This document shows, piece after piece, positions 1 through 64,000 of a DNA stretch of 64,000 bases (positions are counted from its first letter, which is position 1; every line of letters starts with the position of its first letter). The translations under genes were made by a program, and so were the position numbers. The DNA is from Thermoproteota archaeon. Lineage in GTDB: Archaea > Thermoproteota > Thermoprotei_A > Sulfolobales > NBVN01. The DNA is taken from the NCBI GenBank assembly GCA_030550455.1, contig JAUQPH010000007.1, positions 5,600 through 69,599 of the forward strand, in the 5' to 3' direction. Below the pieces are notes generated by a model that did no database searches, had not been told where the DNA came from, and saw only the letters and a program-made list of their open reading frames with translations.

Positions 1-231
1 TTTAAAGCAGTACTCGAGGAACGAAAAAGCGCGAGGGATACCAATACTATAACTAGACTCATCAATATAATAGAGAATAAGAAATCCTATAAACACAGTG
101 TTATTCCTAGACTCCGCAAGGAAAGTGGGACACTTGTTGCTTACCATGTAATGAGGATTTACGACTACATAACAGACATAGCTGAAGTAGTAACAAATGT
201 TATACTAGATAGTCTCTATTCTAAAACGTAA
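1..231 (+). CDS. PhoU-family phosphate uptake regulator, C-terminal fragment (5' end lies outside the window)
   Basis: Frame 1 is open from base 1 to TAA at 229-231. The tail ...AYHVMRIYDYITDIAEVVTNV resembles the PhoU helical 'R..D...DIAE' motif. It sits directly upstream of the pst operon. Confidence 0.45.
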   Translation, partial: FKAVLEERKSARDTNTITRLINIIENKKSYKHSVIPRLRKESGTLVAYHVMRIYDYITDIAEVVTNVILDSLYSKT

Positions 232-380
232 GGAAGGTCTCCTGAGAGGTCTCTTCACATACATCACTCTTTAAACCTACTTGCTTACAGATTACAATAT
301 ATGTTATAATATATAAAATATCAAGCAACATATACAGTCTTATAAACAATCTATGTTAAATTACCTACGGGAAAGTAAAG

Positions 381-1574
381 ATGGAACATAGCTTAAGAAG
401 TAGAGTAACGAAAACTCGAAGGCTAGTGTTGATCGTGGGTATAGTGCTAGTACTTAGCACAGTCGGTAGCTTGATTGTTCAGAAACAAATAAGTCAAACC
501 GAGACAGCGACGGTTAACCCTCAACCTGAGAGTAAAACTACGTCGCGACTAGTGTATATCACGGGTGGTGGAGCATCCTTCATAAATCCACAAATGCAGG
601 CATGGATTAGAGTATTCATGGAGAAAACCGGGGGAACTATTTCAATTAATTATCAGTCAATCGGAAGTGGTGCTGGAGAAGCTAAATGGCTGGAGGGCGC
701 ACTAGACTTTGGTGCTAGCGACATTGCTATATCAAAAACTGGTTACGAGAAATTAAAGGAGAGCGGAAAGAGGTTTATTCAAGTACCAATAATAGCTGGA
801 AGCGTAGCTCTGGTCTACAATTTGCCTCGCTTTAGTGAGGCTGGATGTACCCTAAGGCTCACTGGTGAAACAGTAGCTGACATATACTTGGGTAAGATAA
901 TCAGGTGGTCCGACCCAAGGATTGTTGAGCTTCAGGAGGGTAGGTGCCGCAACTTCCTTCCAGATGCTGAAATATTCGGTATACATAGGAGTGACGGTAG
1001 TGGTACAACAGCTCTCTTCACGATGTATCTCTCCTTGGTATCGCGAGAGTGGGCTGAAAGAGTAGGCTACGGGTACACAGTTACCTGGCCGAGAGATGCC
1101 CTAGGTTTAGGTGAGGGAGCTAGAGGAAACGAGGGAGTTTCAGCTAAAGTTCAGGCCACACCTAACTCTATTGGATACGTCGAACTAGCTTACGCTGTAC
1201 AGTTAAAGCTTCCGGTAGCGATGCTAAGAAACAGGGATGGCTACTTCGTATATCCTAACGCAACTACGGTAATGGAGGCTTTAAGGGCTGCGGCTAAGGA
1301 ACTACCGGGTCCTCAGGAGTTCTGGGGAGATCTCCCACTCAAGCATTATATGAATAGAGAAGGTCGATTATCCTATCCGATCGTTGGAACTCCAGCGGTC
1401 TTTATGTACATAGACTTACCGAAAGACCTAGCGGACGCTCTCTACGAGTTCTTTAAGTGGGTTCTAACAGAAGGGCAAAAGCCGGAAAATATTGTCGAAG
1501 GCTTCATACCGCTACCGGAAGAAATGAGAATTAAGGCACTACAATACCTTGAGCTACTAAAACCTCGGGGCTAA
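381..1574 (+). CDS. pstS: Phosphate ABC transporter substrate-binding protein PstS
   Basis: 397 aa with an N-terminal membrane anchor. PstS-like motifs GGGASFINP, HRSDGSGTT and IGYVELAY. First gene in pstS-C-A-B-phoU order. Confidence 0.85.
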   Translation: MEHSLRSRVTKTRRLVLIVGIVLVLSTVGSLIVQKQISQTETATVNPQPESKTTSRLVYITGGGASFINPQMQAWIRVFMEKTGGTISINYQSIGSGAGEAKWLEGALDFGASDIAISKTGYEKLKESGKRFIQVPIIAGSVALVYNLPRFSEAGCTLRLTGETVADIYLGKIIRWSDPRIVELQEGRCRNFLPDAEIFGIHRSDGSGTTALFTMYLSLVSREWAERVGYGYTVTWPRDALGLGEGARGNEGVSAKVQATPNSIGYVELAYAVQLKLPVAMLRNRDGYFVYPNATTVMEALRAAAKELPGPQEFWGDLPLKHYMNREGRLSYPIVGTPAVFMYIDLPKDLADALYEFFKWVLTEGQKPENIVEGFIPLPEEMRIKALQYLELLKPRG

Positions 1575-1588
1575 CAGGGTGAACTTAC

Positions 1589-2485
1589 ATGAGAATAAGG
1601 CGTTTTTTAGACGTATTTACTATAGTTTCATTAGCTAACTCTATTCTAATACTCTCCGTAGTCCTTGTTTCTCTAGTTTTAGTTGTAGAAAGTCTTCCAA
1701 TTATTGCTCGAGACGGCTTGTTGCCTCTAGTGACGAGTATTTGGAACCCTGTTAAGGAGGAGTATGGGTTTCTATTTGCCCTCGGTGGGTCCCTAGTAAC
1801 AGCTTCTCTAGCCTTAGTTTTCTCACTTGCTTTATCGATAGGGTCTGCCGTAATGTATGCAGAGTTCTTGCCTAGGAGGTTTAGGGTAATAGTGAAGAAC
1901 TTAATGGACTTAGCAGCATCGATACCTAGTGTAGTTTATGGGTTATGGGGATTGAAGGTTCTATCTCCAGTTTTAAGGACGTACATTATGGAGCCGTTGT
2001 CAGAGCTAGGCTTATCGCAATTTGTAGGTAGACCCACTCCTGCTGGGACATCTATCTTTACGGCCTCGATACTTCTAGCTATAATGGTTACTCCACTGGC
2101 TTCAGCTATTATTAGAGAGAGACTTTTAGCGATACCATCCCATATAAGAGAAGCGCTGTACTCACTCGGTCTTACGAAAGTGGAAGTAATAACTCTGGAG
2201 CTTAAGTACATTAAGAGGTCTATTCTCACAGCTACTGCTGTTTCCTACGGTCGAGCTGTTGGAGAAACTGCGGCTGTAGCTATGGTCGTGGGAAACGTTA
2301 TTAACCTAGAGTTCTTCAAAGTATTTAAACCTGGCTATACTATATCGAGTCTGATAGCTGACCAGTACCCTAACGCTGAGGCGTACTACTTCATGAAGCA
2401 CGCGCTCTTCTACTCAGCACTAGTGATGTTCTTTGTGAGTCTCGCTATCAATATAGTGTTACTAAAGTTTGGTGAGAGAGTATGA
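1589..2485 (+). CDS. pstC: Phosphate ABC transporter permease PstC
   Basis: 298 aa polytopic protein with the permease loop REALYSLGLTKVEVI. Follows pstS. Confidence 0.85.
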   Translation: MRIRRFLDVFTIVSLANSILILSVVLVSLVLVVESLPIIARDGLLPLVTSIWNPVKEEYGFLFALGGSLVTASLALVFSLALSIGSAVMYAEFLPRRFRVIVKNLMDLAASIPSVVYGLWGLKVLSPVLRTYIMEPLSELGLSQFVGRPTPAGTSIFTASILLAIMVTPLASAIIRERLLAIPSHIREALYSLGLTKVEVITLELKYIKRSILTATAVSYGRAVGETAAVAMVVGNVINLEFFKVFKPGYTISSLIADQYPNAEAYYFMKHALFYSALVMFFVSLAINIVLLKFGERV

Positions 2486-3372
2486 AGCCGTTGATGTTAA
2501 GGAAGATCAGGTCTCTGACTATGCTTGCGTTGATATCTACCGCATTCGCCTTAACCCTCCTACCCGTGTTAAGCCTGATTGGAACAGTTGTCTACAACGG
2601 AATGAGTGTGGTCTTTAGGAACTTTCCAGGTATATTCTTCGACATACCGGCGGCTCCTGGTTCATCTGAAGTTGGTGGGATTGGACCGCACTTACTGGGG
2701 ACGATGCTACTGGTTGCCTTAGCGATGGCTATTGGAACACCCATCTCTATCCTAGCTGCTGTATTTACGGCAGAAGCCATTAAAAGTTGGGAGAGAAACC
2801 TAGGTAGGCTGACTAGGCTGCTAACTCACATGATGATCGAGTTTCCGACTATTGTAGTAGGTCTCGCAGTCTATGGGTTAATGACTACTCTAGCACCGTA
2901 CATAAGAGCTTTAATACCCGGCTTCAGACCCTTTAGTCTGCTCTCTGGAGTTATTGCTTTAATTATGGTGTCAGCTCCTTACATGTACGCACAAGTCGAG
3001 GACGGACTTAAATCGATTCCACAGCACATAAGGGAAGCCGTGTACTCCTTAGGAGCGGGGAGAGTTCTTACTTCTTATGTGCTCCTAAGGTACTTGAAGT
3101 CCACGGTTTATGCGGCAATCTCAATAAGTTTAGCGAGAATGATCAGTGAGACGGCAGCACTATTCTTCACAGCGTTTGGGTCTAACGTATATCCCCCTCT
3201 AGACAGCAACCTTCTGTTTAGGCCCGTAGGGAGCCTTACCCTGGCAGTATACACTCTTGGTTTATCAGGATACGAAAACTGGGTTGAGCTAAGTTGGGCG
3301 GCATCGTTCATTCTCTTAATGCTCTGTTTAGCTCTCTTTGCTTTATCGAAAGTCGTGATAAGGGGTGAATAA
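2482..3372 (+). CDS. pstA: Phosphate ABC transporter permease PstA
   Basis: 296 aa polytopic protein with the loop REAVYSLGAGRV. Overlaps pstC by 4 nt. Confidence 0.85.
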   Translation: MKPLMLRKIRSLTMLALISTAFALTLLPVLSLIGTVVYNGMSVVFRNFPGIFFDIPAAPGSSEVGGIGPHLLGTMLLVALAMAIGTPISILAAVFTAEAIKSWERNLGRLTRLLTHMMIEFPTIVVGLAVYGLMTTLAPYIRALIPGFRPFSLLSGVIALIMVSAPYMYAQVEDGLKSIPQHIREAVYSLGAGRVLTSYVLLRYLKSTVYAAISISLARMISETAALFFTAFGSNVYPPLDSNLLFRPVGSLTLAVYTLGLSGYENWVELSWAASFILLMLCLALFALSKVVIRGE

Positions 3373-4135
3373 AGTGGACTCCGTAGTCCAGATAAGAGAC
3401 CTCTGGGTGAGCATCGGCGGTAGGAGCATATTGAGGGGAGTAAACCTTGAGATACCTAGAAATGTCGTGTTTGCGATAATGGGTCCATCAGGAAGCGGTA
3501 AGTCAACTCTGCTAAGGTCACTCAATAGGATTCTAGACCTCTATGAGGGAGTATCGGTCAAAGGACAAATACTTATTGATGGAGTAGATGTCTACAACTC
3601 TAAGACAGATCCATCAGAAGTTAGGCGCCTAGTGGGTATGGTATTCCAGATCCCCAATCCGATACCTAACATGAGTATATACGATAACGTAGCGCTAGGA
3701 CCAAGAATAAACAAACTAGTCAGGTCTCGATGGGAGCTAGACAACTTAGTTAGATGGGCTCTAGAGAAAGCCTACTTGTGGGATGAAGTGAAGGACAGAC
3801 TCCACCTACCTGCTTCTAAGCTATCGGGTGGTCAACAGCAAAGATTGTGTATAGCTAGAGCACTTGCGATGAAGCCGAAAGTCCTCCTCATGGACGAACC
3901 GACCTCCAACCTAGATCCTGTGGCTTCAGCTAAAATAGAAGAGCTTATAGTGGAGCTCAAGCGAGATGTCACTGTAGTTCTAGTAACACATAACTCTTTT
4001 CAAGCATCTAGGGTGTCGGATTATGTTGCCTTCATGTACGACGGACAGATTCTAGAGGTGGGTCCGACTGGGCAAATATTTACTAGGCCTAAGAACAAGC
4101 TCACCGAGAAGTACATAACGGGAAGGTTTGGGTGA
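3365..4135 (+). CDS. pstB: Phosphate ABC transporter ATP-binding protein PstB
   Basis: Walker A GPSGSGKST, signature LSGGQQQRLCIARAL, Walker B LLMDEPTSNLD. Confidence 0.9.
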   Translation: MNKVDSVVQIRDLWVSIGGRSILRGVNLEIPRNVVFAIMGPSGSGKSTLLRSLNRILDLYEGVSVKGQILIDGVDVYNSKTDPSEVRRLVGMVFQIPNPIPNMSIYDNVALGPRINKLVRSRWELDNLVRWALEKAYLWDEVKDRLHLPASKLSGGQQQRLCIARALAMKPKVLLMDEPTSNLDPVASAKIEELIVELKRDVTVVLVTHNSFQASRVSDYVAFMYDGQILEVGPTGQIFTRPKNKLTEKYITGRFG

Positions 4136-4745
4136 TATCATGAGACCTATCGATATAGCTATGGAGAGCATAAAGAAAAAGTTAAGCGAGTTATCTGACA
4201 TAGTAGCAGAGATCTCGATAAACTTAGTTAACAAGAACTGGGAACCTGATTACTATAGATTTAAGGCTGAAGAGGCTCTAAAACTGAGAGACGAAATCAG
4301 GAAGATGACTACTGAGGTAATCGCTCGTTTTCAGCCAACAGCATCAGACCTTAGTAATCTTATGCTTTTCTATGAGACCTCCTACGGTCTATATAGGTTC
4401 TCTAGGTATGCGCTAGATGTAGCGAGATCCATATCTATAGTAAGCCCGCAGGGATGTAGCTTGGAGAACTCGTGGAGGGCTATACAGTCGGCAATAACTT
4501 TAGTTAAACTGTCAATAAGAATACTCTCAGCTTATCCAACAATCGAGTCAACTTCCTTAGCTGATGCACTCAGCTATGCTGAAAGTCTAGAAAAGGATGT
4601 TGACGACACTTTATCGACATCCCTTAAGAAGGCTTCTACTGTAGCTGACCCTTGTCTTACTTCAGACCTACTATCGGTAGTGTTTCTGGAGAGAATAGCT
4701 GACCACAGCATCTACATAATACGTAGCATACTCTCTAATTACTAG
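4128..4745 (+). CDS. phoU: PhoU-like phosphate transport regulator
   Basis: 205 aa helical protein immediately after pstB. C-terminal FLERIADHSIYI matches the PhoU 'ERIGDH' type motif. The start could instead be the ATG at 4140. Confidence 0.7.
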   Translation: MGDIMRPIDIAMESIKKKLSELSDIVAEISINLVNKNWEPDYYRFKAEEALKLRDEIRKMTTEVIARFQPTASDLSNLMLFYETSYGLYRFSRYALDVARSISIVSPQGCSLENSWRAIQSAITLVKLSIRILSAYPTIESTSLADALSYAESLEKDVDDTLSTSLKKASTVADPCLTSDLLSVVFLERIADHSIYIIRSILSNY

Positions 4746-4754
4746 TTTTATCCA

Positions 4755-5090
4755 TTACTCGTATTCTCTCCAGACATACCCACACTTAGTGCACTTGTAA
4801 ATCCTAGTTGGAGGTTCATCAGCTCTCCTAGTCTGAAGGACTTCATAGTATGCCTCTTCGTTACCGCACTTAGGGCACTTAACTCCTCTTGCGATAGGCA
4901 GACCTACCTTCTTAGAAGTCTCGTCAACTACGACTATTCTCTCCTTTTCCTTTCTTCTAGACACTACCTGAGAGTGCTTGTAGCTAGTCTTAGCTTGAAG
5001 AGTGTATCCGCACTTCGGACACACTAGTACGGTACTTCCACCCTCCTTTCTAGGGAGCATGAGAGACCCGCACTTTGGGCAAAACTCCAC
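4755..5090 (-). CDS. tfs: Transcription factor S (TFS / RpoM-like)
   Basis: 111 aa with two zinc ribbons (CPKCG..CPKCG and CPKCGN..CTKCG) and the TFIIS-type loop QTRRADEPPT. Confidence 0.85.
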   Translation of the reverse strand: MEFCPKCGSLMLPRKEGGSTVLVCPKCGYTLQAKTSYKHSQVVSRRKEKERIVVVDETSKKVGLPIARGVKCPKCGNEEAYYEVLQTRRADEPPTRIYKCTKCGYVWREYE

Positions 5091-5100
5091 TCCAACTCAC

Positions 5101-5430
5101 CTATCCTATAAGTGAGGTTAGCTCACTAGATAAGCGTTCTAAGAACTCACTGTAATTTATGATCACATCCCTAAGTTGCTCCGGAAACTTAGATAAGCTA
5201 CTCAAATCTAGTTGGTCTACCTCTAAAGCTACTGCTGAGAACTGCTTTAATAAACCTGCCACTTCATCTTCGTAGCTTAGTACGTATACTTTTTCAAGTC
5301 CCTTTACACCCCTCAGTATTAAGACTAAAGTTAAACCTTTAGAGTGCAACTTCTTTATCAAAGCTATCCTAGTCTCCTTTTTACTCTTAGTAAAACCTGC
5401 GCAATTCTGGTTAACAGGCAGGTTTCCCAA
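5101..5430 (-). CDS. Hypothetical protein
   Basis: 109-aa ORF between tfs and rpoL on the same strand. No motif recognised. Confidence 0.4.
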   Translation of the reverse strand: MGNLPVNQNCAGFTKSKKETRIALIKKLHSKGLTLVLILRGVKGLEKVYVLSYEDEVAGLLKQFSAVALEVDQLDLSSLSKFPEQLRDVIINYSEFLERLSSELTSLIG

Positions 5431-5498
5431 ATTGACACCTCACTACTGAGCAACTGGTTTAAACGGTTTTACGTAATGTAGTGCTTTAGCTACTTTCC

Positions 5499-5792
5499 TT
5501 AAGATACAGCACTCAGCACTTCCTTAAACTTCTTCATTACTTCATCACTTAGGTTTATCAAGTTTATGACTACTTCTTTTAGCACTTCAGGAGCCGGCTT
5601 GCTGCCATCAGTTATTATCCTCAAGACGAAAGCTTCCTCTAGGGGGTGTTCTATGCTGTACGCCGCTAGTTTTACGTTTGGATGCTTGAGAGCTGACTTC
5701 GCTAAGAGGTTTCCGAGAGTGTGAGACTCTCCAAAAACCTTAATTATGATCTCTCTTTCGTCAGCTTTCCTTACTTCTAGCCTCACTCTCAC
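5499..5792 (-). CDS. rpoL: DNA-directed RNA polymerase subunit L (Rpo11)
   Basis: 97 aa with the motif FGESHTLGNLLA...HPL typical of RpoL/Rpb11. Confidence 0.8.
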   Translation of the reverse strand: MRVRLEVRKADEREIIIKVFGESHTLGNLLAKSALKHPNVKLAAYSIEHPLEEAFVLRIITDGSKPAPEVLKEVVINLINLSDEVMKKFKEVLSAVS

Positions 5793-6405
5793 TTACACCT
5801 GAGTTTATGGTGTATAATTTAGCTAATAAGCTGCTCCACTCAGTATTCAGCTTAAGCTTGTGGTTTTCCTCCACGAGCCCCACTTGGATTAAATGCTGAA
5901 GTAAACTCCTAGTGTCATATCCTAGTACGGATAAAGCCACTAATAAGGCTTTTAAGTTTCGGCTGGCTCTAGGGAATTCTTTAGAAACTTCCTCTAGCTT
6001 CATAGACACTTCACGAGCTAAGTCTAAAACGAGTGTAGCTGATGCGTTAGTAACGAGTACGTCTCCTCGTAGCTCAGCTGAGTAGCCCTGATTTTTCAGT
6101 AGAAACACCACGACATCGGGGATCGTAGGCTTACCCACTAGTGCGGAAAGAGTTCTTACGTTAAGCCCACTTGATCTTCCAGATTCAAATTCCTTAATTC
6201 TTCTCCACTCTTCGTAGGCCTTCATCAAGGCTTTCTTACTCGATAATACCTCGTTGGGAGAACCGAAGATGTTTATCTCGAGAATTCCATTTCGCACTTC
6301 GTAGATTATTTGAGTCGAGCGAACCCCCCTAGACTTTGATACGAATTCCGCTAATTCACTGCACGCAACCGAGCTACCACACTTAAGCCTCAATCTCACT
6401 TCCAC
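5761..6405 (-). CDS. Hypothetical protein upstream of rpoL
   Basis: 214-aa ORF overlapping the rpoL start by 32 nt. No catalytic motif recognised. Confidence 0.45.
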   Translation of the reverse strand: MEVRLRLKCGSSVACSELAEFVSKSRGVRSTQIIYEVRNGILEINIFGSPNEVLSSKKALMKAYEEWRRIKEFESGRSSGLNVRTLSALVGKPTIPDVVVFLLKNQGYSAELRGDVLVTNASATLVLDLAREVSMKLEEVSKEFPRASRNLKALLVALSVLGYDTRSLLQHLIQVGLVEENHKLKLNTEWSSLLAKLYTINSGVSESEARSKES

Positions 6406-6703
6406 GTACTATTCACCTGCTATACCTGTAACGCTTATACACCCCTAAGATAACAAGATCGAGTTCACTAAAATCGTACCACTACTTAACAATAACTTCT
6501 CCATCTATAGACACATTTCTAAACTTAAGTAAACGAAAAACAAAGACATCGGCATACTCATAGCTTTGCTTTGAAATACTTAAAACACCGAGGATGCGGC
6601 TTTCTCTAGCTATATAGAAGCTATTATAAAAAATAAGATAGAATATAAAAAAGATTTAAGTTACCTACAGCTTTGCTCTCAAGTTGAGCTCTTTTTAAAG
6701 GCT

Positions 6704-8032
6704 CTATATTACGGGTTTAGTCAAGTTTATGTTTTCCGCTAGTATGTAGGGAGATCTTGTAGGTGTTCTAACTTCCCACCATGTTATGTCATAAGTGTCT
6801 CTGCTAATCAACTTAATTGACTTAAGTAAGGTTTCGAACTTGTCGGCTATCCTTATTCTATCTACGTATCCCACGATACTGCCATTTCTAATCTCTAAGA
6901 CTAAGTCTCGTGCTACTGTCGAGAACTGACCCTCAACGTAGTTTTGCAGTCTAGTATACCAGTTATTTAGTATTATGTAGCCTTTTCTTACTTCGGATAT
7001 CATACTGTCGAGCGAGCTGTCTCCTGGTTCTATCACTAAGTTCCAAGGTCTAGGATTGACCCAGCCAGCGTTACCCGTGCTTGCGGTTCTAAATACTTTT
7101 CCGGTGGCTGTGTTGTGTAGGATCGAACTAAGCACCCCTCTATTGATTATTGGTTTATTGTAGGTTTCCACACCTTCATCATCAAATGGGGCGAGACCTG
7201 GTAGCGTAGTGTCTCGTGGGGCATCTAGTAGTGTAAACTTCTCTGAAGCGATTGCCTCACCCACATTCTTTTTAGCAAGGAACGACATCCCCATGAGTAT
7301 CGCCATACCTGAAGCCATAGAAGCTACGTAGTTGATCAAGTTTCCTACTACGAGCGGGGATAGCACTATATCGTACCTACCGGGCGTGAAATCGGCTTTT
7401 GATTTAGCGAGCCCTAAGAATTCGGCAGACCTCGAGCCGACATTCTCTAAGGAGTTAGTATTGAGATGCGTTGACCCCCAAGCCCAATGACCGCTGATGT
7501 CCCCTCTAATAGACCTTAGGTAAGCCATAATCCCTGTTTTACGGTAACTATCCTGAAAGCCCTTGCTTGTAGCAACAACAACTTCTACTTCCTCAAGCTC
7601 TAGAGTTCCAGCAGTTCTTTCGGCACCTGAGCTAAGAGCGGAGGTTACCATGGCTTCAGCTAGGTGTTTGGGGTTAGCTAAGTGCTCAACTACTCTTTTA
7701 TCGTATCCTCCCTCAAGTGGCGAAGGTTTCTTAGGCTCTGGGAGGTCAGCATAAAGCTCTGACTCCTCAACTTTAGTCACATAGTCCTCTACTCTTCTAA
7801 CAGCGCTCAGTACTTCTTCTGGAGACTCCACTCTGAATTCTAAAATAGCGACTCTCTTCTGCTTTCCTAAGAGTAACTGTATGTTTATGTCTTTCCACAT
7901 TTGTAGAACTCCGGGCTGGTTGTTCCATATTTTTAGCATGGTCGTGTCTCTGCTGACTACCTTAACTATAGCGTCATCGAACTTCTTCTTCAGCTCTTTG
8001 AGGAGGGCTTCAGCTATATCGTGTGCTCTCAT
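6704..8032 (-). CDS. pmbA: PmbA/TldE-family metalloprotease partner
   Basis: 442 aa with TldD/PmbA-family length and architecture. Overlaps the upstream tldD by 4 nt. Confidence 0.75.
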   Translation of the reverse strand: MRAHDIAEALLKELKKKFDDAIVKVVSRDTTMLKIWNNQPGVLQMWKDINIQLLLGKQKRVAILEFRVESPEEVLSAVRRVEDYVTKVEESELYADLPEPKKPSPLEGGYDKRVVEHLANPKHLAEAMVTSALSSGAERTAGTLELEEVEVVVATSKGFQDSYRKTGIMAYLRSIRGDISGHWAWGSTHLNTNSLENVGSRSAEFLGLAKSKADFTPGRYDIVLSPLVVGNLINYVASMASGMAILMGMSFLAKKNVGEAIASEKFTLLDAPRDTTLPGLAPFDDEGVETYNKPIINRGVLSSILHNTATGKVFRTASTGNAGWVNPRPWNLVIEPGDSSLDSMISEVRKGYIILNNWYTRLQNYVEGQFSTVARDLVLEIRNGSIVGYVDRIRIADKFETLLKSIKLISRDTYDITWWEVRTPTRSPYILAENINLTKPVI

Positions 8033-9468
8033 AGGGCAACACCTAACTTAACTTTCGAGAGTCTAACATCGGGTCCCCCATACCACACCGGGACGCCCTG
8101 CGAAGGTTCTCCTTTTCCACATGTACCAGGATAGAACACTAACTGCTTTCCTGCTCCAGAGATCTTACTGTAGAAGCTTTTTGTGGTAACCTCTAGAACC
8201 GGGTTGCGGACAGGGTTCGTGATCTCACCGTCAACAATTAGGTAGGATTCCAAACCCACGTATCTTTGGTTCCATCTTATATCATCTATGTTCCACTCCA
8301 TATACGACTTCATGTAAACACCTAGTTTTATATCTTCAATAAGCTCTTCAAAGCTCATATCTCCAGGTTTTAAATACGTGTTGCTCATCCTAATTATTGG
8401 CTCGCTTGCGTAGTTCATAGCTCTTGCGGCACCATTACTCAGCGTACCAAATAATTTAGCTGTATGTCTATTGTGGAGAGGCTCGTAGAGCAAGCCTTCT
8501 TTGTAAAGATACCTAGGTCTTGCTGTGACTCCCTCATCGTCATAGAGGTAAAAGCCGTTGCTTCCCGGTATTGTCGGGTCCTCAATAACTGTAGCGAATT
8601 CGTTGCCAACTACGTACTTTCCGATCATCTCCGGCTTCACGTAAGACTCTCCAGCTTGAGCAGCTTCTCTTCCAAGTATTCTGTCTGCTTCCATGGGGTG
8701 ACCGGCGGACTCGTGGACGACGAGGCCAACTATTTCTGACCCGACTACCACGTCTACTTCTTCTTTTGGGGGTTCGATACCTTTAGTGAGAACTTTCTCG
8801 AGATTTGTAGCTTCTTGAGTTACTTCGTCTACAACTCTCCACTCTTTTAACCATTCAGAGCCTCCCGATGCTCCGAAGTCTATGTGTCTCTGGATAGTTC
8901 CTTTCTCGGGAACGTGTTCAACGAAATTTACCCATACATATATTCTGGGAACTATGGACCTAACGTAAGCACCATCACTATTAACTATTAACTTCTTTTG
9001 TGTGTGAGTCCTTATACTAAAGGTGAGTACGGAGAGGCGTGCTTCCTTTATAGCTCTACTAACGGCTTTATAAGTTTCTCTACCTAACTCAACCCTCTCT
9101 TCAACCCCTAGGTTTTCAAAGCTAACCTTAGGTATAACCTCAAAGCTTGCTCTACCAACCCTAGATTCATCGAACTCTATCGGCGTCTTCATTAGTGGGG
9201 AGACGGATCTTGCTCTACTTATAGCTTCTCTGACTGTAGTCTCCACGGAGTCTCTATCGAGCCTGTCGGTTGCCGCAAATCCTAGAGCTCCACCCACGAG
9301 AACCCTAATGCCAATCCCCCTAGCGATTGACGTAGTAAGAGAAAGCACTTTACCATTTCTCATCATTAGGTAGTCGGAGACGTCTTCTTGAAATCTTACT
9401 TCAGCATATGTAGCACCTTGAGAGAGAGCTAAATCTAGAGCTCTTATGAGGATTTGCTCGTCTATCAC
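8029..9468 (-). CDS. tldD: TldD-family metalloprotease
   Basis: 479 aa with the HESAGHP (HExxxH) metal site within VVHESAGHPMEADR. Confidence 0.85.
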   Translation of the reverse strand: MIDEQILIRALDLALSQGATYAEVRFQEDVSDYLMMRNGKVLSLTTSIARGIGIRVLVGGALGFAATDRLDRDSVETTVREAISRARSVSPLMKTPIEFDESRVGRASFEVIPKVSFENLGVEERVELGRETYKAVSRAIKEARLSVLTFSIRTHTQKKLIVNSDGAYVRSIVPRIYVWVNFVEHVPEKGTIQRHIDFGASGGSEWLKEWRVVDEVTQEATNLEKVLTKGIEPPKEEVDVVVGSEIVGLVVHESAGHPMEADRILGREAAQAGESYVKPEMIGKYVVGNEFATVIEDPTIPGSNGFYLYDDEGVTARPRYLYKEGLLYEPLHNRHTAKLFGTLSNGAARAMNYASEPIIRMSNTYLKPGDMSFEELIEDIKLGVYMKSYMEWNIDDIRWNQRYVGLESYLIVDGEITNPVRNPVLEVTTKSFYSKISGAGKQLVFYPGTCGKGEPSQGVPVWYGGPDVRLSKVKLGVAL

Positions 9469-9815
9469 CTAGATCGGCCTCAGAAATAGTAAAGAAGCTT
9501 AAGGTATATAACCTCACGGCCTTCTTTTAACACACTTCTTTTTCCTTCGGTTAGCTCTCGGCTTTAACTTGAACATGTTAGAACGTCAGCGTAGGACCTG
9601 AACACTGTTTTATCAGTAGGAGTGAGTAGTCTTTGAATGTGAGCTAAAACTGAAACCTGATAGCAATCTCTATAAATAAATAAAATAAAATATAAATAAA
9701 CTAGATAAAACTAGGTGAGGGTCGAGAGAGTTAGCTTTCGTGTTTCCACAACTACGCGAGAAGAGCTGAACTTGAGTTGAAAAAGTAGTTTACTGAATTG
9801 AAGTACAGATAATCG

Positions 9816-11093
9816 CTATATCCAGCCTCTCAGCTTCATTGCCTTATAGACTCTCTCAACAGCTACAACAAACGCTGCGTCTCTCATCGTCACTAGTCCT
9901 TTCTCACTTCTAAGGGATTCGTACTTAGATATCAGCCTCTTAATGTTGTTCTCCATGATAGATTCGATCCTCTTTAGGGTCTCTTCCTCAGACCACCAGT
10001 ACCATTGCAGGTTTTCTACCCACTCTAAATACGACATGACTACGCCTCCAGCATTTGCGGCTATGTCGGGAACTATGACTGCTCCACGTTCGTACAGTAC
10101 TTTTTCAGCTCCGGGTGTAGTCGGCCCATTCGCTCCCTCCGATAAGACCTTTGCTTTAACCTTATTGACGTTGTCTTCTCTAATTACGTTTTCTATAGCT
10201 GATGGCATTAGCACTTCACAGTCTACGTATAGAGATGCGTCTGGGTCAGGTATCTTCTCCCCTTTAGGATAGTTGATCACTTTCCCAGTGCTCTCTTTTA
10301 CCTTAATAGCCAGCTCTACGTCTATACCGTTAGGGTCGTAAACAGTGCCAGACGTATCGCTTACAGCCACTACCTTCGCACCGAACTTCGCTGAGAATAG
10401 CGCTGCGTACTGACCTACGTTTCCAAATCCGTGTACTGATACCCTAAGACCCTCGAACGTCCCTAGGTACTTTTCTGCAGCTACTCTACCAGCTACAGCT
10501 GTTCCAAACCCTGTTGAGTAAAGCCTCACTGGGTTACCCCAGAGGTCTGGAGGTTTAGCAGTAAACACTCCGGGGACGTTGTAGCCCTTGAGCTTACTGT
10601 ACTCATCGACCATCCAAGCCATTATTTGCGGGTTAGTGCCGACGTCTGGGGCGGGTATGTCTACGAGGTCTCCTATGAGTGGTGCTATAGCTCTAGCGTA
10701 ACCTCTTGAAAGCCTCTCAAGCTCCCCTTGGGAGAGCTTCTTTGGGTCTACCTTAACAGCTCCCTTACCACCACCATACGGTAAGCCGTTCAGAGAGTTC
10801 TTCAGGGTCATCCCAAGAGCTAAAGCCATGTCTGTCTCAAGGTCTACTTCGGGGTGAAACCTTATTCCACCTTTATACGGTCCTAGTGCACTGTTGTGCT
10901 GTACCCTATACCCCTCAAATACTACTAGTTTTCCATTATCCATTCTGACTGGTATGCTGACCATCAACACTCTCTCAGGCTTGCTTAATATCTGGTAAAC
11001 TTCTTCTGGAAAACCGGCGAGGTCGACGGATCTCCTGAGAACTTGAAGCATCCACTGGAGGTAACTAACCTTACCGCTACTCATGCGTTTCAC
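9816..11093 (-). CDS. gdhA: Glutamate dehydrogenase
   Basis: 425 aa with the catalytic-lysine motif [10 protein letters not shown] and the dinucleotide fold VHGFGNVG. Confidence 0.9.
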
Positions 11094-11291
11094 TCAAAAA
11101 GTACTACTGAAAAGAGTTTTAAAGCTGTTCATTATGGCGTGTTCTAATGTATAAGTAGATTTTAATATCGTTCCCACACGAGTTAACTTTGTGCTTTAGT
11201 ACTACCTACGTTTTCGTGAAGGTTGGTGTATTTTGTAGTGTTAAACTAGTTATTTAAACTTCCTTCCAGGGTTACTTAAGGGTGTCGAGGA

Positions 11292-11855
11292 TTGGTTAGA
11301 TATGGTCTTGCTATGAGAGTTAAAAATATTGCTAGAACTGGGTGGATGATGCGGGGTATACCACCTTCTGACTCAGAAACGGTTGGTTCCCACTCTTTCG
11401 AGGTAGCCTTCTTATCTATGCTTATCGCTGACCGCCTTACAAGTATAGGAGTGACCGTAGATGTGTCTAAAATCCTTAGGTTGGCGTTATTACACGATCT
11501 TACTGAAAGCGTTATTGGTGATATAGTTAGAGCGGTTAAGGAGTCTATTAGTGGTTCCCAGCAACTAGAAGAGAGAGCCATTCGGGAGTTAGGCATGGAT
11601 AACTACGTAGACATCTATCAGGAGCTGTTGGAGGGTAAGAGCTTAGAGGCTATACTAATAAAAATTTGCGATAATCTTGCTACACTACTTCAGGGGCTAC
11701 GGTATCTTAGTAAGGGATATACTTCGGTAATCGATATAGTTGAGTCGACTAAACAGAGAATAGAAGAAATTCTCAAATCTGAAACGCTATCAGAAGAAGC
11801 TAGAAGAGTAATAAGCGACTTAATAATGAAGCTCGTGGTGTCCGAGGAGCTTTGA
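11292..11855 (+). CDS. HD-domain phosphohydrolase (YfbR-like 5'-nucleotidase type)
   Basis: HSFEVA ... LLHDLTESVIGD (H...HD...D pattern). The start may be the internal ATG at 11313. Confidence 0.7.
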   Translation: MVRYGLAMRVKNIARTGWMMRGIPPSDSETVGSHSFEVAFLSMLIADRLTSIGVTVDVSKILRLALLHDLTESVIGDIVRAVKESISGSQQLEERAIRELGMDNYVDIYQELLEGKSLEAILIKICDNLATLLQGLRYLSKGYTSVIDIVESTKQRIEEILKSETLSEEARRVISDLIMKLVVSEEL

Positions 11856-12175
11856 CCGATCGTAGCGTCTTCCGTCTTAATTTTCCGCAGGTCTTCCTAG
11901 GTCGAGTCGTTACTGTTTCCTGTGCCCTCTCCACTGCCTGCAGCGGTCTCCATGCCCGGGGTCGCCGAAACTTTCGAGTTCCGAGGCTTGTAGGCCTTGC
12001 TCGCACTCAATCGCATTAAAGGCCTCGAAAATCCTAGAGAAACCTTCAAGGAACAGAAACATATAGATGGGAATCAGCCTCCAACTTCCTTTTGCCGTCT
12101 ATTGTTGACCTCCTGGGGTAAGTACCTTTCTTCATCGACGAAATACTCCAGTTTTTCTCCTCACTCCTCTTTATC

Positions 12176-13180
12176 TTGGGTGTGTTGATGAAGGTGTTGG
12201 TAATCTCGGTGCTTATGCTCGTTACTCTCTTTAGTGGTGCTCACGCTCACGGCGTTTATAGTGTTATCGATGCCCAGCGCGTACTAATGTTTCTGAGATC
12301 CCAGTACATCGGGGAGGCCGGATTGCTTAGAGCGGCTGTGAGAGCGTATCCGGACAACATGACAATATATGTGGCAAACGACAACGTTCTCGCAGCAAGA
12401 GCCCTCATGGTTCTGGGAGACATGGATATATCTAGAAGGATACTCACGAAGCTAAACAGCGAGTACGGTGGAGGCTTTAACAGTAGAATTGAGGTACTCT
12501 TCGGCGTAGACATACCGGACGTGTTCTACACAGTGAAGTACGAGTACATCGGAGAAGTGAACGGCTACGTCATACTCTACGAGAAACCTGGAGACCGGAC
12601 TATAGAGAATTGGTACGAGTACGCCGACTTAGTCGTGTATCGTGCTCTAAATAGACTACTCCGAGGCTCCAGACCACACGCTGAACTCCTCTTCTTGAAT
12701 TTGACTAGGATGTGGAATGGATACGGGTTCAGAGATAAAGCATACGAGGCTGTAGGCGTGTATAGTACGTACAAGTGCGCGCTCTTCATCTACCTCCACC
12801 GTGCCCTCGAAGCCGCGGGGTCAGACGTCGTCGAAGACTACGTCTACGTCAGGAACAAGTGTCTTGAGATAATAGCACTGGCTCAAGACCCCGAGACAGG
12901 TGGGATAAGAACAGACTACAGAGTAGTAAACGATAAAATCATCACCGAGGGAGACGTAAACGTTGAGACAACGAGCATCGTTGTGCTAGCGCTCTACTCC
13001 GACTACCCGCTACTGTTTTCAAGAAGGGCTAGGCAAGCTAGCTCGGTTGCCGAAGCGTACCCGCTCGCTGAGTCAGTAGCATACGTAGTGCTAATAGCAG
13101 CACTTATAGCGTTCACGTATAGATTCATGCTGAAGCTCATCAAAGCCCACCATACCAGCAGCTCACTAAAGCCTTCCTAA
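12176..13180 (+). CDS. Hypothetical exported or anchored protein
   Basis: 334 aa with an N-terminal signal-like MKVLVISVLMLVTLFSGAHA and a C-terminal hydrophobic helix. Confidence 0.5.
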   Translation: MGVLMKVLVISVLMLVTLFSGAHAHGVYSVIDAQRVLMFLRSQYIGEAGLLRAAVRAYPDNMTIYVANDNVLAARALMVLGDMDISRRILTKLNSEYGGGFNSRIEVLFGVDIPDVFYTVKYEYIGEVNGYVILYEKPGDRTIENWYEYADLVVYRALNRLLRGSRPHAELLFLNLTRMWNGYGFRDKAYEAVGVYSTYKCALFIYLHRALEAAGSDVVEDYVYVRNKCLEIIALAQDPETGGIRTDYRVVNDKIITEGDVNVETTSIVVLALYSDYPLLFSRRARQASSVAEAYPLAESVAYVVLIAALIAFTYRFMLKLIKAHHTSSSLKPS

Positions 13181-13724
13181 GCCTCTTCGAGCTCTCCTTA
13201 CACCTTAATGGAGGCTGAAGAGGACCATGGACTACGACCCGATCACGGGGAAAGGGGACATGTGGGGTAGAGCGGTAAGAGACCTGGCAAAACAGCGCAA
13301 AGTGAACAAGGTGCGGTTGCCCAAGACAACGCTCAGATGCTTCACAGGCTTCCGTTGCGTATAAACAGAATAACGAGAAAGTTCGCGACGCCGTTAAGCG
13401 TCTGTTAAATTGGGGTGTCCTCCGCCTATTACAGACGCCGACGGTCGACCATTTCCCGCTACCCGCCTCCTAGGAGCCCTAATTGGTAGCCCCTAGAGTT
13501 CCACAAGTCTCACTAGTGGAGTAGTATCTCTCCGAAAACCTTACACCAGCGTGGGAAAAACTTCGGAGATCCCCGAAAACTAGCTCAACAAAACAGCCAC
13601 CAGACCCCTTGGATGATCACTGCCGTTGAGATGTAATCAGGCTAGGAGAGCCTTTCATATCCTTGTTCATGCTATAGGATATTAGGCTGAAAACGACAGC
13701 AAACGGGAAACAGATGCTGTGCCG

Positions 13725-13772
13725 GTGATGAGCTCAGCGATAGTGATAGGTGATCTTACCTGTCTCAGCTGA
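13725..13772 (+). ncRNA. Candidate box C/D sRNA
   Basis: GTGATGA (C) - 11 nt - GTGA (D'-like) - 3 nt - GTGATCT (C'-like) - 12 nt - CTGA (D). The spacing fits archaeal C/D sRNAs, and it lies in an ORF-free region. The internal boxes are degenerate. Confidence 0.35.
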
Positions 13773-14081
13773 GGACCGTATTGCGTGCTAAAAACTATTT
13801 CCAACACTAAGTTTTCTTGAGGTCCATTTACCATCGATAGCATGCTTACATGTCACAATAACATCCAAATAGGATTTGATGGTGTGGTTACGGGACCCAC
13901 GGGTTCACGCCTAAATTTTCTACACTACTTAAACTAGTTTATAAATGTTCACTTTTTAGTGCTCAAGGTGTTTAATTAAGAAGAAGTTACTCTATTCCGT
14001 AATACCAAGAAAAAAGGTTTAACATATTATGATAGTAAAGATATACTAGCTCCGCATGCAAAACAGTAAATGGAGGCGCCA

Positions 14082-14225
14082 GCCTCTACGGATCGATCAG
14101 TAAAAACCAAGCACGCTCCGGGCAGGCTAGACCCCAAATGGGGGAGTGACCCCGGGTAAGCTCCCTCATTAGGGGTCTGCGAGCTCAGGGCGCTGCCTGG
14201 TTTTACTGATCGATCCGTAGAGGGC
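14082..14225. repeat. 144-nt extended palindrome or structured element
   Basis: Arm 14082-14108 pairs with arm 14199-14225 over about 26 bp with one bulged A. The arms contain ATCGAT. A GC-rich interior holds nested helices (GACCCC/GGGGTC, GGGGGAG/CTCCCTC, GGCAG/CTGCC). Confidence 0.6.
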
Positions 14226-14547
14226 GAGACCTCAGCATTTCTAGTAGTCTCCAACCGTTGCCAACATAAGTAGGCTTCTTGATTTCGTATACGATCTGTC
14301 TGTTTGCGTCGACTGCTAGCGAGCCAACGGGTTCCGGTATCTCTAGAAGGTAGGAGTAGTGTTTAACAGGGAGAGCGGCGTAAACGTAGTCTGATAGTCC
14401 AACTCTTTTTAGTAGTTGATGAAATAGTTTTTGCTTAGGTCTCGACTTTACCTCGATTACATATATAAGTGGTCTACTTCTACTGTCCTCGAATGCTACA
14501 AGGTCTATTTCTAGTTCTCCTACTATGACGTTTGAATAGACATCCAT
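14203..14547 (-). CDS. Small protein with a PD-(D/E)XK-like nuclease motif (putative)
   Basis: 114 aa with GELEIDLVAF ... LIYVIEVK, an E-x-D ... E-V-K pattern. The last ~8 codons and the stop lie inside the right arm of the 14082-14225 palindrome. Confidence 0.4.
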   Translation of the reverse strand: MDVYSNVIVGELEIDLVAFEDSRSRPLIYVIEVKSRPKQKLFHQLLKRVGLSDYVYAALPVKHYSYLLEIPEPVGSLAVDANRQIVYEIKKPTYVGNGWRLLEMLRSRPLRIDQ

Positions 14548-14819
14548 ACCTAGATCCTTAAGTACTCTACTTATTACCTCTATTAGCCTCTTCTCTAATG
14601 TAGCCCAATTAAGTTTCTATCTACAGTAGATATATCAACGTGTGTACTATATTTGTTTACTGCTAATTCAAAGACTTATAGTGCTGGTAATACCATGAGG
14701 AGTCACTGTAGTTACCGAGTTGATTGAACGCTAGGTAAGAGATCGGTTTTGCCGACATATTGAACTAAATAAAAAATAAAAAATATAAGCTTTTTAGAGA
14801 TCGTAGTTATGGTTATAGC

Positions 14820-15263
14820 ATGGTATTATACGATGTCAGATGTAGAGATGTAGCAAGAATTCTAGCGAGTGGACCCCGAACCAGGAAAGAGATAGGAACA
14901 GAACTTAGGAAGATCTACCCAACTCTTAGGGCTAGAGGAGCTTGGGTGCGTGAGGTACTTCTCGAGTGGAATCCTTTGGTTGTAAAAATAGGTAATGATA
15001 CTTGGGATCTAAGTGATTTAGGTAGGGCCTTAGTCAAGCTTCCCGGGGAGTTAGGTAAACCTTTAACAACCGAGGAAAAGATATTTCTACTGGGACTCCT
15101 TCTTCTAGACCCTCGCCAGAGGAAGATCACTGCCGAACTACTGGCCTTAGGCAAGTCTTCTGCCGCAGATAAGTGGGCAGTGATTCAAACTACTAGAGTA
15201 CTGGAGAAGTTGGGTGTGTACGAGAGAACTCCGCGAGTAGTTGAAACAACATCGGGCGTGTAA
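14820..15263 (+). CDS. Hypothetical protein, possible winged-helix DNA-binding protein
   Basis: 147-aa ORF after an AT-rich promoter-like stretch (14761-14800). No firm motif. Confidence 0.4.
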   Translation: MVLYDVRCRDVARILASGPRTRKEIGTELRKIYPTLRARGAWVREVLLEWNPLVVKIGNDTWDLSDLGRALVKLPGELGKPLTTEEKIFLLGLLLLDPRQRKITAELLALGKSSAADKWAVIQTTRVLEKLGVYERTPRVVETTSGV

Positions 15264-15374
15264 CGATTCACTCGCAAGCTCTTCAGAGTAAGCACCTTTT
15301 TATGTGTTAAAGCTGTTTCGAATTAGCTTAGGCTCTAGTTTAAAGTAGAGTCTAAAGTAGTATTTGGAAACAAA

Positions 15375-16586
15375 ATGGAAGTAGAAGAGACAATTAAGCA
15401 CTTAGGGTCGGAAAAAATTGTACAACTAGCTATAAAACTCGTAAGGGACTCTTTAAGTAGGTTAGACCTCTCTAAAGAAGCCCCCTTAAAAATAATGAAC
15501 TTCTGTGGAACTCATGAGTGGACTACCGTTAGGTACGGTATAAGGTCTCTGCTTCCTGAAGTTGTAGAACTCGTAGCCGGCCCTGGATGCCCAGTTTGTG
15601 TAACTCCCGGATCTATCATCGAGCAAGCAGTAAAGCTGTCTCTAGAGGGACTAAGGGTCTACACTTTTGGTGACGCGTTTAGAGCTCCGTCTACTTCCCC
15701 CAACTTCCCTCGTAGCTTAGCGGAAGCTAAAGCTCTTGGTGCGGATATTAGAGTAGTCTACAGCTTCTATGACGCCATAGAGGACTCCAGGAGTGACGGT
15801 AAGGAATCGGTTTTTCTAGGCATAGGCTTTGAGACTACCGCCCCATCGTACGCTATCCCGATATACAGCGGTAAGGTACCCAGAAACCTTAAGCTCTTGA
15901 GTGCTTTAAGACTGACCCCACCGGTCATGAGATACACCGTTAAGCTCTATAAGGAAAGAGGTCTTCTCCCGATAAGAGGTGTAATAGCCCCCGGTCATGT
16001 CTCGGTGATAACAGGAGCTTCTGCGTGGGAGTTCCTCCCAAAGGAGTTCGGTATAGCGGTAGCCGTATCGGGATTCGACGGCTTCGACCTCCTCGTGTCT
16101 ATAGCAGAAATAGTGAGAATGGTCGCCGAGAAGTCTCCGGGCGTCTATATTGAGTACAGGAGGGCTGTGAAGTGGGAAGGCAACTTGTTAGCAAGAAAGT
16201 ACATAAGTGAAGTCTTCGAAGAAGCTGATAGTGCTTGGAGAGGAATAGGGTACATACCAAAAAGCGGTCTTCTACTAAGAGAGAGGTTTAAAGAACTTGA
16301 TGCGTACCAACAGTACGGTTTGAGACCTCCGGGACCCGAGAGTTACGTACTTACTACAGCATCTAGTAGCCCCGACCTCCCCCCATCGTGTAGGTGTGGT
16401 GAAGTAGTACTAGGGATAGCCAAGCCCACACAGTGCTTAATGTTTATGAAAGCGTGTACACCAAGCAAACCCTACGGACCGTGCATGGTCTCTCAAGAAG
16501 GGACCTGCTACATATGGGCTAAATATGGAGACCTAAACGCGAAGATACTTAGTAGAATAACTGAGCCAGGTAACAGACGCTCATAA
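15375..16586 (+). CDS. hypD: [NiFe]-hydrogenase maturation factor HypD
   Basis: Motifs FCGTHE, GPGCPVCVT, GFETTAP and PGHVSVITG, plus a C-terminal Cys cluster. Confidence 0.85.
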   Translation: MEVEETIKHLGSEKIVQLAIKLVRDSLSRLDLSKEAPLKIMNFCGTHEWTTVRYGIRSLLPEVVELVAGPGCPVCVTPGSIIEQAVKLSLEGLRVYTFGDAFRAPSTSPNFPRSLAEAKALGADIRVVYSFYDAIEDSRSDGKESVFLGIGFETTAPSYAIPIYSGKVPRNLKLLSALRLTPPVMRYTVKLYKERGLLPIRGVIAPGHVSVITGASAWEFLPKEFGIAVAVSGFDGFDLLVSIAEIVRMVAEKSPGVYIEYRRAVKWEGNLLARKYISEVFEEADSAWRGIGYIPKSGLLLRERFKELDAYQQYGLRPPGPESYVLTTASSSPDLPPSCRCGEVVLGIAKPTQCLMFMKACTPSKPYGPCMVSQEGTCYIWAKYGDLNAKILSRITEPGNRRS

Positions 16587-16619
16587 AGTATAACCTGAAG
16601 GTATCGCAGATAATGAATC

Positions 16620-16641
16620 CCGAGTCATTTAACTGACTCGG
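16620..16641 (+). terminator. Hairpin downstream of hypD
   Basis: CCGAGTCA-6 nt-TGACTCGG begins 34 nt after the hypD stop. Archaeal termination normally relies on T-tracts, so the function is uncertain. Confidence 0.3.
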
Positions 16642-16679
16642 TCTTAGTTCTATGGCAAACACTATATAGTGTACCACAG

Positions 16680-16953
16680 CCTCGTGAAACTGTTTAGTTT
16701 TTCATATCTGTTTGTATCGGTTGGTATTGATCGGAAACTTTATAAACACCTTGATATATGTAGAGGTACTTCGATGAGGGATCGAGAGCTGTTTGATAGT
16801 GTAGATGGTGGCTCTCCCCGAGACATCTAAGATGTGGGGTGCTAGGAGTCGCCCTGAACGCCCCCAAGGGTGATGCAAACCCAAGACCAATGCGGGGGAA
16901 AGAGATGAGGCTATGAAACCAACCGATATAAACCTACATCAGAGCTGAACCCC
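16680..16953 (-). repeat. Dispersed repeat family, copy 1 (subfamily A)
   Basis: The reverse complement aligns almost end to end with 45891-46167 and 50499-50757. Confidence 0.85.
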
Positions 16954-17060
16954 ACACTCTCTTAGCTGGTTTGAGCAAGTTTCAACCAGTACAACTTTCT
17001 TTTATGAGAGATGGCTAGTTGTCTTAATAAGTTATAAAGCTTTTTACGGTTGGTGAAAAC

Positions 17061-17966
17061 TTGGCTATTAGGATCCCGAGGGATCAAGTTATCTACAGCT
17101 TCTCCAAGAGGCACTCAGCTAGGTATACAGCGGTTCCAGGTGATTCGGTTATCTTTGAAACAGTTGATGCTCTAGGAGGTCAGATAGTGAATGAATCAAC
17201 AACTCTCGATAAGATCGACTGGAGCAGGGTAAACCCGGCGACAGGGCCTCTCTACGTCGAGGGAGCTAGACCGGGCGATACACTAGTAGTTGAAATAGAG
17301 GATATAAAGGTATCAGATAGGGCCGTGATCCTCGTAGCTCCGGGGTTCGGAGCGCTACCGGACAAGGACTTTAGACCATCGGTCAAGATACTGAGAGTAG
17401 TGGGGGAGAAGTTGATATTTGGAAACCTAGAGATCAAGGTTAGACCTATGGTTGGTGTACTAGGTGTGGCTCCAGAAGAAGGAGAAATTCCAACAGGCAC
17501 TTCCGGCTACCATGGAGGAAATATGGACGTAGCTTTGCTCACAATAGGGAGTAGAGTATACCTACCAGTGTTTACTGATGGTGCTCTACTAGCTTTAGGA
17601 GATATACACGTAGTTCAAGCAGATGGAGAGATATGTGTGGCAGCTGCTGAAGCCTCCGGTGAAGTGAGAGTTAAGGTAGGTTTAGTGAAGGGAAAGAGAC
17701 CTAGGTACCCGGTAATTGAGAGTGAAGACAAGTACTCGATCGTGGCTTTCGGAAAGGATCTCGACGAGGCTGCTTATAGAGCCTCCGAGGAGGCTGTATA
17801 TACCCTCATGAGGGCACAAGGCTTAAGCTTTGAGGAATCGTATATGCTTGCTAGTCTGGTAGTGGATTTAAGGATAAACCAGGTTGTTGACCCAGTAAAG
17901 GGAGTTAGAGCTGAGATACCAAAGAAATACGTCAAGCTAGAGCACCTCCTACATCACTTAACTTGA
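17061..17966 (+). CDS. Acetamidase/formamidase-family amidohydrolase
   Basis: 301 aa with NPATGPLYVEGARPGDTLVVEIEDI, typical of the FmdA/AmdA family. TTG start, with TTATAAAG 30 nt upstream. Confidence 0.75.
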   Translation: MAIRIPRDQVIYSFSKRHSARYTAVPGDSVIFETVDALGGQIVNESTTLDKIDWSRVNPATGPLYVEGARPGDTLVVEIEDIKVSDRAVILVAPGFGALPDKDFRPSVKILRVVGEKLIFGNLEIKVRPMVGVLGVAPEEGEIPTGTSGYHGGNMDVALLTIGSRVYLPVFTDGALLALGDIHVVQADGEICVAAAEASGEVRVKVGLVKGKRPRYPVIESEDKYSIVAFGKDLDEAAYRASEEAVYTLMRAQGLSFEESYMLASLVVDLRINQVVDPVKGVRAEIPKKYVKLEHLLHHLT

Positions 17967-17970
17967 ACCA

Positions 17971-18696
17971 TTACTGCGAACTACTCGAGCTATCATTACT
18001 GTTCTTGCTTTTTTCAGTGAAAACTTTTAAATCTCTAGTGACTTTCTTAACGTACGGCTCGTTGATAACTCTGAAGATAAGGTTGGCTTTTTCCTCTGAC
18101 AGTCCTTCAGTACTTGCTAGCTCAGCTATAGAAGCGTTAAACACTCTTTTCACGCTACCGAATTTTCTCAGAAGCCTCTCGGCAGTCTTGATACCAACTC
18201 CCGGGAGTGCTGAGACAACGTATAATTGCCACTCGCTTAGTGGAGCGTCTCTAGGCTTATTTTTAGAAACTGTAGTAGTTCTTAGAGCGTAAGGGGACTC
18301 ATAGAGCTTTATGGATAAATACTTCAGTACTTCGGCAGTATGCTTTGGGTCGCTCGTGAGTATGACCGGTACCCTGTCTACAATAGAGGAATAGTAAAGA
18401 GCTGCTAAAACACTTTTGTAGTTCGACGTAATGTACTTCATCTTCTCTAAGTCTCCTTCAACTATGAGAAAGCACCTGTCGGCAGAACGAGTTAGTCTAG
18501 ACAACTGACTAAAGAATCTCCCATCGAAGACGGACTTAGCCAAGTCACTAACAGTCTTTCTCTCAGCGACCACGTCCTCAGCTATGACGTAATCTCCTAC
18601 TGCTAGTTGCTTAAAAATCACTAGCACACCTAGTTCTGTCAGATACTTAGGCACTTCTGATTCTTTCTCTCTGATGTCTACGTAGATTTTAACCAT
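17971..18696 (-). CDS. xpf: XPF/ERCC4-type structure-specific endonuclease, short crenarchaeal form
   Basis: ERCC4 motif GDYVI..ERKTVSDL and a C-terminal helix-hairpin-helix ALPGVGIKTAERLLRKFGS. No helicase domain. Confidence 0.8.
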   Translation of the reverse strand: MVKIYVDIREKESEVPKYLTELGVLVIFKQLAVGDYVIAEDVVAERKTVSDLAKSVFDGRFFSQLSRLTRSADRCFLIVEGDLEKMKYITSNYKSVLAALYYSSIVDRVPVILTSDPKHTAEVLKYLSIKLYESPYALRTTTVSKNKPRDAPLSEWQLYVVSALPGVGIKTAERLLRKFGSVKRVFNASIAELASTEGLSEEKANLIFRVINEPYVKKVTRDLKVFTEKSKNSNDSSSSSQ

Positions 18697-19725
18697 CTAG
18701 ACGCACTCCTCCATCCATCTACCTCTCTCTAAGACTCGAACTTTATAACCACGTGCTGAAAAGAACTCAATCAATAGTCTTTCTATGTCTTTAATTGTAT
18801 TAATCGGAACTGAAGCTCCTGCCGCAGCTTCGTGACCACCTCCACCTCCCCCCAGTCTCTCCCCAACGTATTTAGCTAGCTCAGCAGCTATTGGAGCCTC
18901 AAGTTCCTTAACAAGCCTTGTACTCGCCCTAATAGTCACGCGAGCCTCACTTTCACGAGGTGTAAGAGCTATTGCGATGTCAGATCCCGCCTCAATTGAG
19001 TATTTAAGAGATGATGACTCATACGCTCCTATACACGTGATCGTCATAAGGTAGTCACTTCCTATTGAATACACACCCATTCTCGATAGGCTCCTCAATC
19101 TAGCGACACGCTCAGCATAAGGAACCTCCTGCTGAGTTAAGAGGCGACTAACGTCTTCGATGTCAGCACCAGAATTTAAGAGCCAATCAACTACCTTTAG
19201 CAACCTAGAGTTCAAGATCCTCAAGAACTTCGTGTCGAACATGATACCAGCTAGTAGTAGTGTAGCATAGCTTCTAGGGATACTATAGCCAGATAGCATG
19301 AGGACTTCAGCTAAGAGAGCCGATGTTGCCTTAGACTCCGGGTCATAAACGTGCGTCTCACATACATCTATAAGTGTATTCACAGCGTGGTGGTCGATGA
19401 AAGAGCACTTGGAGAACTCCACATTCTCTACTTGGGTGACCGACGATACATCAACGAACACGACTTTCTCGGCCGCGCACTCCCTCATATTCGGAACACT
19501 GAAACCTAGAGCCTGAAGAACTCTCTTACTGACGGAGTCTACCCCTTGTGGGGAACACACCTTAAAGAGATTACCAGAGTAAGAGCTTAGGGAATAGCTT
19601 AGCGCTAGTGCTGCTGCTACGGAGTCGATATCGGCATTTCTATGTGTTACTATTAGTGCTCCATTTTTACACCATGCTAGTAGCTTAGCGAACTTGGTTA
19701 CTAACAGCGGCTTCCCCCTAAACAC
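18697..19725 (-). CDS. DHH/DHHA1-family phosphoesterase (RecJ/NrnA-like)
   Basis: Motifs HRNADIDSVAAA, IDHH and GGGGGHEAAAG. Its stop abuts the xpf start codon. Confidence 0.75.
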   Translation of the reverse strand: MFRGKPLLVTKFAKLLAWCKNGALIVTHRNADIDSVAAALALSYSLSSYSGNLFKVCSPQGVDSVSKRVLQALGFSVPNMRECAAEKVVFVDVSSVTQVENVEFSKCSFIDHHAVNTLIDVCETHVYDPESKATSALLAEVLMLSGYSIPRSYATLLLAGIMFDTKFLRILNSRLLKVVDWLLNSGADIEDVSRLLTQQEVPYAERVARLRSLSRMGVYSIGSDYLMTITCIGAYESSSLKYSIEAGSDIAIALTPRESEARVTIRASTRLVKELEAPIAAELAKYVGERLGGGGGGHEAAAGASVPINTIKDIERLLIEFFSARGYKVRVLERGRWMEECV

Positions 19726-19845
19726 TTCATTTATTAGGTAATGAAGGCCTATTGAACCCGACTGGTCTAACCTCCTCTCCGCACTAAAGAGCGAGGTTTC
19801 AGTTACAAAGAACTTAAACTCATGATGCTGAACTGCTAGCGTAAG

Positions 19846-20379
19846 TTAAGGCTTCCTGAGTAATGCAAACTCAACGTACTTAACGACTACCTCCAACAAA
19901 GAAGCTCTGAGGCAGGTTCTCAAGGTTATGTTGTTATTTACACTTACCTCTACACCGTTAACGAATAACTTAGGGTGAGACATGTGCTTAACTGATATCA
20001 GTACGTACTCTCCCAATTCAATATCGACTTTCGAAGCTATCCCACCTGTCGGACTCAATTCTAGGTCCCTATCTCCTAGGTCTGCTGGTGTCGAAGGCAT
20101 GCCGGCACCAAACCCAGCCCACTCTAGCACTACGAGCTTAAGGCCGCAACTCTCCAGAACATACTTTTCTATTACTCTATAACGCTCAACGCTGTGTACG
20201 TAAGTTAGAGTGATATTAGCTTTAGAGTTGACGGCTATCGCACTAATGTCTCCGTCCACGATAACTAAGCCTATAGAAAGTAGAGGTAGTAAAGTAAGCA
20301 CTAAAGCCGTTGCGAGAACGGATGAATAGACTAGATAGAAAAACGTTTCTCTGCCGAGCTTATTTCTACTCGCCTTCAA
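19846..20379 (-). CDS. DUF1850-like protein (TAXI-TRAP associated)
   Basis: 177 aa with an N-terminal TM segment and YVHSVERYRV...WAGFGAGMP. Immediately downstream of the TAXI binding protein. Confidence 0.6.
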   Translation of the reverse strand: MKASRNKLGRETFFYLVYSSVLATALVLTLLPLLSIGLVIVDGDISAIAVNSKANITLTYVHSVERYRVIEKYVLESCGLKLVVLEWAGFGAGMPSTPADLGDRDLELSPTGGIASKVDIELGEYVLISVKHMSHPKLFVNGVEVSVNNNITLRTCLRASLLEVVVKYVEFALLRKP

Positions 20380-20389
20380 TGCCGGTTCC

Positions 20390-21388
20390 TTACGGTCTCA
20401 ACTCACTAGGGATGGTGATGCCCTTCTCTTGGTAGAACCTGATGGCACCTGGATGTAGGGGTATAGGCATTCCCTCTAAGGCCTTCTTTAGGTCTATGTC
20501 TTTGGCTCTAGCGTGGGCTTCTCGCAGCTCGTCAATACGCTCAAACATTACCTTGAGTACATGGTATACGACATCATCTGGAACGTCGGCTCTAACTGCT
20601 AGCATAGCCATAACGGCTAAAGTCCTAGTGTCAGACGTCATGCCGGTGTATGTTCCTGCGGGAACCGTATATCTGGTGAAGAACCTGTATCCCTGCCCAA
20701 CGAGCGTGTTAAGTACCTCATCTGGGACTTCAACTAGGCTTACTGGAACCGTAGCAGCGAGAGATAGTACTGCTGAAGTAGGTATTCCGGCAACAACGAA
20801 GGCCGCATCTACTAAGCCCAGCTTTAGGGAGTCAGCAGCCGCGGCAAAGTCTAGATTCTGTACGGCGATCTTATCCCATACTCCAGCAGCTCTCAAAATG
20901 AGTTCTGCCTCAACAGCAGTTCCACTACCTACGGCCCCTATGGCCACCCTCTTACCAGCTAGATCGTATATACTCTTTATGCCACTATCTGCTCTAACCA
21001 CTATTTGAATAACTTCGGGGTAGAGAACTGCGACACCTCTTGCCAACTCAACCCTACTGCCCTCGAACATGTAGATACCCTTGTATGCGTAGTAAGCAAT
21101 GTCGTTTTGAACGAACACTAGCTGGGCATCTCCAGCCCCTAGAGCCCTCATGTTGGCTACTGAAGCACCACTCGTCGATACCGAAGACGAGATCACGTTA
21201 CCCGCATACTTGTTCAACATCTCTGAGAGCTTAACTCCAAGGGGATAGTATACTCCACCAGTTCCACCAGTCCATATGTTTAGGGTATATGGTTTAACCT
21301 CCGGTCTCCAGAGCATGTACGCCGCTATGCCTACAACTAGCAACACAATGACTACTCCTACTATAATAGGTACCTTAACCTTCAACAA
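20390..21388 (-). CDS. TAXI-family TRAP transporter solute-binding protein
   Basis: 332 aa with an N-terminal anchor and the hallmark WTGGTGGVYYPLG. Confidence 0.8.
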   Translation of the reverse strand: MLKVKVPIIVGVVIVLLVVGIAAYMLWRPEVKPYTLNIWTGGTGGVYYPLGVKLSEMLNKYAGNVISSSVSTSGASVANMRALGAGDAQLVFVQNDIAYYAYKGIYMFEGSRVELARGVAVLYPEVIQIVVRADSGIKSIYDLAGKRVAIGAVGSGTAVEAELILRAAGVWDKIAVQNLDFAAAADSLKLGLVDAAFVVAGIPTSAVLSLAATVPVSLVEVPDEVLNTLVGQGYRFFTRYTVPAGTYTGMTSDTRTLAVMAMLAVRADVPDDVVYHVLKVMFERIDELREAHARAKDIDLKKALEGMPIPLHPGAIRFYQEKGITIPSELRP

Positions 21389-21449
21389 TATACACCTCGT
21401 CTACTAGATACGTAAACAAACTTAAAAATTTGTGCGAAGGAAGGCTCAG

Positions 21450-21725
21450 CCTCGCGCAACTGTTTCAGGTCTACGTAGGTTTATAATAGTTAACACTTTA
21501 TCAAAATCGCTCTTGCCCACAACGCTGGTACGTAGTGAAGACTAAAGTGGGCAGGACATCTAACGCCAAGATGTGGTAGTTTCCTCACGGTCGGGAATTT
21601 GAGGTAGTTTATGAGGGGGGCTGTAGGTTGGGTCACTCCGAGCGGTAGAGGCCGAAACGGAGCCTCCGATGTAAGGGGTTAGGGTTTCATGTTAGTTGAT
21701 GTGGTTTGATGTTAATCCTCAGCTT
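21450..21725 (-). repeat. Dispersed repeat family, copy 2 (subfamily B). The boundary at 21725 is approximate.
   Basis: The reverse complement aligns with 57955-58260, for example ...CCGTGAGGAAACTACCACATCTTGGCGTTAGATGTCCTGCCCAC... and the terminal GAAACAGTTGCGCGAGG. Confidence 0.7.
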
Positions 21726-21982
21726 TAGAGACCTCAGTCAACCGTGATCAAGTACAGCAACAACTCGAGGGTAGGCATTTGTGGTTTTATAGTGAGAAAT
21801 GAAGTTGGAATGCTGTTGCGTGCTCCAACTCTCTCCTCAGAGCCTTGGGTGACGGGAGCAGTACTCTAAGCTACTCAGGGCTAGAGCTAGATGTGAGCTG
21901 CGTGTCGTTGGGCTCGAGCGGTGCCCATGGCTCCTGCGTTGAGTGGTTGGTAGCCACAGTGAAGAGTGAATGAAAGGCATAA

Positions 21983-22018
21983 CCCACCCTAGGGAAACTT
22001 ACAGAAACCTAGGGTGGG
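21983..22018 (-). terminator. Perfect 11-bp hairpin downstream of pgk
   Basis: CCCACCCTAGG-14 nt-CCTAGGGTGGG lies 20 nt beyond the pgk stop. Confidence 0.35.
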
Positions 22019-22037
22019 AAACGGTTAGGTTAATCTA

Positions 22038-23276
22038 CTAGCAATTCCATCCGAAAAACCTTTTAGCAGACTCCTTCAGCGCTTTAATCGCTGGAAGTTC
22101 TTCACCGGCTAACGCCATCAATAGGGCGCCGCCTCCAGTGGATATGTGCACCTTGTCTCTATTAGCACCTTCCACTAGTGCCCCTAGATGCCCTCCACCT
22201 ATCACGAGGAACGCCCCACTTCTCAGCGCAGCAGATACGAGGGCTTCAGAGCCGGCTCTGAACTTTGGGTCTTCGATGTATCCGGCAGGCCCTCTCATGA
22301 CGATCAGCTTGGCATCTCTCATTAGCTCAGAGTACATCTGCATGGTGTATGTTCCTATATCCATGGGTCTACCGGTTATGGTACTTGCTGGACACTCGTC
22401 TATCTCTCCATTGTTTTTAACCACTACATAGTCTAGTGGGACATCTATTGGTGCGCCACCCAAGAGGATCCTCCTTGCTCTTGGGACTAGCGTCATGAGA
22501 CCTCTTTCCTCCAAGACTTTAAGCACATTTTCCGATATCTTACCTCCACGAGCTATGTGAAAGACTAGAGCAACTAGACCTGTAGTAAGTATTCTGTCCG
22601 CTAGTCTGTTTTTAGTTAGGTTCTCGATGATCTTCAGAGTATCAGCAACTTTCGCACCACCTAAGACGAAAACTCTGGGTGAGTAATCAGAGTCTACTAT
22701 CTTCCTTAGAGCTTCAACCTCGCTCTTCATAACGTGCCCTATGACTGACTTAACTACCATCGGGAACCCCACTATCGATGGCTGCGATCTATGTGCAGTA
22801 GCAAAAGCGTCAAATACGTAGAGGTCGAAAAGCGGTGCCAACCTCCTAACGAGAAAGCTTTTAGCATGTACTTCGGGTGGTGCTTCTATTAGCTCTTCTG
22901 AAACGAATCTAACGTTATCTAGTAGTAGAACTTCACCATAACCTAGCTTCTTAATCTCCGATAGTGCTGTAGGACCCATCACATCTTCTACGAACTTAAC
23001 TTCTATCCCTAGGTGTCTTGAGAGTACTTCGCTGTGAGGCTTCAGCTGAGTAAATCCCTCCTCACCAGGTCTACCTTGGTGAGATAGTAAAACAACAGCG
23101 CAGCCTGAATCTAAGAGGTCTCTAATTGTCTTAAGATGAGCTCTGATTCTCGAGTCATCCAAGATCTTGCCCTCGAGGTCCAGGGGAACGTTGAAATCTA
23201 CGCGAACCAGGACCTTAAGTTTCTCTATATCAATATCTTCAATAACAGGTAATCTCGGGAGCACTTTACCACCCAC
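22038..23276 (-). CDS. pgk: Phosphoglycerate kinase
   Basis: 412 aa with motifs RVDFNVP, SHQGRPG, LGGAKVADTLKII and STGGGA. Confidence 0.9.
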   Translation of the reverse strand: MGGKVLPRLPVIEDIDIEKLKVLVRVDFNVPLDLEGKILDDSRIRAHLKTIRDLLDSGCAVVLLSHQGRPGEEGFTQLKPHSEVLSRHLGIEVKFVEDVMGPTALSEIKKLGYGEVLLLDNVRFVSEELIEAPPEVHAKSFLVRRLAPLFDLYVFDAFATAHRSQPSIVGFPMVVKSVIGHVMKSEVEALRKIVDSDYSPRVFVLGGAKVADTLKIIENLTKNRLADRILTTGLVALVFHIARGGKISENVLKVLEERGLMTLVPRARRILLGGAPIDVPLDYVVVKNNGEIDECPASTITGRPMDIGTYTMQMYSELMRDAKLIVMRGPAGYIEDPKFRAGSEALVSAALRSGAFLVIGGGHLGALVEGANRDKVHISTGGGALLMALAGEELPAIKALKESAKRFFGWNC

Positions 23277-23610
23277 TTATGCTGGGTCCACCACTAAATA
23301 AAGGCAGAGAATTAAAGCATTGCTATTATCTAGCCATCTCTCAATTGATTCAGTGGTTTGACGAAAGTAAGCATCACCTGAGCTTTAGATACACCGCATC
23401 TAGGTGTCAACTCCACATCAGCTACCCAGTCTTCAATTTTCATAACTTACTTCCACGAGGGTGTTATTAAGTAGCTGATAATTTCTATTGGTATAATTGG
23501 TATAACGAATAATTCGAATCGGCAAGCCGCAAGCTGTAATGTCTCGAGGTTTAGCTTCAATTGTTTAATCACTCTACCTTAGGAAGTAGCGGACTTAGTT
23601 AGGCGAAAAC

Positions 23611-23618
23611 TTTATAAA
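23611..23618 (+). promoter_or_regulatory. TATA box for the ABC binding-protein gene
   Basis: TTTATAAA starts 37 nt upstream of the ATG at 23648. Confidence 0.4.
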
Positions 23619-23647
23619 CTAGCTAAGATTTAGTGTTGGGGTAAATT

Positions 23648-25978
23648 ATGCGGTACGTGATGGCCAGCCTATTCGCTATATCGCTCATAGGCCTACTCCT
23701 CATAAGTGTCGCAGCACCTGTAGAAGCCCAGAAGGGGCTGGGTGAGGACTGGTATAAGTACGGACCATACCTAGATAAGATAACGTACCCAGTAATGAAG
23801 GACTACACTATGAGGTTGCTAGCCTTCGAGGCCGGTGAGTTATCTCTAGTTGGTGTTCTCCCGGCCCACTTAGATAGAGTGAGAACTAATAGACCTGACG
23901 CCCACATATTCTTTACTGTAGGTATAAACTCCTTAGGGCAGCTGCACTTCAACGTGGAGCTCTGGCCAGTCAAGTACTACGAGCTCAGGGCGGCGCTGGC
24001 CCACCTGTGGAATAGGGATAGGATAATTGCGGAATCCCCACTTAGGGGGCTGGCAGTTAAGTGTACTACTATAGCTCCACCTACTCACGGCGCTTGGGTT
24101 AACTGGGATGCTGACTTCGAGAAGCTGTACCCGTACGACCCTGAGAAGGCTAAGTCTCTCTTAGCGAAAATATTTACACCGTGTACTGGTCCTGACGGTA
24201 GACCTGCTTGGTGCGACCCGAGAGAGGGAGGTAGAGTAGTTGAGATCGAGATCCTCTCACTACCGGAAGCAACATCACCAACCTACTGGTGGATCGCACA
24301 GTACATAAAGTCAGAAGCAGAAGCAATAGGACTGAGAGTAACTATAAAGGCCGTCAGCAGTAGAGAACTAGACGCAGCAACTTCCGCAGGAACTGCTCAA
24401 GCATGGATCATCGGCTGGTCTTTCGGCAGGTTCCCGACGTTCATGTACTACTTCTGGCACAGTAGTGAGATTAGGCCGGGCGGCTGGAACGAGTGGAGAG
24501 TCAACGACTCAAGACTCGATGCTATTCTCGACAGGTTCTACTTCACTAAGGACATGAAGGAGGCTATGGAGTATGGCTGGAAGGCTCAGGAACTTCTAGC
24601 TAAAGAGATAATTCCGTGGATACCGACCTACACCAGTATCGGTATAACAGCGTTCGATGGTGCTATAGATAGAGACTCCATAGTCCTAGCTTACGCACCA
24701 CCTCTAAAGGACCCCGTAGGGTTCTCAGCATTCTGGTGGTTCACTGTTAAATACAAAGACAGAACATTCGGTGGTGTTTTAAGGTACTACCACACAGTCG
24801 ACCTGACGACCTATCACCCAGCGACATACCTGTGGGCTAGTGAGGCAGACGCTATCTTCAGAATATACATACCGACCATGTATACAAGACCCGAGGACAT
24901 ATATGCCGAGCCGAGGATACCGATGTTCCTAAAGTACTTCAAGATAGATGAAGTAACATACGAAGGTACGAAAGCGTATAGGTTCACTATAACACTATTC
25001 GAGGGCATCAAGTGGCAAGACGGTGTCGAGCTTACTGCTGAGGACTATGCCTATACAGTACTAAAGTTCGGTAGAGAGTTGAAGACGAGGAGGTACTACG
25101 GTCCGGACATAGAGCAGCTCATAGACATAAAGGTAGTCAACAAGACCACGCTAGAGCTCTACTTCAAGGACTACGGTTGGGTAGACCCATTCGCTTACAC
25201 TGAGCGTGTCATACTGCCTAAACACATATTCGAAAGATTACCTAACCCACTAGAGGATCCATCAACACTGCCGCACCCAACGATACCAGGCTTACCAGCA
25301 ATGATCGGTAACGGGCCGTACGCTTTAGCTAAAATAAGAGAGATAGCTTACGCCGAGCTCGTCTGGAACCCGTGGTTCTACTACAGACATCCAGATAGGA
25401 CAGTAAAGTTTGCTGCCGTGACTATACCTAGCACCGTTAATGAAGGTACACCATTTAAGGTCTCCGTGACCTTAGTTGACTACCTAGGTGATAGAGCTAC
25501 TAACGCCTCTATTACTGTGAAGCTCACCGGTCCAATAACACTAACGCTCACTGCCTCCCACGTCGGTGGTGGTGTGTACGAAGCAACAGTTCCAGGACTC
25601 AGAGCCGGGACCTACTCTGTTGACATATATGCTGAACAGCCGATCATGAAGTGGTCTGTTGACAACAAGTACTCCACTAAAGTAACTGTCGGTGCTGTCG
25701 TCGGTCCCGGTCCAGTAGGTCCCACTATTGAGAGACCGCCTACTGTAGTCATCGAGATTCCAGGAATTCCACCAGTAGAAATAACTCCACCGCCAATGAT
25801 ATCGTTCGCAGCACCGGAGGTAAAGGTGACAACACCTGTCATAGCGCTTTCATCGAGTGAAGCTGTGCCCAAGACTACAGAAACAGTTGCAGCAGTAACA
25901 CCAGCTACGCTATCGTATGGAGCTGTAGCATTATCTGTTGTAGCACTAGGAATAGCTGTAGCAGTAAGAAGAAAATAA
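23648..25978 (+). CDS. ABC transporter substrate-binding protein, peptide/oligosaccharide (family 5) type, C-terminally anchored
   Basis: 776 aa with a signal peptide, an SBP family 5-like core, a Pro/Thr/Val-rich linker and a C-terminal TM helix ending in RRK. Two Dpp/Opp-type permease genes follow. Confidence 0.75.
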   Translation: MRYVMASLFAISLIGLLLISVAAPVEAQKGLGEDWYKYGPYLDKITYPVMKDYTMRLLAFEAGELSLVGVLPAHLDRVRTNRPDAHIFFTVGINSLGQLHFNVELWPVKYYELRAALAHLWNRDRIIAESPLRGLAVKCTTIAPPTHGAWVNWDADFEKLYPYDPEKAKSLLAKIFTPCTGPDGRPAWCDPREGGRVVEIEILSLPEATSPTYWWIAQYIKSEAEAIGLRVTIKAVSSRELDAATSAGTAQAWIIGWSFGRFPTFMYYFWHSSEIRPGGWNEWRVNDSRLDAILDRFYFTKDMKEAMEYGWKAQELLAKEIIPWIPTYTSIGITAFDGAIDRDSIVLAYAPPLKDPVGFSAFWWFTVKYKDRTFGGVLRYYHTVDLTTYHPATYLWASEADAIFRIYIPTMYTRPEDIYAEPRIPMFLKYFKIDEVTYEGTKAYRFTITLFEGIKWQDGVELTAEDYAYTVLKFGRELKTRRYYGPDIEQLIDIKVVNKTTLELYFKDYGWVDPFAYTERVILPKHIFERLPNPLEDPSTLPHPTIPGLPAMIGNGPYALAKIREIAYAELVWNPWFYYRHPDRTVKFAAVTIPSTVNEGTPFKVSVTLVDYLGDRATNASITVKLTGPITLTLTASHVGGGVYEATVPGLRAGTYSVDIYAEQPIMKWSVDNKYSTKVTVGAVVGPGPVGPTIERPPTVVIEIPGIPPVEITPPPMISFAAPEVKVTTPVIALSSSEAVPKTTETVAAVTPATLSYGAVALSVVALGIAVAVRRK

Positions 25979-26176
25979 GATAATAAGATAACCAAGTTTT
26001 TTAATCTCATCTAAACTATATACTCACACCTTTTTACATTTGACTCGTTTACGTAGCTTTATCTATCCATAGACTAAGGCTTTAGGGAGGCTACTGCTAG
26101 ACGTCGACATAAATGAAAAGAAATCGAGTTACCTTATATTTTTAAGGGTAACACCGTAAGAGTATAGGGAATCTAA

Positions 26177-27205
26177 GTGGGTGCTGGGACGTTTATAGCA
26201 AAGACAGGGGTTAGGCTGCTGGGAACGTACGTAGTAGTGCTCATGATCTACTTCATCGTTGTTAGAGTGTTGCCCGTAGTTGCTGCTGGTGGCAATATGG
26301 CGGCAGACCCTCTTCTAGCAGCACTAAGGAGAACTGCTGAAGACCCTAGGTTCAGTCTGTGGATTGGTGAAACTATAAAGAGGTTCGGCTTGGATAGACC
26401 GCTAGTACCCGACCAGCTATTGATGTACTTGAGAAACGTACTTGTATTCGATTTCGGGATCTCCGTATACACTCAAAAACCTGTTTTAGATGAGATAGCT
26501 ATTAGACTTCCCTACACACTGTCCTTCTACACTATAACGACTATAGTGCCGATAGTAATTGGGTTCTACTTAGGGATAACTGCCGCTAAGAACAGGGGTA
26601 AACCTCTAGATACAGCTATAGTTCAGGCATCAATATTCACTAACATGCTTCCTGGGTGGCTCACTCTCTTGATAGTTTACTATGTGCTAGCGTATCTTCC
26701 AAGAGTTACGTGGGGTTACTACATATTCCCACTTCCGGTTAGAGCTCCTGAGATAGGTATTAGAGACTGGGAGCAGTTTAGGTACTTACTCTGGTATATG
26801 TCACCAATGCTACTAGCAGCACTAATCGCCTGGTCCGGTGGCTGGATATACTACATAAGACAGCTAGTAGTATCAGAAATGGGTCAAGACTACGTTACTA
26901 CTGCCTTAGCTAAGGGCCTCGACGAGAGGTCTACGCTTAGGAAGCACGTCATACCTAACGTTAGACCCCCGATAGTAATCTCTCTGGCTTACACCATACC
27001 TGGCATATTCGGTGGAGCGATAATATTTGAGATAATATCTAACTGGCCTGGAATAGCTTACTTCGCTTACCAAGCACTACTCAACTGGGACTTCCCAGTC
27101 ATGTCAGCGTTCTTCACTATATCGGCAGCACTCACAGTCACATCTCTCTTTATAGCGGAGATAGTACTCGTAGCTATAGACCCGAGAGTAAGAACGGGTG
27201 GTTAA
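26177..27205 (+). CDS. ABC transporter permease (DppB/OppB type)
   Basis: 342 aa polytopic protein with the EAA-like loop ALAKGLDERSTLRKHVIPN. Confidence 0.85.
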   Translation: MGAGTFIAKTGVRLLGTYVVVLMIYFIVVRVLPVVAAGGNMAADPLLAALRRTAEDPRFSLWIGETIKRFGLDRPLVPDQLLMYLRNVLVFDFGISVYTQKPVLDEIAIRLPYTLSFYTITTIVPIVIGFYLGITAAKNRGKPLDTAIVQASIFTNMLPGWLTLLIVYYVLAYLPRVTWGYYIFPLPVRAPEIGIRDWEQFRYLLWYMSPMLLAALIAWSGGWIYYIRQLVVSEMGQDYVTTALAKGLDERSTLRKHVIPNVRPPIVISLAYTIPGIFGGAIIFEIISNWPGIAYFAYQALLNWDFPVMSAFFTISAALTVTSLFIAEIVLVAIDPRVRTGG

Positions 27206-28829
27206 AGTGGCTCGGGCGGCAAGTACTGCTAGAGTGAGATCCGGGGTTACACTAGGGTTAACCAGGCTTGCTGAAATAGCTGTCCTAGTTTTTAGAAAGA
27301 AGACGGCAGTAGTAGGCATATCTCTAATACTGATTTTAGCAGTTCTCGGTGGTTTAGCGCCAATACTAACTCCATATAGCCCGGTAATGCGGGAAGTAGT
27401 GGCGGCTGACTTCGCTGTTCCTGAGTGGGCAGCCTCTCCCGAAATAGCTCGAAATATAGTGAAAGTGTTTGATACCTTTAAAGTAGAGAATAGAGTAATT
27501 CAAGGGAATGTCGAAGTTAACGTGTTAAGGACTAGTGGAGGCTTTGAAGTAGTGTTCGAAGGAAGTGGATATGCTAGCCTACTGATAGTAACTGAGGACT
27601 ACTTAGAGTATCCATACAAGCCAGCGAGGTCGATGGACGTGAGAATAGCATTTAACACTACCTACCTAGAGGGTAGGAGTGAGGCATGGTATAACGTCGA
27701 CACAGTTATCATAAACAAAGACCTAGTAGAGCGAGGAGAAAAGAGAGCACTAAGAGTTACTCTCCCAGACGGAAGGGTTACCGAATTCGAAGTCCCGAGA
27801 GGCATCTACTCTCTGTACGACGTAGTTACGACGAGAGTTGGGTGGATCTACGACTACTTCAAGGGAGCTTTGAGGGTTTCAGCTCCCGCCGTATTACCTA
27901 ACCCAATGAGGAACATGCTACAACCCTACATCCTATCGATAAAGGATCCTGTAATTAGAGATAGAGTATCGCAGGCCTTTGGTGAGGTTAACGCCGCAAG
28001 AGAGCTCCTATTGGAAAGAGGAACCAAGATCTACTTAGCGGTAAACGTAACGTACTACTGTGACCCAATGAACTTCATGATGAGGTGTGAAAACGGAGGC
28101 CTTAGGGTAAGCTACGCACCCATCAGGCTGTTTATAAAGGGTGAAGCCTTCGGGGTGCTGGGTACAACTGCTTACGGCAATGATGTCTGGACGCAGTTTA
28201 TCTATGGAGCTAGGAGTGCCGTAGTTCTCGGACTAGCTGTAGCCACAGTAACGACTTTAGTAGCCTTAGTCTTCGGGTTGGTTGCTGGCTATAGAGCTGG
28301 AACTTACACAGACCACTCAATAACGCTTCTAACAGACATAATATACTTCATACCTGTGATACCGCTAGTTATGGTAGTAGGTTTAGTATTCGGGAGGACT
28401 CTGTGGAACATATACGCCGTCCTAATAGCTACAGCGTGGCCTGGTGGTGCGAGAATCATCAGGCAGTGGACTATGACTCTGAGAAGCAGTCTCTACGTTG
28501 AATCAGCTAAAGCTCTTGGAGCAAGCGAGTGGAGAATAATGATCAAGCACATAGCTCCACAGCTAGTGCCGTACTTAGTCTACAGAATAGTCATGGCGGT
28601 TCCCGGAGTAGTATTCTTTGAGGCAGGTATTCAGCTACTAGGATTCGGAGACCCAGAAGCACCAACATGGGGCAGAATGATAAACGAAGCGTACTACCAG
28701 GGGGCATTCTTAATGAACGCTTGGTGGTGGATAATTCCACCGATAGCAGGGTTGATAATGCTAGCCGCAGGATTCGTCCTCTTCGGAATGGCTTTAGATG
28801 AGATAGTAAACCCAAGACTGAGGAGGTAA
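27198..28829 (+). CDS. ABC transporter permease (DppC/OppC type) with a long extracytoplasmic insertion
   Basis: 543 aa. The C-terminal ~230 aa form the permease core (ESAKALGASEWRIMIKHIAPQ). About 290 aa of soluble-looking sequence sit between TM1 and the core. Confidence 0.8.
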   Translation: MVKVARAASTARVRSGVTLGLTRLAEIAVLVFRKKTAVVGISLILILAVLGGLAPILTPYSPVMREVVAADFAVPEWAASPEIARNIVKVFDTFKVENRVIQGNVEVNVLRTSGGFEVVFEGSGYASLLIVTEDYLEYPYKPARSMDVRIAFNTTYLEGRSEAWYNVDTVIINKDLVERGEKRALRVTLPDGRVTEFEVPRGIYSLYDVVTTRVGWIYDYFKGALRVSAPAVLPNPMRNMLQPYILSIKDPVIRDRVSQAFGEVNAARELLLERGTKIYLAVNVTYYCDPMNFMMRCENGGLRVSYAPIRLFIKGEAFGVLGTTAYGNDVWTQFIYGARSAVVLGLAVATVTTLVALVFGLVAGYRAGTYTDHSITLLTDIIYFIPVIPLVMVVGLVFGRTLWNIYAVLIATAWPGGARIIRQWTMTLRSSLYVESAKALGASEWRIMIKHIAPQLVPYLVYRIVMAVPGVVFFEAGIQLLGFGDPEAPTWGRMINEAYYQGAFLMNAWWWIIPPIAGLIMLAAGFVLFGMALDEIVNPRLRR

Positions 28830-28895
28830 CATATACTTCGAAGAGAGCACCGCATATATTTTTTCCTCTAGCTGGCAGGTACTTGGGTGTGTTAA

Positions 28896-29165
28896 TTGGA
28901 GGATGTCCTGATCCTGGTCGGAATAGTTGCCTTAGCTGTCTTACTTATGTATATGCTAGAGTACTATAGACCACTAATTTTAGCAGTTCTATTAGCCTAT
29001 CTAGCTTTCCCTATATACTGGTTTATTGCTACTCTCGAGCTAGACCCTCTTTTAAGGATTGCTTTACAAGTAGTAGTCTTTATGTTGATGTACGGCGTAG
29101 TTTTGTACATGGTCATGAGCTATCTCTATAAAATGAGAGTGAGAAGATATGAAGCCAAGAGATAG
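28896..29165 (+). CDS. Small membrane protein (hypothetical)
   Basis: 89 aa with three hydrophobic segments and a TTG start. Confidence 0.35.
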   Translation: MEDVLILVGIVALAVLLMYMLEYYRPLILAVLLAYLAFPIYWFIATLELDPLLRIALQVVVFMLMYGVVLYMVMSYLYKMRVRRYEAKR

Positions 29166-29562
29166 TCTATTTATAATGTTAACGTGTTCGGTACTACTGG
29201 GACTGTTAACCACACTCTTTAGCCACGTGATTCCCGAGAGAATATATGCGCCAGCAGTAGCGGGAGTTATTGTGGGGTTTCTACTGACTCCGCTTGTCGT
29301 TAGGTATGGTGGAGGTATAGTAGATGTGGCCGTAATAGGAGCTATAGCTTCACTTATTGGAGTACTGCTAGCTACACTAGTGTACTATGTAGTGCTAGGT
29401 TTTCAGTGGCAAGCTATTAGTCAGTGGACAGTAATTGACTACTTGATTATGATGATAAGGTCCGGAGTCTTTATAGTTAGATTCTTAACTGACTTCATAA
29501 TAGGCTCAGCAGCCCTCCTTAGTGCGGCTGGGTTAGTGGCAGTACTTGTTGTCGGTGAGTAG
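29149..29562 (+). CDS. Membrane protein (hypothetical)
   Basis: 137 aa with four hydrophobic segments. Confidence 0.4.
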   Translation: MKPRDSLFIMLTCSVLLGLLTTLFSHVIPERIYAPAVAGVIVGFLLTPLVVRYGGGIVDVAVIGAIASLIGVLLATLVYYVVLGFQWQAISQWTVIDYLIMMIRSGVFIVRFLTDFIIGSAALLSAAGLVAVLVVGE

Positions 29563-29576
29563 ATCTTCCTCACTAG

Positions 29577-30875
29577 TTAAAGCCAGACGCTTTTATCTAT
29601 AAAGCATTCACTACTTGGTAGGCTCTCTATTGAACCATCCGGTTTAACTATACTGCATGGAGGCACATCTTCGTAGAGAGTAACACCCGGGAAGATCCTG
29701 GAGTAAGCACCTACTTTAATACCTGGGTTTACCGATACGTTAACGCCGGTTCTAGTGTAGCCACCTAGTAAACCACCAAGCTTTCTTCTACCCGTAGGTA
29801 CCTTAACGCCTTTAACTCTAACCTTTATCTCTTTATTATCGAGCCTTAGGTTAGCTAAGATCGTTCCAGCACCTAGATTGCTGTGTTCGCATACTATAGA
29901 GTCACCAATGTATGACAAGTGGTGAGCGCGTACCTCCTCCATAACTACGCTTTCTTTAACCTCGACGGAGAAGCCTATTCTAGAGCCATCGAGTATTATA
30001 CTGCCGGGCCTAATGTAAGCGTTCGGTCCTATAGTAACGCTATCACCGATGTACACAGGTCCCTCGATATAGCTACCGGATAGGACTTCAGAGTTTTTAC
30101 CTATGTAGACCGGTCCCTTGATACTTACTCCACTCTCTACTCTACCGTAAACTATACTTTCTCTAACTCTTTCACTAAGAGCTTCTTTACAAAAGCTGAG
30201 GTAAAGCCAAGACTTACCTAAGTCACGCCAGTATTTTAGCTCGTGGATTCTAATTGAAGCCCCGGAGCGGATTAGTAGTTTAATAGCGTCAGTTAGTTCG
30301 TATTCTCCTCTAGGGCTGAGCTCTATTCTCTCTAAATAGGATGAGATGTTAGTCGAGAACTTGTATAGACCTGCGTTAATCAGTTTCGATATCGGCTGAG
30401 AAGGCTTTTCGACTATATCCTTTAACTCCCCACTTGGATCACCGATCAATACACCATAATCGCGTGGGTCGTCTACGTGGTATGCGGCAACAAGGTAGGA
30501 ACTAGAGCTCGCAGCAACCTTCTTGAGGTCTTCCACGGAATAAACTGAGTCGACATATAGTACTACAACACTTTCTCCTCTAACCTCTTCAAGTCCTTTG
30601 AGTAGTGAGTGTCCAGTGCCTAGGGGTCTTCCCTGGTCGACTACCTTGAGTTCGAACTCGTACTTGTCTTCTACCATCTTAACTCTCTCTCTTACCATGT
30701 CTATCATGTAGTTTGCGACTACCACGACTCTCTTTATTACACCGACACTACTGAGGTTATCTAAATGGTACTCCAAAAGGGTTTTATCGATAACTGGGAT
30801 CAGAGGTTTCGGTCTAGTATGCGTTATAGGCTCTAAACCCCTGCCGAAACCGGCAGCTAGTATAACTGCCTCCAA
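29577..30875 (-). CDS. Bifunctional sugar-1-phosphate nucleotidylyltransferase/acetyltransferase (GlmU / ST0452-like)
   Basis: N-terminal AVILAAGFGRGLEP..RPKPLIPV (NTP-transferase) and C-terminal left-handed beta-helix hexapeptide repeats. Confidence 0.8.
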   Translation of the reverse strand: MEAVILAAGFGRGLEPITHTRPKPLIPVIDKTLLEYHLDNLSSVGVIKRVVVVANYMIDMVRERVKMVEDKYEFELKVVDQGRPLGTGHSLLKGLEEVRGESVVVLYVDSVYSVEDLKKVAASSSSYLVAAYHVDDPRDYGVLIGDPSGELKDIVEKPSQPISKLINAGLYKFSTNISSYLERIELSPRGEYELTDAIKLLIRSGASIRIHELKYWRDLGKSWLYLSFCKEALSERVRESIVYGRVESGVSIKGPVYIGKNSEVLSGSYIEGPVYIGDSVTIGPNAYIRPGSIILDGSRIGFSVEVKESVVMEEVRAHHLSYIGDSIVCEHSNLGAGTILANLRLDNKEIKVRVKGVKVPTGRRKLGGLLGGYTRTGVNVSVNPGIKVGAYSRIFPGVTLYEDVPPCSIVKPDGSIESLPSSECFIDKSVWL

Positions 30876-30926
30876 TACTTTAACCTACACTGAAAGTACA
30901 CTTAACAAATAATAGCTTTGTTCACG

Positions 30927-31730
30927 TCACGGAACTTGATATCCTAAGCCTTTAAGAATCATCCTTACGGCAATAAAGACTAGTACGACAGCGAACCCTC
31001 TCCTAAGAGTCTGCGACCTTGTTCTTCTAGCTATTCTCGCACCTACTTGAGCTCCTATGATGAGCATAGGCACTAAGAGAGCGAGCAGTACCATGTCTAT
31101 GTTTCCAAGAGTGTAGTGGGTTACAGCAGACGACACTGAGGTTAGAGTTATCGCCATAGACGAAGTAGCTACAGCTACGTGCATAGCAGCTCCAAGGTGT
31201 GTTAGCAGTGGGACGTTCACTACTCCTCCACCAACTCCTAGGAGTCCTGAGGCTAGACCCGCTAGAATTCCACCACCAAGTAGTGTAGCATACGTTTTAA
31301 TGCCCCACTGAATAGCCTTATGTAGCTGGCTACTCCCGCTTTTCTCTCTCGTTGAAGCAACTCTAATGGCTACGAGTATGAGGATCGTGCCGAAGATGAT
31401 CCTTAAAGTATCTACGTCAATGTACCTAGTCAGTAGAGCACCGACGTAAGCGGAGACAGAAGCCGTAATCGAGATGAGTAGTCCCGCCCTGTAGGCTATG
31501 TAGCCATACCTAGCATAAGCTATTGTAGCAGATATAGCGTTGAAAAATATGGCGGCAGCTGAAGTCCCCACAGCTATCTTCATGCTGACTCCGGCTATAT
31601 TAAGCAGGGGGACCATTAAAAACCCTCCGCCGAGCCCGAACATAGAGCCTAAAATCCCGGCTAGAAGCCCTATCAGGGGAGCGAGTAGTTCTAGCATAGT
31701 TCTCACATAACACACTGAAAGCAATGGCAA
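30927..31730 (-). CDS. TauE/SafE-family (DUF81) anion exporter
   Basis: Internally duplicated polytopic protein with GLGGGFLMVPLL and GVGGGVVNVPLL. Confidence 0.75.
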   Translation of the reverse strand: MPLLSVCYVRTMLELLAPLIGLLAGILGSMFGLGGGFLMVPLLNIAGVSMKIAVGTSAAAIFFNAISATIAYARYGYIAYRAGLLISITASVSAYVGALLTRYIDVDTLRIIFGTILILVAIRVASTREKSGSSQLHKAIQWGIKTYATLLGGGILAGLASGLLGVGGGVVNVPLLTHLGAAMHVAVATSSMAITLTSVSSAVTHYTLGNIDMVLLALLVPMLIIGAQVGARIARRTRSQTLRRGFAVVLVFIAVRMILKGLGYQVP

Positions 31731-31738
31731 ATAAGCAC

Positions 31739-32962
31739 TTAAACAGAAATAGCGCGCAAGAGGAACTGCACTATTTCCTCACCAAGGAAGTAGGTAACTC
31801 TAGCGTGAGTTGACAGCTCTGAGAGAGCGACTTTAGATAGCTTTGCTAAGTCGATAAGGTCTTCGACTGTTGCCTCACCATGCGTTACTCTAATTACTTC
31901 CGGCGATACTAGCACGAAAACGGGCTCGTGCCCCATGCTCTTCACGATTTCGGTTACGATCCTACTAGCAACTACGTCTACATCCGACTCCGGCTCACCT
32001 AGGTATACAACTAAGCTTCTACCAGGGATCGCTTCAGTTAAAAGCTTGACTGAACTCCAGAGAGCGGACCTGTACTCGAGGTAGCAATCCCGAGGTCCTT
32101 CACCCCAGACTACTCGAGAGAAGTACTCAGCTAAATCTACTAGATCACCTATTTCGCGGACTTTGACAAAGCTTGGGGCAGGACCTAAAGTTCGCGACGT
32201 TAAGGCTACAACAACCTCTGTACCGTACCTGATGAGCACTGCGGCTATCTTTATGAGCTCGTACGCTAAGACGTCCAAAGCGCTGGAGTCTCCCCTTAGG
32301 TATCTTTCAGTAATAGGTACGACGAAGAAGACTCTCCTATAGACCTCTTTCTCGAATAACTTAACGGCGAGCTTTCCAGTTCTCGAAGATGCTTTCCAGT
32401 CTATTCGTTTTAAATCATCCCCAGGTCTGTACTCTTTGTTCATGTAGTACTGCGTTCCGGGACCCGGCTTACCAATACTCTTCATACCTATATCGTAAAA
32501 CGAACCAGTACTGTAGTATGTGCGAACTTCATCTAGCTTAGGTACAGCTCTAATAACTGAGTTCACTCTTAAGTAAGCTCTAAGAGTTATAGCTAAAGCC
32601 CTCAACTTAGCGTAAACGACTACCTCATTAACACTGTGCGTACCCACTCTACACACAACTTCGGCTACTATACTTAACGAATTACGGTCTCTCGCAGTCT
32701 TAACTTTTGAGACCAAGATCCCACTACTCCCACTGAATACCACTTGAGAAACTTCTACGAGTGGAATAATCCAGGACACCATGATTACTGAAACTAGAAA
32801 GGGTTCTCCAGCAACAACCAAATCCTTCTCGATCTCTAAGCGGCTTAACACATTGGCTCTAGGAACGACTCGCTCGATGACTAGTGAAACTAACGTATAT
32901 GCTGCTAAAAAAGCTACTATGTACTTAGCGAGTAAGTTATCGTAAAGTACTGTAAGTAGCAA
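31739..32962 (-). CDS. DUF58-domain protein (MoxR-associated)
   Basis: 407 aa with N-terminal TM helices and the DUF58 signature YRPGDDLKRIDWKASSRTGKLAVKLFEKE. Downstream of MoxR. Confidence 0.7.
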   Translation of the reverse strand: MLLTVLYDNLLAKYIVAFLAAYTLVSLVIERVVPRANVLSRLEIEKDLVVAGEPFLVSVIMVSWIIPLVEVSQVVFSGSSGILVSKVKTARDRNSLSIVAEVVCRVGTHSVNEVVVYAKLRALAITLRAYLRVNSVIRAVPKLDEVRTYYSTGSFYDIGMKSIGKPGPGTQYYMNKEYRPGDDLKRIDWKASSRTGKLAVKLFEKEVYRRVFFVVPITERYLRGDSSALDVLAYELIKIAAVLIRYGTEVVVALTSRTLGPAPSFVKVREIGDLVDLAEYFSRVVWGEGPRDCYLEYRSALWSSVKLLTEAIPGRSLVVYLGEPESDVDVVASRIVTEIVKSMGHEPVFVLVSPEVIRVTHGEATVEDLIDLAKLSKVALSELSTHARVTYFLGEEIVQFLLRAISV

Positions 32963-33039
32963 AAGTCCAAGCAGTAGTAGAACTAGTACGTGGTTAAGAG
33001 ACCTATCGACTCTAAGTGATAGAGTAGCAGATGACGTCC

Positions 33040-33993
33040 CTATGGTCTCGGAACCTCGACTTTACTCATGATCTCTCTTACTAATGCCTCCCTCTTCGCA
33101 AGCCCGTCCGGCAACAGCTCAGGTCTTACCAGTATTCTATGGGGTATCGTATACATGGCAGCTACTTTGACGTCGTCCGGAATAACGTACTTCCTACCTT
33201 CAGCTAGAGCTAGAGCCTTAGATAAGAGAAGTAGCATTGCTACACCCCTAGGGCTAAGCCCGAGCCTGACGGCTCTATGTGTACTGAAAGCTTCAGATAT
33301 CCGTATGACGTACTCAATTACTGAATCATCGACCCATACGTCTTTAAGCTCCCTCCTAGCCTCGAGAACTTCCTCTCTACTCACAACAGGCTTCAAGTTC
33401 TTGAGCTCCTCCTCGATAGCGTCTAAGTCCAACCTCAGCAGCCTTCTTATACCTTCCCGGCTCAAGCCACCCATCGGGAGCTTCATGAGGAATCTATCAA
33501 GCTGGGCTTCAGGCAGAGGGAATACTCCTTCAACCTCAACGGGGTTCATCGTTGCTAGTACAGTAAACGGCGTGGGGAGGGCGAATATGTCACCCTCGAT
33601 AGTCACCTGCTTCTCCTGCATTGCCTCTAAGAGAGCTGACTGAGTTCTCGGAGATGCTCTATTGATCTCGTCAACGAGGACTATGTTAGCATGTATAGGA
33701 CCCAGCAAGACCTTGAAGTCACCGGACTTCTGGTCGTATATCTTCGTCCCTATGATGTCAGCAGGTAGGAGGTCGGGCGTCATCTGGACTCTACTGAACT
33801 TTAGACTCAGTGCTTTAGCTACAGACTTAGCAGTTAGAGTCTTAGCTACTCCGGGGACTCCCTCGATTAGTACGTGTCCACCGGTAATAACGGCGAGAAC
33901 CAGCATCTTTATGTGTTCTTCTCGCTCTATCAAAAAATTGCCGCACACTTCTATAACTTTCTCCACGATGCTGTAGACCTTCGTCATGTCCAA
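33040..33993 (-). CDS. MoxR-family AAA+ ATPase
   Basis: Walker A GVPGVAKT, Walker B and sensor VLVDEINRASPRTQSALLEAMQE, and a length of 317 aa. Confidence 0.9.
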   Translation of the reverse strand: MDMTKVYSIVEKVIEVCGNFLIEREEHIKMLVLAVITGGHVLIEGVPGVAKTLTAKSVAKALSLKFSRVQMTPDLLPADIIGTKIYDQKSGDFKVLLGPIHANIVLVDEINRASPRTQSALLEAMQEKQVTIEGDIFALPTPFTVLATMNPVEVEGVFPLPEAQLDRFLMKLPMGGLSREGIRRLLRLDLDAIEEELKNLKPVVSREEVLEARRELKDVWVDDSVIEYVIRISEAFSTHRAVRLGLSPRGVAMLLLLSKALALAEGRKYVIPDDVKVAAMYTIPHRILVRPELLPDGLAKREALVREIMSKVEVPRP

Positions 33994-34095
33994 CCATCTG
34001 AGTAGGTCGGTAGCTTTCTCAGCTCTATCTCCTAAGAAAAATAAGCTCTAAAAACTTTAAAACTGGGTGTTAAGCTGGCGAAAAGGCTTTTACTG

Positions 34096-35610
34096 ATGAC
34101 CGCACTAATGCTCCTAGTAGTTCCTCAGGTAGTTTCATCGAGTAGGCACCTCGACCAGCCCCCGGACGCCTACCTAAGGCAGGCCCAAGCTCTAGAAACC
34201 CTTCTCTACTTGTTGAGGGCTTGCCCTACTAAGCTTAACTACTCTGTGATGACGTGGGATACCTCTAGCTGGCGCACTCTTCTTAGTGATGTAGTTACGG
34301 AACTCTTTAATACGTCAAAACCTATCGTTCTCGTCGTAGGTGGAGTACACCTAAAGGCACTCGCATTATTAACTAACGGCACCGAAGAAGTTAGACCTAC
34401 CACACTGCAGAAAATAGTTACTTCGTCGGTTTCTAGTTTGCTATCTATGGGAGTACCGTACTCCCTAATTAAAGAGGCCCTGAGTAACCCAACGACCGGT
34501 AGCATCTTAAGACTCTTCGCTTACGCTAGTAGAGCCTCAAGTGCTGAAAAGTGTTTGATGAATTTAACACCTAGGATCATATCCTTCGTGGTGTACGTCG
34601 AAAAAGGTAATACTGCGAGAGCTAGAGCCGTTGCCGAAGACGTTTTAAATTCTGCATCCCTGTTCTTCGGCTCGATCATGGTTTCTATAGTCGAGCGGCT
34701 GCCGGCGGTGTATGTAGCTCGCACACCAGGCTACAGCGATATATCAGAAGAAATTCTCGAAAAACTAATATCCGTGATGAGAGAAAGCAACATTAGCATC
34801 GGAGAAGCTCTAGCTACCTACAGCATAAAAGACTTAATAGACCTCTACGAGAAGTTAGCTAATAACGTAAAGTTGGATATGACTCTACAAGGTAGTGGCA
34901 ATGCTGGCGTCATTGCTACCCCACTCAGCCAAACCTTCTCCGGAGAAATGGGGTTAGATGAAGACGTTCTAAGATACTCACTAATTGCTAACCCGTCTAG
35001 AAATGGTAGCTCTGAGACCACTAAGAGCAGTGGAGAGGTCGAAGTCGTAAGTGAGCAAGAGGTCAATGAGGTCGTAAGTAGGCTGACCTATCGTGTAATG
35101 ACTACAGTACTCGACGTTGTCGATAAGGCCACCTTTCGAGAATACCTGGCTAGGGGTGTGCGGCAAAAAGAGTCAACACCAACCTATACCCCAGTAAACC
35201 AGGATAGGGTGTCGAACTGGGAGTTAGTAGTAGTGGCTCTAGCATTAGCGGCATCAGCTGGTGGTTTCTCTCAGCTTGTATTGCGTAAGAGATACACTGA
35301 GTTAAGTCTTCCTAAGAGAGTGTCAATAAACATAGATAAGGAGGTCTATTTCGTCAACAAGCTCAACCCGACGGTGCGGTTCTTTTGGGACGTAGTGAAA
35401 CGGTTATTAACTAAGGGAGATGTAGAGATATTGCCGTCTGACACTCACCGCGAGATAGTTGAGAAGCTGAGTTCCAGCGTTGACGACGTAACATCGGCTG
35501 CGTTAAGGAAGTTGGGGAAGCTGTACGAAGTCGCTAGGTACTCAAAGAACCCACCCGACGAGGTGTTAATGAAGGATCTCGAGGTTTTAAAGAATCTCCT
35601 GGGGATGTAG
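34096..35610 (+). CDS. Hypothetical membrane-anchored protein with a DUF4129-like C-terminus
   Basis: 504 aa with a signal-like N-terminus, one TM near residue 380, and the C-terminal pattern SDTHREIVEKL...LGKLYEVARYS. Confidence 0.4.
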   Translation: MTALMLLVVPQVVSSSRHLDQPPDAYLRQAQALETLLYLLRACPTKLNYSVMTWDTSSWRTLLSDVVTELFNTSKPIVLVVGGVHLKALALLTNGTEEVRPTTLQKIVTSSVSSLLSMGVPYSLIKEALSNPTTGSILRLFAYASRASSAEKCLMNLTPRIISFVVYVEKGNTARARAVAEDVLNSASLFFGSIMVSIVERLPAVYVARTPGYSDISEEILEKLISVMRESNISIGEALATYSIKDLIDLYEKLANNVKLDMTLQGSGNAGVIATPLSQTFSGEMGLDEDVLRYSLIANPSRNGSSETTKSSGEVEVVSEQEVNEVVSRLTYRVMTTVLDVVDKATFREYLARGVRQKESTPTYTPVNQDRVSNWELVVVALALAASAGGFSQLVLRKRYTELSLPKRVSINIDKEVYFVNKLNPTVRFFWDVVKRLLTKGDVEILPSDTHREIVEKLSSSVDDVTSAALRKLGKLYEVARYSKNPPDEVLMKDLEVLKNLLGM

Positions 35611-35612
35611 AG

Positions 35613-36137
35613 TTGAGTTCGACTCTCCCTAACACAAGTAGCTTTCTCTTCCTGCTACTTTTGTCTCTACCCATAGTCTTCTTACTCACAGCCGTCCTAC
35701 TGGCTCCAGAAGCTCCTCGAACAATCTTAAGAACTGTGGTAGGAGTTCTTGCCGCACTAGGGTGCTACGAGGTTCTACTCTACAGTGCTGGATATACATC
35801 GAGATTAGAGCACGTAATCCCCACCAGGCTCTCCATTAAGAGACCAAGCCTATCGTCACTACTCGAATACATCTCCTTGTTCATGCTTGCGAGCTCTATC
35901 TTCAAGTTGCTTGAAAGCTCTCTCTATACGAGCTACCCAGTAGTTATAGCTCTCTCCTTAGTCGCCACATACTTTACTAGAAGACTGCTAAAGTCTGTTC
36001 TCACTACCTTGAAGCAGAAGTCGTTCGTAGCTTTCGTAGTTAGCGCTGTTTTCGTTACGCAGGTTTCTGACTACGATATCGGGTACCTGCAGACCCTACT
36101 TAGATTTCTAGAAGAGGTGGTACGCAACGCACTCTAG
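35613..36137 (+). CDS. Membrane protein (hypothetical)
   Basis: 174 aa with multiple hydrophobic helices. Begins 3 nt after the previous stop. Confidence 0.4.
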   Translation: MSSTLPNTSSFLFLLLLSLPIVFLLTAVLLAPEAPRTILRTVVGVLAALGCYEVLLYSAGYTSRLEHVIPTRLSIKRPSLSSLLEYISLFMLASSIFKLLESSLYTSYPVVIALSLVATYFTRRLLKSVLTTLKQKSFVAFVVSAVFVTQVSDYDIGYLQTLLRFLEEVVRNAL

Positions 36138-36283
36138 TAGAGCTAGGTACCTTGAAGTAGTGGCTATTACGACGCTGTTTGCAGCAATGTTACTAGCTAT
36201 AGTAGAACGGTACGTGGCTTCAGTCGTAGCCCTACTATGCGGTATGACAGTCCTCTCGTATTTATCTGAGAGGGAGAGCCGCT

Positions 36284-37354
36284 GTGAGAAATAAGTTACT
36301 GCTCGCAGTCGCTCTCTCCATCTTCTTGGTCTTACCGTTAGCAGTAGAGAAGGACATAAGCACGCGAGTACCGTCTGGTGCTTCACCCTTCAATACGGGT
36401 CCCGAGGGTACTTCTGGGCTCGTAAGTGTTTTAATCAATAGTGGGTTTAATGTGACTATCGCAAGGTCTTGGTCTAGTGACTTAAGGAAGCTAAGCCCTT
36501 GTCTAATCGTAGTAGTTTCCCCGGAGCTACCTTACTCTAGTGCGGAACTAAGCGTAATTAGGGAGTTAGTAAATCAAGGGTCTAATATCTTAGTTGCTGA
36601 CGAAGGAACGTACTCGAATGCTATCTTAGAGTACTTGGGTGTGCCAGCTCGGATCTCTGGTAGAGTTCTTACTGTTGGAGGTAGGGCCGTATTTACTAGC
36701 CCTACAAGGTTAGGTAGTACCGAGTTAAACGTAGTCTACGCTTATTCATCCAGCATAGACGTACTGGAATCTGTGGATAGAGCTATCGACATACTAGCTC
36801 AAGTAAATGGAGACGTTTTGGCTATAGCTTATAAAGCACATACCTATAGTGCCGTAGTAGTAAGCGATGGAACCATCCTAACTAACGCTCTGCTTAACCC
36901 TACGAACGTGTTAAACCATAACTACGTCTTTGCTTACTATATCGCTAAAAACATGTGTTCAAGTGGGACGATCCTCGTCGAGGGGTCTAAGTACGAACTA
37001 AGACCGTACCCAGCCCTAGGAGTTGAGGTACCGATCGTCGCATACCTCCACACCCTCAGTAGGGTTCTTAGTGCTACACTAGCGGTACTAGTTGTTTTCT
37101 ACGTGGTACTACCTAAGTTCAAAACTGCTCGTAAAAGTAGGGGAGTTCCGACTTCTCAAGCTCTTGGAAGCTATGAAGTAGCTAGAATCCTCTGTCAGGA
37201 TGTAGAGCTCTCTACTGTTCTCACTAAGGAGTGCGACGTCTTCAAGAAGACTCGTAGAGCTCAGCAGTTCTTAAGTAAAGTCGTTGCCTTAATGAAGAAA
37301 GATAGAGAGCTGGCTAGTAAAGTACTAAAAGCTATAGTTGAGAGAGCCACTTAG
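36284..37354 (+). CDS. DUF4350-like protein (hypothetical, N- and C-terminally anchored)
   Basis: 356 aa with a signal or TM segment, FNTGPEGTSGLVSVLINSGFNV and a late TM helix. The gene context matches MoxR/DUF58/DUF4129 clusters. Confidence 0.4.
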   Translation: MRNKLLLAVALSIFLVLPLAVEKDISTRVPSGASPFNTGPEGTSGLVSVLINSGFNVTIARSWSSDLRKLSPCLIVVVSPELPYSSAELSVIRELVNQGSNILVADEGTYSNAILEYLGVPARISGRVLTVGGRAVFTSPTRLGSTELNVVYAYSSSIDVLESVDRAIDILAQVNGDVLAIAYKAHTYSAVVVSDGTILTNALLNPTNVLNHNYVFAYYIAKNMCSSGTILVEGSKYELRPYPALGVEVPIVAYLHTLSRVLSATLAVLVVFYVVLPKFKTARKSRGVPTSQALGSYEVARILCQDVELSTVLTKECDVFKKTRRAQQFLSKVVALMKKDRELASKVLKAIVERAT

Positions 37355-37367
37355 CACTTTACGTCTT

Positions 37368-39506
37368 CTACCTCAGTAAGACCTCAGTAACGTAGTTGAG
37401 ATCCGGTATCGAATATACCACTATTCTATCCGGAGATACAGCGTAAAGTTCTCTACCTATGTAGACTGCTCTAAACACTCCCTCTACCTCAAGTAGTGAT
37501 AGAAACCTGAGATTGTGTTCTCCATATTCTACTACGGCTAGCCCACTTAGTGGTGGGTAGTAACAGTACGACCACACTGGGAGATAGACTACAGCAAAGT
37601 CTACGTCTACGGTTATCGCTTTATGGTCGCTTAGGACGGGAGACCAAGAGCACTCTATGTGTACTTTCGATAGCTCTCTCATCTCAGTTGGGTTAGAGAC
37701 GTCGAATAGAGATATCTTTAAGTTATTGTCCTCTAAGCCAACACCAAGAAGTTTGTCACTTGAAACTGGGTGTAGGTACTCACTAAACCCAGGGATCTTT
37801 AGGTAGCCGAGTACTACGGGTTTCTTGGGGTTAGATAGATCTATAGCGAAGAGTGGGTCTACCTGTCTGAATGTAACTAAGAAGAGTACGTTCTTTACTA
37901 ACCTAGCTGAGTATATTCTCTCTCCTCTAGCGAGTCCTCTCAAAGACCCGAGTACACTGAAGTTCTCTAAATCAATTACGAATACGTTGTTTACAGGTTC
38001 ATCAACGCTGACCGAGGTAACGTAGTACAGCCTCGGTGGTGTTTTAGTGAGCTTAGCTATCGGTGTGTATGTCTTAGTGCTTACTGCTTTATCGCCTACG
38101 TACTCTACTATCGTGATAGGTTTCCCAGAGGGTTCCTGTACCATCCTGTAAGTGTAGACCCTTAGTGAGCTAGGTGTTACTGTAGTAGCAACTACGAAGT
38201 AGTTCCCCATTTCCTCCATGGAGAACTGGTCTAGAACTACTCCATCAACCTTGAACGAACCCAAGTACTTAATGCTTAACCCAGATAACCCAAAGGCATG
38301 AAATAGTGTTTCTTCATTAAACCTTAGACTGCCGAGTTCGCTGTTAACCTGAGATATCAGCACATCGAAATCTTCGTCACTAATGCTGTTAAGGTACTTG
38401 TGAGCTACTTCGAGGGCTTCAGCGATGTTTCCTGCTGACAGTAGGTCTCTAATTCTGCTAGCTGTGTCTTGAGGTAAGTACTTCACTAAAGAGCTTAAGA
38501 AAGTTTTGTACATCGTGGTGGTAGTAATGTACTTCGAGATCCCGACGTAGAGCCTAGTGGGAGACATATATACCCAGCTTCCAGGACCTGTTAGAAACGA
38601 GTAAGCAGTGTAGTTGAGTCTGGCTACGTCTATAGTTACTATAGTTGTGTAGGTATCGGGTTCTTCATCGATTATAGCAATACTGCTTGGCGATAGTGGC
38701 AGACTGTTTACGAACGGTACGTTCGAAGTCTCGAGCGGGAGTGTAGTTAGTACGTATATAGAGCTATCGCTGTATCTAGCACTCAAGAAGGAACCTGTTG
38801 CTGAGACCTTGAGTACGACTTCGGGGTTAGCAACGTTACTAACGTCTACTACGTATATGGTCGTGTTTGGTGTTCCAGCGGGGGCACCAAGAGGTAGTGG
38901 CTTAGCCTGCGTAAGTAGGGAGACGTAGTCGCGTAGTACTGTACCTACGGATATTACGATGAGTTTTCCTTCTACTAAGAACATTCCAACAACACTAGAG
39001 TTAGCTTCAAAACGGCTCAGCAGTTTTTTCTCTTTAGCGTCTACTATAAACACTGTACTACCTACAGCAACAGTAATAATTCTACCATCGGTTTTAACCA
39101 TATCCGGTTCATCGACTGACTCTACTTGTACGTTAGTCCTAGAGACTCTAGTGTCGGTAGTGGAGGTAGCTACTGGAGCTGCTTTAGGAGTTGGACCAGC
39201 AGCTGCTACCTCTACTGGTGTTCTTAGTCCAAGCCTGACTGCTAGCGTGTAATAACCTGAGGAAATATCTGCGGCGACCTGCCTTAGCTTAACTAGGTTA
39301 TTTAGGTAGTTGAAGAGTTCTAGGTAGCTACTGAAGGTCTTCAAACCCTCGAGTCTAGCTTCTACGTACTCCTTAGGGGACTCAACGACTGCCAGCTGCT
39401 TCGTAGTTGGAGCATGTGTTCTAATTAGAAAGTGTGGCAACGTAGATAGTGAAGCACCTAGTACTACTGCTAAGATCACGAGACCTATGAAAGTAGTTCT
39501 ACTCAC
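37368..39506 (-). CDS. Secreted beta-propeller-domain protein
   Basis: 712 aa with an N-terminal anchor. The motif TNVQVESVDEPDMVKTDG is characteristic of the prokaryotic 'Beta_propel' family. Confidence 0.55.
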   Translation of the reverse strand: MSRTTFIGLVILAVVLGASLSTLPHFLIRTHAPTTKQLAVVESPKEYVEARLEGLKTFSSYLELFNYLNNLVKLRQVAADISSGYYTLAVRLGLRTPVEVAAAGPTPKAAPVATSTTDTRVSRTNVQVESVDEPDMVKTDGRIITVAVGSTVFIVDAKEKKLLSRFEANSSVVGMFLVEGKLIVISVGTVLRDYVSLLTQAKPLPLGAPAGTPNTTIYVVDVSNVANPEVVLKVSATGSFLSARYSDSSIYVLTTLPLETSNVPFVNSLPLSPSSIAIIDEEPDTYTTIVTIDVARLNYTAYSFLTGPGSWVYMSPTRLYVGISKYITTTTMYKTFLSSLVKYLPQDTASRIRDLLSAGNIAEALEVAHKYLNSISDEDFDVLISQVNSELGSLRFNEETLFHAFGLSGLSIKYLGSFKVDGVVLDQFSMEEMGNYFVVATTVTPSSLRVYTYRMVQEPSGKPITIVEYVGDKAVSTKTYTPIAKLTKTPPRLYYVTSVSVDEPVNNVFVIDLENFSVLGSLRGLARGERIYSARLVKNVLFLVTFRQVDPLFAIDLSNPKKPVVLGYLKIPGFSEYLHPVSSDKLLGVGLEDNNLKISLFDVSNPTEMRELSKVHIECSWSPVLSDHKAITVDVDFAVVYLPVWSYCYYPPLSGLAVVEYGEHNLRFLSLLEVEGVFRAVYIGRELYAVSPDRIVVYSIPDLNYVTEVLLR

Positions 39507-39619
39507 GTTTTTACACCTCAGTATTGTTTACTCTCCAGTAGATTTAGCCCAAATGTTTGAACTCCGCCGTTCAAGTAGTTGTACTTTAAGCTCAACTCGA
39601 TAGAACTCGGGGAAACTTA

Positions 39620-40033
39620 GTGAGTAATGATGAACTCAAAGGCGTAGCTCTTAGAATATACTTCCATATTCTATCAGCGAGAGAGCCTCTGGGGATTAGA
39701 GACATAGCTAGAGAGCTGGGGATACCCGTCAGTACGGTACACTACCACATTAAGAAGTTGAAGGAGCTTGGCTTCATTAGAGAGTTTCCAGAAGGTTATA
39801 GTGTGTCTAAGAGGATCAAGGTAGAGGGCTTCATCTACTTAGGTGGAAGACTAGTTCCCAGACTAGCGATCTACTCAGCTTTTTTCGCGGGTATCGCAGT
39901 TGGTTTACTCAGTGTTTCACTAATCTTTTGGGATATCAATATAGATAGACTGATCGCAGTAATCTCGGCCACGATATCTTCAGTTCTCACAGCATTTGAG
40001 GCGCATATCGTTAGAAAGAACTTGTTTTCCTAG
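39620..40033 (+). CDS. Winged-helix (ArsR-like) regulator with a C-terminal membrane segment
   Basis: 137 aa with LGIRDIARELGIPVSTVHYHIKKLKELGFI followed by two hydrophobic helices. GTG start. Confidence 0.55.
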   Translation: MSNDELKGVALRIYFHILSAREPLGIRDIARELGIPVSTVHYHIKKLKELGFIREFPEGYSVSKRIKVEGFIYLGGRLVPRLAIYSAFFAGIAVGLLSVSLIFWDINIDRLIAVISATISSVLTAFEAHIVRKNLFS

Positions 40034-40112
40034 CTACTACCGCAGACACCCCATCTGCTTTGCCCACCCGTAGGTTGCGTTAAGCCTGTGAGAATTAGCT
40101 GTGTGGGAATTA

Positions 40113-40895
40113 CTACGTAAACCTGTTACTTTCGTTCTTACTAGGTCTAGGTGGTAGGAGGTTGAGTACTTTGAGGACCTCCCTAGATATCTCATTACTT
40201 ACAGCTTCTAGCAGCATCTTTCCTTTCTCAGGAGAGGCGGCAGTTGCCTTCCCCAGTACTGCCTCAGGGTAGAGCGCTTCGTCAATGGCACTAGAAAACA
40301 CTGTGAGGCCTAAGCGTATGCTAGTTTCATGATCCTTAGCTGAACTCATATCGACGTTACTCGGAGTTAAGTACATCATCACGCTTGTTTCGTCTTCTCC
40401 TGCGTGTCCTGGTGACTTAAAGAGTGAGGCTCTAATCTCTTGTGCGACATCTCTCCACCAGTCGACTACGAGTACTGCTTTATCTCTATACTCGTATGCT
40501 ATCTCTCTAGCTACTTCTCTGAGGATATAGCTGTTTCCACCGTGACCATTAACTACTAAAACCAGGGTGTAGCCGTTTCTCAGTATCTCTCTAATAACGC
40601 TTTTTACGTAGCTATAGAAAGCCTGCGGTTCTACGTCGATAGTTCCACTAAACCTTTTCAAGCCTAAGCTAGAACCATACCAAATAGGCGGAAAGACGTG
40701 GGCACCTATTCTTTCAGCAACAAGCAACGCTACAGCTTCTGCCTCAATACCGTCGGTCCCCAATGGAAGGTGATCACCGTGTCTTTCTACCGACCCCACC
40801 GGCAGAATAGCTACAGTCTTAGATTGAGAGTCAAACACTCTCCCGCTCATTAACCAAGCTTTTAAGTTATGAGCAGACATACTTTTTTCACACAC
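40113..40895 (-). CDS. Creatininase-family amidohydrolase
   Basis: Motifs LPVGSVERHGDHLPLGTD and VNGHGGN. Confidence 0.8.
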   Translation of the reverse strand: MCEKSMSAHNLKAWLMSGRVFDSQSKTVAILPVGSVERHGDHLPLGTDGIEAEAVALLVAERIGAHVFPPIWYGSSLGLKRFSGTIDVEPQAFYSYVKSVIREILRNGYTLVLVVNGHGGNSYILREVAREIAYEYRDKAVLVVDWWRDVAQEIRASLFKSPGHAGEDETSVMMYLTPSNVDMSSAKDHETSIRLGLTVFSSAIDEALYPEAVLGKATAASPEKGKMLLEAVSNEISREVLKVLNLLPPRPSKNESNRFT

Positions 40896-41319
40896 TACTC
40901 AAGGTACGCTAAAGTATTAACTGCAGTAGTTGCTTGATTCGGTAAGCAACTACCGACTCAACCACACGGTAAAACAGGACCTACTGCTACTAAAACCCGT
41001 GAGCGCAATATAAAGCACTTCATTTCCACACATTACGCTAGAACAATTCTCGTGGTTGAATTGCTTTAGGAGTTGAGTATTGAGGAGTACTTGAGCATTG
41101 CGAACGTCTTTACTAAAACGTCAAGCCTAGAGGTGTATAGTTAGCAGAGAGAAAAACTTAGGTACTGACGTTAAGTGGGACAAGGAGAGAGCATAGAAGT
41201 TAGAGGATAGAGCAACCACGGGCTAGCGGTAAAGGTGTTGAAGCGAAGTCTACGTAGGTGCCTACTCCTAGATGAGTGTTGAGCAGCCTCCCTAGAGAGA
41301 TAAACGAAAGATGTACTTC

Positions 41320-42063
41320 CTATACTGAGCCACTGTGGAGAATTCTAACTAGGCGTGCTAGATACTTTGAGTCTATGCCTAGACTGCTTAACTTCTTCAC
41401 AGTACTCGAGACGTCGTACTTGACTCTGCAGAGGCTGACCGCTAGAGAGTCTGTCTCGAGTACTGCGAAAGCAGCTCTCCGGTCACCATCTCTCGGTTGA
41501 CCGACGCTCCCAGGATTCAAGACTCTAGAAGCTCCAGCTTGAAAGTCTGCCTGAACGTGGGTATGACCGGTAACAACTAACTCTGCGTCAACTGGGTTAG
41601 GTCTTACCGCGTAAACCGAGGGAGTTAGCGCCAGCATCAACTCGTACTGCGGTAGAGAAGGCTTGAGGTACCCAAAGAGCTTGTTCCTAGGAGACCCGTG
41701 GACGACGAAAGCCCTAGCAGCTCCAATTTCTACAACTCGGTGCGTAGGTAGAGACTTTAACCACTCCAGTTGCTCTCTACTCAAGAGCCTTAGAGAAATT
41801 CTCTGCCGTGTATACTCGCTTAAGTCGTGTAGCTCTGGAGCGCACCCGCAGTCCTTATCGTAGGCGACAGCGTAGTCGTGGTTACCTAAAACCACTAAAT
41901 CCGGCTTAAGAGCTCTAACTGTGTCTACTACTACATGAGGTTCGGGTCCGTAGTCAACTAAGTCCCCTAGAACCCACAGGTAATCCCACCTAGTGGCATG
42001 CTCTAGTACTGCCGTGAGGGCGTCGTAGTTACCGTGAATATCGGAAACTATCAATATCCTCAA
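41320..42063 (-). CDS. Metallophosphoesterase (YfcE/MJ0936-like)
   Basis: Motifs VSDIHGN, GDLVDYGP, GNHD and GHTH. Confidence 0.8.
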   Translation of the reverse strand: MRILIVSDIHGNYDALTAVLEHATRWDYLWVLGDLVDYGPEPHVVVDTVRALKPDLVVLGNHDYAVAYDKDCGCAPELHDLSEYTRQRISLRLLSREQLEWLKSLPTHRVVEIGAARAFVVHGSPRNKLFGYLKPSLPQYELMLALTPSVYAVRPNPVDAELVVTGHTHVQADFQAGASRVLNPGSVGQPRDGDRRAAFAVLETDSLAVSLCRVKYDVSSTVKKLSSLGIDSKYLARLVRILHSGSV

Positions 42064-42307
42064 GTTCTCCCCAGTTAATACGCTCGGTCTTCAGTTAAAT
42101 CTACTGGTTAAGCGACCTTCAAGAAATTACTGTTTTGAACACGATATCGCTACCTCACAGCTTTCGGAGCTTCGGAGGCGTCAGCGCCTGCGAACTTACT
42201 CGACTAGGAGTGGAAAGAATGTGAACCACTCTAGAACACGCAGAGACCCGGCACCACGTAGAGAACTGCTTCGAAGGGATTAACTCACTGCTGTGTTCTT
42301 TAAAGAT

Positions 42308-42386
42308 TGGTGCGGCGGCCGGGATTTGAACCCGGGATCTCCGGCGTGGCAGGCCGGCGTCCTAGACCAGGCTAGACGACCGCCGC
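42308..42386 (-). tRNA. tRNA-Gly(GCC), CCA encoded
   Basis: The reverse complement folds as a cloverleaf: acceptor GCGGCGG/CCGCCGC, anticodon arm CCGGC-CUGCCAC-GCCGG, T arm CCGGG-TTCAAAT-CCCGG, discriminator A, then CCA. Confidence 0.9.
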
Positions 42387-42412
42387 CATATCTTTTTTAG
42401 TGGTTTAGTATT

Positions 42413-43132
42413 TTAGCTTGTTTCCCCCAGTTCTCTGAGGACTTCTACGAGTTTTCGAAGGTCGTTTATGAGGTACGCTGATGCGCCCAGTCTTACTACA
42501 CCTATCGGGGAGTCTCGCTTGATTAAGACTGCTCTAGCTCCAGCTATTAGGGCACCCGCTAGGTCGTTCTCCGGAGAGTCTCCCACGTGGACTATCTCCC
42601 CAACTGACACCCCCAGCTTTCTAGCTACGTACTCGAAAACTTCTCTACTAGGTTTCTGAATACCTACTTCATCTGAGAACACCGTTAGGTCGAAGTACTT
42701 GAGTAACCCGTTCTTGTAGAGGAAGTACCTCGTGACCATCCCGGGCCAGAACATGACGTTTCCTAGCGCCACAGTAGCGTATCCACTAGCTCTAACGGCC
42801 TCTAGAGCTTCAGCTGCGTCTAGATACGCTAGCTCAGAGATCTCGGGCTCATCGACACTCATCGCTAGAGCTTGGAAGAGCTGCTCTACAGTTATCTTGA
42901 GCTCTCTAGAGAAGAACTCGGCCGACTCTATGACTACCCTACTAAAGCCCCCACCCAACCTAACCGCAAGAGCTTTTCTGTAAGTAGTTAGAATCAGCTC
43001 GAATACCTCTTCATACCTTTTACCGCAGAGGAGAGAGACCTTCCTCGATAGAATAGAGTAAAACTTAGTTAGATCTAGGAGAGTACCCCATATATCGAAA
43101 GACACCACCTTCAAGACTTCCACCAACAACAC
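42413..43132 (-). CDS. HAD-superfamily hydrolase
   Basis: Motif I SFDIWGTLL and motif IV GDSPENDLAGA. Confidence 0.75.
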   Translation of the reverse strand: MLLVEVLKVVSFDIWGTLLDLTKFYSILSRKVSLLCGKRYEEVFELILTTYRKALAVRLGGGFSRVVIESAEFFSRELKITVEQLFQALAMSVDEPEISELAYLDAAEALEAVRASGYATVALGNVMFWPGMVTRYFLYKNGLLKYFDLTVFSDEVGIQKPSREVFEYVARKLGVSVGEIVHVGDSPENDLAGALIAGARAVLIKRDSPIGVVRLGASAYLINDLRKLVEVLRELGETS

Positions 43133-43750
43133 TACTACCCAAAGAATAATACTAACTACTACAGCAGCTAGCGAGGAGACTCGCCTCGCAGTGGCCGTAC
43201 ACCCCGAACCCTATTAGCTCTTGAGTACACAGCTCGAGACCAGACGGTACTTGAGTGTGGTTCGAGCTACTCTACGAAGGTTGCTAAGCTCTCCCGCTCT
43301 GGAGTAGTCATGGAGTGTGGGGTAAGATTGGTAGCACTGGAAGCCCACCGAGCCACTGCGATAAAGGACACTTGGACGCAGTAGTCGAAGCTAAGAAGAA
43401 GGAAGTAGCAGTAGAGAAGCTTATTCAGGAACTCGAGCGAGTAGGCTATGAACTACGCAGACCTAAATGCTTTAAGAAGTGCTAGAGTATTTCCTCAGGA
43501 TTTAGTGGGAGAAAGTTCATCAGCTCTCCTCAATCTACTGTTAGACCTTCAGCTACTAGAGACTAGTTTGCTCTATATCTGTAAGGCTGTTTATCGAGAG
43601 TCTCCGCCTATGTCTCAAGTCGGAGGTCTCTCATTAAGGGATCGATGTAGAGTCTACACTCAGATCTCTATATAGATACCATTCAAAGTACGAAATATTC
43701 TTTCTAGCAAAATTCGCGGGTTTGAATAAGCACTCTACACAGACCAGTCC

Positions 43751-44161
43751 TTGTATGTTTCCCGTAGCTCTATAGTAAGACATATATGTTCTCGTAGTAA
43801 AGCCTTAGGGGTGCGTATGTCTAACCCTGAGGTTAGTGAAGAGGAGAGAATCTGGGGCTTTATAGCGTGGCTAATACCGCTAGTCGGTGGGGTACTAGTC
43901 TTAGTCCTAAAGCCTGGCTATAGGTTTGCGAAGCACTGGGCCCACCTATCTATATCCTTCTTTATAGCGATAGTGCTCCTAGGGGTAGTCTCAGCTGTTA
44001 TAGGGTTGATACCCTTCATAGGGTGGGTCATCTCTACACTACTGTGGATTGCTGTAGTAATAGTATGGATCGTAGGTATAGTGAAGTCTCTCGGCAAAGA
44101 GCTATGGAAACCCCCCGTAATATACGACCTAGCTAAGGTCCTAGGTATAGAGAGGATCTGA
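43751..44161 (+). CDS. Small membrane protein (DUF4870-like)
   Basis: EEERIWGFIAWLIPLVGGVLVLVL followed by two more TM helices. The likely true start is the ATG at 43817. Confidence 0.5.
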   Translation: MYVSRSSIVRHICSRSKALGVRMSNPEVSEEERIWGFIAWLIPLVGGVLVLVLKPGYRFAKHWAHLSISFFIAIVLLGVVSAVIGLIPFIGWVISTLLWIAVVIVWIVGIVKSLGKELWKPPVIYDLAKVLGIERI

Positions 44162-44652
44162 GCAGGAGTACCGCAAGAAGTTTTTCTCCTCAAATAACCC
44201 GCAGGCTTGTTAGTGCGTAGAGCTATAGCTACTTACTGAGTAAACCATGTGAAGAACTCGGTCCTCAAGCTAGTTCATCATGCGGATTTAATGTGTTGAT
44301 CGAACATCCCTGATCTAAACGGGATGTTCTATCATTGTGACCAGAAGCGTTTATACTGGAAGCTTTCGTGTTCTCCGGGCTTAATGATTTTAGTGTGCTT
44401 GGTTCGTATTATTTTGAAGTTGTTTAAGGTTAATCGTGGGTTTCATCGACGTGGAAAGGCTCTTTACGGGTTTGTGTTGCCGAGTTCTACTTCTTCATGG
44501 AGTGTGATATCTAGGAGTATTCCATGTGATGGTTAATGCATACGAAGGGTTGCTATCAGGTTTAACTCTGTATAGACATGTACTTAGATGCTCTTGGTGT
44601 TTACCCAGTTTAGAACAGAGTAGTTATTACCCTCTTCTACTAATTAACTACT

Positions 44653-45612
44653 GTGCATGGTGCATTAATAGTGTTTCCTCGGAACTCTTCCGTATGGATG
44701 TTTGTGCTTGCTCTCGTATTATCAACTGTACTCACGGTAGCTCTATTCTACACTACTTTTGAAGTACCAGTACTTTTGGATAAGGTGCTTCACCAGTACT
44801 TCCCCGAAGTATTCTACGATGTGGAAGCTGTAGAAAGTGTTCTCAGCGTTCTGAGACCCGTTGGCTACGCGACATTAGCAATAATCACTGCTTTAATAAT
44901 ACTGGGTTTTACGATTAAGAAGAGTATTCTAGCTTCTCTAGGTTCTTTAGTCCTCTATATCCCTACGTTTGGTTATTTTGCGTACGCTATGTTCTTTCTA
45001 ACGGGTCTAGGGGTCTTAAGAGCTCTCTGGCTACCACTCCTTGAGCTCTCTCCTTCGACTTTAAAGCTGGGGTGTGTAGTGTATCTACCCTTCTCGTATG
45101 TTCCACACGCACCTCTCGTAGGGCTGGTTATTACGTTTATCGGTCTCTTCGTGTTTCTGCTGGGTGTAACTACGTGGCTCTATGGAAGATTTAAAGGATA
45201 CGAAATCGTAGACTTCTGGGTTTACAGACATAGTAGGCACCCCCAGTACCTTGGATTCATACTTTGGAGCTACGGTCTACTAATATTCGTAAGCAACAAG
45301 GTCTACGTGAGAGGAGCATTTACAACACCACCAGCACTCATATGGCTTACATCATCAATGCTCGTAATAGGAATAGCTCTATTCGAAGAGCTTGAGATGA
45401 GAAAAAGATATGGGGTAAGATATGAGGAGTACTGTAAGAAAACTCCGTTTATGGTCCCCCTGCCAGGAATACTAACTAGAGCTATAAAAACACCCCTGAG
45501 GTTCGCAGGTGGATATCTAAGAAGTATGAGAGGAATAGCTCTTGCGATAACCCTATACGCAGCTATACTCATCGCAATCTCCTACGTTCTCATGTTGATG
45601 TCACTGTGTTAG
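44653..45612 (+). CDS. Isoprenylcysteine carboxyl / phospholipid methyltransferase-family membrane protein
   Basis: 319 aa polytopic protein with YRHSRHPQYLGF...EELEMRKRYGVRYEEY. Confidence 0.65.
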   Translation: MHGALIVFPRNSSVWMFVLALVLSTVLTVALFYTTFEVPVLLDKVLHQYFPEVFYDVEAVESVLSVLRPVGYATLAIITALIILGFTIKKSILASLGSLVLYIPTFGYFAYAMFFLTGLGVLRALWLPLLELSPSTLKLGCVVYLPFSYVPHAPLVGLVITFIGLFVFLLGVTTWLYGRFKGYEIVDFWVYRHSRHPQYLGFILWSYGLLIFVSNKVYVRGAFTTPPALIWLTSSMLVIGIALFEELEMRKRYGVRYEEYCKKTPFMVPLPGILTRAIKTPLRFAGGYLRSMRGIALAITLYAAILIAISYVLMLMSLC

Positions 45613-45890
45613 TACTAAATCATTCGAAAGAGTCATACTAGGAGGCAACAAAAGTACATTGGTAATCCTATATCTCCTCGTAGCAACATCTATTTGCCTA
45701 CGTCGACCGCTTAGATTAACTAGTCTTCATAAGAAACTCAACGGTACTTCATGGAGTTACCTTAATAGCGCCGATTTCTCACAGTATCTTAATTCTAGTT
45801 TTTATTAAGAGGTTGAAAGTTGTGTAAACGTAGGCCGAAGAACAGGGGTATTAATGTGCTGAAGCGAATGCGTATGTTTTATTGAGTTAT

Positions 45891-46167
45891 GGGGTTCAGC
45901 TCTGATATAGGTTTATATCGGTTGGTTTCATCGCCTCACCTCTGTTCCCCCGCATAGGTCTTGAGTTTGCACCACCCTTGGGGGCGTTCAGGGCGACTCC
46001 TAGCACCCCACATCTTAGATGTCTCGGGGGAGCCGCCATCCACAGCACTACAGCGGCTCTCGATCCCTCATCGAAGTACCTCTACATACATCGCTGTATA
46101 AGGTGTCTATAAGCGTTTCTATTAATACCAACCAAACAGATATGAGAAACGAAACAGCTTCACAAGG
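45891..46167 (+). repeat. Dispersed repeat family, copy 3 (subfamily A)
   Basis: Starts GGGGTTCAGCTCTGAT and ends GAAACAGCTTCACAAGG. Near-identical to the reverse complement of 16680-16953. Confidence 0.85.
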
Positions 46168-46362
46168 CATACGTGTTTACTAAGAATATGAACAGGCGCT
46201 GAGGGCTGGGTCGAACCCTTTGCTTTTTCCGTACGGGGCTTTCTCTGCTTTACGTTTGCGGCTCTTACTACGTGTTTACTGCTTGACGCTCTCGAGCTGT
46301 TGGTATACAGCACGTAGCTTAGCTTAAAGACTTGCGTTGTATTCTTACTTGGGTAGTGATTA

Positions 46363-46776
46363 TTGCTTGACGAGAGTGAGTTCGTGAGGTGGATTAAGAG
46401 TGCGTTAAGAACTCTTGAGTCTGCTAGAGTTGACCACGCTCACGGGTTTTATAGCTGGGCGTGCTTTAAGGCGCACCAAGCGGCTGAGAAAGCGCTTAAA
46501 GCACTGTTGTGGGGGTTGGGGAGTCCGCGCGTAGGTCATTCACTACTGGTCCTCCTCTCAGAGTTAGGTAACTTGTTGGGTGAGATACCTGAGGGCGTTA
46601 GAGAGTCCTGCGTGAGGTTGAATAAGCACTATATACCGACGAGGTACCCGGACGTCTGGAGTGAGGGCATACCTGAGGAACAGTACTCAGAGAAGGAGTC
46701 TTTAGAAGCTATAACTATGGCTGAAGAGGTAGTAAAGTGGGTGGAAGATACTTGGAAGTCATTGAGGAGAGAGTAA
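46363..46776 (+). CDS. HEPN-domain protein (toxin of a HEPN-MNT pair)
   Basis: 137 aa with WACFKAHQAAEKALKAL, RVGHSL (R-x4-H) and IPTRYP. Confidence 0.8.
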   Translation: MLDESEFVRWIKSALRTLESARVDHAHGFYSWACFKAHQAAEKALKALLWGLGSPRVGHSLLVLLSELGNLLGEIPEGVRESCVRLNKHYIPTRYPDVWSEGIPEEQYSEKESLEAITMAEEVVKWVEDTWKSLRRE

Positions 46777-47138
46777 GGAAGCGTGACTTATACGTTAAGA
46801 AGGCTCAAGAGTTTGCTGAATGCGCAGTACGCAAACTGAGAGACTCGGCAGTACTGATTTACGGCAGTGTGTCGAGAGGAGACTTCAACGAGTGGAGCGA
46901 TATAGACGTTCTCATAGTAACGCGAGAAGCGATCCCCCAGAGACCAACCGAGAGACTCGATGTACTGTACGACTGTACGAAGGAAAACCCATTAGTAGAG
47001 CCAGTAGTAATAACTCTCGATGAACTATGCAAGCTCCTCGCAAAGAAGAACCCGCTAGTAGTTGAGGCGCTGAGAAAAGGGATAGTTTTGATAGATAGAC
47101 TAGGTTTAAGAGACCTAATTAGCACTCTAAACCGCTAA
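46737..47138 (+). CDS. Minimal nucleotidyltransferase (MNT, antitoxin partner)
   Basis: 133 aa with YGSVSRGDFNEWSDIDVLIV (GS-x-RGD ... D-x-D). Overlaps the HEPN gene by 40 nt. Confidence 0.8.
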   Translation: MGGRYLEVIEERVRKRDLYVKKAQEFAECAVRKLRDSAVLIYGSVSRGDFNEWSDIDVLIVTREAIPQRPTERLDVLYDCTKENPLVEPVVITLDELCKLLAKKNPLVVEALRKGIVLIDRLGLRDLISTLNR

Positions 47139-47382
47139 CACTATAATGCGTGCATCAAGAGGCTAAATACGGTATTGCTGGAAGTAGGTCACACGCTTTC
47201 AACATAGTGATAGAGAAGGGCTTAACTGAGGTCACTAGGGAGGTTGAGTACTGGGATAGCATCTACAGAAGGATAGAGGAGCTAGAGAAGCAAGGATACA
47301 AACTAGGACATGGTGGCTTAAACTAGGTCCCTAATAGAGGAGAGAGCAAGGTAGACCTAACGTTATGTTATTGATTAGATAA

Positions 47383-47756
47383 TACACATAGACACCAACT
47401 TAATTGTATCTATATTGATGAAGCTGTTCCCGATTACGAGAAAGCTGTTGAGCTAGTTAAAGCAGTAAAAGATAGGAAAGCCGTATCCAGGTTAACACTT
47501 GTAGAACTAGCATCTGTTTTCTTGAGAGCTGGACTAGAAGAACCCCAGCTCCGGCGCTCTACTCTATAGAAGCATTAAAACGGATAGAGTTCAAGGAGCT
47601 TTTGAACCAAACAGTAAAATACGCACTACTCTAAGGCTTAGAACACCACCTCCTCTACACCTAGCAGCAAGCTTACTAGCCGAATGCGGAAAGTTCGCTA
47701 CAATAGATACAAATATAATCAAGGAATCCGACATCATCTTAAAACACTATTCATAG
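47383..47756 (+). pseudogene. Decayed PIN-domain (VapC-like) gene
   Basis: PIN-like pieces lie in different frames: IHIDTNLIVSIL, then ...SRLTLVELASVFLRAGLEEP (stop), then PLHLAAASLLAECGKFATIDTNIIKE. A ~60-codon ORF at about 47150-47332 could be its antitoxin. Confidence 0.5.
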
Positions 47757-47913
47757 AGGTACTAACACCAAAGGCTTAACTCTATAAACACTAACTATGT
47801 TTAAACTACAGCAACATCTAGTAATAGGCTTTAAGCATTTGCGTTATTCGCTTATCAAGAATAGATTATTATCAGGCTATAGTTTTTCTTCCTCACTTCT
47901 TGAAGGAGACTTG

Positions 47914-48393
47914 TTAAGTGATGTAGCTAGAGTTTAATCCTTCTTCTAGTGCTACTTGGTGGAGCTTCTTATCTGCGACTAGGAATTCGCCTGCGTTTAT
48001 TGATTTTGCTGAGGCTATCTGTAGAGCATCTGCTTGGTATATGTGGTGTTTCTCGATGATTTTCCAGGCTATTCTAAGCGTAGATAATTTAACTGGTACA
48101 GTAACCAGGTACCCAAGCTTAGTAAGCCTTAGAGTTTCACTTAAGAATCGTTTCTTAACCACTTGGTAGTCCTCAGCTGTAATGATCTCTCTTGTCCTCG
48201 ACTTATCCAGAACTCCGAGTACTTCACCGATATTCCAGAGACTGAAAGATATCTTGATTAAGCCATTGTATGCCTGCACGTATAGCTGTCGTATATATTC
48301 GCTACCGGGTTCTTCGATATACCTCTTAACAATGACGCTACTGTCCAAGTAAACGACTTTCTCTCTCATTCCGCATCTCTCTAACAAGTTCAC
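47914..48393 (-). CDS. vapC: PIN-domain ribonuclease VapC
   Basis: 159 aa with N-terminal VVYLDSSVIVKRY and later YQADALQIASA. Confidence 0.75.
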   Translation of the reverse strand: MNLLERCGMREKVVYLDSSVIVKRYIEEPGSEYIRQLYVQAYNGLIKISFSLWNIGEVLGVLDKSRTREIITAEDYQVVKKRFLSETLRLTKLGYLVTVPVKLSTLRIAWKIIEKHHIYQADALQIASAKSINAGEFLVADKKLHQVALEEGLNSSYIT

Positions 48394-48619
48394 TAACGGG
48401 GGCCTTCGCCTTAACAGGTTTGAAATTCAATTCCGTATCTAACTCATTAACGAGCTCTCTAATCACGGCCTCTAGATCCACCATAAGCTCTTCTCTAAGA
48501 AGACCTTCTAGAGCTTCACTAAGCTCTTGATCCCTTGAAGAAGCAATCTTTTTGAACTCCTTCCAGAGATCCTCATCAACATAAATACTAGTCTTAACCT
48601 TACCCATTCCGATTCCCAT
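48338..48619 (-). CDS. vapB: VapB-like antitoxin (ribbon-helix-helix type)
   Basis: 93 aa with KVKTSIYVDEDLWKEFKKIA, upstream of and overlapping vapC. The start may be the internal ATG a few codons downstream. Confidence 0.55.
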   Translation of the reverse strand: MGIGMGKVKTSIYVDEDLWKEFKKIASSRDQELSEALEGLLREELMVDLEAVIRELVNELDTELNFKPVKAKAPVSELVREMRNERESRLLGQ

Positions 48620-49221
48620 ACCTAGATATACTAATATCGGTATATAAGTCTAGATGTTACAACCTCTATACTAACTTACTTTCCTATCCATCAAGCCATT
48701 CACACTAAACCTCATATAGATCGACTAACCGACAACATACTTAACTGCCAGAAATCCGCATAATCAGCTCATCAACATAGCACATCTCCCACCGGCACTC
48801 TCTTGACCTCTACAAGAAGAAGTACGCAACGCTCGAGTGGAACCTCAAGTACGTTGATAAAGTAGGAGACCTTATCAGCAGAGAAAAATATGAAGCCTTG
48901 AAAAGAAATTGCAAGACCTCAGAAAACAAGAAAAGTTTATTGATATGCTTAGTCTTGAGTAAAACCTTGGTAGTCTGTGATGAGAAGAAAAGTCCCAACG
49001 GTAAGATAGTCAAAGTTTGTGTTAAAATCCTTGAGGACTTGATGAAAAGAGCTGTGGTTTCAGAAGATTTCTTCGGGGGTCCTGTGGAAAACTTCGAAAG
49101 AACTTATTCAAGAACTTACCAAGATTGGAGTGAGGAGAAGTGCCTATCGTAGTTTGTGAGTTAGCTTTCATATTGTGCGCCGGAAGATTCACCTTAACTT
49201 CTATTGTATAGTTTCTAGGAT

Positions 49222-49488
49222 TCATGCGACAGCTCTCCATGAAGGTGGCTTAGTAGTGCTTCGATAGCTCTGGGTGTTAGCATTCTCGAGCCTCCTAGAG
49301 CTCTTAATCTTCCTTTCCATGCTTAAATGATGACGTATACAGTCAACGACTTGAATACTCTGGATAGACCGTAGATTAGCGATGTGGTAGCTTCTCAAGG
49401 CATGTATGACTCCATGGAACAGGTCTAACCCAAAGGCAACCAATGCCGGTGGACAGAATTCCGTAGAGTATGGAGTAGAGTATGTCAA
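49222..49488 (-). pseudogene. C-terminal fragment of a tyrosine recombinase
   Basis: ...HALRSYHIANL...VVDCIRHHLS...NTQSY fits the box II pattern H-x-L-R...A..L...(G)H...Y. No N-terminal part continues in frame. Confidence 0.35.
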
Positions 49489-49706
49489 TTGAGGAGTTTA
49501 TTACGTACTCCTTTCCACGATTCCTTGCCTTACTGATGTTTGTTGTTGCGATATAGACGACATTGGATAGAGCTTAAGTACCTAGCTTGAGGCCGTCCTA
49601 ACGGTCGGCACTCACCCATGCGATAGCTCTAGAGTTGTTATCTGTGGGTATTGTTACTCACTGTATTTATTAGGTAGTGTGGGTTGGAACTTATTGGTAG
49701 TCTGAA

Positions 49707-49970
49707 ATGCCCGAAAGTCTGACAGTACGTGTTGGTCGGAAGAGGACTATAGTTATTCCGAAGAAGGTTGCTGATGCGTTGGGTATCGATGAGGGGAGTA
49801 GAGTTGTGCTTGTCGTTAGAGATAACAAGCTGGAGGTTATACCATTACCGGATGCTATAACTCTCTCGCTTAAGGGTAAGAAGGTTGCGAGAGTAACTCT
49901 GAAAGAACTTGAGGAGGAGAGCATACGTGAGCAGAAGAAGTATATTGCGGAAACCGAGAGTACTAGTTGA
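49707..49970 (+). CDS. vapB: AbrB/SpoVT-type antitoxin VapB
   Basis: 87 aa with VGRKRTIVIPKKVADALGIDEGSRVVLV. Confidence 0.75.
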   Translation: MPESLTVRVGRKRTIVIPKKVADALGIDEGSRVVLVVRDNKLEVIPLPDAITLSLKGKKVARVTLKELEEESIREQKKYIAETESTS

Positions 49971-50388
49971 TACAACATTCCTCTTACCAGCTCTAGGCGT
50001 AGAGATCGAGGAAGACGCTTTAAAAGCTATAGCTCTGTTTAGAAAGCTAGAGATCTACTACTTAGAAGTCGGAATCCTAGAGGCAGTGTGGAAAGTACTC
50101 AAAGCTATACCACTAGAACATCTCGAAGTTGTCAAAGTGGGTCTAGACTCTATAAGAAACACGTACAACACACTAGACATACCCGTAGAAGCATACATAG
50201 AGGCCTACAGAATCTATAACGAGGGCCATAAAGACTACATAGACGCTCTATACTACTCTACAGCTAAGACAACCGATACTCCATGGCTAACAATAGACGA
50301 AGAGTTCATCGAGTTCCTGAAACAACACAACTACAAGATAGAGGGGATTATATACACACCAGAAGACCTTAAGTCAATCATACGATAA
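49909..50388 (+). CDS. vapC: PIN-domain ribonuclease VapC
   Basis: RVLVDTTFLLPALG near the N-terminus. The true start is probably the in-frame GTG at 49927 or TTG at 49945. Confidence 0.7.
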   Translation: MRRRAYVSRRSILRKPRVLVDTTFLLPALGVEIEEDALKAIALFRKLEIYYLEVGILEAVWKVLKAIPLEHLEVVKVGLDSIRNTYNTLDIPVEAYIEAYRIYNEGHKDYIDALYYSTAKTTDTPWLTIDEEFIEFLKQHNYKIEGIIYTPEDLKSIIR

Positions 50389-50498
50389 GAGGCTTTTCAA
50401 GTTAGTTAAAAACACACTCACGTACTCAAATAACATTAAAGTCGGGCTCGGCGATACTAGTCGGAAAGTCAACGTAGAAACAAGGTCTCAAACATCTA

Positions 50499-50757
50499 GG
50501 GGTTCAGCTCTGATGTAGGTTTATATTGGTTGATTTCATCGCCTCATCTCTTTTCCCCGCATTCCGCTCGGGTTTTCATCAGGCTTAGGGGCGTTCAGGG
50601 CGACCCCGGGCACCCCACATCTTGAGTAACTCAGAGAGAGCTCGCTTCATAGGGCTCTCGACCCCTCATCGAACTATTTCCCGTACCACTACGTAGAGTA
50701 CTTATAAGCGCTTCCATATACATCAACTAAAGAGATACCAGCGTAAAATACGCATAC
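50499..50757 (+). repeat. Dispersed repeat family, copy 4 (subfamily A, 3' part more diverged)
   Basis: GGGGTTCAGCTCTGATGTAGGTTTATATTGGTTGATTTCATCGCCTCATCTC... aligns with copies 1 and 3. Confidence 0.8.
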
Positions 50758-51208
50758 GAACTATAGTTAAGCATGATTAAGTCATTAGAGCAGAGCCTTA
50801 GATACATTAATATTGATAATCCATGCAAGTGCTCTACTGTAGTCGGGTTGAACCGTGTGTGGTTTCAGGGGTGTTGTGATAATATCCATGTACTTCGGTG
50901 GGTTTACGCGTAGGTTCGAAATAGGTACTCAGTGGAAGCGAGATTAACTATTGTTTAAACCTGTGGACAGCACTCAACTCGACTTTGATGTTGGGTAATT
51001 GATTGTTTCTCGAGAATCCTTGGAGGTAGAATTGGGGAAACCAGGTTGAGTAACTTGGAGTGGTTTAATGCTTAGTTTCATCACATTAAAACATGACGTG
51101 TTGACTGAGAACACTTGTTCAATTAGGGTTCAATCCGAGATCGTTGTTCCCGAGTTATCAGTGTAGGGTTAAAACTGTGGTATACATGGATACTATTGAA
51201 GTGGTAGT

Positions 51209-51607
51209 ATGCCGGTGAGAGACGAAGTACTCAACTGGTTAGCAGAAGCTCAAGCTGACCTCAGGCATGCTGAAATGAGTATTAGTACAGGAGGATACAA
51301 CTGGGCTTGTTTCATAGCTCAGCAAGCTGCTGAGAAAGCTCTGAAAGCCCTAGTACTCCACGTTCTAGGTGAGTACCCGCGGGGTCACGACCTCGTCAAG
51401 CTCTACCGTAGAGTCAAGGGCTCTACGGCTGTTTCACTTAGTGAGGTTGCACTCGCTAAGCTATCAGCGTACTACACTCTAGCTAGATACCCCAACGCTG
51501 GCTTAGAGAGACCTTCAGAGGAGATCTTGAGAGAACACGCCGAGGAAGCCGTTTCGATCGCCAGAGGTGTACTGGATGAGGTCTCAAAGGCTATTCAAGA
51601 CCCATAG
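51209..51607 (+). CDS. HEPN-domain protein (second HEPN-MNT pair)
   Basis: 132 aa with WACFIAQQAAEKALKAL, PRGHDL and LARYP. Confidence 0.8.
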   Translation: MPVRDEVLNWLAEAQADLRHAEMSISTGGYNWACFIAQQAAEKALKALVLHVLGEYPRGHDLVKLYRRVKGSTAVSLSEVALAKLSAYYTLARYPNAGLERPSEEILREHAEEAVSIARGVLDEVSKAIQDP

Positions 51608-51899
51608 TGACATTGTAGAGATCCTCGGGAGGCTGGCTAGAGAGATCAACGCCACGGTTTACCTGTTTGGAAGCTACGCTAGAGGTGATCACACGCTTGA
51701 AAGCGATGTTGACATAGTAGTTGTATGCGAGTGCTTCAAGAGCATGAACTACCCGAATAGAGTTGCGTTCGTGAGAACAAAACTACCACCCGACATCGGG
51801 TTCGACATAGTAGCCTTAACACCGGAGGAGTTCAAGAGTAGATCGAGCAAGGCGTTCTTCAGAGACGTATCAAAGCACTGGGTAGAGATAAAACCGTAA
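51567..51899 (+). CDS. Minimal nucleotidyltransferase (MNT)
   Basis: 110 aa with LFGSYARGDHTLESDVDIVVV. Overlaps the HEPN gene by 41 nt. Confidence 0.8.
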   Translation: MYWMRSQRLFKTHSDIVEILGRLAREINATVYLFGSYARGDHTLESDVDIVVVCECFKSMNYPNRVAFVRTKLPPDIGFDIVALTPEEFKSRSSKAFFRDVSKHWVEIKP

Positions 51900-52291
51900 A
51901 AGCACGCGGTCACCGGCCTACAGTCACCTCAAGTTTAAGGCTTTCTAGACGAAGAGTCCTCTGCAGCGATATGTACTCACTAGTTTGTAGACCTTGCTAA
52001 ACTTAATCACGTCAAGAGCTCTAAGCATTCTAGAGAGACCTACAAAAACCTAGCACACTAAAACAGTTGCGAACCCCTCTCCCTACCGTGCTTATCCACT
52101 ACGTACTGAAGTATCCTAGCTCTATCCTCTTTACCCAAAGCTTTTAGGTTCAGCCCATCGTACTAAGGCTTCACAGCCTCACTCCCAACATTTTCTCCTA
52201 GTATTATCGTACAGTAATATTAGTTAATCGTTTCACGGTGCTTGCGTGGGGTCTGAAACAATGACTTATAAACCATCACCACGCATGGGAG

Positions 52292-52347
52292 TGGCGCCGG
52301 GGGCGGGATTTGAACCCGCGCGGGGTGTTCCCCCACCGGCTTAGCAG
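52292..52347 (-). tRNA. 3' portion only of a class II tRNA (Ser-like, loop CUGCUAA = anticodon GCU). Probable att site.
   Basis: The reverse complement reads CTGCTAA-GCCGG-T-GGGGGAACACCCC(long variable arm)-GC-GCGGG-TTCAAAT-CCCGC-CCCCGGC-G-CCA. No 5' acceptor, D arm or 5' anticodon-stem strand lies upstream of it. Confidence 0.65.
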
Positions 52348-52384
52348 AGCGAAATCTAGTGAGGAAGTTACCCCTAATGACCGC

Positions 52385-52392
52385 TTTATAAA
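52385..52392. promoter_or_regulatory. Palindromic TATA box (TTTATAAA) between the tRNA fragment and the integrase
   Basis: Its first base is 42 nt upstream of the integrase ATG (52427). On the other strand its near edge is 37 nt upstream of the tRNA-like sequence. Confidence 0.4.
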
Positions 52393-52426
52393 CCCTGCGA
52401 CCCCTACCCATTACTATTGGGGTGCT

Positions 52427-53377
52427 ATGGCAACTCCCATGCTCAACGTACTCCGTATTAAAGATTCGGAAGGAAATATCGTCGTTGAGGTATCAAGTAG
52501 AAGAGATATTAAGTTGCTTGGGGAGCTCTTGAGGAGTCTGGGGGTAACTGTAGCCGGTGGTAAGCGTGAACGATTCATAGAGTTTAATGAGATGTTCATG
52601 GAGTACTTAATAAAGGATAGGGGGCAGCAGGAGAAGACAGCTAAGTGCTACATGAACTACCTTAGACGGCTTGACGGTAAGCCCCTAACCTACGGGACCT
52701 TCCTCGAGATATCTGGTAGTAGGTGGATGGTTAAGTGTGTGAGGCTGTATATAGACTTCCTCGAGAAATCCGGGGAGATATCCGAGGATGAGGCTGAGAG
52801 GCTTAGGAAGATATTTAAGATTAGAAGTGGTGCTAAGATCATTAAGAAATACCACATCGAATACAGCAAGATAATCGAAGTACTGGAGAGAGTTGAGGTA
52901 GGTACTCTCTACTGGCTAGTCTTAAGAGTACTCTACTTTAGTGGTGCTAGACTGAGTGAAGTAGTCAAGATGATCCAGGATTTTGATGAGAGAGAGCTAA
53001 CCTGCTTTCAAGACAGGGGCTTCTGCCGCTATTACCTAGTGTGGAGTAGGGGTAAGAAGAGGTGTGAGTGGATCTACTTCCCAGCAACACTTACTGAATA
53101 TCTCAAGATGTGGAGGGGGAAGATCGGGAAGTACGATACTGTGAGGGATACTCTCTACGACTACTACGGCGTTAAGGTGAAAGACTTTCGAAAGCTGTTC
53201 TATCGAGTATGTCGGGATGTAGGGGTTGAGGGAGCGATTTGCGACTTCTACCAATCAAGAATATCGGGTTTAAGCATAGGTGACCTACACTATGACGACA
53301 TAGTGACTCGAGCAGACAAGCAGTACACTGAGCTAGCCGCCCGACTGAGTAAACTACTAGAGAGGGGTAGTAGTTGA
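52427..53377 (+). CDS. int: Tyrosine recombinase / integrase (archaeal SSV- or pNOB8-like)
   Basis: Box I-like FSGARLSEVVKM, with C-terminal Tyr candidates in LHYDDIVTRADKQYTEL. It directly abuts a tRNA 3' fragment. The frame stays open upstream to 52265, across the tRNA fragment. Confidence 0.7.
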   Translation: MATPMLNVLRIKDSEGNIVVEVSSRRDIKLLGELLRSLGVTVAGGKRERFIEFNEMFMEYLIKDRGQQEKTAKCYMNYLRRLDGKPLTYGTFLEISGSRWMVKCVRLYIDFLEKSGEISEDEAERLRKIFKIRSGAKIIKKYHIEYSKIIEVLERVEVGTLYWLVLRVLYFSGARLSEVVKMIQDFDERELTCFQDRGFCRYYLVWSRGKKRCEWIYFPATLTEYLKMWRGKIGKYDTVRDTLYDYYGVKVKDFRKLFYRVCRDVGVEGAICDFYQSRISGLSIGDLHYDDIVTRADKQYTELAARLSKLLERGSS

Positions 53378-53378
53378 G

Positions 53379-53993
53379 ATGAGCACTAACTCCGGTAGGA
53401 CATACTCTAGAAAGTTTAGAGGTGTTTTAATGCCTGTAGTATGTAGATCTGGTGGTTTTACAGTCTTAGTGAAGCCGTATAACATATTTAATGTAGTCTT
53501 CGTACCGAAAGATGATGTATTACACTACTTCAGCATCTCCAACCCACGCAAGTGTTGTGAAGACATCTACTCAATTACTCCACCCTACGGCCGCGGGAGA
53601 CGCGACACGTTTTTCGGAAGCTATAGACTGGAGGTAGAGAGAATCCCGCTAGTAACTCTCGACAACATTGTCTTGAGGAAGAGCAGTACTCATCAGTGGT
53701 ACTCGAGGGGTTCTGTTAGAAGGGTGAACGTGTGGTTGGATTCGAAAGAGTTGCTGGATAGGGCTGTACCTATCGATAAGTCTTACTTAGCTCGGCTGAG
53801 GCTGAGATTACCCTGCTACGTGTACGGGTTAAGCATCTTCGGTAGGACGATCACGGTGGTATGGAATAATGAGGTGCGTAGTAGGTGGCACTATGCTGGA
53901 GCTGTAAGGTCTTGCAGGAACGTGAGGGTCTTCCTCCTCTACGACTACCTACCTATTATCGCAGAAGGTGGCTCTCCCGATGGTAAGATATAG
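53379..53993 (+). CDS. Element ORF, hypothetical (Arg/Tyr/Cys-rich)
   Basis: 204 aa. Starts 2 nt after the integrase stop. No recognisable domain. Contains RLRLPCYVYG. Confidence 0.5.
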   Translation: MSTNSGRTYSRKFRGVLMPVVCRSGGFTVLVKPYNIFNVVFVPKDDVLHYFSISNPRKCCEDIYSITPPYGRGRRDTFFGSYRLEVERIPLVTLDNIVLRKSSTHQWYSRGSVRRVNVWLDSKELLDRAVPIDKSYLARLRLRLPCYVYGLSIFGRTITVVWNNEVRSRWHYAGAVRSCRNVRVFLLYDYLPIIAEGGSPDGKI

Positions 53994-54672
53994 TCAGGAG
54001 ATGACGAATCTAGTCTACTTTAAAATTGAGAGGACGGATCCAGTAATTACTCGGCTAAGGGGTAGGAGGTACCACAGGACATACGGAATAGTGTTAAGTA
54101 GCTTTAGAGTAGTTGAAGTGTTAGTTCCACTAAACCTTCATGGTCAGATACCGCTAGATCGCGGTAAGTATGTCTACTTTACTAAGTGTAGTAATCAGTG
54201 GACAATAGTTAGGAAGCTATATAGAGTATGTGAGATACACGACGTAGAGTGTCTAGAGAAAGTAACTAGTAAGAAGAGTACCATACCGGATAGACTCTAC
54301 ATCAGACTAGCAACGTGGGAGGATATAAAACACTACATCCAGTGGAGTAAGATACCCTACCTACTAAGGGAGAACCAACTACGAGACCTATACCTACTAG
54401 TACTATACTACAATAAAGGAAGAGGAATCGGGAGATACAAACTCGACATAGACCTCATATACGTACCACGAAACTGCGCACTCAAATTCGTCGAAACCGA
54501 GCAAAACATGTTCATCGACGGCATATACTACTCCTACAACACCTACCTAGTCTTTACCAACATTCCATACGTCGGACTAACCTACAGCAAAGTAGTAAAA
54601 GCAATTAAGAAAGTAAAGAACTGCTGGCGAACCATGAGAAGCAACCCCAATAGAAAGACCTCTTTGAACTGA
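53968..54672 (+). CDS. Element ORF, hypothetical
   Basis: 234 aa overlapping the previous ORF. Basic and Tyr-rich, with no recognisable domain. Confidence 0.5.
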   Translation: MALPMVRYSQEMTNLVYFKIERTDPVITRLRGRRYHRTYGIVLSSFRVVEVLVPLNLHGQIPLDRGKYVYFTKCSNQWTIVRKLYRVCEIHDVECLEKVTSKKSTIPDRLYIRLATWEDIKHYIQWSKIPYLLRENQLRDLYLLVLYYNKGRGIGRYKLDIDLIYVPRNCALKFVETEQNMFIDGIYYSYNTYLVFTNIPYVGLTYSKVVKAIKKVKNCWRTMRSNPNRKTSLN

Positions 54673-54905
54673 TGAGAGGCGATCTAATGAAGGTCTTTGA
54701 ACTGATTAAAACAGCTAAAACCACAAACACAAATCAACAACCAAACCCCTACAAAAACGTGGTGGGGTTTGGATTCGTAGGTGTTAGTAGTGTTTTATTG
54801 AGTGTGAGTATAGATATAATATTAATCTATAATATAATAATAATATTTGTAAACATAATTGTAATAAATGAGTTCATGAGGCTCTGCGGGCTTCGGGCTA
54901 CCTAG
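54672..54905 (+). CDS. Small hydrophobic ORF (doubtful coding)
   Basis: 77 aa. The hydrophobic Ile/Asn-rich half is encoded by an extremely AT-rich tract (54809-54872) that could instead be a promoter or an unwinding element. Confidence 0.3.
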   Translation: MRGDLMKVFELIKTAKTTNTNQQPNPYKNVVGFGFVGVSSVLLSVSIDIILIYNIIIIFVNIIVINEFMRLCGLRAT

Positions 54906-54918
54906 GGGGGTTGTTTGT

Positions 54919-55899
54919 ATGGTTAAAGTTCATCGGTTGGTGAGTATTAGGCCTAACATAGTTGGGTGTTGGGAGGCTGATAGTAGTTATATAGCTTCCA
55001 AGCTACGTAGTTCGGAGAAGCTCTACTTCTGCTTTAGAGAAGACTATAGAGTTGTAGTATTGAAGAGAAAGCCTAAGTATATAGTTCCTACTAAGGTGTA
55101 CCCACCTAAAGACCTGTGTATCTCATCGCCTGTAACAAGTAGTTCTATAGGTTTCCTTCAGAAGCTTAAGCTACCCTGTTACATACACGCTCCATGCATC
55201 TGCTTCTGCTATCAGGAGGAAGGTCAAACTCCATCCACTAGACTATGCGATGAAGAAGGCAACTGCCATTACGAGCCGCAGGATCTGTACTGCGAATACG
55301 TCAACGCATATGACCTCGTGAACATACTTATCTACCCAACCAATATAGTGAGGAACATCAAGATCTACAGATACTTCGTGACTATAGGTGAGTCTAAAGC
55401 ATACGTCGCACCTTACCCTCTAACTATGAACATGAGTATTGCGTTTGAGTATGTGCTTAAGTCAAGTAGGGGAGAGCTCGAAGACTACTATAAGAAGTTG
55501 TTGAAAAAATACGGTGGTAACATACCCGACGCAGTAAACTTCTTCGGTAGCTACCTACCGATCGATGCCTCAGTAGTATACCCCGAAGGCGTTCCCGAAG
55601 GTGTTGAACTATACATGAACCGATACGTCTTCGTCAATCCCTGCTCGAAGACACTAGCATTCAATTTCTACCCCATAGGGTCGAACAAGTTTCACGCAGT
55701 AGTAATTGCGTGGTTCGACTCTGATGATAGAGCTTATAGAGTAGCTAGAGTAGCTTGGGAGATAAGGAAGGATGTAACAGTACCCTACCTCCAATTCCTT
55801 AGGAAGGTGAGGAGAGGTAGAGACTTCATTAGCTCACAGCTACTCACATCTGTGGAAGACCTACTCGACCTAGGCGAGTCTAATGACGAGGAGTTCTAG
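54919..55899 (+). CDS. Element ORF, hypothetical Cys-rich protein
   Basis: 326 aa with the Cys cluster KLKLPCYIHAPCICFCYQEEGQTPSTRLCDEEGNCHYEPQDLYC and an acidic C-terminus. Confidence 0.55.
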   Translation: MVKVHRLVSIRPNIVGCWEADSSYIASKLRSSEKLYFCFREDYRVVVLKRKPKYIVPTKVYPPKDLCISSPVTSSSIGFLQKLKLPCYIHAPCICFCYQEEGQTPSTRLCDEEGNCHYEPQDLYCEYVNAYDLVNILIYPTNIVRNIKIYRYFVTIGESKAYVAPYPLTMNMSIAFEYVLKSSRGELEDYYKKLLKKYGGNIPDAVNFFGSYLPIDASVVYPEGVPEGVELYMNRYVFVNPCSKTLAFNFYPIGSNKFHAVVIAWFDSDDRAYRVARVAWEIRKDVTVPYLQFLRKVRRGRDFISSQLLTSVEDLLDLGESNDEEF

Positions 55900-55945
55900 A
55901 TAGGGAGAACCGCATGCTTTATATGTACATTACGCAACAAATATA

Positions 55946-56473
55946 TTGGGTGAGAGAGTGAGTACAACCCCCGTAAGCTTTTCAAGTGCGGCACCTATAT
56001 CTAGTATACTCAGACCTGCCTTCAGCGGAGTTCCAAACGCTAAAGCTCTCGTTAAGTACATCATCTCCGTAATCTCGGCAATCAAGCACGGAGGTCATAA
56101 AGTGAGGTTCTACGTAACTGGAGATATAGCGGTTGCGATTAGACCAGCACTCGAGAGGTTAGGTGTTAAGCTCCTACCAGCTCAAGAGTTAAAGCCACCC
56201 TACGTCCTCTTCAAGCTCGAAGACGGGGAGGTCGTTGTTGAGGCTTCAGACGGGGAAGAGGAGTATACCGTAGGTAAGGTGAGTTCCTATGAGTTCATAG
56301 GCTACCTATACGAAACCGTACTCGAGAGACTATACCCCCGTAAGAAGATCACACTAGAGATAGGTGGAGACGAGGGTAGAGAGGGGGAAGGCGAAGAAGA
56401 TGAAGAAGTCATCTACATAGACGAGTACTTTAAGGAAGAAGCAGCAGGATCTCGAGGTAGTGATAAGCACTAG
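55946..56473 (+). CDS. Element ORF, hypothetical with an acidic tail
   Basis: 175 aa with the C-terminal GGDEGREGEGEEDEEVIYIDEYFKEE. Confidence 0.45.
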   Translation: MGERVSTTPVSFSSAAPISSILRPAFSGVPNAKALVKYIISVISAIKHGGHKVRFYVTGDIAVAIRPALERLGVKLLPAQELKPPYVLFKLEDGEVVVEASDGEEEYTVGKVSSYEFIGYLYETVLERLYPRKKITLEIGGDEGREGEGEEDEEVIYIDEYFKEEAAGSRGSDKH

Positions 56474-57084
56474 CTAGACCGCTTATCTGTCGAGGACTCG
56501 TAGCGTGAGGTCGAGGGCTTATAGCGTGGGCAGGCTACACAGAGAAGTGGTTGCTCACTAACCTTCAGGTAGTACACACCACCTACCTCCTCAACACTCA
56601 GCTGAGATATCTCTTCACTCAGCCTCATTACCCCACACAAACCCTTCTCATTCACGTGAACACAGGAGTACTTTCCCTTAACCCTCATCTTAGCAAACTT
56701 TCTGAGAGTGTCAATCTCACGCTCTATAGCAGAAACCCTCCTATGGAGCTCTAACACAGCATCCTGCAAGTTCCCGTGGCCTAACCTCTTAATACTGCCC
56801 AACCGATCCTCTAGCTCCTTAACTTGAGCTAAGAGCCTATCGACCCGACCAAACAAGTCAGCAAACTGCTTTACCCTAGACCTAACCTCTGAGTACCCGG
56901 AGAGAAGCTCCCAAACCTTATACGTACTACAGCCAAGAACTTCAGCAATCTGCCTATACGTATACCCTTTCTCCCTTAACTCAACAGCTTTCTCCCTCAA
57001 CACAGCATCGTCGTACCTCCTCCTAGGCACACAACCACCCAATAACACAGACGCATACGTTATATAAAAATTATTATAAAACAC
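56470..57084 (-). CDS. HTH DNA-binding protein with coiled-coil and Cys-containing C-terminal domains
   Basis: KGYTYRQIAEVLGCSTYKVWELL (HTH), a heptad-like LLAQVKELEDRLGSI...AIEREIDTLRKF, then C..C....C..C. The first ~9 codons are TATA-like (TTTTATAATAATTTTTATATA), so the true start is probably downstream, for example the GTG near 57027. Confidence 0.55.
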   Translation of the reverse strand: MFYNNFYITYASVLLGGCVPRRRYDDAVLREKAVELREKGYTYRQIAEVLGCSTYKVWELLSGYSEVRSRVKQFADLFGRVDRLLAQVKELEDRLGSIKRLGHGNLQDAVLELHRRVSAIEREIDTLRKFAKMRVKGKYSCVHVNEKGLCGVMRLSEEISQLSVEEVGGVYYLKVSEQPLLCVACPRYKPSTSRYESSTDKRSS

Positions 57085-57256
57085 TCATCACACATAGCAC
57101 TATCCGCAGGAGTGAAACAGCGGAGAGGCGGTTATGTGTGGTTTTTTTTGGGTGGTCTCCTCGGTTTTGCGGGTTTGTGCGTGGGTTTGATTGTGTGTTT
57201 CTGCACGTGAGTTACTACCGGTTCTTACGTTAGTCTTTCTTGCTGTTCTTCATGGA

Positions 57257-57319
57257 GTTTTCACAGGTTTTCACACTCGGTTATGCGCGACGTGTACAAT
57301 TCCTTCATAAGTCCTTCAT
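57257..57319 (+). repeat. Short tandem direct repeats (iteron-like)
   Basis: GTTTTCACAG/GTTTTCACAC at 57257-57276. TCCTTCAT occurs twice, at 57301-57308 and 57312-57319. Confidence 0.5.
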
Positions 57320-57767
57320 GCTGTCTTCCTTGGGATTTAAGGAGGTCTTATAGAGGATTTAGTGGTTGGAGTCCGGTGTACTGTACGAGCCTCTGAGAAG
57401 TTTCCTCGAGGTGTACAGTACAGCCGGGTCTACATGATCCAGTCGAGAACGCGGTGATATGTGGAAGCTGTTTGGTTTGTTTTATAACAACTGAGGTAAT
57501 GCGTAGGAATCGGGGTCGAGGTTGAAGGTAGCGAGGTACTTCAAGACGTGGGTAGCCGTGCTTGTCTCGCTTTCCCTGACTCTAGCTACTCTACGGATCG
57601 CGGCAGCTTCTAGCGCTCTCCACTATGCGCTAACCGATGTTCTCGATAGAGCTCTGCGACTCCTCAGCGCTACATCGTTAGCCCCCCTGCTGTTGAGTGG
57701 TACTGAACCAAGTGGTTGGTGAAAGAGCTTGGCTACCAACTCCCGAATCAGCAAACCTAACGAACTC

Positions 57768-57868
57768 ACTGGAAATTTCCAGTAGCTGGAAGCTATCCAC
57801 GTAAGAGAATGAGGGGGTTCTGATGGACTGACCACCATCAACTTTCCAGTAACTGGAAAGTTTCCAGT
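57768..57868. promoter_or_regulatory. Cluster of TTCCAGT half-site palindromes (ORB-like protein-binding array)
   Basis: ACTGGAAATTTCCAGT is a perfect 16-nt palindrome at 57768-57783, followed by AGCTGGAAGC. CTTTCCAGTAACTGGAAAGTTTCCAGT lies at 57842-57868. Further sites are GTTCCAGTGG at 58371-58380 and ACTTTCCAG at 58391-58399. Confidence 0.55.
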
Positions 57869-57954
57869 CTGGCGATAAGCAGAAGGCTGGCGTCGAGTAG
57901 AACCACAGCAGGACCTCAGTCGAGAAAAGAGAGTGAGTAGAGGACAAAGTATTT

Positions 57955-58260
57955 GGGGGTTTGGATTTTATGTGGATTAATGTAGTTTGATGCCAACCCC
58001 TAGCTTCACAAACCTAGGGCACCTTTCATCGGCATCCGCACCATCGGTCTCCACCCATTCAGGGTAACCCTAACCCGCAGCTCACCCTCATATGGTTCAG
58101 GTTCACAGCCGTGGAGAAACCCCCATCCTGGCGTTGGATGCCCCTACCCACTCAGGTCTCCACCACAAACCCGCATCGCGGACGGGCTCATCATCTCACG
58201 GTAACACAACTTACATCAAACCCTACAAACCTTCATGAAACCCGAAACAGCTGCGCGAGG
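57955..58260 (+). repeat. Dispersed repeat family, copy 5 (subfamily B)
   Basis: Starts GGGGTTTGG and ends GAAACAGCTGCGCGAGG. Aligns with the reverse complement of 21450-21725. Confidence 0.7.
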
Positions 58261-59327
58261 TGGTATTGTGGTTCTCGAGTTGAGGAGGAGGAAAGATATA
58301 CGTTATTTTTCGATAATACTCACTATTCTTTCCGCCACCCTACTGTCACTAAACGGTGGCTCACTAAGTAGTTCCAGTGGGTACGAAATCACTTTCCAGC
58401 CCTGCTAATACAACACTTGGGTTTAAACTGATTCTTGGGCACACTCGCTCCAATAGCTTCACGTCTCTCTGCAGGGTTCCCCAGCATTAAAACAGGCTTC
58501 TTTATTCCGAGGAAAGTAGCTTTTTACGGCATCCTACCCGAATCACTCATGACGAGCCTCAAGTTTTCAATAAGGTCAGGAACTCAAAGTAGCCTTGCTG
58601 CGGAACAATCTGTACGTACTCTAAGTTACTCAAAGTCGTGAGAAGCCATATTCTTCCGGTCTCCTACGTGCTCTCGGCGAATAGAGTAACTACCGGAATT
58701 AATATTCTCCTTCGATGCCTCTATGAGGTTCTTCAAAACTCTTTCGATTGCTAATCTTTTAATCTTAAAGTTTATATGAAAACGCAACTCTATCAGCTAA
58801 GCAGCAACAAAGAGCTTCAGTCTATCTTCCCCAATCTGGATAAGAGGCTTTATAATGCATAATAGTAACTCGCAACGTTCTAACCTCCACAAAGACTAGT
58901 TTATCTTCTACAAAACTCCTTTCTTTATTTTAATTAAGACTTAGGAAATAATCTTCTTAACATCACTCATGCAGGAATTAATATGACATGAGAGTTGAAA
59001 ACCTTTGAATGAACGAGTTTAGACAGAGATAGTAGATGACCTAAACGACCATCTTTATTGATTGGTGAGTTAAAAATTCTCTTAGAAGACACTCTAAGAG
59101 GGGTGGTAGCTCGCGAAACAAGCGCTAAAGGTTTAAGAGTATTTCAGGTTAGAGAAGATAATAAGGAGGTTTGTGTGCGTTATTGTGTATTAGATAGATT
59201 CGAAATTCGCAACTCATAATGCAAAGCATATTATCGATTTTGATTGACGCTGTCTAGACACACCCTTTACAGGATTAAGATAAGAACTTTTAACCCCCTA
59301 CTAGTGATATTTCTTGAATGAATAGAC

Positions 59328-60320
59328 TTGAGAAGAGAGGTGGTAATTAGATTGAAAGGGAAAATTCTAGTTACCGGTGGCGCAGGATTTATTGGTAGTC
59401 ACTTGGTTGATAAGTTGATAGGAATGGGCTTTTTTGTCCGAGTCGTAGATAATTTCTCTACAGGGCGTATTGAAAATTTAATGCATCATATAGAAATCAA
59501 AAATTCAGCCTTAGAGCTAATAAGAGGTGACCTTAAGAATCCAAATGATTCATATGAGGTGGTAAAAGGGGTAGATGTAGTGTTTCATTTCGCAGCCAAT
59601 CCTGAAGTAAAAGTTTCTACAATAAGTCCTAAGACACATTACAACGAAAATATCTTATCTACGTTTAATTTGCTCGAAGCAATGAGAGAACTTGAGGTTA
59701 AGGAGCTAGTTTTTGCCTCATCTAGTTCAGTCTATGGAGAACCAGACGTCATTCCTGTGGATGAGAACCATCGTGTGGCACCAATCTCAGTTTACGGAGC
59801 AACGAAAGCAGCCTGCGAAAACCTGATTCATGCGTATTCCCGGCTATATGGAATCAGATGCGTAATTTTAAGATACGCAAATGTTGTCGGTCCCAGATTG
59901 AGGCATGGAGTAATCTTTGATCTACTAATGAAGCTAGCTAAAAACCGAGGAAAGTTAGAGGTTCTCGGCGATGGTACACAAATTAGGAGTTATGTGTATA
60001 TAGATGATGCAGTAGAGGCAACCATAATTGCATGGAGAAGTGGAACTAAAAATTATGACGTATACAATGTAGCTTCTGTTGACTGGATTGACGTGAGGAC
60101 CGTTGTCGACATAATACTAAACGAGTTAAATATCACGAATTTATCAATAGAATACAAACCAACATTGCATGGAGTTGGTTGGCCCGGCGATGTAAAGAGA
60201 ATAGCGTTAGATATCAAAAAGCTGAAGGAACTCGGTTTTAAACCCAGTTTAAACAGCGTTGAAGCAGTTAGAAGAACCGTGCGACACTTAATCCAGGAGT
60301 TAAATCTAAGGTTTGCATAA
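59328..60320 (+). CDS. NAD-dependent sugar epimerase/dehydratase (UDP-glucose 4-epimerase family)
   Basis: VTGGAGFIGSHL Rossmann motif and the YGATK catalytic motif. The start may be the TTG at 59352. Confidence 0.85.
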   Translation: MRREVVIRLKGKILVTGGAGFIGSHLVDKLIGMGFFVRVVDNFSTGRIENLMHHIEIKNSALELIRGDLKNPNDSYEVVKGVDVVFHFAANPEVKVSTISPKTHYNENILSTFNLLEAMRELEVKELVFASSSSVYGEPDVIPVDENHRVAPISVYGATKAACENLIHAYSRLYGIRCVILRYANVVGPRLRHGVIFDLLMKLAKNRGKLEVLGDGTQIRSYVYIDDAVEATIIAWRSGTKNYDVYNVASVDWIDVRTVVDIILNELNITNLSIEYKPTLHGVGWPGDVKRIALDIKKLKELGFKPSLNSVEAVRRTVRHLIQELNLRFA

Positions 60321-60333
60321 GGCGTGACTGCTT

Positions 60334-61437
60334 ATGTCAGTACATGGGTATAAAGTGCTTTTTGATAGTACTCGAAAGAAGCACGTTCATGATAATGCTG
60401 TCATAATATCCTTGCCTGCAGTAAGAGAAGAGAAAACCATTGGAAATGTTGTAAGGAAAATAAGAGAGCAGTTGGGGGATAAGGCGTATATAGTAGTATG
60501 TGTTAAAGATGAGGAAGATCCAACAGTAAAAGCTGCATTAGAGAGCGGTGTTGACGCCATAGTACTTCAGCCGAAACGGGGTTATGGTCTGGCACATTTA
60601 ACGGCAATGCACTATGGAAGATCAAGAATACCAAATGCTAAAACTATAGTGATGGTTGATGCTGATGATACCTATGATCTAAGTAGGTTACATGAAATGG
60701 TCGAGCTCTCATTAAGGCATAGAGCCCTCGTCATCGGTAATAGATTAGAGAAAAAACCTAGTAGGAACGCTATGCCAACATTGAATTATCTGGGCAACAA
60801 AATATTATCCTTGATATTTAGAATACTCTTTACGAAGCATATCCCTGATACGCAGTCAGGACTCAAAGTGTTTCCCGCAGATTTATTAGAGCACCTTAGT
60901 ACAAACGGTATGGAGTTTTCCACAGAGGTCATAGTTGCTTCTCTAAAATCAGGTATTCCGATATATTCTGTTCCAATAAATTATTACCCTCGACTCGGTT
61001 CACCAAGTAAGTTAAGAAGATTCAGGGATTTTATGAGAATATTATGGTTTATATTTAGAGAAAGTATCACAAGATTTATGCTTAGTGGAGTCTTATCTCT
61101 ACTTATTGCTCAAGTAATACTTTTGATACTCCTAACTATTGGTTTAGAAAAACTACCCTCTCTAATTTTATCTAGTGAGGTATCCATATGGCTAGGCTTC
61201 ATGATTAATGATAGATATTATAATTTCCTGCAGGATAAAGACTCGTATAGAGACTTTATATGGCGCGGCCTCAAGTACAACAGCATCTATGTTTTCTCAA
61301 TTATTTTAGCCTCTGGCATCGCATTACTTATTCATAATTGTGTTGATCTTCACTTGGTTTTAGCTAACTTTATTGCGTCTATCATGATATTTCCGTTGAA
61401 CTATTTTATAAATATACGTTTGACGTGGAATTGGTGA
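60334..61437 (+). CDS. Family 2 glycosyltransferase fused to a GtrA-like membrane domain
   Basis: GT-A fold with VMVDADDTYD (DxD). The C-terminal ~120 aa have four TM helices of GtrA type. Confidence 0.8.
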   Translation: MSVHGYKVLFDSTRKKHVHDNAVIISLPAVREEKTIGNVVRKIREQLGDKAYIVVCVKDEEDPTVKAALESGVDAIVLQPKRGYGLAHLTAMHYGRSRIPNAKTIVMVDADDTYDLSRLHEMVELSLRHRALVIGNRLEKKPSRNAMPTLNYLGNKILSLIFRILFTKHIPDTQSGLKVFPADLLEHLSTNGMEFSTEVIVASLKSGIPIYSVPINYYPRLGSPSKLRRFRDFMRILWFIFRESITRFMLSGVLSLLIAQVILLILLTIGLEKLPSLILSSEVSIWLGFMINDRYYNFLQDKDSYRDFIWRGLKYNSIYVFSIILASGIALLIHNCVDLHLVLANFIASIMIFPLNYFINIRLTWNW

Positions 61438-62553
61438 TTGATGTTGAGGGTAGCTTTCGTTACTGAGCTATTCCCACCGCATGTAGGGGGGCAAGAGTTT
61501 CGCTTTTCTCAGTTTGCTAAGTTACTCATCAGCAAGGGGTGGAGCGTTGACGTTTACACTATTAAACATCAAAGAAGCCTACCCGAATATGAGAGGTTGG
61601 ACAAAATTTCTATCTATAGATATATAACGTTGACAGATTACGTTAAGCCAGGATCGCGGGCCCCTATTCCACTATTGAAATATATTATTAAAACAAGGAA
61701 GCTGATAGAAACGATCCATACAGAGTATGATGTTCTTCTCGTGAATGAGATGCCCATATTACATCTATATGCTATTCCTAGATATGATAACTTAGTCGTA
61801 GACGTCTGCGAGGTTCATAGCAAAGGCTTACTGAGAATAATGACCAATAATCCGATGAAGCATTTAAAACATGCCATAGCCGTGAGCGATTTTATAGGGG
61901 AATGGTTGAAAAAAATCAATAAAGAAGCTAAAGTTGAAACCATTAGAACCCCTTTAAAAATATCTGAGTACTTTTCAAATCCGGACAAGAAAGAACCTTA
62001 TACTATTCTGTACGTAGGCAGATTAGTCCCTCATAAGAACGTTTTGAACTTAGCGAAAGCAGTAATTAAGATTAGAACGAGCAATGATAAACTCAGATGG
62101 AGATTAATTGTTGTGGGGAGTGGAGAAAGGTATTTAGAAAATTTAATTAGTAAATTATCTGAGAGATATGAGTTTATTGAATACTTGGGGTACGTAAGAG
62201 AAGGCGAGAAGAGGGAACTCTTTAAAAGAGCTTGGCTTTTTGCCATTCCAAGTATAAGAGAAGGATTCCCTAATAGTGTGGCTGAGGCTGTAGCATCTAG
62301 CACGCCTGTGCTTGTGGTTAAATGTCCTAATAGTGGACTATGGTATGAAGTCTTAAAGTATAGAATCGGAAAGGTCTGCAGCGATGCGAGCTCCGAGTAT
62401 TTGGCCAGATGTCTTGCGGATATCGACGAAGATACGTATTTTAGATATGTTGAAGGCACATATAAACTGCGTAGAGAATTTGATGAATCATATGTATATG
62501 CGAAACTATCGTTTTTCCTAACTAAGGTGGTTAATCATGAGAGTTTCGAATAA
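61438..62553 (+). CDS. Family 4 (GT-B) glycosyltransferase
   Basis: Motif PSIREGFPNSVAEAVASSTPVLV. Confidence 0.8.
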   Translation: MMLRVAFVTELFPPHVGGQEFRFSQFAKLLISKGWSVDVYTIKHQRSLPEYERLDKISIYRYITLTDYVKPGSRAPIPLLKYIIKTRKLIETIHTEYDVLLVNEMPILHLYAIPRYDNLVVDVCEVHSKGLLRIMTNNPMKHLKHAIAVSDFIGEWLKKINKEAKVETIRTPLKISEYFSNPDKKEPYTILYVGRLVPHKNVLNLAKAVIKIRTSNDKLRWRLIVVGSGERYLENLISKLSERYEFIEYLGYVREGEKRELFKRAWLFAIPSIREGFPNSVAEAVASSTPVLVVKCPNSGLWYEVLKYRIGKVCSDASSEYLARCLADIDEDTYFRYVEGTYKLRREFDESYVYAKLSFFLTKVVNHESFE

Positions 62554-64000
62554 CATTTTAGAAAAACACCTTATATTTACCATATTCATCAGTTTTGTCT
62601 CAATCGTTATCATATATCCCGTTATGAGAAAAGTAGTCAATGGTGAAGTTTTTGGCGGTGATGTTGGACAGTACTTAATATCAGCATATGCCATTGTTCA
62701 CGGCAGAAACTTTGTTTATAACTACCCCTACCCACTTATATCGTTGATATATGTACCGATTGTGCTACTACTTAAAGATTCATTTATTCAATACGTTATA
62801 GGTTGTCTTCTCGGGCCTATTTTGATGATTTTGCTTGTGGTAGCAACATACTTATCTATAACATCTCTAATAAACGATAAAAATTACATAAAAAATAGCA
62901 TAGCATCGACATTGGGAAGCGTTCCAGTGGCTTTTTTCCCATTATACTTAGATGCTATAGGTTGGGGCGGACAAGCTCAGTTCCTCGGATTAATCTTAGG
63001 AATGATTTTGATCAGGTTTTATATAGAGAGGAAATCTATACACTTTATGATAACCAGCATACTTCTAGTTTTGGCTCACCCGTGGACAGCATCATACTTT
63101 ATATTAGCTCTGACATTGCATAAACTGATACTACTCTGTATAGAGGTAAAGAACGCTATAATTAAGAAAAAGTATATAATCCTTAACATGCTCAAGTTTA
63201 CTTTATTCCCTCTGTTAACATTTTTAATCCTCTCTTATTTTCCTCTAGGGAAAGAGGATATGGTGGGAATACCTATCAATAATGTTCCAGTTATTAAAGC
63301 CATAATGAAGGGGGAACTCGATCTCATCTCGTTTATTAGACGCTTGACTTTTCCTACGGAGACCGTTTTACTATTTTTATCTATCTCATTTTTTATATTC
63401 TTATTTTCAAGGTTATCATCATTAAGTAAAAGAAATGGCGATCAAAGCATGTCAAGCTATAGTAATGTTTTGCTTATAAGACTGTTATTAATTTTATCAT
63501 TTCTCTACATTGTTATATGTCCGGCACAATATGCTGATAGGGGTTTCTACATTATTCCAATACCTCTTTCGCTTCATCTGGGTAGAGCGTTATCAGATTA
63601 TATGAGCAAGTTACAGCCTTCTCACATCGATTTTAAGGGAGACAAGGCATCAAGAGCATTTCTCCTACTGTTCCTATCGATTTTCTTTCTAGGATCTTAC
63701 AGTGGGGGCGCTATAATGTATTATCCATCGAGTCTTAGTTATTATGGTATTCCTAGCGACTTATTTTACATGAACAACATACTTGGAGAAGTTAATGATA
63801 ACGTGCTGCTTATAACCCCTCATGCTCTCTGGTTTCCTGCCTCAGGTATACTAAAGACAAACGTTTTCGTAACTTCCCAGCCAGTATGGTTCATCCAGAA
63901 AAAACAAATAGAGTATGTCGAGTACTCTAATATGTTAGCATGGGGTAATTTATTTCTTAGATGTAATAGGGTTGTAGTAGTTGACTCTCAGCCTTTGTGG
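62537..64000 (+). CDS. Large polytopic membrane protein, partial (runs off the window). Possible glycan polymerase or oligosaccharyltransferase-like protein.
   Basis: I read the frame from the ATG at 62537 to 64000 (488 codons) and saw no stop. At least 10 hydrophobic segments. It is not in the supplied ORF track, presumably because no stop falls inside the window. Confidence 0.55.
   Translation, partial: MRVSNNILEKHLIFTIFISFVSIVIIYPVMRKVVNGEVFGGDVGQYLISAYAIVHGRNFVYNYPYPLISLIYVPIVLLLKDSFIQYVIGCLLGPILMILLVVATYLSITSLINDKNYIKNSIASTLGSVPVAFFPLYLDAIGWGGQAQFLGLILGMILIRFYIERKSIHFMITSILLVLAHPWTASYFILALTLHKLILLCIEVKNAIIKKKYIILNMLKFTLFPLLTFLILSYFPLGKEDMVGIPINNVPVIKAIMKGELDLISFIRRLTFPTETVLLFLSISFFIFLFSRLSSLSKRNGDQSMSSYSNVLLIRLLLILSFLYIVICPAQYADRGFYIIPIPLSLHLGRALSDYMSKLQPSHIDFKGDKASRAFLLLFLSIFFLGSYSGGAIMYYPSSLSYYGIPSDLFYMNNILGEVNDNVLLITPHALWFPASGILKTNVFVTSQPVWFIQKKQIEYVEYSNMLAWGNLFLRCNRVVVVDSQPLW

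What the first reader, a model, noticed from the sequence alone, without database searches (positions are those of the whole stretch)
45891..46167. Dispersed 260-310 bp intergenic repeat family with a GC-rich core: five copies in 64 kb
Blocks at 16680-16953 (-), 45891-46167 (+) and 50499-50757 (+) are near-identical. A more diverged pair sits at 21450-21725 (-) and 57955-58260 (+).

All five share:
- a GGGGTT start;
- GGTTT(C/G)AT-type motifs toward both ends;
- a GC-rich core, for example CCCTTGGGGGCGTTCAGGGCGACTCCTAGCACCCCACATCTTAGATGTCTCGGGG;
- the 3' end GAAACAG(C/T)T(G/T)C(A/G)C(A/G)AGG.

Every copy is intergenic. The one ORF over 60 aa inside a copy (16702-16890) is not preserved in the others. 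No transposase lies nearby. I could not match this to any RNA or IS family I know. Candidate explanations are a multi-copy structured ncRNA gene, a MITE-like element, or a protein-binding module.
Basis: seen in the sequence. Interest (0 to 1): 0.8.

Follow-up and report, generated by a model that had tools for sequence, protein, structure and literature searches.

The report
Gene-less copies of a TnpB transposon
The five intergenic repeats are cut-down, gene-less copies of a 1.5-kb archaeal insertion sequence that encodes the RNA-guided nuclease TnpB; they keep its two ends and its guide-RNA scaffold, which makes them an ordinary though well-preserved kind of mobile DNA.

Summary
The repeats are real. 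There are three A-type copies: A1 and A3 are 90% identical, and A2 is about 80% identical to both. There is also a diverged B pair.

They are not a free-standing ncRNA gene family. They are non-autonomous deletion derivatives of the PATE type (MITE-like, but with no terminal inverted repeats and no target duplication). The parent is a 1470-1529 bp tnpB-only insertion sequence of the IS200/IS605/IS607 superfamily. I found full-length copies in Desulfurococcaceae, Thermosphaera, Ignisphaera and related hot-spring MAGs and metagenomes.

The functional strand is opposite to the one the finder used. His "3' end" (GAAACAG..AGG) is the left end (CCTnnnnnAACTGTTT...). His "GGGGTT start" is the right end (...GAGCTGAACCCC).

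Each A copy keeps:
- about 45-75 nt of the left end;
- a hairpin derived from the start of tnpB;
- the last ~130 nt, which in full-length elements overlap the 3' end of tnpB.

Those last ~130 nt have a conserved, covarying, strand-specific secondary structure, that is, an omega-RNA scaffold.

One related strain has an empty site (...GTATG-CC-ATAAC...). Together with the flanks, it shows precise insertion with no duplication beyond a shared CC. The termini are CC...CC and the left flank ends in G.

Expression, use of the RNA by TnpB in trans, and the identity of the mobilising transposase (serine IS607-type favoured) are inferred, not shown. This is a new member of a known kind.

The parts
45891..46167 (-). 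Copy A1: a complete non-autonomous element of 277 bp. It reads left end to right end on the minus strand.
   Evidence: The left-end and right-end HMMs and the covariance model all hit it. It is 82-90% identical to the last 126 nt of the full-length elements. An empty site is found in L060.
46116..46167 (-). A1 left end (CCTTGTGAAGCTGTTTCG...), with GGTTT-type subterminal motifs.
   Evidence: Left-end HMM E 9e-9. blastn aligns it to positions 9-34 of the full-length elements.
46030..46059 (-). A1 internal hairpin (GAGCCGC...GCGGCTC). In A3 the equivalent region aligns to the first ~60 nt of the tnpB reading frame of full-length elements.
   Evidence: A3 positions 84-143 match L044 full-length positions 259-319 at 76%. 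The hairpin is shared by short copies from several MAGs.
45891..46025 (-). A1 right end, an omega-RNA-like scaffold of ~135 nt ending ...GAGCTGAACCCC. It includes a remnant of TnpB residues ~336-412.
   Evidence: Covariance model R1 scores 153 bits, though this copy was in the training set. tblastn finds the remnant.
45871..45890 (-). Predicted guide portion of the A1 omega-RNA, i.e. the flank just beyond the right end. Inferred only.
   Evidence: By analogy with TnpB omega-RNAs (PMC10055086; 10.1101/2023.11.20.567912). No expression data.
16680..16953 (+). Copy A3: a complete element of 274 bp. Left end 16680-16738, right-end scaffold 16820-16953.
   Evidence: Left-end HMM E 1e-13 and right-end HMM E 4e-37. 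Model R1 scores 158 bits. It is present in all five same-species contigs fetched.
50499..50757 (-). Copy A2. The right-end scaffold at 50499-50632 is intact, but the left-end terminus has decayed, so the copy is probably immobile.
   Evidence: Right-end HMM E 1e-38 with no left-end HMM hit. Model R1 scores 158 bits. It is 88-94% identical to full-length right ends. The gene spacing is the same in all three contigs shown, which suggests the copy is fixed.
57956..58260 (-). Copy B2: a 305-bp element of a diverged subfamily. Left end 58207-58260, diverged right end 57956-58073 ending ...ATCCAAACCCC.
   Evidence: Left-end HMM E 9e-13 and right-end HMM E 6e-8. Model R1 scores 24.5 bits, E 9e-4. The same insertion occurs in MAG locus L045.
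21450..21678 (+). Copy B1: a B-type element with an intact left end (21450-21496) but no canonical right end.
   Evidence: Left-end HMM E 5e-7. nhmmer to B2 gives E 2e-13. No right-end hit.
21679..22031 (+). A related but different ("C-type") element fragment abutting B1. It has a 5'-truncated left-end-like segment at 21679-21723 and a terminal 11-bp hairpin end (...CCTAGGGTGGGAAAC).
   Evidence: Left-end HMM positions 15-59, E 6e-4. The region 21882-22034 is 72-79% identical to insertions in L054, L059 and L060. Sequence is shown.

Best explanation
The repeats are non-autonomous, internally deleted derivatives of a ~1.5-kb tnpB-only insertion sequence of the IS200/IS605/IS607 superfamily. These are PATE-type elements: no terminal inverted repeats, no target duplication, and too short to encode a protein.

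Read on the tnpB sense strand, each element has:
- a left end, CC(T)nnnnnAACTGTTTCGGGTTTCATATAGGTTTAT...;
- in the A lineage, a hairpin left over from the first codons of tnpB;
- the last ~130 nt of the parent, ending ...ATATAAACCTAYATCAGAGCTGAACCCC.

That last part is the omega-RNA scaffold of the parent's TnpB nuclease.

Proposed working, inferred from this point on. A transposase supplied in trans binds the GGTTT-type subterminal motifs that lie in inverted orientation at both ends. It excises and inserts the element by exchange at a CC dinucleotide, next to a G. I favour an IS607-type serine recombinase for this role. The right end is transcribed together with about 16-20 nt of flanking DNA. 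The resulting omega-RNA can load onto TnpB made by full-length relatives. TnpB then cuts the empty site (..HG-CC + flank) after excision, so the element is restored by recombination.

Shown here: descent from the tnpB element, the boundaries, the lack of duplication, one empty site, and the conserved, covarying, strand-specific RNA structure.
Inferred: transcription, TnpB loading, the homing role, and the identity of the transposase.

The confidence given (0.88) is for the identity of the repeats as tnpB-element derivatives that carry the omega-RNA scaffold. The inferred working steps are less certain: about 0.6 for the RNA being made and used, and about 0.5 for a serine transposase.
For: 1. 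A degenerate 26-nt pattern from the finder's "5' end" hit 47 loci in 185,579 species genomes. All were hot-spring Thermoproteota MAGs, and every hit has a sharp boundary with unrelated flanks.
2. Pairing that end with the other end gives a bimodal length distribution over 37 unique complete insertions: 19 short (50-448 bp) and 18 long (1470-1529 bp).
3. The long ones carry a 399-412 aa ORF on the opposite strand. It matches PF07282 (Cas12f1-like TNB domain, E 2e-15), TIGR01766 above its cut-off, guided_TnpB at 94.8 bits, and solved Cas12f and TnpB structures in the PDB.
4. The window copies align to positions ~1-44 and to the last 126-135 nt of the full-length elements at 78-94% identity. They also hold TnpB C-terminal remnants.
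5. On 38 right ends, the four-helix structure is 93.8% paired, against 36-51% when the partners are slid. It has compensatory changes (CG/GC 18:17 and 18:18; UG/UA/GC/AU) and many G-U pairs that only work on the tnpB sense strand.
6. A covariance model found 50 matches in independently fetched metagenome loci. All lie on the tnpB strand, and nearly all sit at the 3' end of tnpB. The aligned set is 90.6% paired with compensatory changes at the same pairs.
7. No target duplication: 30 of 37 insertions have zero shared bases between the flanks. The left flank has G at -1 in 33 of 37 and never G at -2.
8. Empty site: strain contig L060 reads TAAACACGTATG-CC-ATAACTCAATAA where the window holds A1.
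9. The same deletion junction and hairpin occur in short copies from at least 6 different MAG species, so the short form spreads as such.
10. Literature: the PATE concept and its origin by core deletion of IS605-type elements is in PMC3119063. PMC10055086 states that PATEs often encode omega-RNAs that need TnpB in trans.
Against: - There are no expression data, so the RNA and its guide are unproven here.
- None of the roughly 30 full-length relatives whose left end could be located carries a tnpA between that end and tnpB. No autonomous partner with the same ends was found, so the mobilising enzyme is unknown.
- No intact cognate tnpB lies in this 64-kb window, and I could not show one in the same genome.
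- Part of the right-end conservation could reflect cis requirements for transposition, or in full-length copies the overlapping TnpB C-terminal coding, rather than RNA function.
- The covarying helices split largely into two clades, so they may represent few independent events.
- The covariance-model alignment leans towards the model's own structure.
- A2 and B1 each lack one good end and are probably fossils.
- Only one empty site was found.
Confidence: 0.88

Rival explanations
1. Same element, but mobilised as single-stranded DNA by a Y1 tyrosine transposase (classical IS200/IS605 peel-and-paste). The near-terminal palindromes would be the hairpins that TnpA recognises, and HGCC a conventional TAM.
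For: Near-terminal palindromes exist in the consensus: ATATAGGTTTATAT in the left end and ATATAAACCTATAT in the right end. There is no target duplication, and a conserved base precedes the left end. PATEs were defined in this context (PMC3119063). About 25% of tnpB genes in general sit next to a Y1 tnpA, against about 8% next to a serine tnpA (PMC10055086).
Against: The two palindromes are reverse complements of each other: left-end positions 25-44 match the right end on the opposite strand. On any one strand their loops therefore differ (GGTT versus AACC), whereas to my knowledge Y1 TnpA acts on like hairpins on one strand. In many right ends the palindrome is broken on the sense strand (ACATAAACCTACAT) while the sequence motif is kept. 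Both termini and the empty site share the same dinucleotide CC, which is the IS607 signature (PMC6188088; 10.1101/2023.11.20.567912). No Y1 gene was seen in any locus, but I did not screen systematically.
Confidence: 0.25
2. The copies are inert fossils of decayed tnpB elements. They are no longer mobile, and the RNA part is neither made nor used; its conservation is just recent common descent.
For: A2 has lost its left-end terminus and B1 its right end. A3 appears fixed and A2 shows unchanged gene spacing in all same-species contigs shown. No cognate intact tnpB or tnpA lies in the window.
Against: The same short lineage, with the same deletion junction, occurs at unrelated sites in at least 6 MAG species, so it multiplied after the deletion. 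The A1 site is polymorphic between strains. All helices of the scaffold are intact in A1, A2 and A3, with compensatory rather than random changes across the family.
Confidence: 0.2
3. An independent multi-copy structured ncRNA gene, or a cis-regulatory leader of the downstream HEPN-nucleotidyltransferase operons, unrelated to transposons.
For: A1 and A2 both lie 200-450 bp upstream of HEPN plus nucleotidyltransferase gene pairs, in the same relative orientation. The region has a conserved secondary structure.
Against: Full-length relatives carry tnpB between the same two ends. The other copies sit next to unrelated genes: hypD and a formamidase-family gene for A3, and a solute-binding protein gene for B1. 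The structured strand points away from the HEPN genes. Upstream flanks share no promoter-like conserved sequence. Rfam has nothing.
Confidence: 0.03

Closest known systems
PATEs (palindrome-associated transposable elements) of Haloquadratum walsbyi and the PATE-like elements of Geobacillus stearothermophilus (PMC3119063; PMC10055086)
   Same: They are gene-less and a few hundred bp long. They have no terminal inverted repeats and no target duplication. They carry near-terminal palindromes, and their ends are shared with tnpB (IS605-type) elements. They arise by deletion of the core, are heterogeneous in length, and often carry the omega-RNA region.
   Different: A different phylum and habitat (hyperthermophilic Thermoproteota). 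The palindromes at the two ends are inverted relative to each other. The termini are CC...CC with a single CC at the empty site, which points to an IS607-like exchange rather than a Y1 mechanism. The A lineage also keeps a hairpin from the first codons of tnpB.
IS607-family elements (IS607, IS1535, ISC1926, CboIStron) (PMC6188088; 10.1101/2023.11.20.567912)
   Same: No inverted terminal repeats and no target duplication. The same dinucleotide occurs at both termini and at the unoccupied target. There are several short subterminal sequence motifs, with inverted-repeat similarity between the ends. tnpB has an omega-RNA ending at the right-end boundary. The motif next to the left end and the last bases of the right end share the core dinucleotide but differ just upstream: here HG-CC versus CC-CC, there TG-GG versus TC-GG.
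   Different: No serine tnpA lies between the located left end and tnpB in any of the roughly 30 full-length copies where that end could be placed. The dinucleotide on the tnpB sense strand is CC, not GG. The TnpB scores no better on the IS607_TnpB model than on the IS200_TnpB model (39 versus 46 bits, both far below cut-off).
SMN1, the 320-bp non-autonomous element of Sulfolobus islandicus, mobilised by the ISC1733 transposase (PMC3718332)
   Same: A crenarchaeal, ~300-bp, gene-less element that depends on a transposase made elsewhere. To my knowledge, which I did not check here, ISC1733 is an orfA (serine recombinase) plus orfB (TnpB) element.
   Different: I did not compare sequences. PMC3718332 groups SMN1 with MITEs.
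TnpB omega-RNAs / sense-overlapping transcripts of IS1341-type genes in archaea (Gomes-Filho et al. 2015, cited in PMC12558985; PMC10055086)
   Same: The position: the last ~130 nt of the element, overlapping the 3' end of tnpB and ending at the right-end boundary. The structure is conserved, with a long-range closing helix.
   Different: Sequence and fold match no Rfam family. Expression is not shown. In the window the scaffold occurs without its protein gene.

Membership tests
PATE (non-autonomous IS605-type derivative) | Too short to encode a transposase or nuclease; no conserved ORF | tested here: met
   The short copies are 50-448 bp. Only remnants of the TnpB C-terminus are present. ORFs are not conserved between copies.
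PATE (non-autonomous IS605-type derivative) | No terminal inverted repeats | tested here: met
   The termini are CCTnnnnnAACTGTTT... and ...GAGCTGAACCCC. Only subterminal segments are inverted repeats.
PATE (non-autonomous IS605-type derivative) | Palindromes close to both termini | tested here: met
   Left end ATATAGGTTTATAT, about 25 nt in. Right end ATATAAACCTATAT, about 14 nt in. The palindromes are imperfect in many copies, including the left end of A1.
PATE (non-autonomous IS605-type derivative) | No target-site duplication | tested here: met
   30 of 37 unique insertions share 0 nt between the flanks, and the rest share 1-2 nt. The empty site in L060 differs from the filled site only by the element, with one shared CC.
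PATE (non-autonomous IS605-type derivative) | Ends shared with full-length tnpB-carrying elements | tested here: met
   18 full-length elements of 1470-1529 bp have the same ends. Identity is 78-94% over the right end.
Classical MITE | Terminal inverted repeats plus target-site duplication matching a DDE transposon | tested here: not met
   Neither feature is present.
TnpB omega-RNA | Encoded at the 3' end of tnpB, on the same strand, ending at the right-end boundary | tested here: met
   In the full-length relatives, all 50 covariance-model hits lie on the tnpB strand and nearly all sit at its 3' end. In L024 the ORF stop is 5 nt from the boundary.
TnpB omega-RNA | Conserved secondary structure supported by covariation | tested here: met
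   93.8% and 90.6% of cells are paired, against 34-51% when slid. Compensatory changes occur in helices 2 and 4, and the G-U pairs are strand-specific. Caveat: the sequences are related, and the second alignment was fitted to the model.
TnpB omega-RNA | Transcribed, carries a guide from the flank, binds TnpB and directs cleavage next to a TAM | not testable with these tools
   No RNA-seq or biochemistry is available here.
IS607 family | Serine-recombinase TnpA in the autonomous element | tested here: not met
   No ORF lies between the left end and tnpB, which are a constant ~229-313 nt apart. An IS607-type tnpA plus tnpB does exist in one of these MAGs (L014; equivalog, 213 bits), but with different ends.
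IS607 family | The same core dinucleotide at both termini and at the unoccupied target; no TIR; no duplication | tested here: met
   CC at the start of the left end, at the end of the right end, and once in the empty site. On the tnpB sense strand the dinucleotide is CC rather than GG. Only one empty site was found.
IS607 family | Multiple short subterminal repeats that bind TnpA | tested here: inconclusive
   GGTTT(C/A)AT-type motifs recur near both ends in inverted orientation. Binding was not tested, and I did not measure their enrichment formally.
IS200/IS605 (Y1) family | Like hairpins at the left and right ends on the same strand, and a Y1 tnpA partner | tested here: not met
   The left-end and right-end palindromes are reverse complements of each other. 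No Y1 gene was seen, but I did not screen systematically.
TnpB protein family (for the full-length relatives) | RuvC-like nuclease with a zinc-ribbon (TNB) domain | tested here: met
   PF07282 E 2e-15 to 3e-14. TIGR01766 scores 61.7 bits against a cut-off of 32, and guided_TnpB scores 94.8 bits, just under its cut-off of 100. PDB hits are to Cas12f and TnpB chains. The motifs IDVNFD, VLENL and GDRDVVA are visible in the sequence; reading them as the catalytic triad rests on my knowledge.

The most novel reading that the evidence does not exclude
The tnpB-only elements and their gene-less derivatives in these hyperthermophiles may move without any conventional TnpA encoded with matching ends. 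Possible routes are an as yet unrecognised recombinase acting at a CC core, or TnpB/omega-RNA-driven homing alone. In that case the short elements would persist mainly as "guide-only" parasites, or domesticated guide genes, that borrow TnpB in trans.
Probability: 0.12. Interest if true: 0.65.

Novelty: new member of a known kind. Interest (0 to 1): 0.3.

Why it matters
This result turns an apparently mysterious five-copy intergenic repeat into an annotated mobile element. It also corrects the strand and the boundaries.

It adds a well-defined family to the catalogue of archaeal TnpB elements. The family comprises:
- the full-length IS;
- a short lineage that spreads on its own;
- a 135-nt omega-RNA model;
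- a candidate target motif, HG-CC.

The family comes from hyperthermophilic Desulfurococcaceae, Ignisphaera and relatives. That could interest people looking for compact thermostable RNA-guided nucleases.

For genome annotation, it warns that such repeats should be masked or labelled rather than called as novel ncRNA genes. It also shows that these elements mark sites of strain-level rearrangement in this lineage.

Tried and rejected
- **Rfam.** I searched at gathering and permissive thresholds. It returned only tRNA-Gly and sub-threshold noise.
- **Single-sequence folding.** z-scores were weak: -1.1 on the finder's strand and -2.1 on the opposite strand. That was not decisive alone, although the better strand turned out to be the right one.
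- **CRISPR leader, SRP or RNase P RNA, riboswitch or 5' leader of the HEPN operons.** I considered these and dropped them once the full-length tnpB elements appeared.
- **Terminal inverted repeats and target duplications.** I looked for both and found neither.
- **More empty sites.** Look-ups with flanking proteins found A3 filled in all contigs shown and A2's flanking gene spacing unchanged, so presumably filled. Two further look-ups found no record, probably because the gene caller chose different start codons.
- **A tnpA within the elements.** I found none. The IS607-type tnpA-tnpB in L014 and the tnpB in L058 belong to another lineage with different ends.
- **The covariance model on the window.** It found no copies beyond the known ones.
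- **Parent of the B subfamily.** I did not find one. Its right end occurs only once among 185,579 species genomes, at the same locus as in the window.

Full report
**1. Observation**

The five blocks exist where stated.

- nhmmer with each copy finds the three A copies with E 1e-33 to 1e-58: A1 45891-46167, A2 50499-50757, A3 16680-16953.
- The B pair (B1 21450-21725, B2 57955-58260) find each other with E 5e-10 to 2e-13.
- A and B are only weakly linked as whole sequences (E 0.01-0.1).
- They do share end motifs. The 3' motif GAAACAGYTKCRCRAGG occurs 4 times with up to 2 mismatches, against 0.02 expected.
- Global identities are 90% for A1/A3 and 79-80% for A2 against either. "Near-identical" is therefore too strong for A2.
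- B1 lacks the GGGGTT end, and A2 lacks the GAAACAG..AGG end.
- Rfam gives only tRNA-Gly in the window and nothing credible on the copies.
- All copies are intergenic.

**2. What it is**

I built a 26-nt degenerate pattern from the GGGGTT end of the A and B copies. About 0.1 chance matches were expected (my estimate). It hit 47 loci among 185,579 species-representative genomes. All were hot-spring MAGs labelled Thermosphaera, Desulfurococcus, Desulfurococcaceae, Ignisphaera, "Sulfolobales archaeon", Thermoproteota, and one Nezhaarchaeota contig.

In every case the similarity starts exactly at GGGGTTCAGCTC, and the flanks are unrelated.

I then looked for the other end motif downstream. This gave two length classes: about 190-450 bp and about 1496-1500 bp. 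Adding 54 metagenome loci fetched with the protein, I count 37 unique complete insertions: 19 short (50-448 bp) and 18 long (1470-1529 bp).

The long ones contain a single 399-412 aa ORF on the strand opposite to the finder's orientation. It is a TnpB:
- Pfam PF07282 (Cas12f1-like TNB domain), E 2e-15 to 3e-14;
- NCBIfam TIGR01766 above its cut-off, and guided_TnpB at 94.8 bits against a cut-off of 100;
- PDB sequence matches to Cas12f and TnpB chains.

tblastn with this protein finds C-terminal remnants (residues ~336-412) inside A1, A2 and A3. It finds no intact relative in the window.

**3. Anatomy on the correct strand**

Read in the tnpB sense, the element starts with the left end CC(T)nnnnnAACTGTTTCGGGTTTCATATAGGTTTAT... 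. This is the reverse complement of the finder's "3' end". It finishes with the right end ...ATATAAACCTAYATCAGAGCTGAACCCC, the reverse complement of his "GGGGTT start".

The window's copies align to three parts of the full-length elements:
- positions ~1-44;
- in A3, positions 259-319, which are the first codons of tnpB and form the GAGCC..GGCTC hairpin;
- the last 126-135 nt, at 78-94% identity.

They are therefore internal-deletion derivatives. Short copies from at least six different MAG species share the same junction and hairpin. The short form has therefore multiplied as such.

HMMs of the two ends give the state of each window copy:

| Copy | Left end | Right end |
|---|---|---|
| A1 | present | present |
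| A3 | present | present |
| B2 | present | present (diverged) |
| A2 | terminus lost | present |
| B1 | present | absent |

B1 is followed by a 5'-truncated left-end-like piece at 21679-21723. A different, related element then runs on to about 22031.

**4. The structured part**

I aligned the last 135 nt of 38 copies (A2 alignment). RNAalifold and a hand-refined four-helix structure show:
- a long-range closing helix (GAUGUG with YAYAUC);
- a hairpin (GGGUG/CRCCC);
- a two-part stem (CCCCCA/UG..GGGG, enclosing GGU/ACC or CCG/CGG).

93.8% of cells are paired, against 36-51% when the 3' partners are slid. Compensatory changes occur on both sides at columns 25/37, 26/36, 55/75 and 56/74 (for example CG:18 against GC:17). 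Many pairs are G-U: 34 of 38 at one position and 16 of 38 at another. These would be C-A mismatches on the other strand.

A covariance model built from this alignment finds only A1, A2, A3 and, weakly, B2 in the window.

In the independently fetched metagenome loci it finds 50 matches. All lie on the tnpB strand, and nearly all sit at the 3' end of tnpB. There the structure is 90.6% paired, with compensatory changes at the same pairs.

Position, strand, length and conservation are those of a TnpB omega-RNA scaffold (PMC10055086; 10.1101/2023.11.20.567912).

Caveats:
- The sequences are related.
- The covarying helices split largely into two clades.
- The second alignment is fitted to the model.

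**5. Insertion sites**

Among the 37 unique insertions there is no target duplication: 30 share 0 nt between the flanks. The base before the left end is G in 33 of 37, and the one before that is never G. The flank after the right end is not conserved.

A same-species contig (L060, GCA_038732035.1) reads TAAACACGTATG-CC-ATAACTCAATAA at the place where the window has ...GTATG-[CCTTGTG....GAACCCC]-ATAAC.... So the element is flanked by, or ends in, the same CC that occurs once in the empty site.

**6. Which transposase**

This is unresolved. In the roughly 30 full-length copies where the left end could be located, no tnpA lies between it and tnpB. The distance from the left end to the tnpB start is a constant ~229-313 nt. 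So even the "full-length" element is non-autonomous (IS1341-like).

Features that match the IS607 family as described in PMC6188088 and 10.1101/2023.11.20.567912:
- the same dinucleotide at both termini and in the empty target;
- no inverted terminal repeats and no duplication;
- several GGTTT(C/A)AT-type motifs near both ends, in inverted orientation;
- a left-flank motif (HG-CC) that differs from the end of the right end (CC-CC) just upstream of the core. This parallels TGGG versus TCGG in CboIStron.

Against a Y1 (IS200/IS605) mechanism, the near-terminal palindromes of the two ends are reverse complements of each other rather than like hairpins on one strand. The right-end palindrome is also often broken on the sense strand.

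An IS607-type tnpA (NCBIfam equivalog, 213 bits) next to a distant tnpB is present in one of these MAGs (L014), but its ends differ.

I favour a serine transposase acting in trans, at roughly even odds.

**7. How it most likely works**

- Shown: descent, ends, precise insertion, and the conserved RNA structure.
- Inferred: a transposase made elsewhere moves the element. The right end, transcribed into the flank, yields an omega-RNA. TnpB made by full-length relatives uses that RNA to cut the vacated site, so that the element is copied back.

[quoted passage not shown] PATEs and their origin by core deletion of IS605-type elements were defined in an archaeon in PMC3119063.

A2 and B1 are probably immobile fossils.

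**8. Comparison and novelty**

The closest known kind is the PATE. The mechanistic resemblance is to the IS607 family. SMN1 of Sulfolobus (PMC3718332) is a crenarchaeal precedent for a ~300-bp element mobilised in trans.

Nothing here is categorically new. It is a new, well-delimited member (a family) of a known kind. Two small twists are the CC core on the tnpB sense strand and the absence of any linked tnpA. No paper in the searchable library describes these elements in Desulfurococcales or Ignisphaera.

**9. Context**

A1 and A2 both lie upstream of HEPN plus nucleotidyltransferase pairs. However, the structured strand points away from those genes, and the other copies sit next to unrelated genes. 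I treat the shared position as coincidence within a variable, toxin-antitoxin-rich region.

The A1 neighbourhood differs between strains by inversion, deletion and further element insertions. This is typical of such elements.

Noticed in passing
window 21679-22031 (+); also L054 2037-2350, L059 1100-1390, L060 786-1107: A second, related repeat ("C-type"). One end is a perfect 11-bp hairpin (CCCACCCTAGG...CCTAGGGTGGG) followed by AAAC. In the window it abuts copy B1. In three other strains a relative is inserted about 50 bp from the A1 site. At that position the window is empty, and the junction shares GG(G).
   Followed up: partly
window 45847-46215 versus L060 700-795: The short segment that carries A1 is inverted in strain contig L060, which also lacks A1. 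The segment is bounded by GGG(G)/CCC.
   Followed up: partly
window 44270-46055 versus L054: Strain contig L054 lacks about 1.8 kb, comprising the DUF1295 membrane-protein gene and the right-end half of A1. It has about 130 bp of a different right-end variant instead. This looks like a rearrangement at the element.
   Followed up: no
window 42308-53377: A variable island. It holds tRNA-Gly(GCC) at 42308-42386 (-), two HEPN plus nucleotidyltransferase pairs (46363-47138 and 51209-51899), two PIN/antitoxin pairs (47914-48619 on the minus strand, and 49707-50388), and an archaeal integrase-like gene (52310-53377, PF16795). It may be an integrated element next to the tRNA.
   Followed up: no
L058 1-845, corresponding to just upstream of window 44708: One strain carries a tnpB of a different lineage (ending ...GGCAACCAC...) at a place where the window has none. 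The same kind of end follows the IS607-type tnpA-tnpB pair in L014.
   Followed up: partly
window 57760-57875: Repeated palindromic TTTCCAG/CTGGAAA motifs (for example ctggaaatttccag and ctggaaagtttccag) lie just upstream of copy B2.
   Followed up: no
L024 (Nezhaarchaeota MAG contig), L039, L063: The 3.1-kb contig assigned to a Nezhaarchaeota MAG carries the same insertion, with identical flanks, as a Desulfurococcaceae MAG and a metagenome contig. It is probably a mis-binned contig, so the family's reach into Nezhaarchaeota should not be trusted.
   Followed up: partly
full-length elements, e.g. L024 2604-2857, L021 2123-2376: A constant ~255-nt non-coding stretch lies between the left-end terminus and the tnpB start codon in nearly all full-length copies. 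That is long for this kind of element. I did not examine its content.
   Followed up: no
L030 5016-5065: A 50-bp "solo-ends" version: the right-end terminus is fused directly to the left-end terminus. This is the most extreme deletion derivative seen.
   Followed up: no
L079 versus L084: Two metagenome contigs hold near-identical 1512-bp elements with the same right flank but different left flanks. This may reflect recombination between copies or an assembly chimera.
   Followed up: no

What the first reader, a model, noticed from the sequence alone, without database searches (positions are those of the whole stretch)
52292..57500. Integrated element of unknown type: tRNA 3' fragment, integrase, then an orphan ORF block
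A 56-nt 3' portion of a class II tRNA ends exactly where a tyrosine integrase gene begins. Five co-oriented, overlapping or abutting ORFs (53379-56473) follow. None has a motif I recognise: no capsid, Rep, MCM, primase or packaging ATPase signature. A convergent HTH gene and a short-direct-repeat region come next.

The integrase frame stays open through the whole tRNA fragment (from 52265). That is the arrangement left when an SSV-type integrase gene is split by integration. I found no second att copy or intact tRNA up to 64000. The element is therefore either longer than 11.7 kb, taking in the glycosylation island, or truncated.
Basis: partly seen in the sequence, partly recalled or inferred. 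Interest (0 to 1): 0.75.

Follow-up and report, generated by a model that had tools for sequence, protein, structure and literature searches.

The report
Integrated archaeal element with split integrase
This is a 13.7-kb mobile element inserted into a serine tRNA gene of a hot-spring archaeon by a self-splitting ("suicidal") SSV-type integrase, a known integration mechanism, carrying unknown genes plus a sugar-modification gene cluster, and nearly identical copies sit in two different host genomes.

Summary
Window 52288-52347 is an exact 60-nt copy of the 3' part of tRNA-Ser(GCU), on the minus strand. Its twin lies inside an intact tRNA-Ser(GCU) about 1.9 kb past the window end (window-equivalent 65930-65989).

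Next to that tRNA is a 54-codon int(N). It reads in frame through att into the int(C) at 52348-53377. The rebuilt 396-aa protein aligns end to end with contiguous integrases of other elements and of fuselloviruses. It carries the SSV-type R..KxxR..Y residues.

The element is therefore 13.7 kb and includes the glycosylation island. A second host lineage (39% GC, against 45% here) carries both ends of the same element at 99% identity or more, at its own tRNA-Ser(GCU). Sister genomes of that host show the empty site. Sequence differences place the crossover in the anticodon stem-loop.

Four of the five ORFs have no detectable relatives. ORF4 belongs to a small uncharacterised family whose predicted fold matches nothing. 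No capsid, replication or packaging gene was recognised, so virus versus plasmid remains open.

Verdict: a new member of a known kind, of moderate interest.

The parts
52288..52347 (-). attL: an exact 60-nt direct repeat. It is the 3' part of tRNA-Ser(GCU), from the anticodon loop to CCA (52292-52347), plus 4 nt beyond the tRNA end (52288-52291).
   Evidence: Sequence read directly. Exact 60-nt identity with L007 14487-14546, inside the intact tRNA-Ser(GCU).
52265..53377 (+). int(C): the C-terminal 362 codons of a split SSV-type ('suicidal') tyrosine integrase. The frame is open from 52265, homology starts at 52289, and gene callers start it at ATG 52427.
   Evidence: PF16795 at E 3.9e-26 and phrog_5127 at E 2.7e-33. 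SSV1 Int structures 3uxu/4dks/3vcf at E about 3e-6. tblastn places rebuilt-Int residues 35-396 at 52289-53374. R255, K332, R335 and Y369 are invariant in the family alignment.
53379..53993 (+). ORF1: 204 aa, basic (pI 10), no known relatives.
   Evidence: Only one substitution against variant L031.
53968..54672 (+). ORF2: 230-234 aa, basic, no significant relatives. It has a weak, unproven resemblance to the SSV1 F-112 winged-helix protein (motif CE.H..EC).
   Evidence: PDB 2vqc at E 0.24. hhalign probability is only 5.5%.
54672..54905 (+). ORF3: 72-77 aa small membrane protein with two adjacent hydrophobic helices.
   Evidence: No similarity to SSV1 VP3.
54919..55899 (+). ORF4: 326 aa, 11 Cys. 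It belongs to a small uncharacterised family with conserved Cys residues and an AYVAP motif. Its predicted fold matches nothing in PDB or BFVD.
   Evidence: Exhaustive HMMER search found 9 distant full-length relatives plus one fragment, 26-35% identity. Alignment. AF2 pLDDT 70, pTM 0.73. Foldseek found nothing with E below 0.1.
55946..56473 (+). ORF5: 175 aa, acidic C-terminal tail, no relatives found.
56470..57084 (-). Convergent putative regulator: N-terminal HTH, a central region with only sub-threshold coiled-coil-type matches, and a Cys-containing C-terminus. The called start gives 186 aa (56470-57030).
   Evidence: PF13384 HTH_23 at E 7.8e-6 and other HTH families. phrog_3910, transcriptional regulator.
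57085..59327 (.). A 2.2-kb stretch without convincing ORFs. It contains a fast-evolving segment (57142-57459), a cluster of palindromic TTTCCAGT 8-mers (57768-57868) and the GC step from 46% to 38% near 58400. It is a candidate regulatory or origin region, and this role is inferred.
   Evidence: Divergence from L031 is 4.1% here against 0.26% in the coding block.
59328..60320 (+). Cargo: NAD-dependent sugar epimerase/dehydratase (GalE/RmlB-like).
   Evidence: TIGR01179 at E 1e-53. Precomputed Pfam hits.
60334..61437 (+). Cargo: GT2 glycosyltransferase fused to a GtrA-like membrane domain (AglJ / dolichyl-phosphate hexose transferase-like).
   Evidence: PF00535 + PF04138. TIGR04182 AglJ at E 1.9e-33. 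Four hydrophobic segments.
61444..62553 (+). Cargo: GT4 glycosyltransferase (Agl16-like).
   Evidence: PF00534/PF13692. NCBIfam hits.
62537..64000 (+). Cargo: polytopic membrane protein of 752 aa, with at least 8 hydrophobic segments and a C-terminal domain of about 350 aa. It runs to window-equivalent 64795. Off-window after it: about 1 kb, then int(N) at 65829-65989, attR at 65930-65989 and tRNA-Ser(GCU) at 65934-66022.
   Evidence: No Pfam or PDB hit. The AF2 model was too poor to use. int(N), attR and the tRNA.

Best explanation
Window 52288-64000 is the left 11.7 kb of a 13,702-bp integrated mobile genetic element. As a circle it would be 13,642 bp. It is inserted in the 3' half of a tRNA-Ser(GCU) gene of an uncultured hot-spring crenarchaeon, named 'Sulfolobales archaeon' in NCBI and close to Desulfurococcaceae/Thermosphaera.

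Integration module. The element uses an SSV-type 'suicidal' tyrosine integrase whose attP lies inside its own gene, at codons 35-54.
- In the circular form, a promoter upstream of int(N) would drive a 396-aa integrase (inferred).
- That integrase recombines attP with the tRNA. The crossover maps to the 17-nt anticodon loop/stem segment CTGCTAAGCCGGTGGGG (inferred from sequence differences between att copies).
- Integration splits the gene into int(C), at the left end in the window, and int(N), at the right end 1.9 kb past the window (shown).
- The element-borne copy restores the 3' half of the tRNA (shown).
- The two att copies are identical over 60 nt. Excision should therefore still be possible, but only with an intact integrase supplied in trans by a related element (from the literature on this family).

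Cargo.
(i) A tightly packed operon of five proteins and a convergent HTH regulator. Sequence divergence shows it is under constraint, but its functions are unknown. It presumably handles maintenance, replication or particle formation (inferred).
(ii) A 2.2-kb non-coding region with palindromic 8-mers, a candidate operator or origin (inferred).
(iii) A lower-GC four-gene module: epimerase, Dol-P-hexose-synthase-like GT2-GtrA, GT4 and a polytopic membrane protein. It most likely remodels host surface glycans (inferred).

The element has moved recently. Both of its ends, at 99% identity or more, flank the tRNA-Ser(GCU) of a second host with a different GC content. Sister genomes of that host have the empty site.
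For: - Exact 60-nt att repeat: window 52288-52347 = L007 14487-14546. An intact tRNA-Ser(GCU) sits at L007 14491-14579.
- int(N) at L007 14386-14546 is in frame with int(C). The rebuilt ORF has no stop codon.
- The rebuilt Int is covered 96-99% by contiguous homologues P0003, P0004, P0005, P0010 and P0011. Its N-terminus is nearly identical to that of P0003. It aligns over residues 3-391 with SSV4, SSV-RH and SSV6 integrases. It also matches the integrases of pSSVi and pT26-2.
- PF16795 domain. R255..K332xxR335..Y369 are invariant, matching the SSV1-type consensus R..KxxR..Y (PMC8371274).
- No other integrase remnant or att copy lies between the ends.
- Empty site: L018 and L019 have the tRNA-Ser followed directly by Fe-ADH. 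Occupied: L020, L021 and L022 are identical to L018 up to the tRNA 3' end and then match window 58045/58289/58853-64000 at 99.5-99.9%. L026 matches window 52768-52292 at 98.95%, joined to the host-B Fe-ADH flank.
- The att products in host B are reciprocal. attL keeps the host variable loop and 3' end, while attR carries the element type.
- Host flanks are 44-46% GC (host A) against 38.5-39% (host B). The element's left module is 46% GC and its right module 37.5-39%.
- The 752-aa cargo protein is 100% identical over 750 aa between the two hosts.
- The coding block diverges 0.26% from JGI variant L031, against 4.1% in the adjacent non-coding DNA.
Against: - No circular (attP) form or contiguous full-length copy of this particular integrase was found. 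The best full-length relative is 52% identical, and the att-int(C) junction is absent from IMG/VR.
- No replication, capsid or packaging gene could be recognised, so autonomy is unproven.
- In host B only the two ends are assembled. The middle (52768-58045) is missing from those contigs, so identity of the whole element there is inferred.
- The GC step near 58400 shows a mosaic origin. It leaves open that the glycosylation genes were captured secondarily.
- The roles proposed for the non-coding region and the glycan module rest on annotation and analogy only.
Confidence: 0.9

Rival explanations
1. The element is the provirus of a temperate archaeal virus of a so-far undescribed family. ORF1-5 would encode virion and morphogenesis proteins, with ORF3 as a small hydrophobic capsid or envelope protein. 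The glycan module would act in lysogenic conversion. This is a more specific version of the best explanation, not a contradiction of it.
For: - At 13.6 kb it is the size of fusellovirus and guttavirus genomes. Fusellovirus integrases align over the full length, and the best-scoring viral hit is the integrase of Aeropyrum provirus APOV1 (31% over the C-terminal 65%).
- The gene block is compact, co-oriented and constrained.
- ORF3 is a 2-helix membrane protein of 72-77 aa.
- Nearly identical copies occur in hosts of different GC content.
Against: - No similarity of any ORF to any deposited archaeal virus or phage or to IMG/VR contigs.
- ORF3 shows no similarity to SSV1 VP3.
- The ORF4 fold matches no viral structure.
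- Only 5-6 candidate genes are available for a whole virion plus replication.
Confidence: 0.3
2. A cryptic integrative plasmid or non-autonomous (satellite-like) element, comparable to pSSVi, pXZ1 or pT26-2-type elements. It would rely on host or helper functions for replication and transfer.
For: - The integrase also matches those of pSSVi and pT26-2.
- There are no recognisable structural genes.
- There is no large gene of primase, helicase or MCM size in the left module.
- The split integrase needs help in trans for excision (PMC8371274).
Against: - No similarity to any plasmid gene in PLSDB apart from the integrase.
- No Rep, primase or helicase signature.
- How it would move between two genera without transfer genes is unexplained.
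Confidence: 0.45
3. Two separate entities: a short integrase element (52288 to about 58400) lying next to a pre-existing glycosylation island. The island could be chromosomal or an older element whose att has decayed.
For: - There is a sharp GC step, 46% to 38%, near 58400.
- Several assemblies break between 57521 and 58853.
- The island's GC resembles that of host B.
Against: - int(N) lies on the far side of the island, directly at attR, and fits int(C) in frame.
- There is no internal att or integrase remnant.
- The empty site in host B lacks the island as well.
- The island is 99.5-99.9% identical in two hosts whose own DNA does not cross-match.
- The assembly breaks are explained by 99%-identical copies co-occurring in one metagenome.
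Confidence: 0.04
4. The 316-aa ORF from ATG 52427 is a complete integrase of the type that stays intact after integration (pNOB8-like). It would have its own TATA-like box at 52385-52393. On this reading the open frame through the tRNA fragment is chance.
For: - Gene callers annotate it this way.
- A CTTTATAAA box lies about 35 nt upstream of the ATG.
- A GC-rich tRNA segment is poor in stop codons anyway.
Against: - Homology to full-length relatives continues upstream of the ATG through att (tblastn from 52289; alignment).
- The missing 34 N-terminal residues are found at attR.
- The domain is PF16795, the suicidal class (PMC8371274).
Confidence: 0.02
5. The tRNA piece is one half of a split tRNA gene, as known in some Thermoproteota, or the arrangement is an assembly chimera.
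For: Split and permuted tRNA genes exist in related archaea (PMC3218864, listed). All the data here are metagenome assemblies.
Against: - An intact tRNA-Ser(GCU) with the same 60 nt lies 13.6 kb away.
- Two independent MAG assemblies give the identical 21-kb arrangement.
- The host-B junctions carry their own SNPs and reciprocal att variants, which a chimeric join would not produce.
Confidence: 0.01

Closest known systems
SSV-type (type I, 'suicidal') archaeal tyrosine integrases and their integrated elements: SSV1/SSV2 proviruses, pSSVi, and XQ1/XQ2-type elements of Sulfolobales
   Same: - PF16795 catalytic domain.
- R..KxxR..Y signature.
- attP inside the integrase ORF near its 5' end.
- The target is the 3' part of a tRNA gene.
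- Integration yields attL-int(C)...int(N)-attR and leaves an intact tRNA.
- The N-terminal 'GR(F/Y)YLY..YVGP' region aligns with fusellovirus integrases.
   Different: - Only about 25% identity to SSV integrases.
- att is 60 nt at codons 35-54, against 44 nt at codons about 64-78 in SSV1.
- The target is tRNA-Ser(GCU).
- The host is Desulfurococcaceae-like.
- None of the fusellovirus core genes (VP1/VP3, DnaA-like, end-filament protein) is present.
Aeropyrum pernix provirus APOV1 (Guttaviridae, Betaguttavirus), 13.8 kb
   Same: It has the best-scoring viral integrase (31% identity over the catalytic 65%), a similar genome size, and a host from the same broad group (Desulfurococcales).
   Different: No other gene is shared. 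The APOV1 match does not cover the N-terminal part. No virion evidence exists for the element here.
pT26-2 / pTN3 / TKV-type integrated plasmids of Thermococcales (suicidal integrases)
   Same: The same integrase class and the same split-gene logic. Excision depends on a related intact integrase (PMC8371274).
   Different: Those hosts are euryarchaeal. The conserved core genes of those plasmids are absent. The element here is smaller.
Closest integrase relatives: uncharacterised elements on 7.7-22 kb contigs binned to Desulfurococcaceae (three) and Archaeoglobaceae (one) MAGs (L011, L012, L013, L015)
   Same: Integrases are 50-52% identical with the same N-terminus. The gene is contiguous in three of them, that is, not integrated.
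   Different: Their att-encoded peptide differs, so they use another target tRNA. Their conserved eight-gene ORFan module shares nothing with ORF1-5.
gtrABC glycan-modification modules of temperate enterobacterial phages (analogy only, from my own knowledge)
   Same: A GT2 lipid-phosphate hexose transferase plus a GtrA-type membrane domain plus a large polytopic membrane protein, placed at the att-proximal end of an integrated element.
   Different: This is an archaeal, dolichol-based system. GT2 and GtrA are fused. An epimerase and a GT4 are present in addition. The polytopic protein has no detectable similarity to GtrC or any GT-C family. The function is untested.

Membership tests
SSV-type (suicidal, type I) archaeal tyrosine integrase | Catalytic domain of the Phage_integr_3 (PF16795) type | tested here: met
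   E 3.9e-26, covering 158 of 161 profile positions. SSV1 Int structures 3uxu/4dks/3vcf at E about 3e-6.
SSV-type (suicidal, type I) archaeal tyrosine integrase | Catalytic signature R...KxxR...Y (PMC8371274, section 8) | tested here: met
   R255, K332, R335 and Y369 are invariant in the 11-sequence family alignment A2. They align with the corresponding SSV1 residues in the PDB alignment. The consensus is quoted.
SSV-type (suicidal, type I) archaeal tyrosine integrase | Recombination site inside the integrase ORF, so that integration splits the gene into int(N) and int(C) at opposite ends of the element | tested here: met
   int(C) lies at attL and int(N) at attR. They are in frame through the 60-nt att. 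The rebuilt 396-aa ORF matches contiguous homologues over 96-99% of its length.
SSV-type (suicidal, type I) archaeal tyrosine integrase | Site-specific integration into a tRNA gene, with direct repeats and an intact tRNA left behind | tested here: met
   A 60-nt exact repeat and an intact tRNA-Ser(GCU). Empty versus occupied sites and reciprocal att products in host B.
SSV-type (suicidal, type I) archaeal tyrosine integrase | Recombinase activity of the intact protein | not testable with these tools
   This needs an in vitro attP x attB assay with the rebuilt protein.
pNOB8-type (type II) archaeal integrase | The gene stays intact after integration, with signature R..YxxR..Y | tested here: not met
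   The gene is split. The box II residue is Lys, in KDFRK.
Fuselloviridae provirus | Fusellovirus core genes (VP1/VP3 capsid proteins, DnaA-like protein, end-filament protein, and others) | tested here: not met
   PHROGs gave no hit for ORF1-5. tblastn of ORF1-5 plus the HTH protein against 50,697 phage and archaeal-virus records found nothing. ORF3 against SSV1 VP3 gave no alignment.
pT26-2 / pTN3 plasmid families | Conserved plasmid core genes next to the suicidal integrase | tested here: not met
   Only the integrase matches pT26-2. ORF1-5 plus the HTH protein have no match in PLSDB.
gtr-like glycan-modification (lysogenic conversion) module | A GT2 lipid-phosphate hexose transferase with a GtrA-type membrane component | tested here: met
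   PF00535 + PF04138 on the 367-aa protein. AglJ / Dol-P-hexose transferase models.
gtr-like glycan-modification (lysogenic conversion) module | A type-specific polytopic (GT-C-like) transferase | tested here: inconclusive
   The 752-aa protein has at least 8 hydrophobic segments but no Pfam or PDB match. The AF2 model has pLDDT 41 and is unusable.
Split tRNA gene half | No intact gene for the same tRNA, and a partner half-gene elsewhere | tested here: not met
   An intact tRNA-Ser(GCU) containing the same 60 nt lies 13.6 kb away.

The most novel reading that the evidence does not exclude
The element is a still-mobile temperate virus or virus-like element of an undescribed family that crosses genus boundaries among hot-spring Desulfurococcaceae-like archaea. 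Its att-proximal epimerase / GT2-GtrA / GT4 / polytopic-protein module would be an archaeal counterpart of phage gtr 'serotype-conversion' cassettes: it would rewrite the host's S-layer or pilus glycans to block superinfection. ORF1-5, including the novel-fold, Cys-rich ORF4 family, would then be new virion or replication proteins.
Probability: 0.2. Interest if true: 0.65.

Novelty: new member of a known kind. Interest (0 to 1): 0.4.

Why it matters
The integration machinery is textbook SSV-type, so the mechanism itself is not new. The value lies in four points.

(1) This is a cleanly delimited example of a suicidal-integrase element in an uncultured Desulfurococcaceae-like lineage. [quoted passage not shown] Together they map the crossover to a 17-nt segment without any experiment.

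(2) There is evidence of very recent transfer between hosts of 45% and 39% GC. This bears on how elements that destroy their own integrase gene nevertheless spread.

(3) The cargo consists entirely of unknown proteins plus a surface-glycosylation module. That makes it a concrete candidate for testing whether archaeal mobile elements remodel host glycans, as converting phages do in bacteria.

(4) The ORF4 family, whose confidently predicted fold has no match, is a defined target for structural and functional work.

Tried and rejected
- A single search with ORF1-5 and the HTH protein concatenated returned nothing, not even the window's own proteins. It is therefore uninformative and cost one of three searches.
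- A wrong start coordinate gave a frame error.
- Look-up of the 371-aa TTG-start version of the GT4 gene failed. The 369-aa ATG version worked.
- Alignment A3 was too divergent for locus scans. The narrower A5 found no ORF4 relatives in species-representative genomes or in IMG/VR. It found two in JGI metagenomes.
- The integrase family in representative genomes gave only four loci, none sharing cargo.
- ORF1 and ORF2 against IMG/VR: nothing. The integrase against IMG/VR gave one marginal hit.
- The att-int(C) junction was not found in IMG/VR.
- Rfam found nothing in the element at gathering thresholds, and only a chance-level snoRNA hit in the non-coding region.
- There is no tandem-repeat array in 56.9-59.4 kb.
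- The sigma-70 promoter scan does not apply to archaea and was not used.
- Foldseek of the ORF4 model against PDB and BFVD gave no match.
- The AF2 model of the N-terminal 487 aa of the 752-aa protein, without an alignment, reached pLDDT 41. It was discarded and no fold search was run on it.
- The ORF2 to SSV1 F-112 lead (PDB E 0.24, partly aligned to a His tag) was followed up with a five-sequence F-112 profile. hhalign probability was only 5.5%, so it is not accepted.
- ORF3 against SSV1 VP3 gave no alignment.
I worked around this through a cluster look-up.
- I considered and rejected an intron-containing full tRNA at 52288-52420. No sequence complementary to the acceptor 3' strand (GCCGGGG) follows, and neither ARAGORN nor Rfam calls a tRNA there.

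Full report
**What the window shows**

On the minus strand, 52347->52292 reads CTGCTAAGCCGGTGGGGGAACACCCCGCGCGGGTTCAAATCCCGCCCCCGGCGCCA. This runs from the anticodon loop of a tRNA-Ser(GCU) through the 3' strand of the anticodon stem, a long variable arm, the T arm and the acceptor 3' strand to CCA. The sequence 5' of the anticodon loop (GATTTCGCT) cannot pair with the anticodon stem, so this is a 3' fragment and not a gene. ARAGORN and Rfam call only tRNA-Gly at 42308-42386 in the window.

The plus-strand frame through the fragment is open from 52265 to the stop at 53377. Its C-terminal half matches PF16795 'archaeal phage integrase' at E 3.9e-26 and phrog_5127 at E 2.7e-33. Five co-oriented, abutting or overlapping ORFs follow (53379-56473), then a convergent HTH gene at 56470-57084. 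The only weak item is the 'short-direct-repeat region', discussed below.

**The other end of the element**

The 326-aa ORF4 located the source record: contig JAWBKL010000002.1 of MAG GCA_038831605.1, with the window reversed relative to the record. A look-up anchored on the GT4 gene returned 21 kb that extends 8.5 kb past the window (L007 = window 51444-72553).

- blastn found a second copy of the tRNA fragment at L007 14483-14546.
- ARAGORN calls an intact tRNA-Ser(GCU) at L007 14491-14579(-), which is window-equivalent 65934-66022.
- The shared sequence is an exact 60-mer: 52288-52347 = 65930-65989.

The element is thus 13,702 bp with both att copies, or 13,642 bp as a circle. It includes the glycosylation genes. 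A second MAG (GCA_038831375.1, L006) has the identical arrangement.

Directly left of attR, in the same orientation as int(C), an ORF reads ...MPSTWRVKVVKGRFYLYHGDKYVGPVEDIVGVYEEWRRGRDLNPRGVFPHRLS through att. Joining L007 14386-14546 to window 52348-53377 gives an uninterrupted 396-codon gene. A TTTTTATA box lies about 35 nt upstream of its ATG.

- A database search with this rebuilt protein found the window's own 316-aa fragment. It also found contiguous full-length relatives (P0003 423 aa, P0004, P0005, P0010, P0011) covering 96-99% of the query.
- In the alignment, the first 34 residues are nearly identical to P0003, and the att-encoded segment aligns as well.
- tblastn places residues 1-57 at attR and residues 35-396 at attL. 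Nothing else in between reaches significance.
- Fusellovirus integrases (SSV4, SSV-RH, SSV6, SSV3) align with residues 3-391 at about 25% identity. The APOV1, pSSVi and pT26-2 integrases also match.
- R255, K332, R335 and Y369 are invariant. They correspond to the SSV1-type R..KxxR..Y consensus (PMC8371274).

The gene callers' 316-aa 'integrase' from ATG 52427 is therefore int(C). The TATA-like CTTTATAAA at 52385-52393 does not make it a complete gene. att occupies codons 35-54. In SSV1 the annotated 44-bp site lies at about codons 64-78.

**Natural empty site, second host, and crossover region**

Contigs from other MAGs carry the right part of the element at 99.1-99.9% identity, but with a different sequence on the 5' side of the tRNA (L008, L009). 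Using the PolB gene of that flank as an anchor gave two kinds of locus.

- Empty: L018 and L019 have PolB-Toprim-Fer4-tRNA-Ser(GCU) followed directly by Fe-ADH.
- Occupied: L020, L021 and L022 are identical up to the 3' end of the tRNA (L018 1-14103 = L021 1-14104, 99.99%). They then continue into the element, matching window 58045/58289/58853-64000.

The contig that carries Fe-ADH in the occupied assembly GCA_038879735.1 ends with 476 nt that match window 52768-52292 at 98.95%. That stretch is int(C) plus attL, and it is fused to the host-B flank. Both junctions therefore exist in host B.

The att copies differ in an informative way.

- The empty-site tRNA and host-B attL have the variable loop GGGGACACCCCC and the 3' end GGCGTCA.
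- Host-B attR has GGGGGACAACCCC and GGCGCCACTCC, which is the element type.

These are the reciprocal products expected from site-specific recombination. They place strand exchange within CTGCTAAGCCGGTGGGG, the anticodon loop and 3' stem. The host-B copies carry their own SNPs, which excludes a chimeric assembly through the shared tRNA sequence.

Host-A flanks are 44-46% GC and host-B flanks 38.5-39%. The two sets of flanks share no DNA similarity, and the only protein-level matches between them are two weak ones (30% and 35% identity). The 752-aa cargo protein, in contrast, is 100% identical over 750 residues. This is a recent transfer between clearly different hosts. NCBI names both 'Sulfolobales archaeon'. 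Their cluster mates are named Thermosphaera sp. and Desulfurococcaceae archaeon. L009 may represent a third context, but only 48 nt of its flank are available.

**The cargo**

ORF1-5:
- ORF1 (204 aa) and ORF2 (230-234 aa) are basic.
- ORF3 (72-77 aa) has two adjacent hydrophobic helices.
- ORF4 (326 aa) has 11 cysteines.
- ORF5 (175 aa) has an acidic tail.

None of them matches Pfam, PHROGs, NCBIfam, PADLOC or PDB sequences. None matches any deposited phage, archaeal-virus or plasmid genome, and the three queried against IMG/VR (ORF1, ORF2 and the ORF4 family) match nothing there.

ORF4:
- An exhaustive HMMER search over 1.8 billion representatives found nine distant full-length relatives plus one fragment, at 26-35% identity.
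- The relatives share conserved Cys residues and an AYVAP motif.
- An AF2 model built with this alignment has pLDDT 70 and pTM 0.73. It has no Foldseek match in PDB or BFVD.
- In three unrelated contigs (GC 35-63%) the ORF4 relative is followed by a 900-980-aa protein with Walker A, DEYD, SAT and QxxGRxxR motifs. In two of them a TBP gene lies upstream. The element here has no such partner.

Constraint on the block:
- A JGI metagenome contig (L031) is a 99.4% variant of 52329-57521.
- Of its 32 differences, 12 fall in the 4.6-kb coding block (0.26%; 6 synonymous, 6 not). Eighteen fall in 57142-57459 (4.1%).
- The ORF block is therefore constrained, which supports real genes. The synonymous/non-synonymous counts are too small to say more.

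Non-coding region (57085-59327):
- It has no convincing ORF, no Rfam family and no tandem array.
- It holds 5 of the window's 7 TTTCCAGT 8-mers, arranged as palindromes, within 57768-57868.
- The GC step from 46% to 38% lies near 58400.
- I take this region to be a regulatory or origin region. That is an inference.

Right module:
- A GalE/RmlB-like epimerase/dehydratase.
- A GT2 fused to a GtrA-type membrane domain (AglJ / Dol-P-hexose transferase-like).
- A GT4.
- A 752-aa polytopic protein with no known family.

**How it most likely works**

Shown:
- Integration occurred by an SSV-type integrase at tRNA-Ser(GCU).
- The integrase gene is split.
- The tRNA is restored.
- The element moved recently between two hosts.

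From the literature on the family (PMC8371274): int(N) and int(C) are inactive on their own. Excision therefore needs an intact, compatible integrase supplied in trans by a related element.

Inferred:
- The left module (ORF1-5, the HTH protein and the palindromes) provides maintenance, replication or particle functions.
- The right module changes host surface glycans.
- The right module's host-B-like GC suggests it was captured from a low-GC genome before the last transfers. This fits the 'gene capture' idea proposed for archaeal integrases by She and co-workers (my own knowledge).

Whether the element is a provirus, a plasmid or a helper-dependent element cannot be decided from this evidence. 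I lean slightly towards a cryptic plasmid-like or satellite-like element (0.45) over a provirus of a new family (0.3).

**Comparison and novelty**

All testable defining features of the suicidal SSV-type integration module are met. Membership in Fuselloviridae, in the pT26-2/pTN3 plasmid families, or in the pNOB8 integrase type is not supported.

The closest integrases (50-52% identity) belong to a separate family of uncharacterised elements from Desulfurococcaceae- and Archaeoglobaceae-labelled MAGs. These share a conserved ORFan module that is unrelated to ORF1-5. In species-representative genomes the integrase subfamily appears only four times, always in Desulfurococcales or Thermoproteota MAGs.

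This is a new member of a known kind, with wholly unknown cargo.

**Limits**

- All evidence is from metagenome assemblies.
- The middle of the element is not assembled in host B.
- No circular form was found.
- Only ORF4 received the exhaustive homology search.
- Single-sequence structure prediction failed for the 752-aa protein.

Noticed in passing
window 46363-51899: The host DNA left of attL is dense in toxin-antitoxin-type genes. There are two HEPN + nucleotidyltransferase pairs (about 46363-47138 and 51209-51899), two PIN genes and a MazE-like gene. Duplicated upstream segments of about 130 nt lie at 45891-46016 and 50499-50623 (79-92% identical).
   Followed up: no
window 42308-42386 (-): tRNA-Gly(GCC) is the only intact tRNA in the window. 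The TA-rich stretch between it and attL could itself be a variable or defence island.
   Followed up: no
window 57142-57459: This non-coding segment diverges 4.1% from JGI variant L031, against 0.26% in the adjacent coding block. Several independent assemblies end between 57521 and 58853.
   Followed up: partly
window 57768-57868; also 32373-32400: There is a cluster of five TTTCCAGT/ACTGGAAA 8-mers forming palindromes, including a perfect 11+11 palindrome at 57840-57862. The only other two copies in the window form a direct pair 20 nt apart at 32373 and 32393.
   Followed up: partly
L016 1811-3336; L017 9174-13839; L032 178-4175: ORF4 relatives occur on contigs of 35-63% GC. Each is followed by a 900-980-aa protein with SF2-helicase-like motifs (PPGAGKT, DEYD, TSATG, QAYGRALR) that has no Pfam or PDB match. 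In two contigs a divergent TBP gene precedes the pair. This is a conserved gene pair of unknown function.
   Followed up: partly
L011 1571-9678; L013 789-8494; L015 395-8284; L012 4417-7751: The elements with the closest integrases form their own family. They share a syntenic module of ORFans (about 410, 200, 205, 367, 500, 220 and 125 aa; mostly 60-90% identical between contigs, lower for the two ~200-aa genes) and have no Pfam hits. They are probably an undescribed virus or plasmid family of Desulfurococcaceae-like archaea. No terminal overlaps were found, so circularity is not shown.
   Followed up: partly
window 62537-64000 and L007 11094-13352 versus L008 4250-6643: The polytopic cargo protein is 752 aa in host A and 797 aa in host B. 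The two are identical for 750 residues and then differ, so an indel or frameshift sits at the extreme C-terminus.
   Followed up: partly
window 54070-54285 (ORF2 residues 31-102): ORF2 shows a weak resemblance to the SSV1 winged-helix protein F-112 (PDB 2vqc), including the same C-E-x-H-x-x-E-C spacing. It is not statistically supported (E 0.24; hhalign probability 5.5%).
   Followed up: yes
window 52385-52393: A TATA-like CTTTATAAA box lies between att and the internal ATG (52427) of int(C). It could drive int(C) and the ORF1-5 operon in the integrated state. Two of the 32 differences from L031 lie just downstream of it (52395, 52399).
   Followed up: no
window 58400 (52288-58400 versus 58401-64000): There is a GC step inside the element. 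The left module is 46% GC (like host A) and the right module 37.5-39% (like host B). This indicates a mosaic origin.
   Followed up: partly

What the first reader, a model, noticed from the sequence alone, without database searches (positions are those of the whole stretch)
57768..58399. Array of eight TTCCAGT half-sites arranged as palindromes in a 2.2-kb gene desert (ORB-like)
Within about 630 bp:
- ACTGGAAATTTCCAGT, a perfect 16-nt palindrome, followed by AGCTGGAAGC (57768-57793);
- CTTTCCAGT-A-ACTGGAAAG-TTTCCAGT (57842-57868);
- GTTCCAGTGGGTA (58371);
- ACTTTCCAG (58391).

The archaeal origin recognition box bound by Orc1/Cdc6 has the core TTCCAGTGGAAA, and 58371-58382 matches 10 of those 12 positions. 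A 7-mer recurring this often by chance is very unlikely.

No orc1/cdc6 gene is in the window. The array could be a chromosomal or element origin, a plasmid-type centromere, or an operator array for the adjacent HTH protein.
Basis: partly seen in the sequence, partly recalled or inferred. Interest (0 to 1): 0.7.

Follow-up and report, generated by a model that had tools for sequence, protein, structure and literature searches.

The report
Conserved palindrome module in integrated element
The repeated TTCCAGT motifs are real but form one compact 101-base palindromic module inside a 13.7-kb mobile element inserted in a serine tRNA gene of a hot-spring archaeon; it looks like a protein-binding or hairpin control site of that element, not a chromosomal Orc1/Cdc6 replication origin.

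Summary
Six of the eight half-sites are real. They form one 101-bp module, M (57768-57868): two inverted triplets of the 8-mer TTTCCAGT around a 48-bp core. Five exact 7-mers fall in 101 bp, against at most 2 in 150 simulations.

The two distal "sites" (58371, 58391) lie in a frameshifted wecB pseudogene, are not conserved, and are chance.

M is single-copy and occurs in at least 10 related Desulfurococcales-type loci. In one group it changes 3-10 times more slowly than its flanks. It is inverted as a whole in one clade and collapsed to one degenerate palindrome in a more distant clade.

M lies inside a 13.7-kb element integrated in tRNA-Ser. Identical 60-nt att copies sit at 52288-52347 and about 65930-65989, just outside the window. 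The element has a split SSV-type integrase, five orphan ORFs, an HTH gene and low-GC glycosylation cargo.

ORB membership fails on dyad spacing, G-string, AT-rich unwinding element and a neighbouring initiator gene.

M stays intact where the HTH gene is absent or dead, so it is unlikely to depend on that protein.

Best reading (about 0.4): a cis-acting nucleoprotein or stem-loop site of the element. Its closest functional analogue is the 100-nt stem-loop origin of plasmid pRN1.

The parts
57768..57792 (.). Left (a-end) cluster of module M: ACTGGAAA | TTTCCAGT | A | GCTGGAAG. It has three alternating 8-bp half-sites; the third is degenerate in this genome but perfect (ACTGGAAA) in X-type relatives.
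57793..57842 (.). Core or spacer of M, about 48 bp and 46-48% G+C. It is almost invariant among X-type relatives and is inverted together with the clusters in one clade.
57843..57868 (.). Right (b-end) cluster of M: TTTCCAGT | A | ACTGGAAA | G | TTTCCAGT. It is the inverted repeat of the left cluster and pairs with it in a roughly 24-bp stem.
   Evidence: (I2, I23).
57161..57767 (.). Conserved noncoding 'left block' between the HTH promoter and M. It is not protein-coding: there is no codon periodicity and there are indels. A 117-bp piece (57146-57262) is inverted in a distant clade.
57869..58258 (.). Segment W, a C/A-rich noncoding stretch found only in window-type loci. It starts exactly at the last half-site of M. 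It replaces the roughly 500-bp segment X (noncoding DNA plus most of a TIGR04076 gene) of other relatives.
58259..58677 (-). Relics of two convergent genes: the last codons of a TIGR04076-family gene (+ strand, about 58259-58300) and a frameshifted wecB pseudogene (- strand, 58306-58677). The two distal 'half-sites' (58371, 58391) lie here.
56470..57030 (-). HTH protein gene (186 aa): an N-terminal HTH_23-type helix-turn-helix, a predicted coiled-coil middle and a Cys-rich C-terminus. A TATA-like box lies at 57060-57082.
52288..52347 (.). attL, a 60-nt copy of the 3' part of tRNA-Ser(GCU). It is identical to attR at window-equivalent 65930-65989, outside the window and read in L036.
52310..53377 (+). 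Int(C), the C-terminal part of a split ('suicidal') SSV-type tyrosine integrase (PF16795). The 33-aa Int(N) lies next to attR, 13.6 kb to the right.
53379..56473 (+). Five tightly packed orphan ORFs (204, 230, 72, 326 and 175 aa) of the element. None matches any Pfam, PHROG or NCBIfam family. For the 326-aa ORF, the only one searched, only near-identical homologues were found.
59328..64000 (+). Low-G+C (37%) glycosylation cargo: an NAD-dependent epimerase, a GT2/GtrA protein, a GT4 protein and a 752-aa protein. It continues beyond the window up to Int(N)/attR.

Best explanation
The feature is a single-copy 101-bp module, M. Three alternating 8-bp half-sites (TTTCCAGT / ACTGGAAA) lie on each side of a conserved 48-bp core, and the two triplets are inverted repeats of each other. 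M lies in the only long noncoding arm of a 13.7-kb element integrated into tRNA-Ser(GCU).

I read M as a cis-acting nucleoprotein site of that element family. Dimers of a sequence-specific DNA-binding protein would occupy the overlapping palindromes on both sides of the core. This protein is not shown to be element-encoded and may be a host factor. The roughly 24-bp arms can also extrude as a hairpin or cruciform. The unit works regardless of its orientation in the flanking DNA.

Its most likely role is in element maintenance or control: a replication-start, partition-type or master regulatory site. The closest functional analogue is the position-independent 100-nt stem-loop origin of plasmid pRN1.

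**Shown:** the anatomy, single copy, position inside the att-bounded element, conservation above that of the flanks, the inversion, the collapse in one clade, and independence from the HTH gene.

**Inferred:** protein binding, and the replication or maintenance role.
For: - **Clustering and symmetry.** Five exact 7-mers fall in 101 bp, against at most 2 in simulations. The arms are inverted repeats. The predicted hairpin is -42 kcal/mol as RNA (z = -3.0) and -21.7 kcal/mol as DNA (z = -3.75).
- **Single copy.** nhmmer finds one copy per locus and none elsewhere in 240 kb of held sequence. The 25-nt pattern hits one locus type per genome in 185,579 species genomes, plus three contigs of one JGI metagenome.
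- **Constraint.** Among X-type loci, M differs at 0-2 of about 100 positions while its flanks differ at 7-15% (Fisher one-sided P from 2e-5 to 1e-2). The half-site letters never vary there except one A-to-G change in L017. Three of the four single-base linkers vary.
- **Location inside a mobile element.** The identical 60-nt att copies sit at 52288-52347 and at window-equivalent 65930-65989. The integrase is split into Int(C) and Int(N), and tRNA-Ser is intact at the right end. The part from M or W up to the tRNA is 99.1-99.7% identical in two other MAGs that have different DNA beyond the tRNA.
- **No competing noncoding region.** The element core is tightly packed. M sits in the noncoding arm next to the HTH gene, and synteny of HTH, left block and the M position persists in a clade about 20% diverged.
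- **Published precedent.** A 100-nt stem-loop is required for pRN1 replication, tolerates displacement and needs its structure intact (PMC4234260).
Against: - No element ORF has a recognisable replication, partition or other known domain. The one AlphaFold model tried was uninformative (pLDDT 35).
- M is best conserved in loci that show no integrase, orphan ORFs or HTH gene on the sequence held to the left of M (L011, L013, L014). This argues that any binding factor is host-encoded, or that selection acts for another reason.
- In the genome with intact element genes (the window), M is the most decayed version: one half-site is lost and 5 core positions have changed.
- In L025-L028, M is reduced to one degenerate palindrome, so it is dispensable there.
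- The region between the att sites also holds chromosomal-looking genes and pseudogenes (TIGR04076, wecB). Whether M belonged to the original element backbone or to DNA captured later is not settled.
- No relative of the element outside this narrow group was found for comparison.
Confidence: 0.4

Rival explanations
1. M is a regulatory operator or invertible control region acting on neighbouring genes. Candidates are the TIGR04076/wecB pair, the surface-glycan gene cluster, or a short noncoding transcript in segment X. A host transcription factor would bind the two triplets around a promoter-like core. The orientation of the unit may act as a switch, like an inverton.
For: - M always lies at the border of a hypervariable glycosylation gene cluster.
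- In X-type loci it lies 230-260 bp upstream of a TIGR04076 gene.
- The whole unit, core included, is conserved more than its flanks.
- It is found in both orientations between the same flanks: L013 against L011, L009, L014, L017, L018, L029 and L030.
- In most loci the core next to one triplet reads GGAAAG-TTTATGG, a weak BRE/TATA-like string. It is degenerate (TTGATGG) in the window-type loci, where the adjacent genes are destroyed.
- The segment shared by all X-type loci ends right after two T-runs (L011 about 1575-1609).
- Several assemblies break inside or next to M: L038 starts at 57790 and L037 at 58289.
Against: - A distance of 230-260 bp is long for archaeal promoter control.
- L014 keeps a perfect M but has no gene reading away from it.
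- TIGR04076 loci of more distant relatives have no such array (L032, L033), and L025-L028 have lost it.
- The orientation pattern fits a single historical inversion.
- No sample shows both orientations, and L002 runs through M unbroken.
- No invertase gene lies nearby in X-type loci.
- Only 48 bp separate the repeats, which is shorter than invertons I recall from the literature (from memory, not checked).
- A second small inversion nearby (57146-57262) has no long inverted repeats, so small inversions happen here without a dedicated system.
- RNAalifold gives no covariation support for an RNA in segment X.
Confidence: 0.2
2. M is the operator or binding array of the adjacent 186-aa HTH protein (56470-57030). 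That protein would bind as a coiled-coil dimer to the palindromes, as a repressor, partition adaptor or origin-binding protein of the element.
For: - The HTH gene is the nearest gene, and its synteny with the left block persists in a clade about 20% diverged.
- The protein has an N-terminal HTH (PF13384, E = 8e-6) followed by a long heptad-like stretch suited to dimerisation.
- In L025-L028 the HTH gene is a dead pseudogene and M is collapsed as well.
Against: - M is perfect in L011, L013 and L014 (no HTH gene on the sequence held) and in L009 (HTH truncated at 56700).
- Only two HTH homologue clusters exist among 5.8 billion proteins, both near-identical to the window's protein and one of them truncated. 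The genomes carrying a perfect M therefore probably lack the protein altogether.
- The HTH promoter region (57031-57160) has no TTTCCAGT-like site.
- M is 740 bp from the gene.
Confidence: 0.12
3. M is a structurally unstable palindrome without a dedicated function. It could be a relic of a MITE- or PATE-like insertion, or of a duplication and inversion of one ancestral 17-bp palindrome. It would act mainly as a recombination or rearrangement hotspot.
For: - Rearrangement breakpoints coincide with it. The W and X versions diverge exactly at the last half-site.
- The whole unit is inverted in one clade.
- L025-L028 hold a single palindrome, GCTGGAAAG|TTTCAAGT, at the same place. This is what deletion between the two 17-bp direct repeats of M would leave, or what an empty target site would look like.
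- Contigs of several assemblies end in or next to M.
Against: - M is single-copy, so it is not a multiplying MITE family.
- The non-repeated 48-bp core and the half-site letters change far more slowly than the flanks, while the linker bases vary. Neutral DNA would not behave this way, and gene conversion between the arms cannot explain the core.
Confidence: 0.15
4. M is an Orc1/Cdc6-type origin recognition array: a chromosomal origin, or an origin captured from the integrated element and fired by the host initiator.
For:
- The element has no recognisable replication protein, so it might depend on the host initiator.
- Capture of extrachromosomal elements is, as I recall it, a proposed source of extra archaeal origins (Robinson and Bell 2007; from memory, paper not retrieved). 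The review PMC4010727 surfaced but was not read.
Against: - The geometry is wrong: the arms are 5 nt apart or in reverse order.
- There is no G-string, and the GAGGGGG in the window's core reads GAGGAG in relatives.
- The core is not AT-rich.
- I saw no convincing match to the AT-rich ucm-containing oriC1 oligo by eye (PMC12141716). The 11-bp ucm sequence itself was not obtained and no search was run.
- No orc1/cdc6 domain was found in the window or next to M in any relative.
- M is collapsed in L025-L028.
- The cumulative GC skew shows no turning point at M, which is weak evidence in archaea.
Confidence: 0.05

Closest known systems
Stem-loop replication origin of the crenarchaeal plasmid pRN1 (pRN family)
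   Same: Both are roughly 100-nt inverted-repeat or stem-loop elements in the noncoding part of a small crenarchaeal mobile element. In pRN1 the function depends on the integrity of the stem and tolerates relocation (PMC4234260). M tolerates inversion and is conserved as a unit.
   Different: - pRN plasmids encode a prim-pol/helicase replication protein (ORF904) and a CopG-type repressor. The element here has no recognisable replication protein.
- M's arms are built from six copies of one 8-mer, which points to sequence-specific protein binding rather than structure alone.
- There is no sequence similarity to pRN1.
- Replication was not tested.
Archaeal origin recognition boxes (ORB / mini-ORB) bound by Orc1/Cdc6
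   Same: They share the letters TTCCAGT / TGGAA. Both show dyad symmetry, and both have repeated elements in inverted orientation around a central segment.
   Different: - The spacing and order of the dyad arms differ.
- M has no G-rich extension.
- M has no AT-rich unwinding element.
- There is no initiator gene nearby.
- M lies inside an integrated element.
- M is lost in a related clade.
Iteron or operator arrays flanking a core, such as the plasmid R1 parC centromere (two sets of repeats around the promoter); recalled from general knowledge
   Same: Both have two sets of short repeats flanking a conserved core of about 40-50 bp. Both are single-copy cis sites of a mobile element and are probably bound cooperatively.
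   Different: - The repeats here alternate in orientation and overlap as palindromes, rather than being direct iterons.
- No ParA/ParM-type or adaptor gene was identified.
- This is an archaeal host.
Bacterial invertons (invertible promoters flanked by inverted repeats, often next to surface-polysaccharide loci)
   Same: M is an inverted-repeat-flanked unit found in both orientations. It sits next to variable glycan biosynthesis genes, and both the repeats and the enclosed segment are conserved.
   Different: - No invertase is nearby.
- Only 48 bp are enclosed.
- No within-population heterogeneity has been shown.
- Promoter content is doubtful.
SSV-type ('suicidal') integrase elements integrated in tRNA genes (context of the finding)
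   Same: The att site lies inside the integrase gene, which integration splits into Int(N) and Int(C). The integrase has the PF16795 domain. The target is the 3' part of a tRNA gene, with a 60-nt duplicated att (PMC8371274).
   Different: All other genes are orphans. The 13.7 kb include glycosylation cargo and relics of chromosomal-type genes.

Membership tests
ORB / mini-ORB origin (Orc1/Cdc6) | A contiguous dyad core of about 12-13 bp, with the TTCCA and TGGAA arms separated by 1-2 nt | tested here: not met
   In M the arms are separated by 5 nt (TTCCA-GTAAC-TGGAA) or occur in the opposite order (TGGAAA-(N)-TTTCCA). The reference mORB oligo is in PMC3089459. The only 10/12 match (58371-58382) lies in a wecB pseudogene and is not conserved.
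ORB / mini-ORB origin (Orc1/Cdc6) | A G-rich extension (GGGGT-type) next to the core in full ORBs | tested here: not met
   No G-string flanks any half-site. The GAGGGGG inside the window's core reads GAGGAG in the X-type relatives shown (GGGGAG in L009).
ORB / mini-ORB origin (Orc1/Cdc6) | Inverted ORBs flanking an AT-rich duplex unwinding element | tested here: not met
   The 48-bp core has 46-48% G+C, against about 45% for the window.
ORB / mini-ORB origin (Orc1/Cdc6) | An adjacent initiator gene (orc1/cdc6 or whiP) | tested here: not met
   There is no Orc1/Cdc6-type Pfam hit in the 40 window ORFs scanned. These include every ORF of at least 298 aa except one nested inside a longer gene on the opposite strand. 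None is seen next to M in the relatives. A divergent WhiP could escape Pfam.
ORB / mini-ORB origin (Orc1/Cdc6) | Replication initiates there (marker frequency, 2D gels) | not testable with these tools
   This needs read-depth profiling of growing cells or of metagenome reads.
pRN-type stem-loop plasmid origin | A stem-loop of about 100 nt in the element's noncoding DNA | tested here: met
   The predicted arms form about 24 bp. Free energy is -42 kcal/mol as RNA (z = -3.0) and -21.7 kcal/mol as DNA (z = -3.75). M lies between attL and attR.
pRN-type stem-loop plasmid origin | The element encodes an ORF904-type prim-pol/helicase replication protein and a CopG-like repressor | tested here: not met
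   The five ORFs have no Pfam, PHROG or NCBIfam match. The HTH protein matches only generic HTH models.
pRN-type stem-loop plasmid origin | The stem-loop is required for replication | not testable with these tools
   This needs a replication assay.
Inverton (programmed invertible switch) | A segment flanked by inverted repeats is found in both orientations | tested here: met
   The + orientation is seen in the window, L012, L013 and L023. The - orientation is seen in L009, L011, L014, L017, L018, L029 and L030, between the same left flank and (for X-type loci) the same right flank.
Inverton (programmed invertible switch) | Both orientations coexist within one population | not tested
   Raw reads were not available. 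L002 from SRR27730015 runs through M in one orientation. Contig ends at 57790 (L038) are suggestive only.
Inverton (programmed invertible switch) | A dedicated invertase, usually nearby | tested here: not met
   The only recombinase nearby is the split integrase of the window-type element. None is seen in L011, L013 or L014.
MITE / PATE non-autonomous transposon | Many dispersed copies per genome with terminal inverted repeats | tested here: not met
   Inverted termini are present, but there is one copy in the 64-kb window and one locus type per genome in the collection scans.
Operator array of the adjacent HTH protein | The site and the protein gene co-occur, and the motif is present at the regulator's own promoter | tested here: not met
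   M is intact without the gene in L011, L013 and L014, and with a truncated gene in L009. HTH homologues exist only as near-identical copies. There is no motif in 57031-57160.
SSV-type suicidal-integrase integrated element (context) | att lies inside the integrase gene, the gene is split into Int(N) and Int(C), and a duplicated att flanks the element at a tRNA gene | tested here: met
   The 60-nt att copies are identical, at 52288-52347 and window-equivalent 65930-65989. Int(N) and tRNA-Ser(GCU) are in L036 at 14410-14579. Full-length homologues P0124 and P0162 bridge both halves.

The most novel reading that the evidence does not exclude
M is an archaeal inverton: a 101-bp unit whose orientation is switchable. 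It would sit at the junction between the backbone and the variable surface-glycan cargo of an integrative element in hyperthermophilic Crenarchaeota, and would be flipped by recombination between its two triple-half-site arms. An equally unexcluded alternative is a replication start site of a Rep-less element that recruits a host factor through ORB-derived half-sites with altered spacing.
Probability: 0.1. Interest if true: 0.8.

Novelty: new variant of a known kind. Interest (0 to 1): 0.4.

Why it matters
- If M is the maintenance or control site of this element, it gives a handle on an orphan family of integrative elements in uncultured hot-spring Desulfurococcales. These elements carry cell-surface glycosylation genes and have no recognisable replication protein.
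- Because M is conserved where the element's own genes are gone, it may identify an unknown host DNA-binding protein with an 8-bp half-site.
- If the orientation change proves to be programmed, I know of no earlier invertible switch reported in hyperthermophilic archaea (I did not check this). It would sit next to glycan genes, as in gut bacteria.
- For genome annotation, the practical result is negative. This is not an ORB-type chromosomal origin, and two of the reported sites are pseudogene debris.

Tried and rejected
- **Known RNA families.** Rfam found nothing at gathering thresholds across the window. At E up to 5 on 51.5-59.5 kb and on L011 it gave only noise, namely plant miRNA-hairpin models hitting M.
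- **Similar DNA in annotated records.** blastn of 52290-58500 against phage and plasmid collections found no match.
- **Relatives of the element's proteins.** Scans of viral contigs with ORF326 and the HTH protein found none. The pattern scan of viral contigs found none. Protein searches with the HTH protein and ORF326 returned only near-identical proteins.
- **Coding potential in the noncoding arm.** The annotated 66-aa ORF 57522-57722 shows no codon periodicity (11/13/15 substitutions by codon position) and has indels, so it was rejected. ORFs crossing M are not conserved.
- **Conserved RNA structure in segment X.** The RNAalifold covariation term is +0.5, with one compensatory pair, so this is unsupported. 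The hairpin at 57373-57427 is not maintained in L025.
- **W as an inverted copy of the left block.** The local alignment score is within the shuffle range, so this was rejected.
- **C/D-box sRNA in the core.** The box spacing is wrong and the boxes are not conserved. Rejected by inspection.
- **Other pattern hits.** L010/L020 (Eubacterium), L015/L016/L021, L019 and L022 lie in unrelated DNA that looks coding or low-complexity. They are chance.
- **Structure prediction.** The AlphaFold2 model of ORF326 without an alignment has pLDDT 35 and is unusable, so no fold search was run.
- **Another element with a related integrase.** L039 shares only the integrase (49% identity) and has no array.
- **My own earlier conclusion.** I first concluded that M lies outside the integrated element, because L011 lacks 51970-57160. 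I revised this when Int(N), attR and tRNA-Ser were found 13.6 kb to the right of attL.
Full report
**1. Observation.**
TTCCAGT occurs 14 times in the window on both strands, against 9.2 expected, which is unremarkable overall. Five copies, however, sit in the 101 bp from 57768 to 57868. In 150 first-order Markov simulations of the window no 101-bp stretch held more than two, and the Poisson probability is about 6e-12 per stretch. No other full palindrome TTTCCAGTNACTGGAAA occurs in the window, even with three mismatches.

The anatomy is as follows:
- left cluster: ACTGGAAA | TTTCCAGT | A | GCTGGAAG;
- a 48-bp core;
- right cluster: TTTCCAGT | A | ACTGGAAA | G | TTTCCAGT.

Each cluster is three 8-bp half-sites in alternating orientation. 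The two clusters are inverted repeats of each other. I call the unit M. It can fold into a hairpin or cruciform with a stem of about 24 bp. The predicted free energy is -42 kcal/mol as RNA (z = -3.0) and -21.7 kcal/mol as DNA (z = -3.75).

**2. The two distal sites are chance.**
tblastn with the wecB (UDP-GlcNAc 2-epimerase) product of a relative matches 58306-58677 on the minus strand. The match is split over three frames and contains an internal stop. GTTCCAGTGGGTA (58371) and ACTTTCCAG (58391) lie in this relic. Where wecB is intact, the same positions read GTTCTAGTGAG or GCTCCAGTGAG. The array is six half-sites in 101 bp, not eight in 630 bp.

**3. Source and relatives.**
The window is from contig JAWBKL010000002.1 of MAG GCA_038831605.1. 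A scan for TTCCAGTNACTGGAANNNTTCCAGT found four archaeal contigs among 185,579 species genomes and three contigs in one JGI metagenome. All are homologous to this locus. They come from MAGs labelled Desulfurococcaceae or Sulfolobales; MAGs found through protein searches are labelled Zestosphaera, Thermofilaceae or Archaeoglobaceae. All other hits are unrelated DNA. More loci came from protein look-ups. An HMM of M finds exactly one copy per locus and nothing else in 240 kb of held sequence. M is therefore single-copy, which rules out a multiplying MITE family.

**4. What varies between relatives.**
- *Inversion.* The whole module is inverted relative to the same left flank in L009, L011, L014, L017, L018, L029 and L030. 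It has the window's orientation in L012, L013 and L023. L013 and L011 share both flanks but differ in orientation, so the inversion is real and was seen in independent assemblies. One historical event is enough to explain the distribution.
- *Two right flanks.* To the right of M there are two versions that diverge exactly at the last half-site. Segment W (57869-58258) occurs in the window type and in L012. Segment X occurs elsewhere and consists of about 250 bp of noncoding DNA plus a 97-101-aa TIGR04076-family gene. The two versions rejoin at 58259, inside the tail of that gene.
- *Collapse.* In a clade about 20% diverged (L025-L028), the same left flank and X are present but M is reduced to one degenerate palindrome, GCTGGAAAG|TTTCAAGT. 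Deletion between the two 17-bp direct repeats of M would leave exactly this.
- *Second inversion.* In that clade a neighbouring 117-bp piece (57146-57262) is also inverted, without long inverted repeats.
- *Assembly breaks.* Contigs of several assemblies end inside this noncoding arm, at 57191, 57298, 57346, 57391, 57790 and 58289. This suggests structural heterogeneity in the communities.

**5. Constraint.**
Among X-type loci, M differs at 0-2 of about 100 positions, while 100 bp to the left and 200 bp to the right differ at 7-15%. For example, L013 against L011 gives 2/101 in M and 44/302 in the flanks (Fisher one-sided P = 1e-4). L014 against L018 gives 1/100 and 39/266 (P = 2e-5). The half-site letters never vary there except one A-to-G change in L017. 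Three of the four single-base linkers vary. The non-repeated 48-bp core is almost invariant.

Gene conversion between the arms cannot explain the conserved core, so M as a whole is under constraint in those lineages. In the window type, M is more decayed: one half-site is lost (AGCTGGAAG) and five core positions have changed. Its conservation there does not clearly exceed that of the flanks (win-L012, P = 0.27).

**6. Context: M lies inside an integrated element.**
The ORF at 52310-53377 carries the SSV-type integrase domain PF16795. A profile-free search of 1.8 billion representatives found a 407-aa homologue that aligns from residue 2 of the ORF. It also found an 83-aa protein (P0162) that supplies the missing 33 N-terminal residues and continues into the ORF. 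The window therefore holds Int(C) of a split, 'suicidal' integrase (PMC8371274).

The Int(N) peptide matches the extreme end of L001, just beyond the window. Fetching more of the same contig (L036, which equals window 51444-72553) shows Int(N) followed by an intact tRNA-Ser(GCU) on the minus strand, at window-equivalent 65853-66022. The att copies are 60 nt long and identical: 52288-52347 and 65930-65989. The Logan contig L002 starts at 52318, exactly k-1 = 30 nt into attL, as expected for a repeat-induced break.

The 13.7 kb between the att sites hold, in order:
- Int(C);
- five tightly packed orphan ORFs (204, 230, 72, 326 and 175 aa);
- the HTH gene on the opposite strand;
- 1.2 kb of noncoding DNA (left block, M, W);
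- the TIGR04076 and wecB relics;
- a low-G+C (37%) set of glycosylation genes;
- Int(N).

Two other MAGs carry the stretch from 57790 or 58289 to the 5' end of the tRNA at 99.1-99.7% identity, but have different DNA beyond the tRNA. That fits either mobility of the unit or a rearrangement at the tRNA.

I had first concluded that M lies outside the element, because L011 joins 51969 to 57161 through 188 unrelated bp. With attR located, L011 is better read as a deletion derivative. Truncation of the HTH gene at 56700 in L008 and L009, and its decay to a pseudogene in L025-L027, fit progressive erosion from the left. Whether the TIGR04076/wecB/glycan part is original cargo or was captured later is unresolved.

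**7. Testing the ORB/origin reading.**
The Sulfolobus mORB oligo is given in PMC3089459.
- In M the arms are 5 nt apart or in the reverse order.
- There is no conserved G-string.
- The core is not AT-rich.
- I saw no convincing resemblance by eye to the AT-rich ucm-containing oriC1 oligo (PMC12141716). The 11-bp ucm sequence itself was not obtained and no search was run.
- No Orc1/Cdc6-type domain was found in the 40 window ORFs scanned, which include every ORF of at least 298 aa except one nested inside a longer gene on the opposite strand. None lies next to M in any relative.
- The array is collapsed in one clade.

I put an Orc1-type origin at about 5%.

**8. Testing the HTH-operator reading.**
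- M is perfect where the HTH gene is not on the sequence held (L011, L013, L014) or truncated (L009).
- The only HTH homologues among 5.8 billion proteins are near-identical copies, one of them truncated.
- The HTH promoter region and the other promoters of the element carry no TTTCCAGT-like site beyond chance: four one-mismatch hits lie among the element's genes (52288-57030), and 6.4 hits are expected over the whole scanned stretch 52288-59328.

I put this at about 12%.

**9. Best explanation and rivals.**
Several properties point to a self-contained nucleoprotein site:
- M is a single-copy, orientation-independent unit.
- Its conservation extends to the core.
- It is built from six identical half-sites whose linkers are free to vary.
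- It can form a stem-loop of about 100 nt.
- It lies in the one long noncoding arm of a small integrative element.

The closest functional analogue is the 100-nt stem-loop origin of pRN1, which needs its structure and tolerates relocation (PMC4234260). I therefore favour a cis-acting maintenance or control site of the element family, at about 0.4. The binding protein is possibly host-encoded, since the site outlives the element's genes.

The main rival, at about 0.2, is a regulatory or invertible control region for the adjacent TIGR04076/glycan genes or for a short transcript in X.
- *For:* the position at the border of the glycan island, the inversion, a weak BRE/TATA-like GGAAAG-TTTATGG that is degenerate where the neighbouring genes are dead, and T-runs at the end of the shared X segment.
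- *Against:* the distance from the genes, L014, the lack of an invertase, the 48-bp size, no covariation and no evidence of switching within a population.

A functionless fragile palindrome (about 0.15) explains the breakpoints, the inversion and the collapse, but not the constraint.

**10. Limits.**
All relatives are within about 20% divergence and mostly come from MAGs. No reads, expression data or binding data were available. The element's proteins are orphans, and the one structure prediction was unusable (pLDDT 35). The functional assignment is therefore an inference from anatomy, position and conservation.

Noticed in passing
window 52288-64000, continuing to window-equivalent 66022 (L036 845-14579): A 13.7-kb element is integrated in tRNA-Ser(GCU). 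It has identical 60-nt att copies and a split SSV-type integrase: Int(C) at 52310-53377 and Int(N) next to the tRNA, outside the window. It carries five orphan ORFs and low-G+C glycosylation cargo.
   Followed up: yes
window 58306-58677 (-) and 58259-58300 (+): A frameshifted wecB (UDP-GlcNAc 2-epimerase) pseudogene and the last codons of a TIGR04076-family gene. Both genes are intact and convergent in relatives (L011, L013, L025).
   Followed up: yes
window 57146-57262; L025 914-1030, L026 1659-1775: A second small inversion (117 bp) in the G/T-rich start of the noncoding arm distinguishes the L025-L028 clade from the window. Only about 5 bp of inverted repeat (GTGTG/CACAC) lie at its ends.
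   Followed up: partly
window 45891-46170, 50498-50676, 16679-16953 (reverse); L013 278-563: A repeat family of about 280 bp (75-92% identity) is associated with the HEPN/nucleotidyltransferase and PIN toxin-antitoxin genes. It may be a MITE or a shared promoter/leader region.
   Followed up: no
window 46363-51900: A dense toxin-antitoxin island lies directly left of attL. It holds two HEPN plus nucleotidyltransferase pairs (46363-47138 and 51209-51900) and two PIN-domain genes (47914-48393 and 49909-50388), one of them with a MazE-type antitoxin.
   Followed up: partly
L034 (ENA ERZ27245617, 1099 bp), 766-1017: This contig carries an unsplit version of the same integrase, with Int(N), att and Int(C) contiguous and 99% identical to the window across att. 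It is preceded by DNA unrelated to the window except for the roughly 80 bp (L034 735-812) that match the stretch running into Int(N) beside attR. It is either a free (attP) form of a related element or a differently integrated copy. Part of its upstream DNA (352-477) matches L013 953-1080 in reverse.
   Followed up: partly
L037 (GCA_038728725.1) 1-7735 and L038 (GCA_038892445.1) 1-8240: The right half of the element, including the glycosylation genes, is 99.1-99.7% identical in two other MAGs up to the 5' end of tRNA-Ser. Beyond that point their sequence differs from the window's contig (ferredoxin, Toprim, PolB versus AsnC, MoaC, SAM synthetase). This indicates either horizontal spread or a rearrangement at the tRNA. 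L038 begins inside M, at 57790.
   Followed up: partly
window 57373-57427: An imperfect hairpin, CCGGTGTACTGTAC...GTACAGTACAGCCGG, lies in the left block. It is conserved in close relatives, but its inner stem is broken in L025.
   Followed up: partly
L022 (Ga0316620_10099800) 100-200: An unrelated 55% G+C contig holds a run of CTTCCAGTG / CACTGGAAG repeats. It looks like a low-complexity coding repeat at a contig end and is not homologous to M.
   Followed up: partly
window 58777-58806: The Logan contig L002 ends at 58806 with no att-like repeat there. The G+C content drops from about 48% to 37-39% between 58.3 and 59.3 kb. This is a possible boundary of an exchangeable glycosylation cassette.
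   Followed up: no
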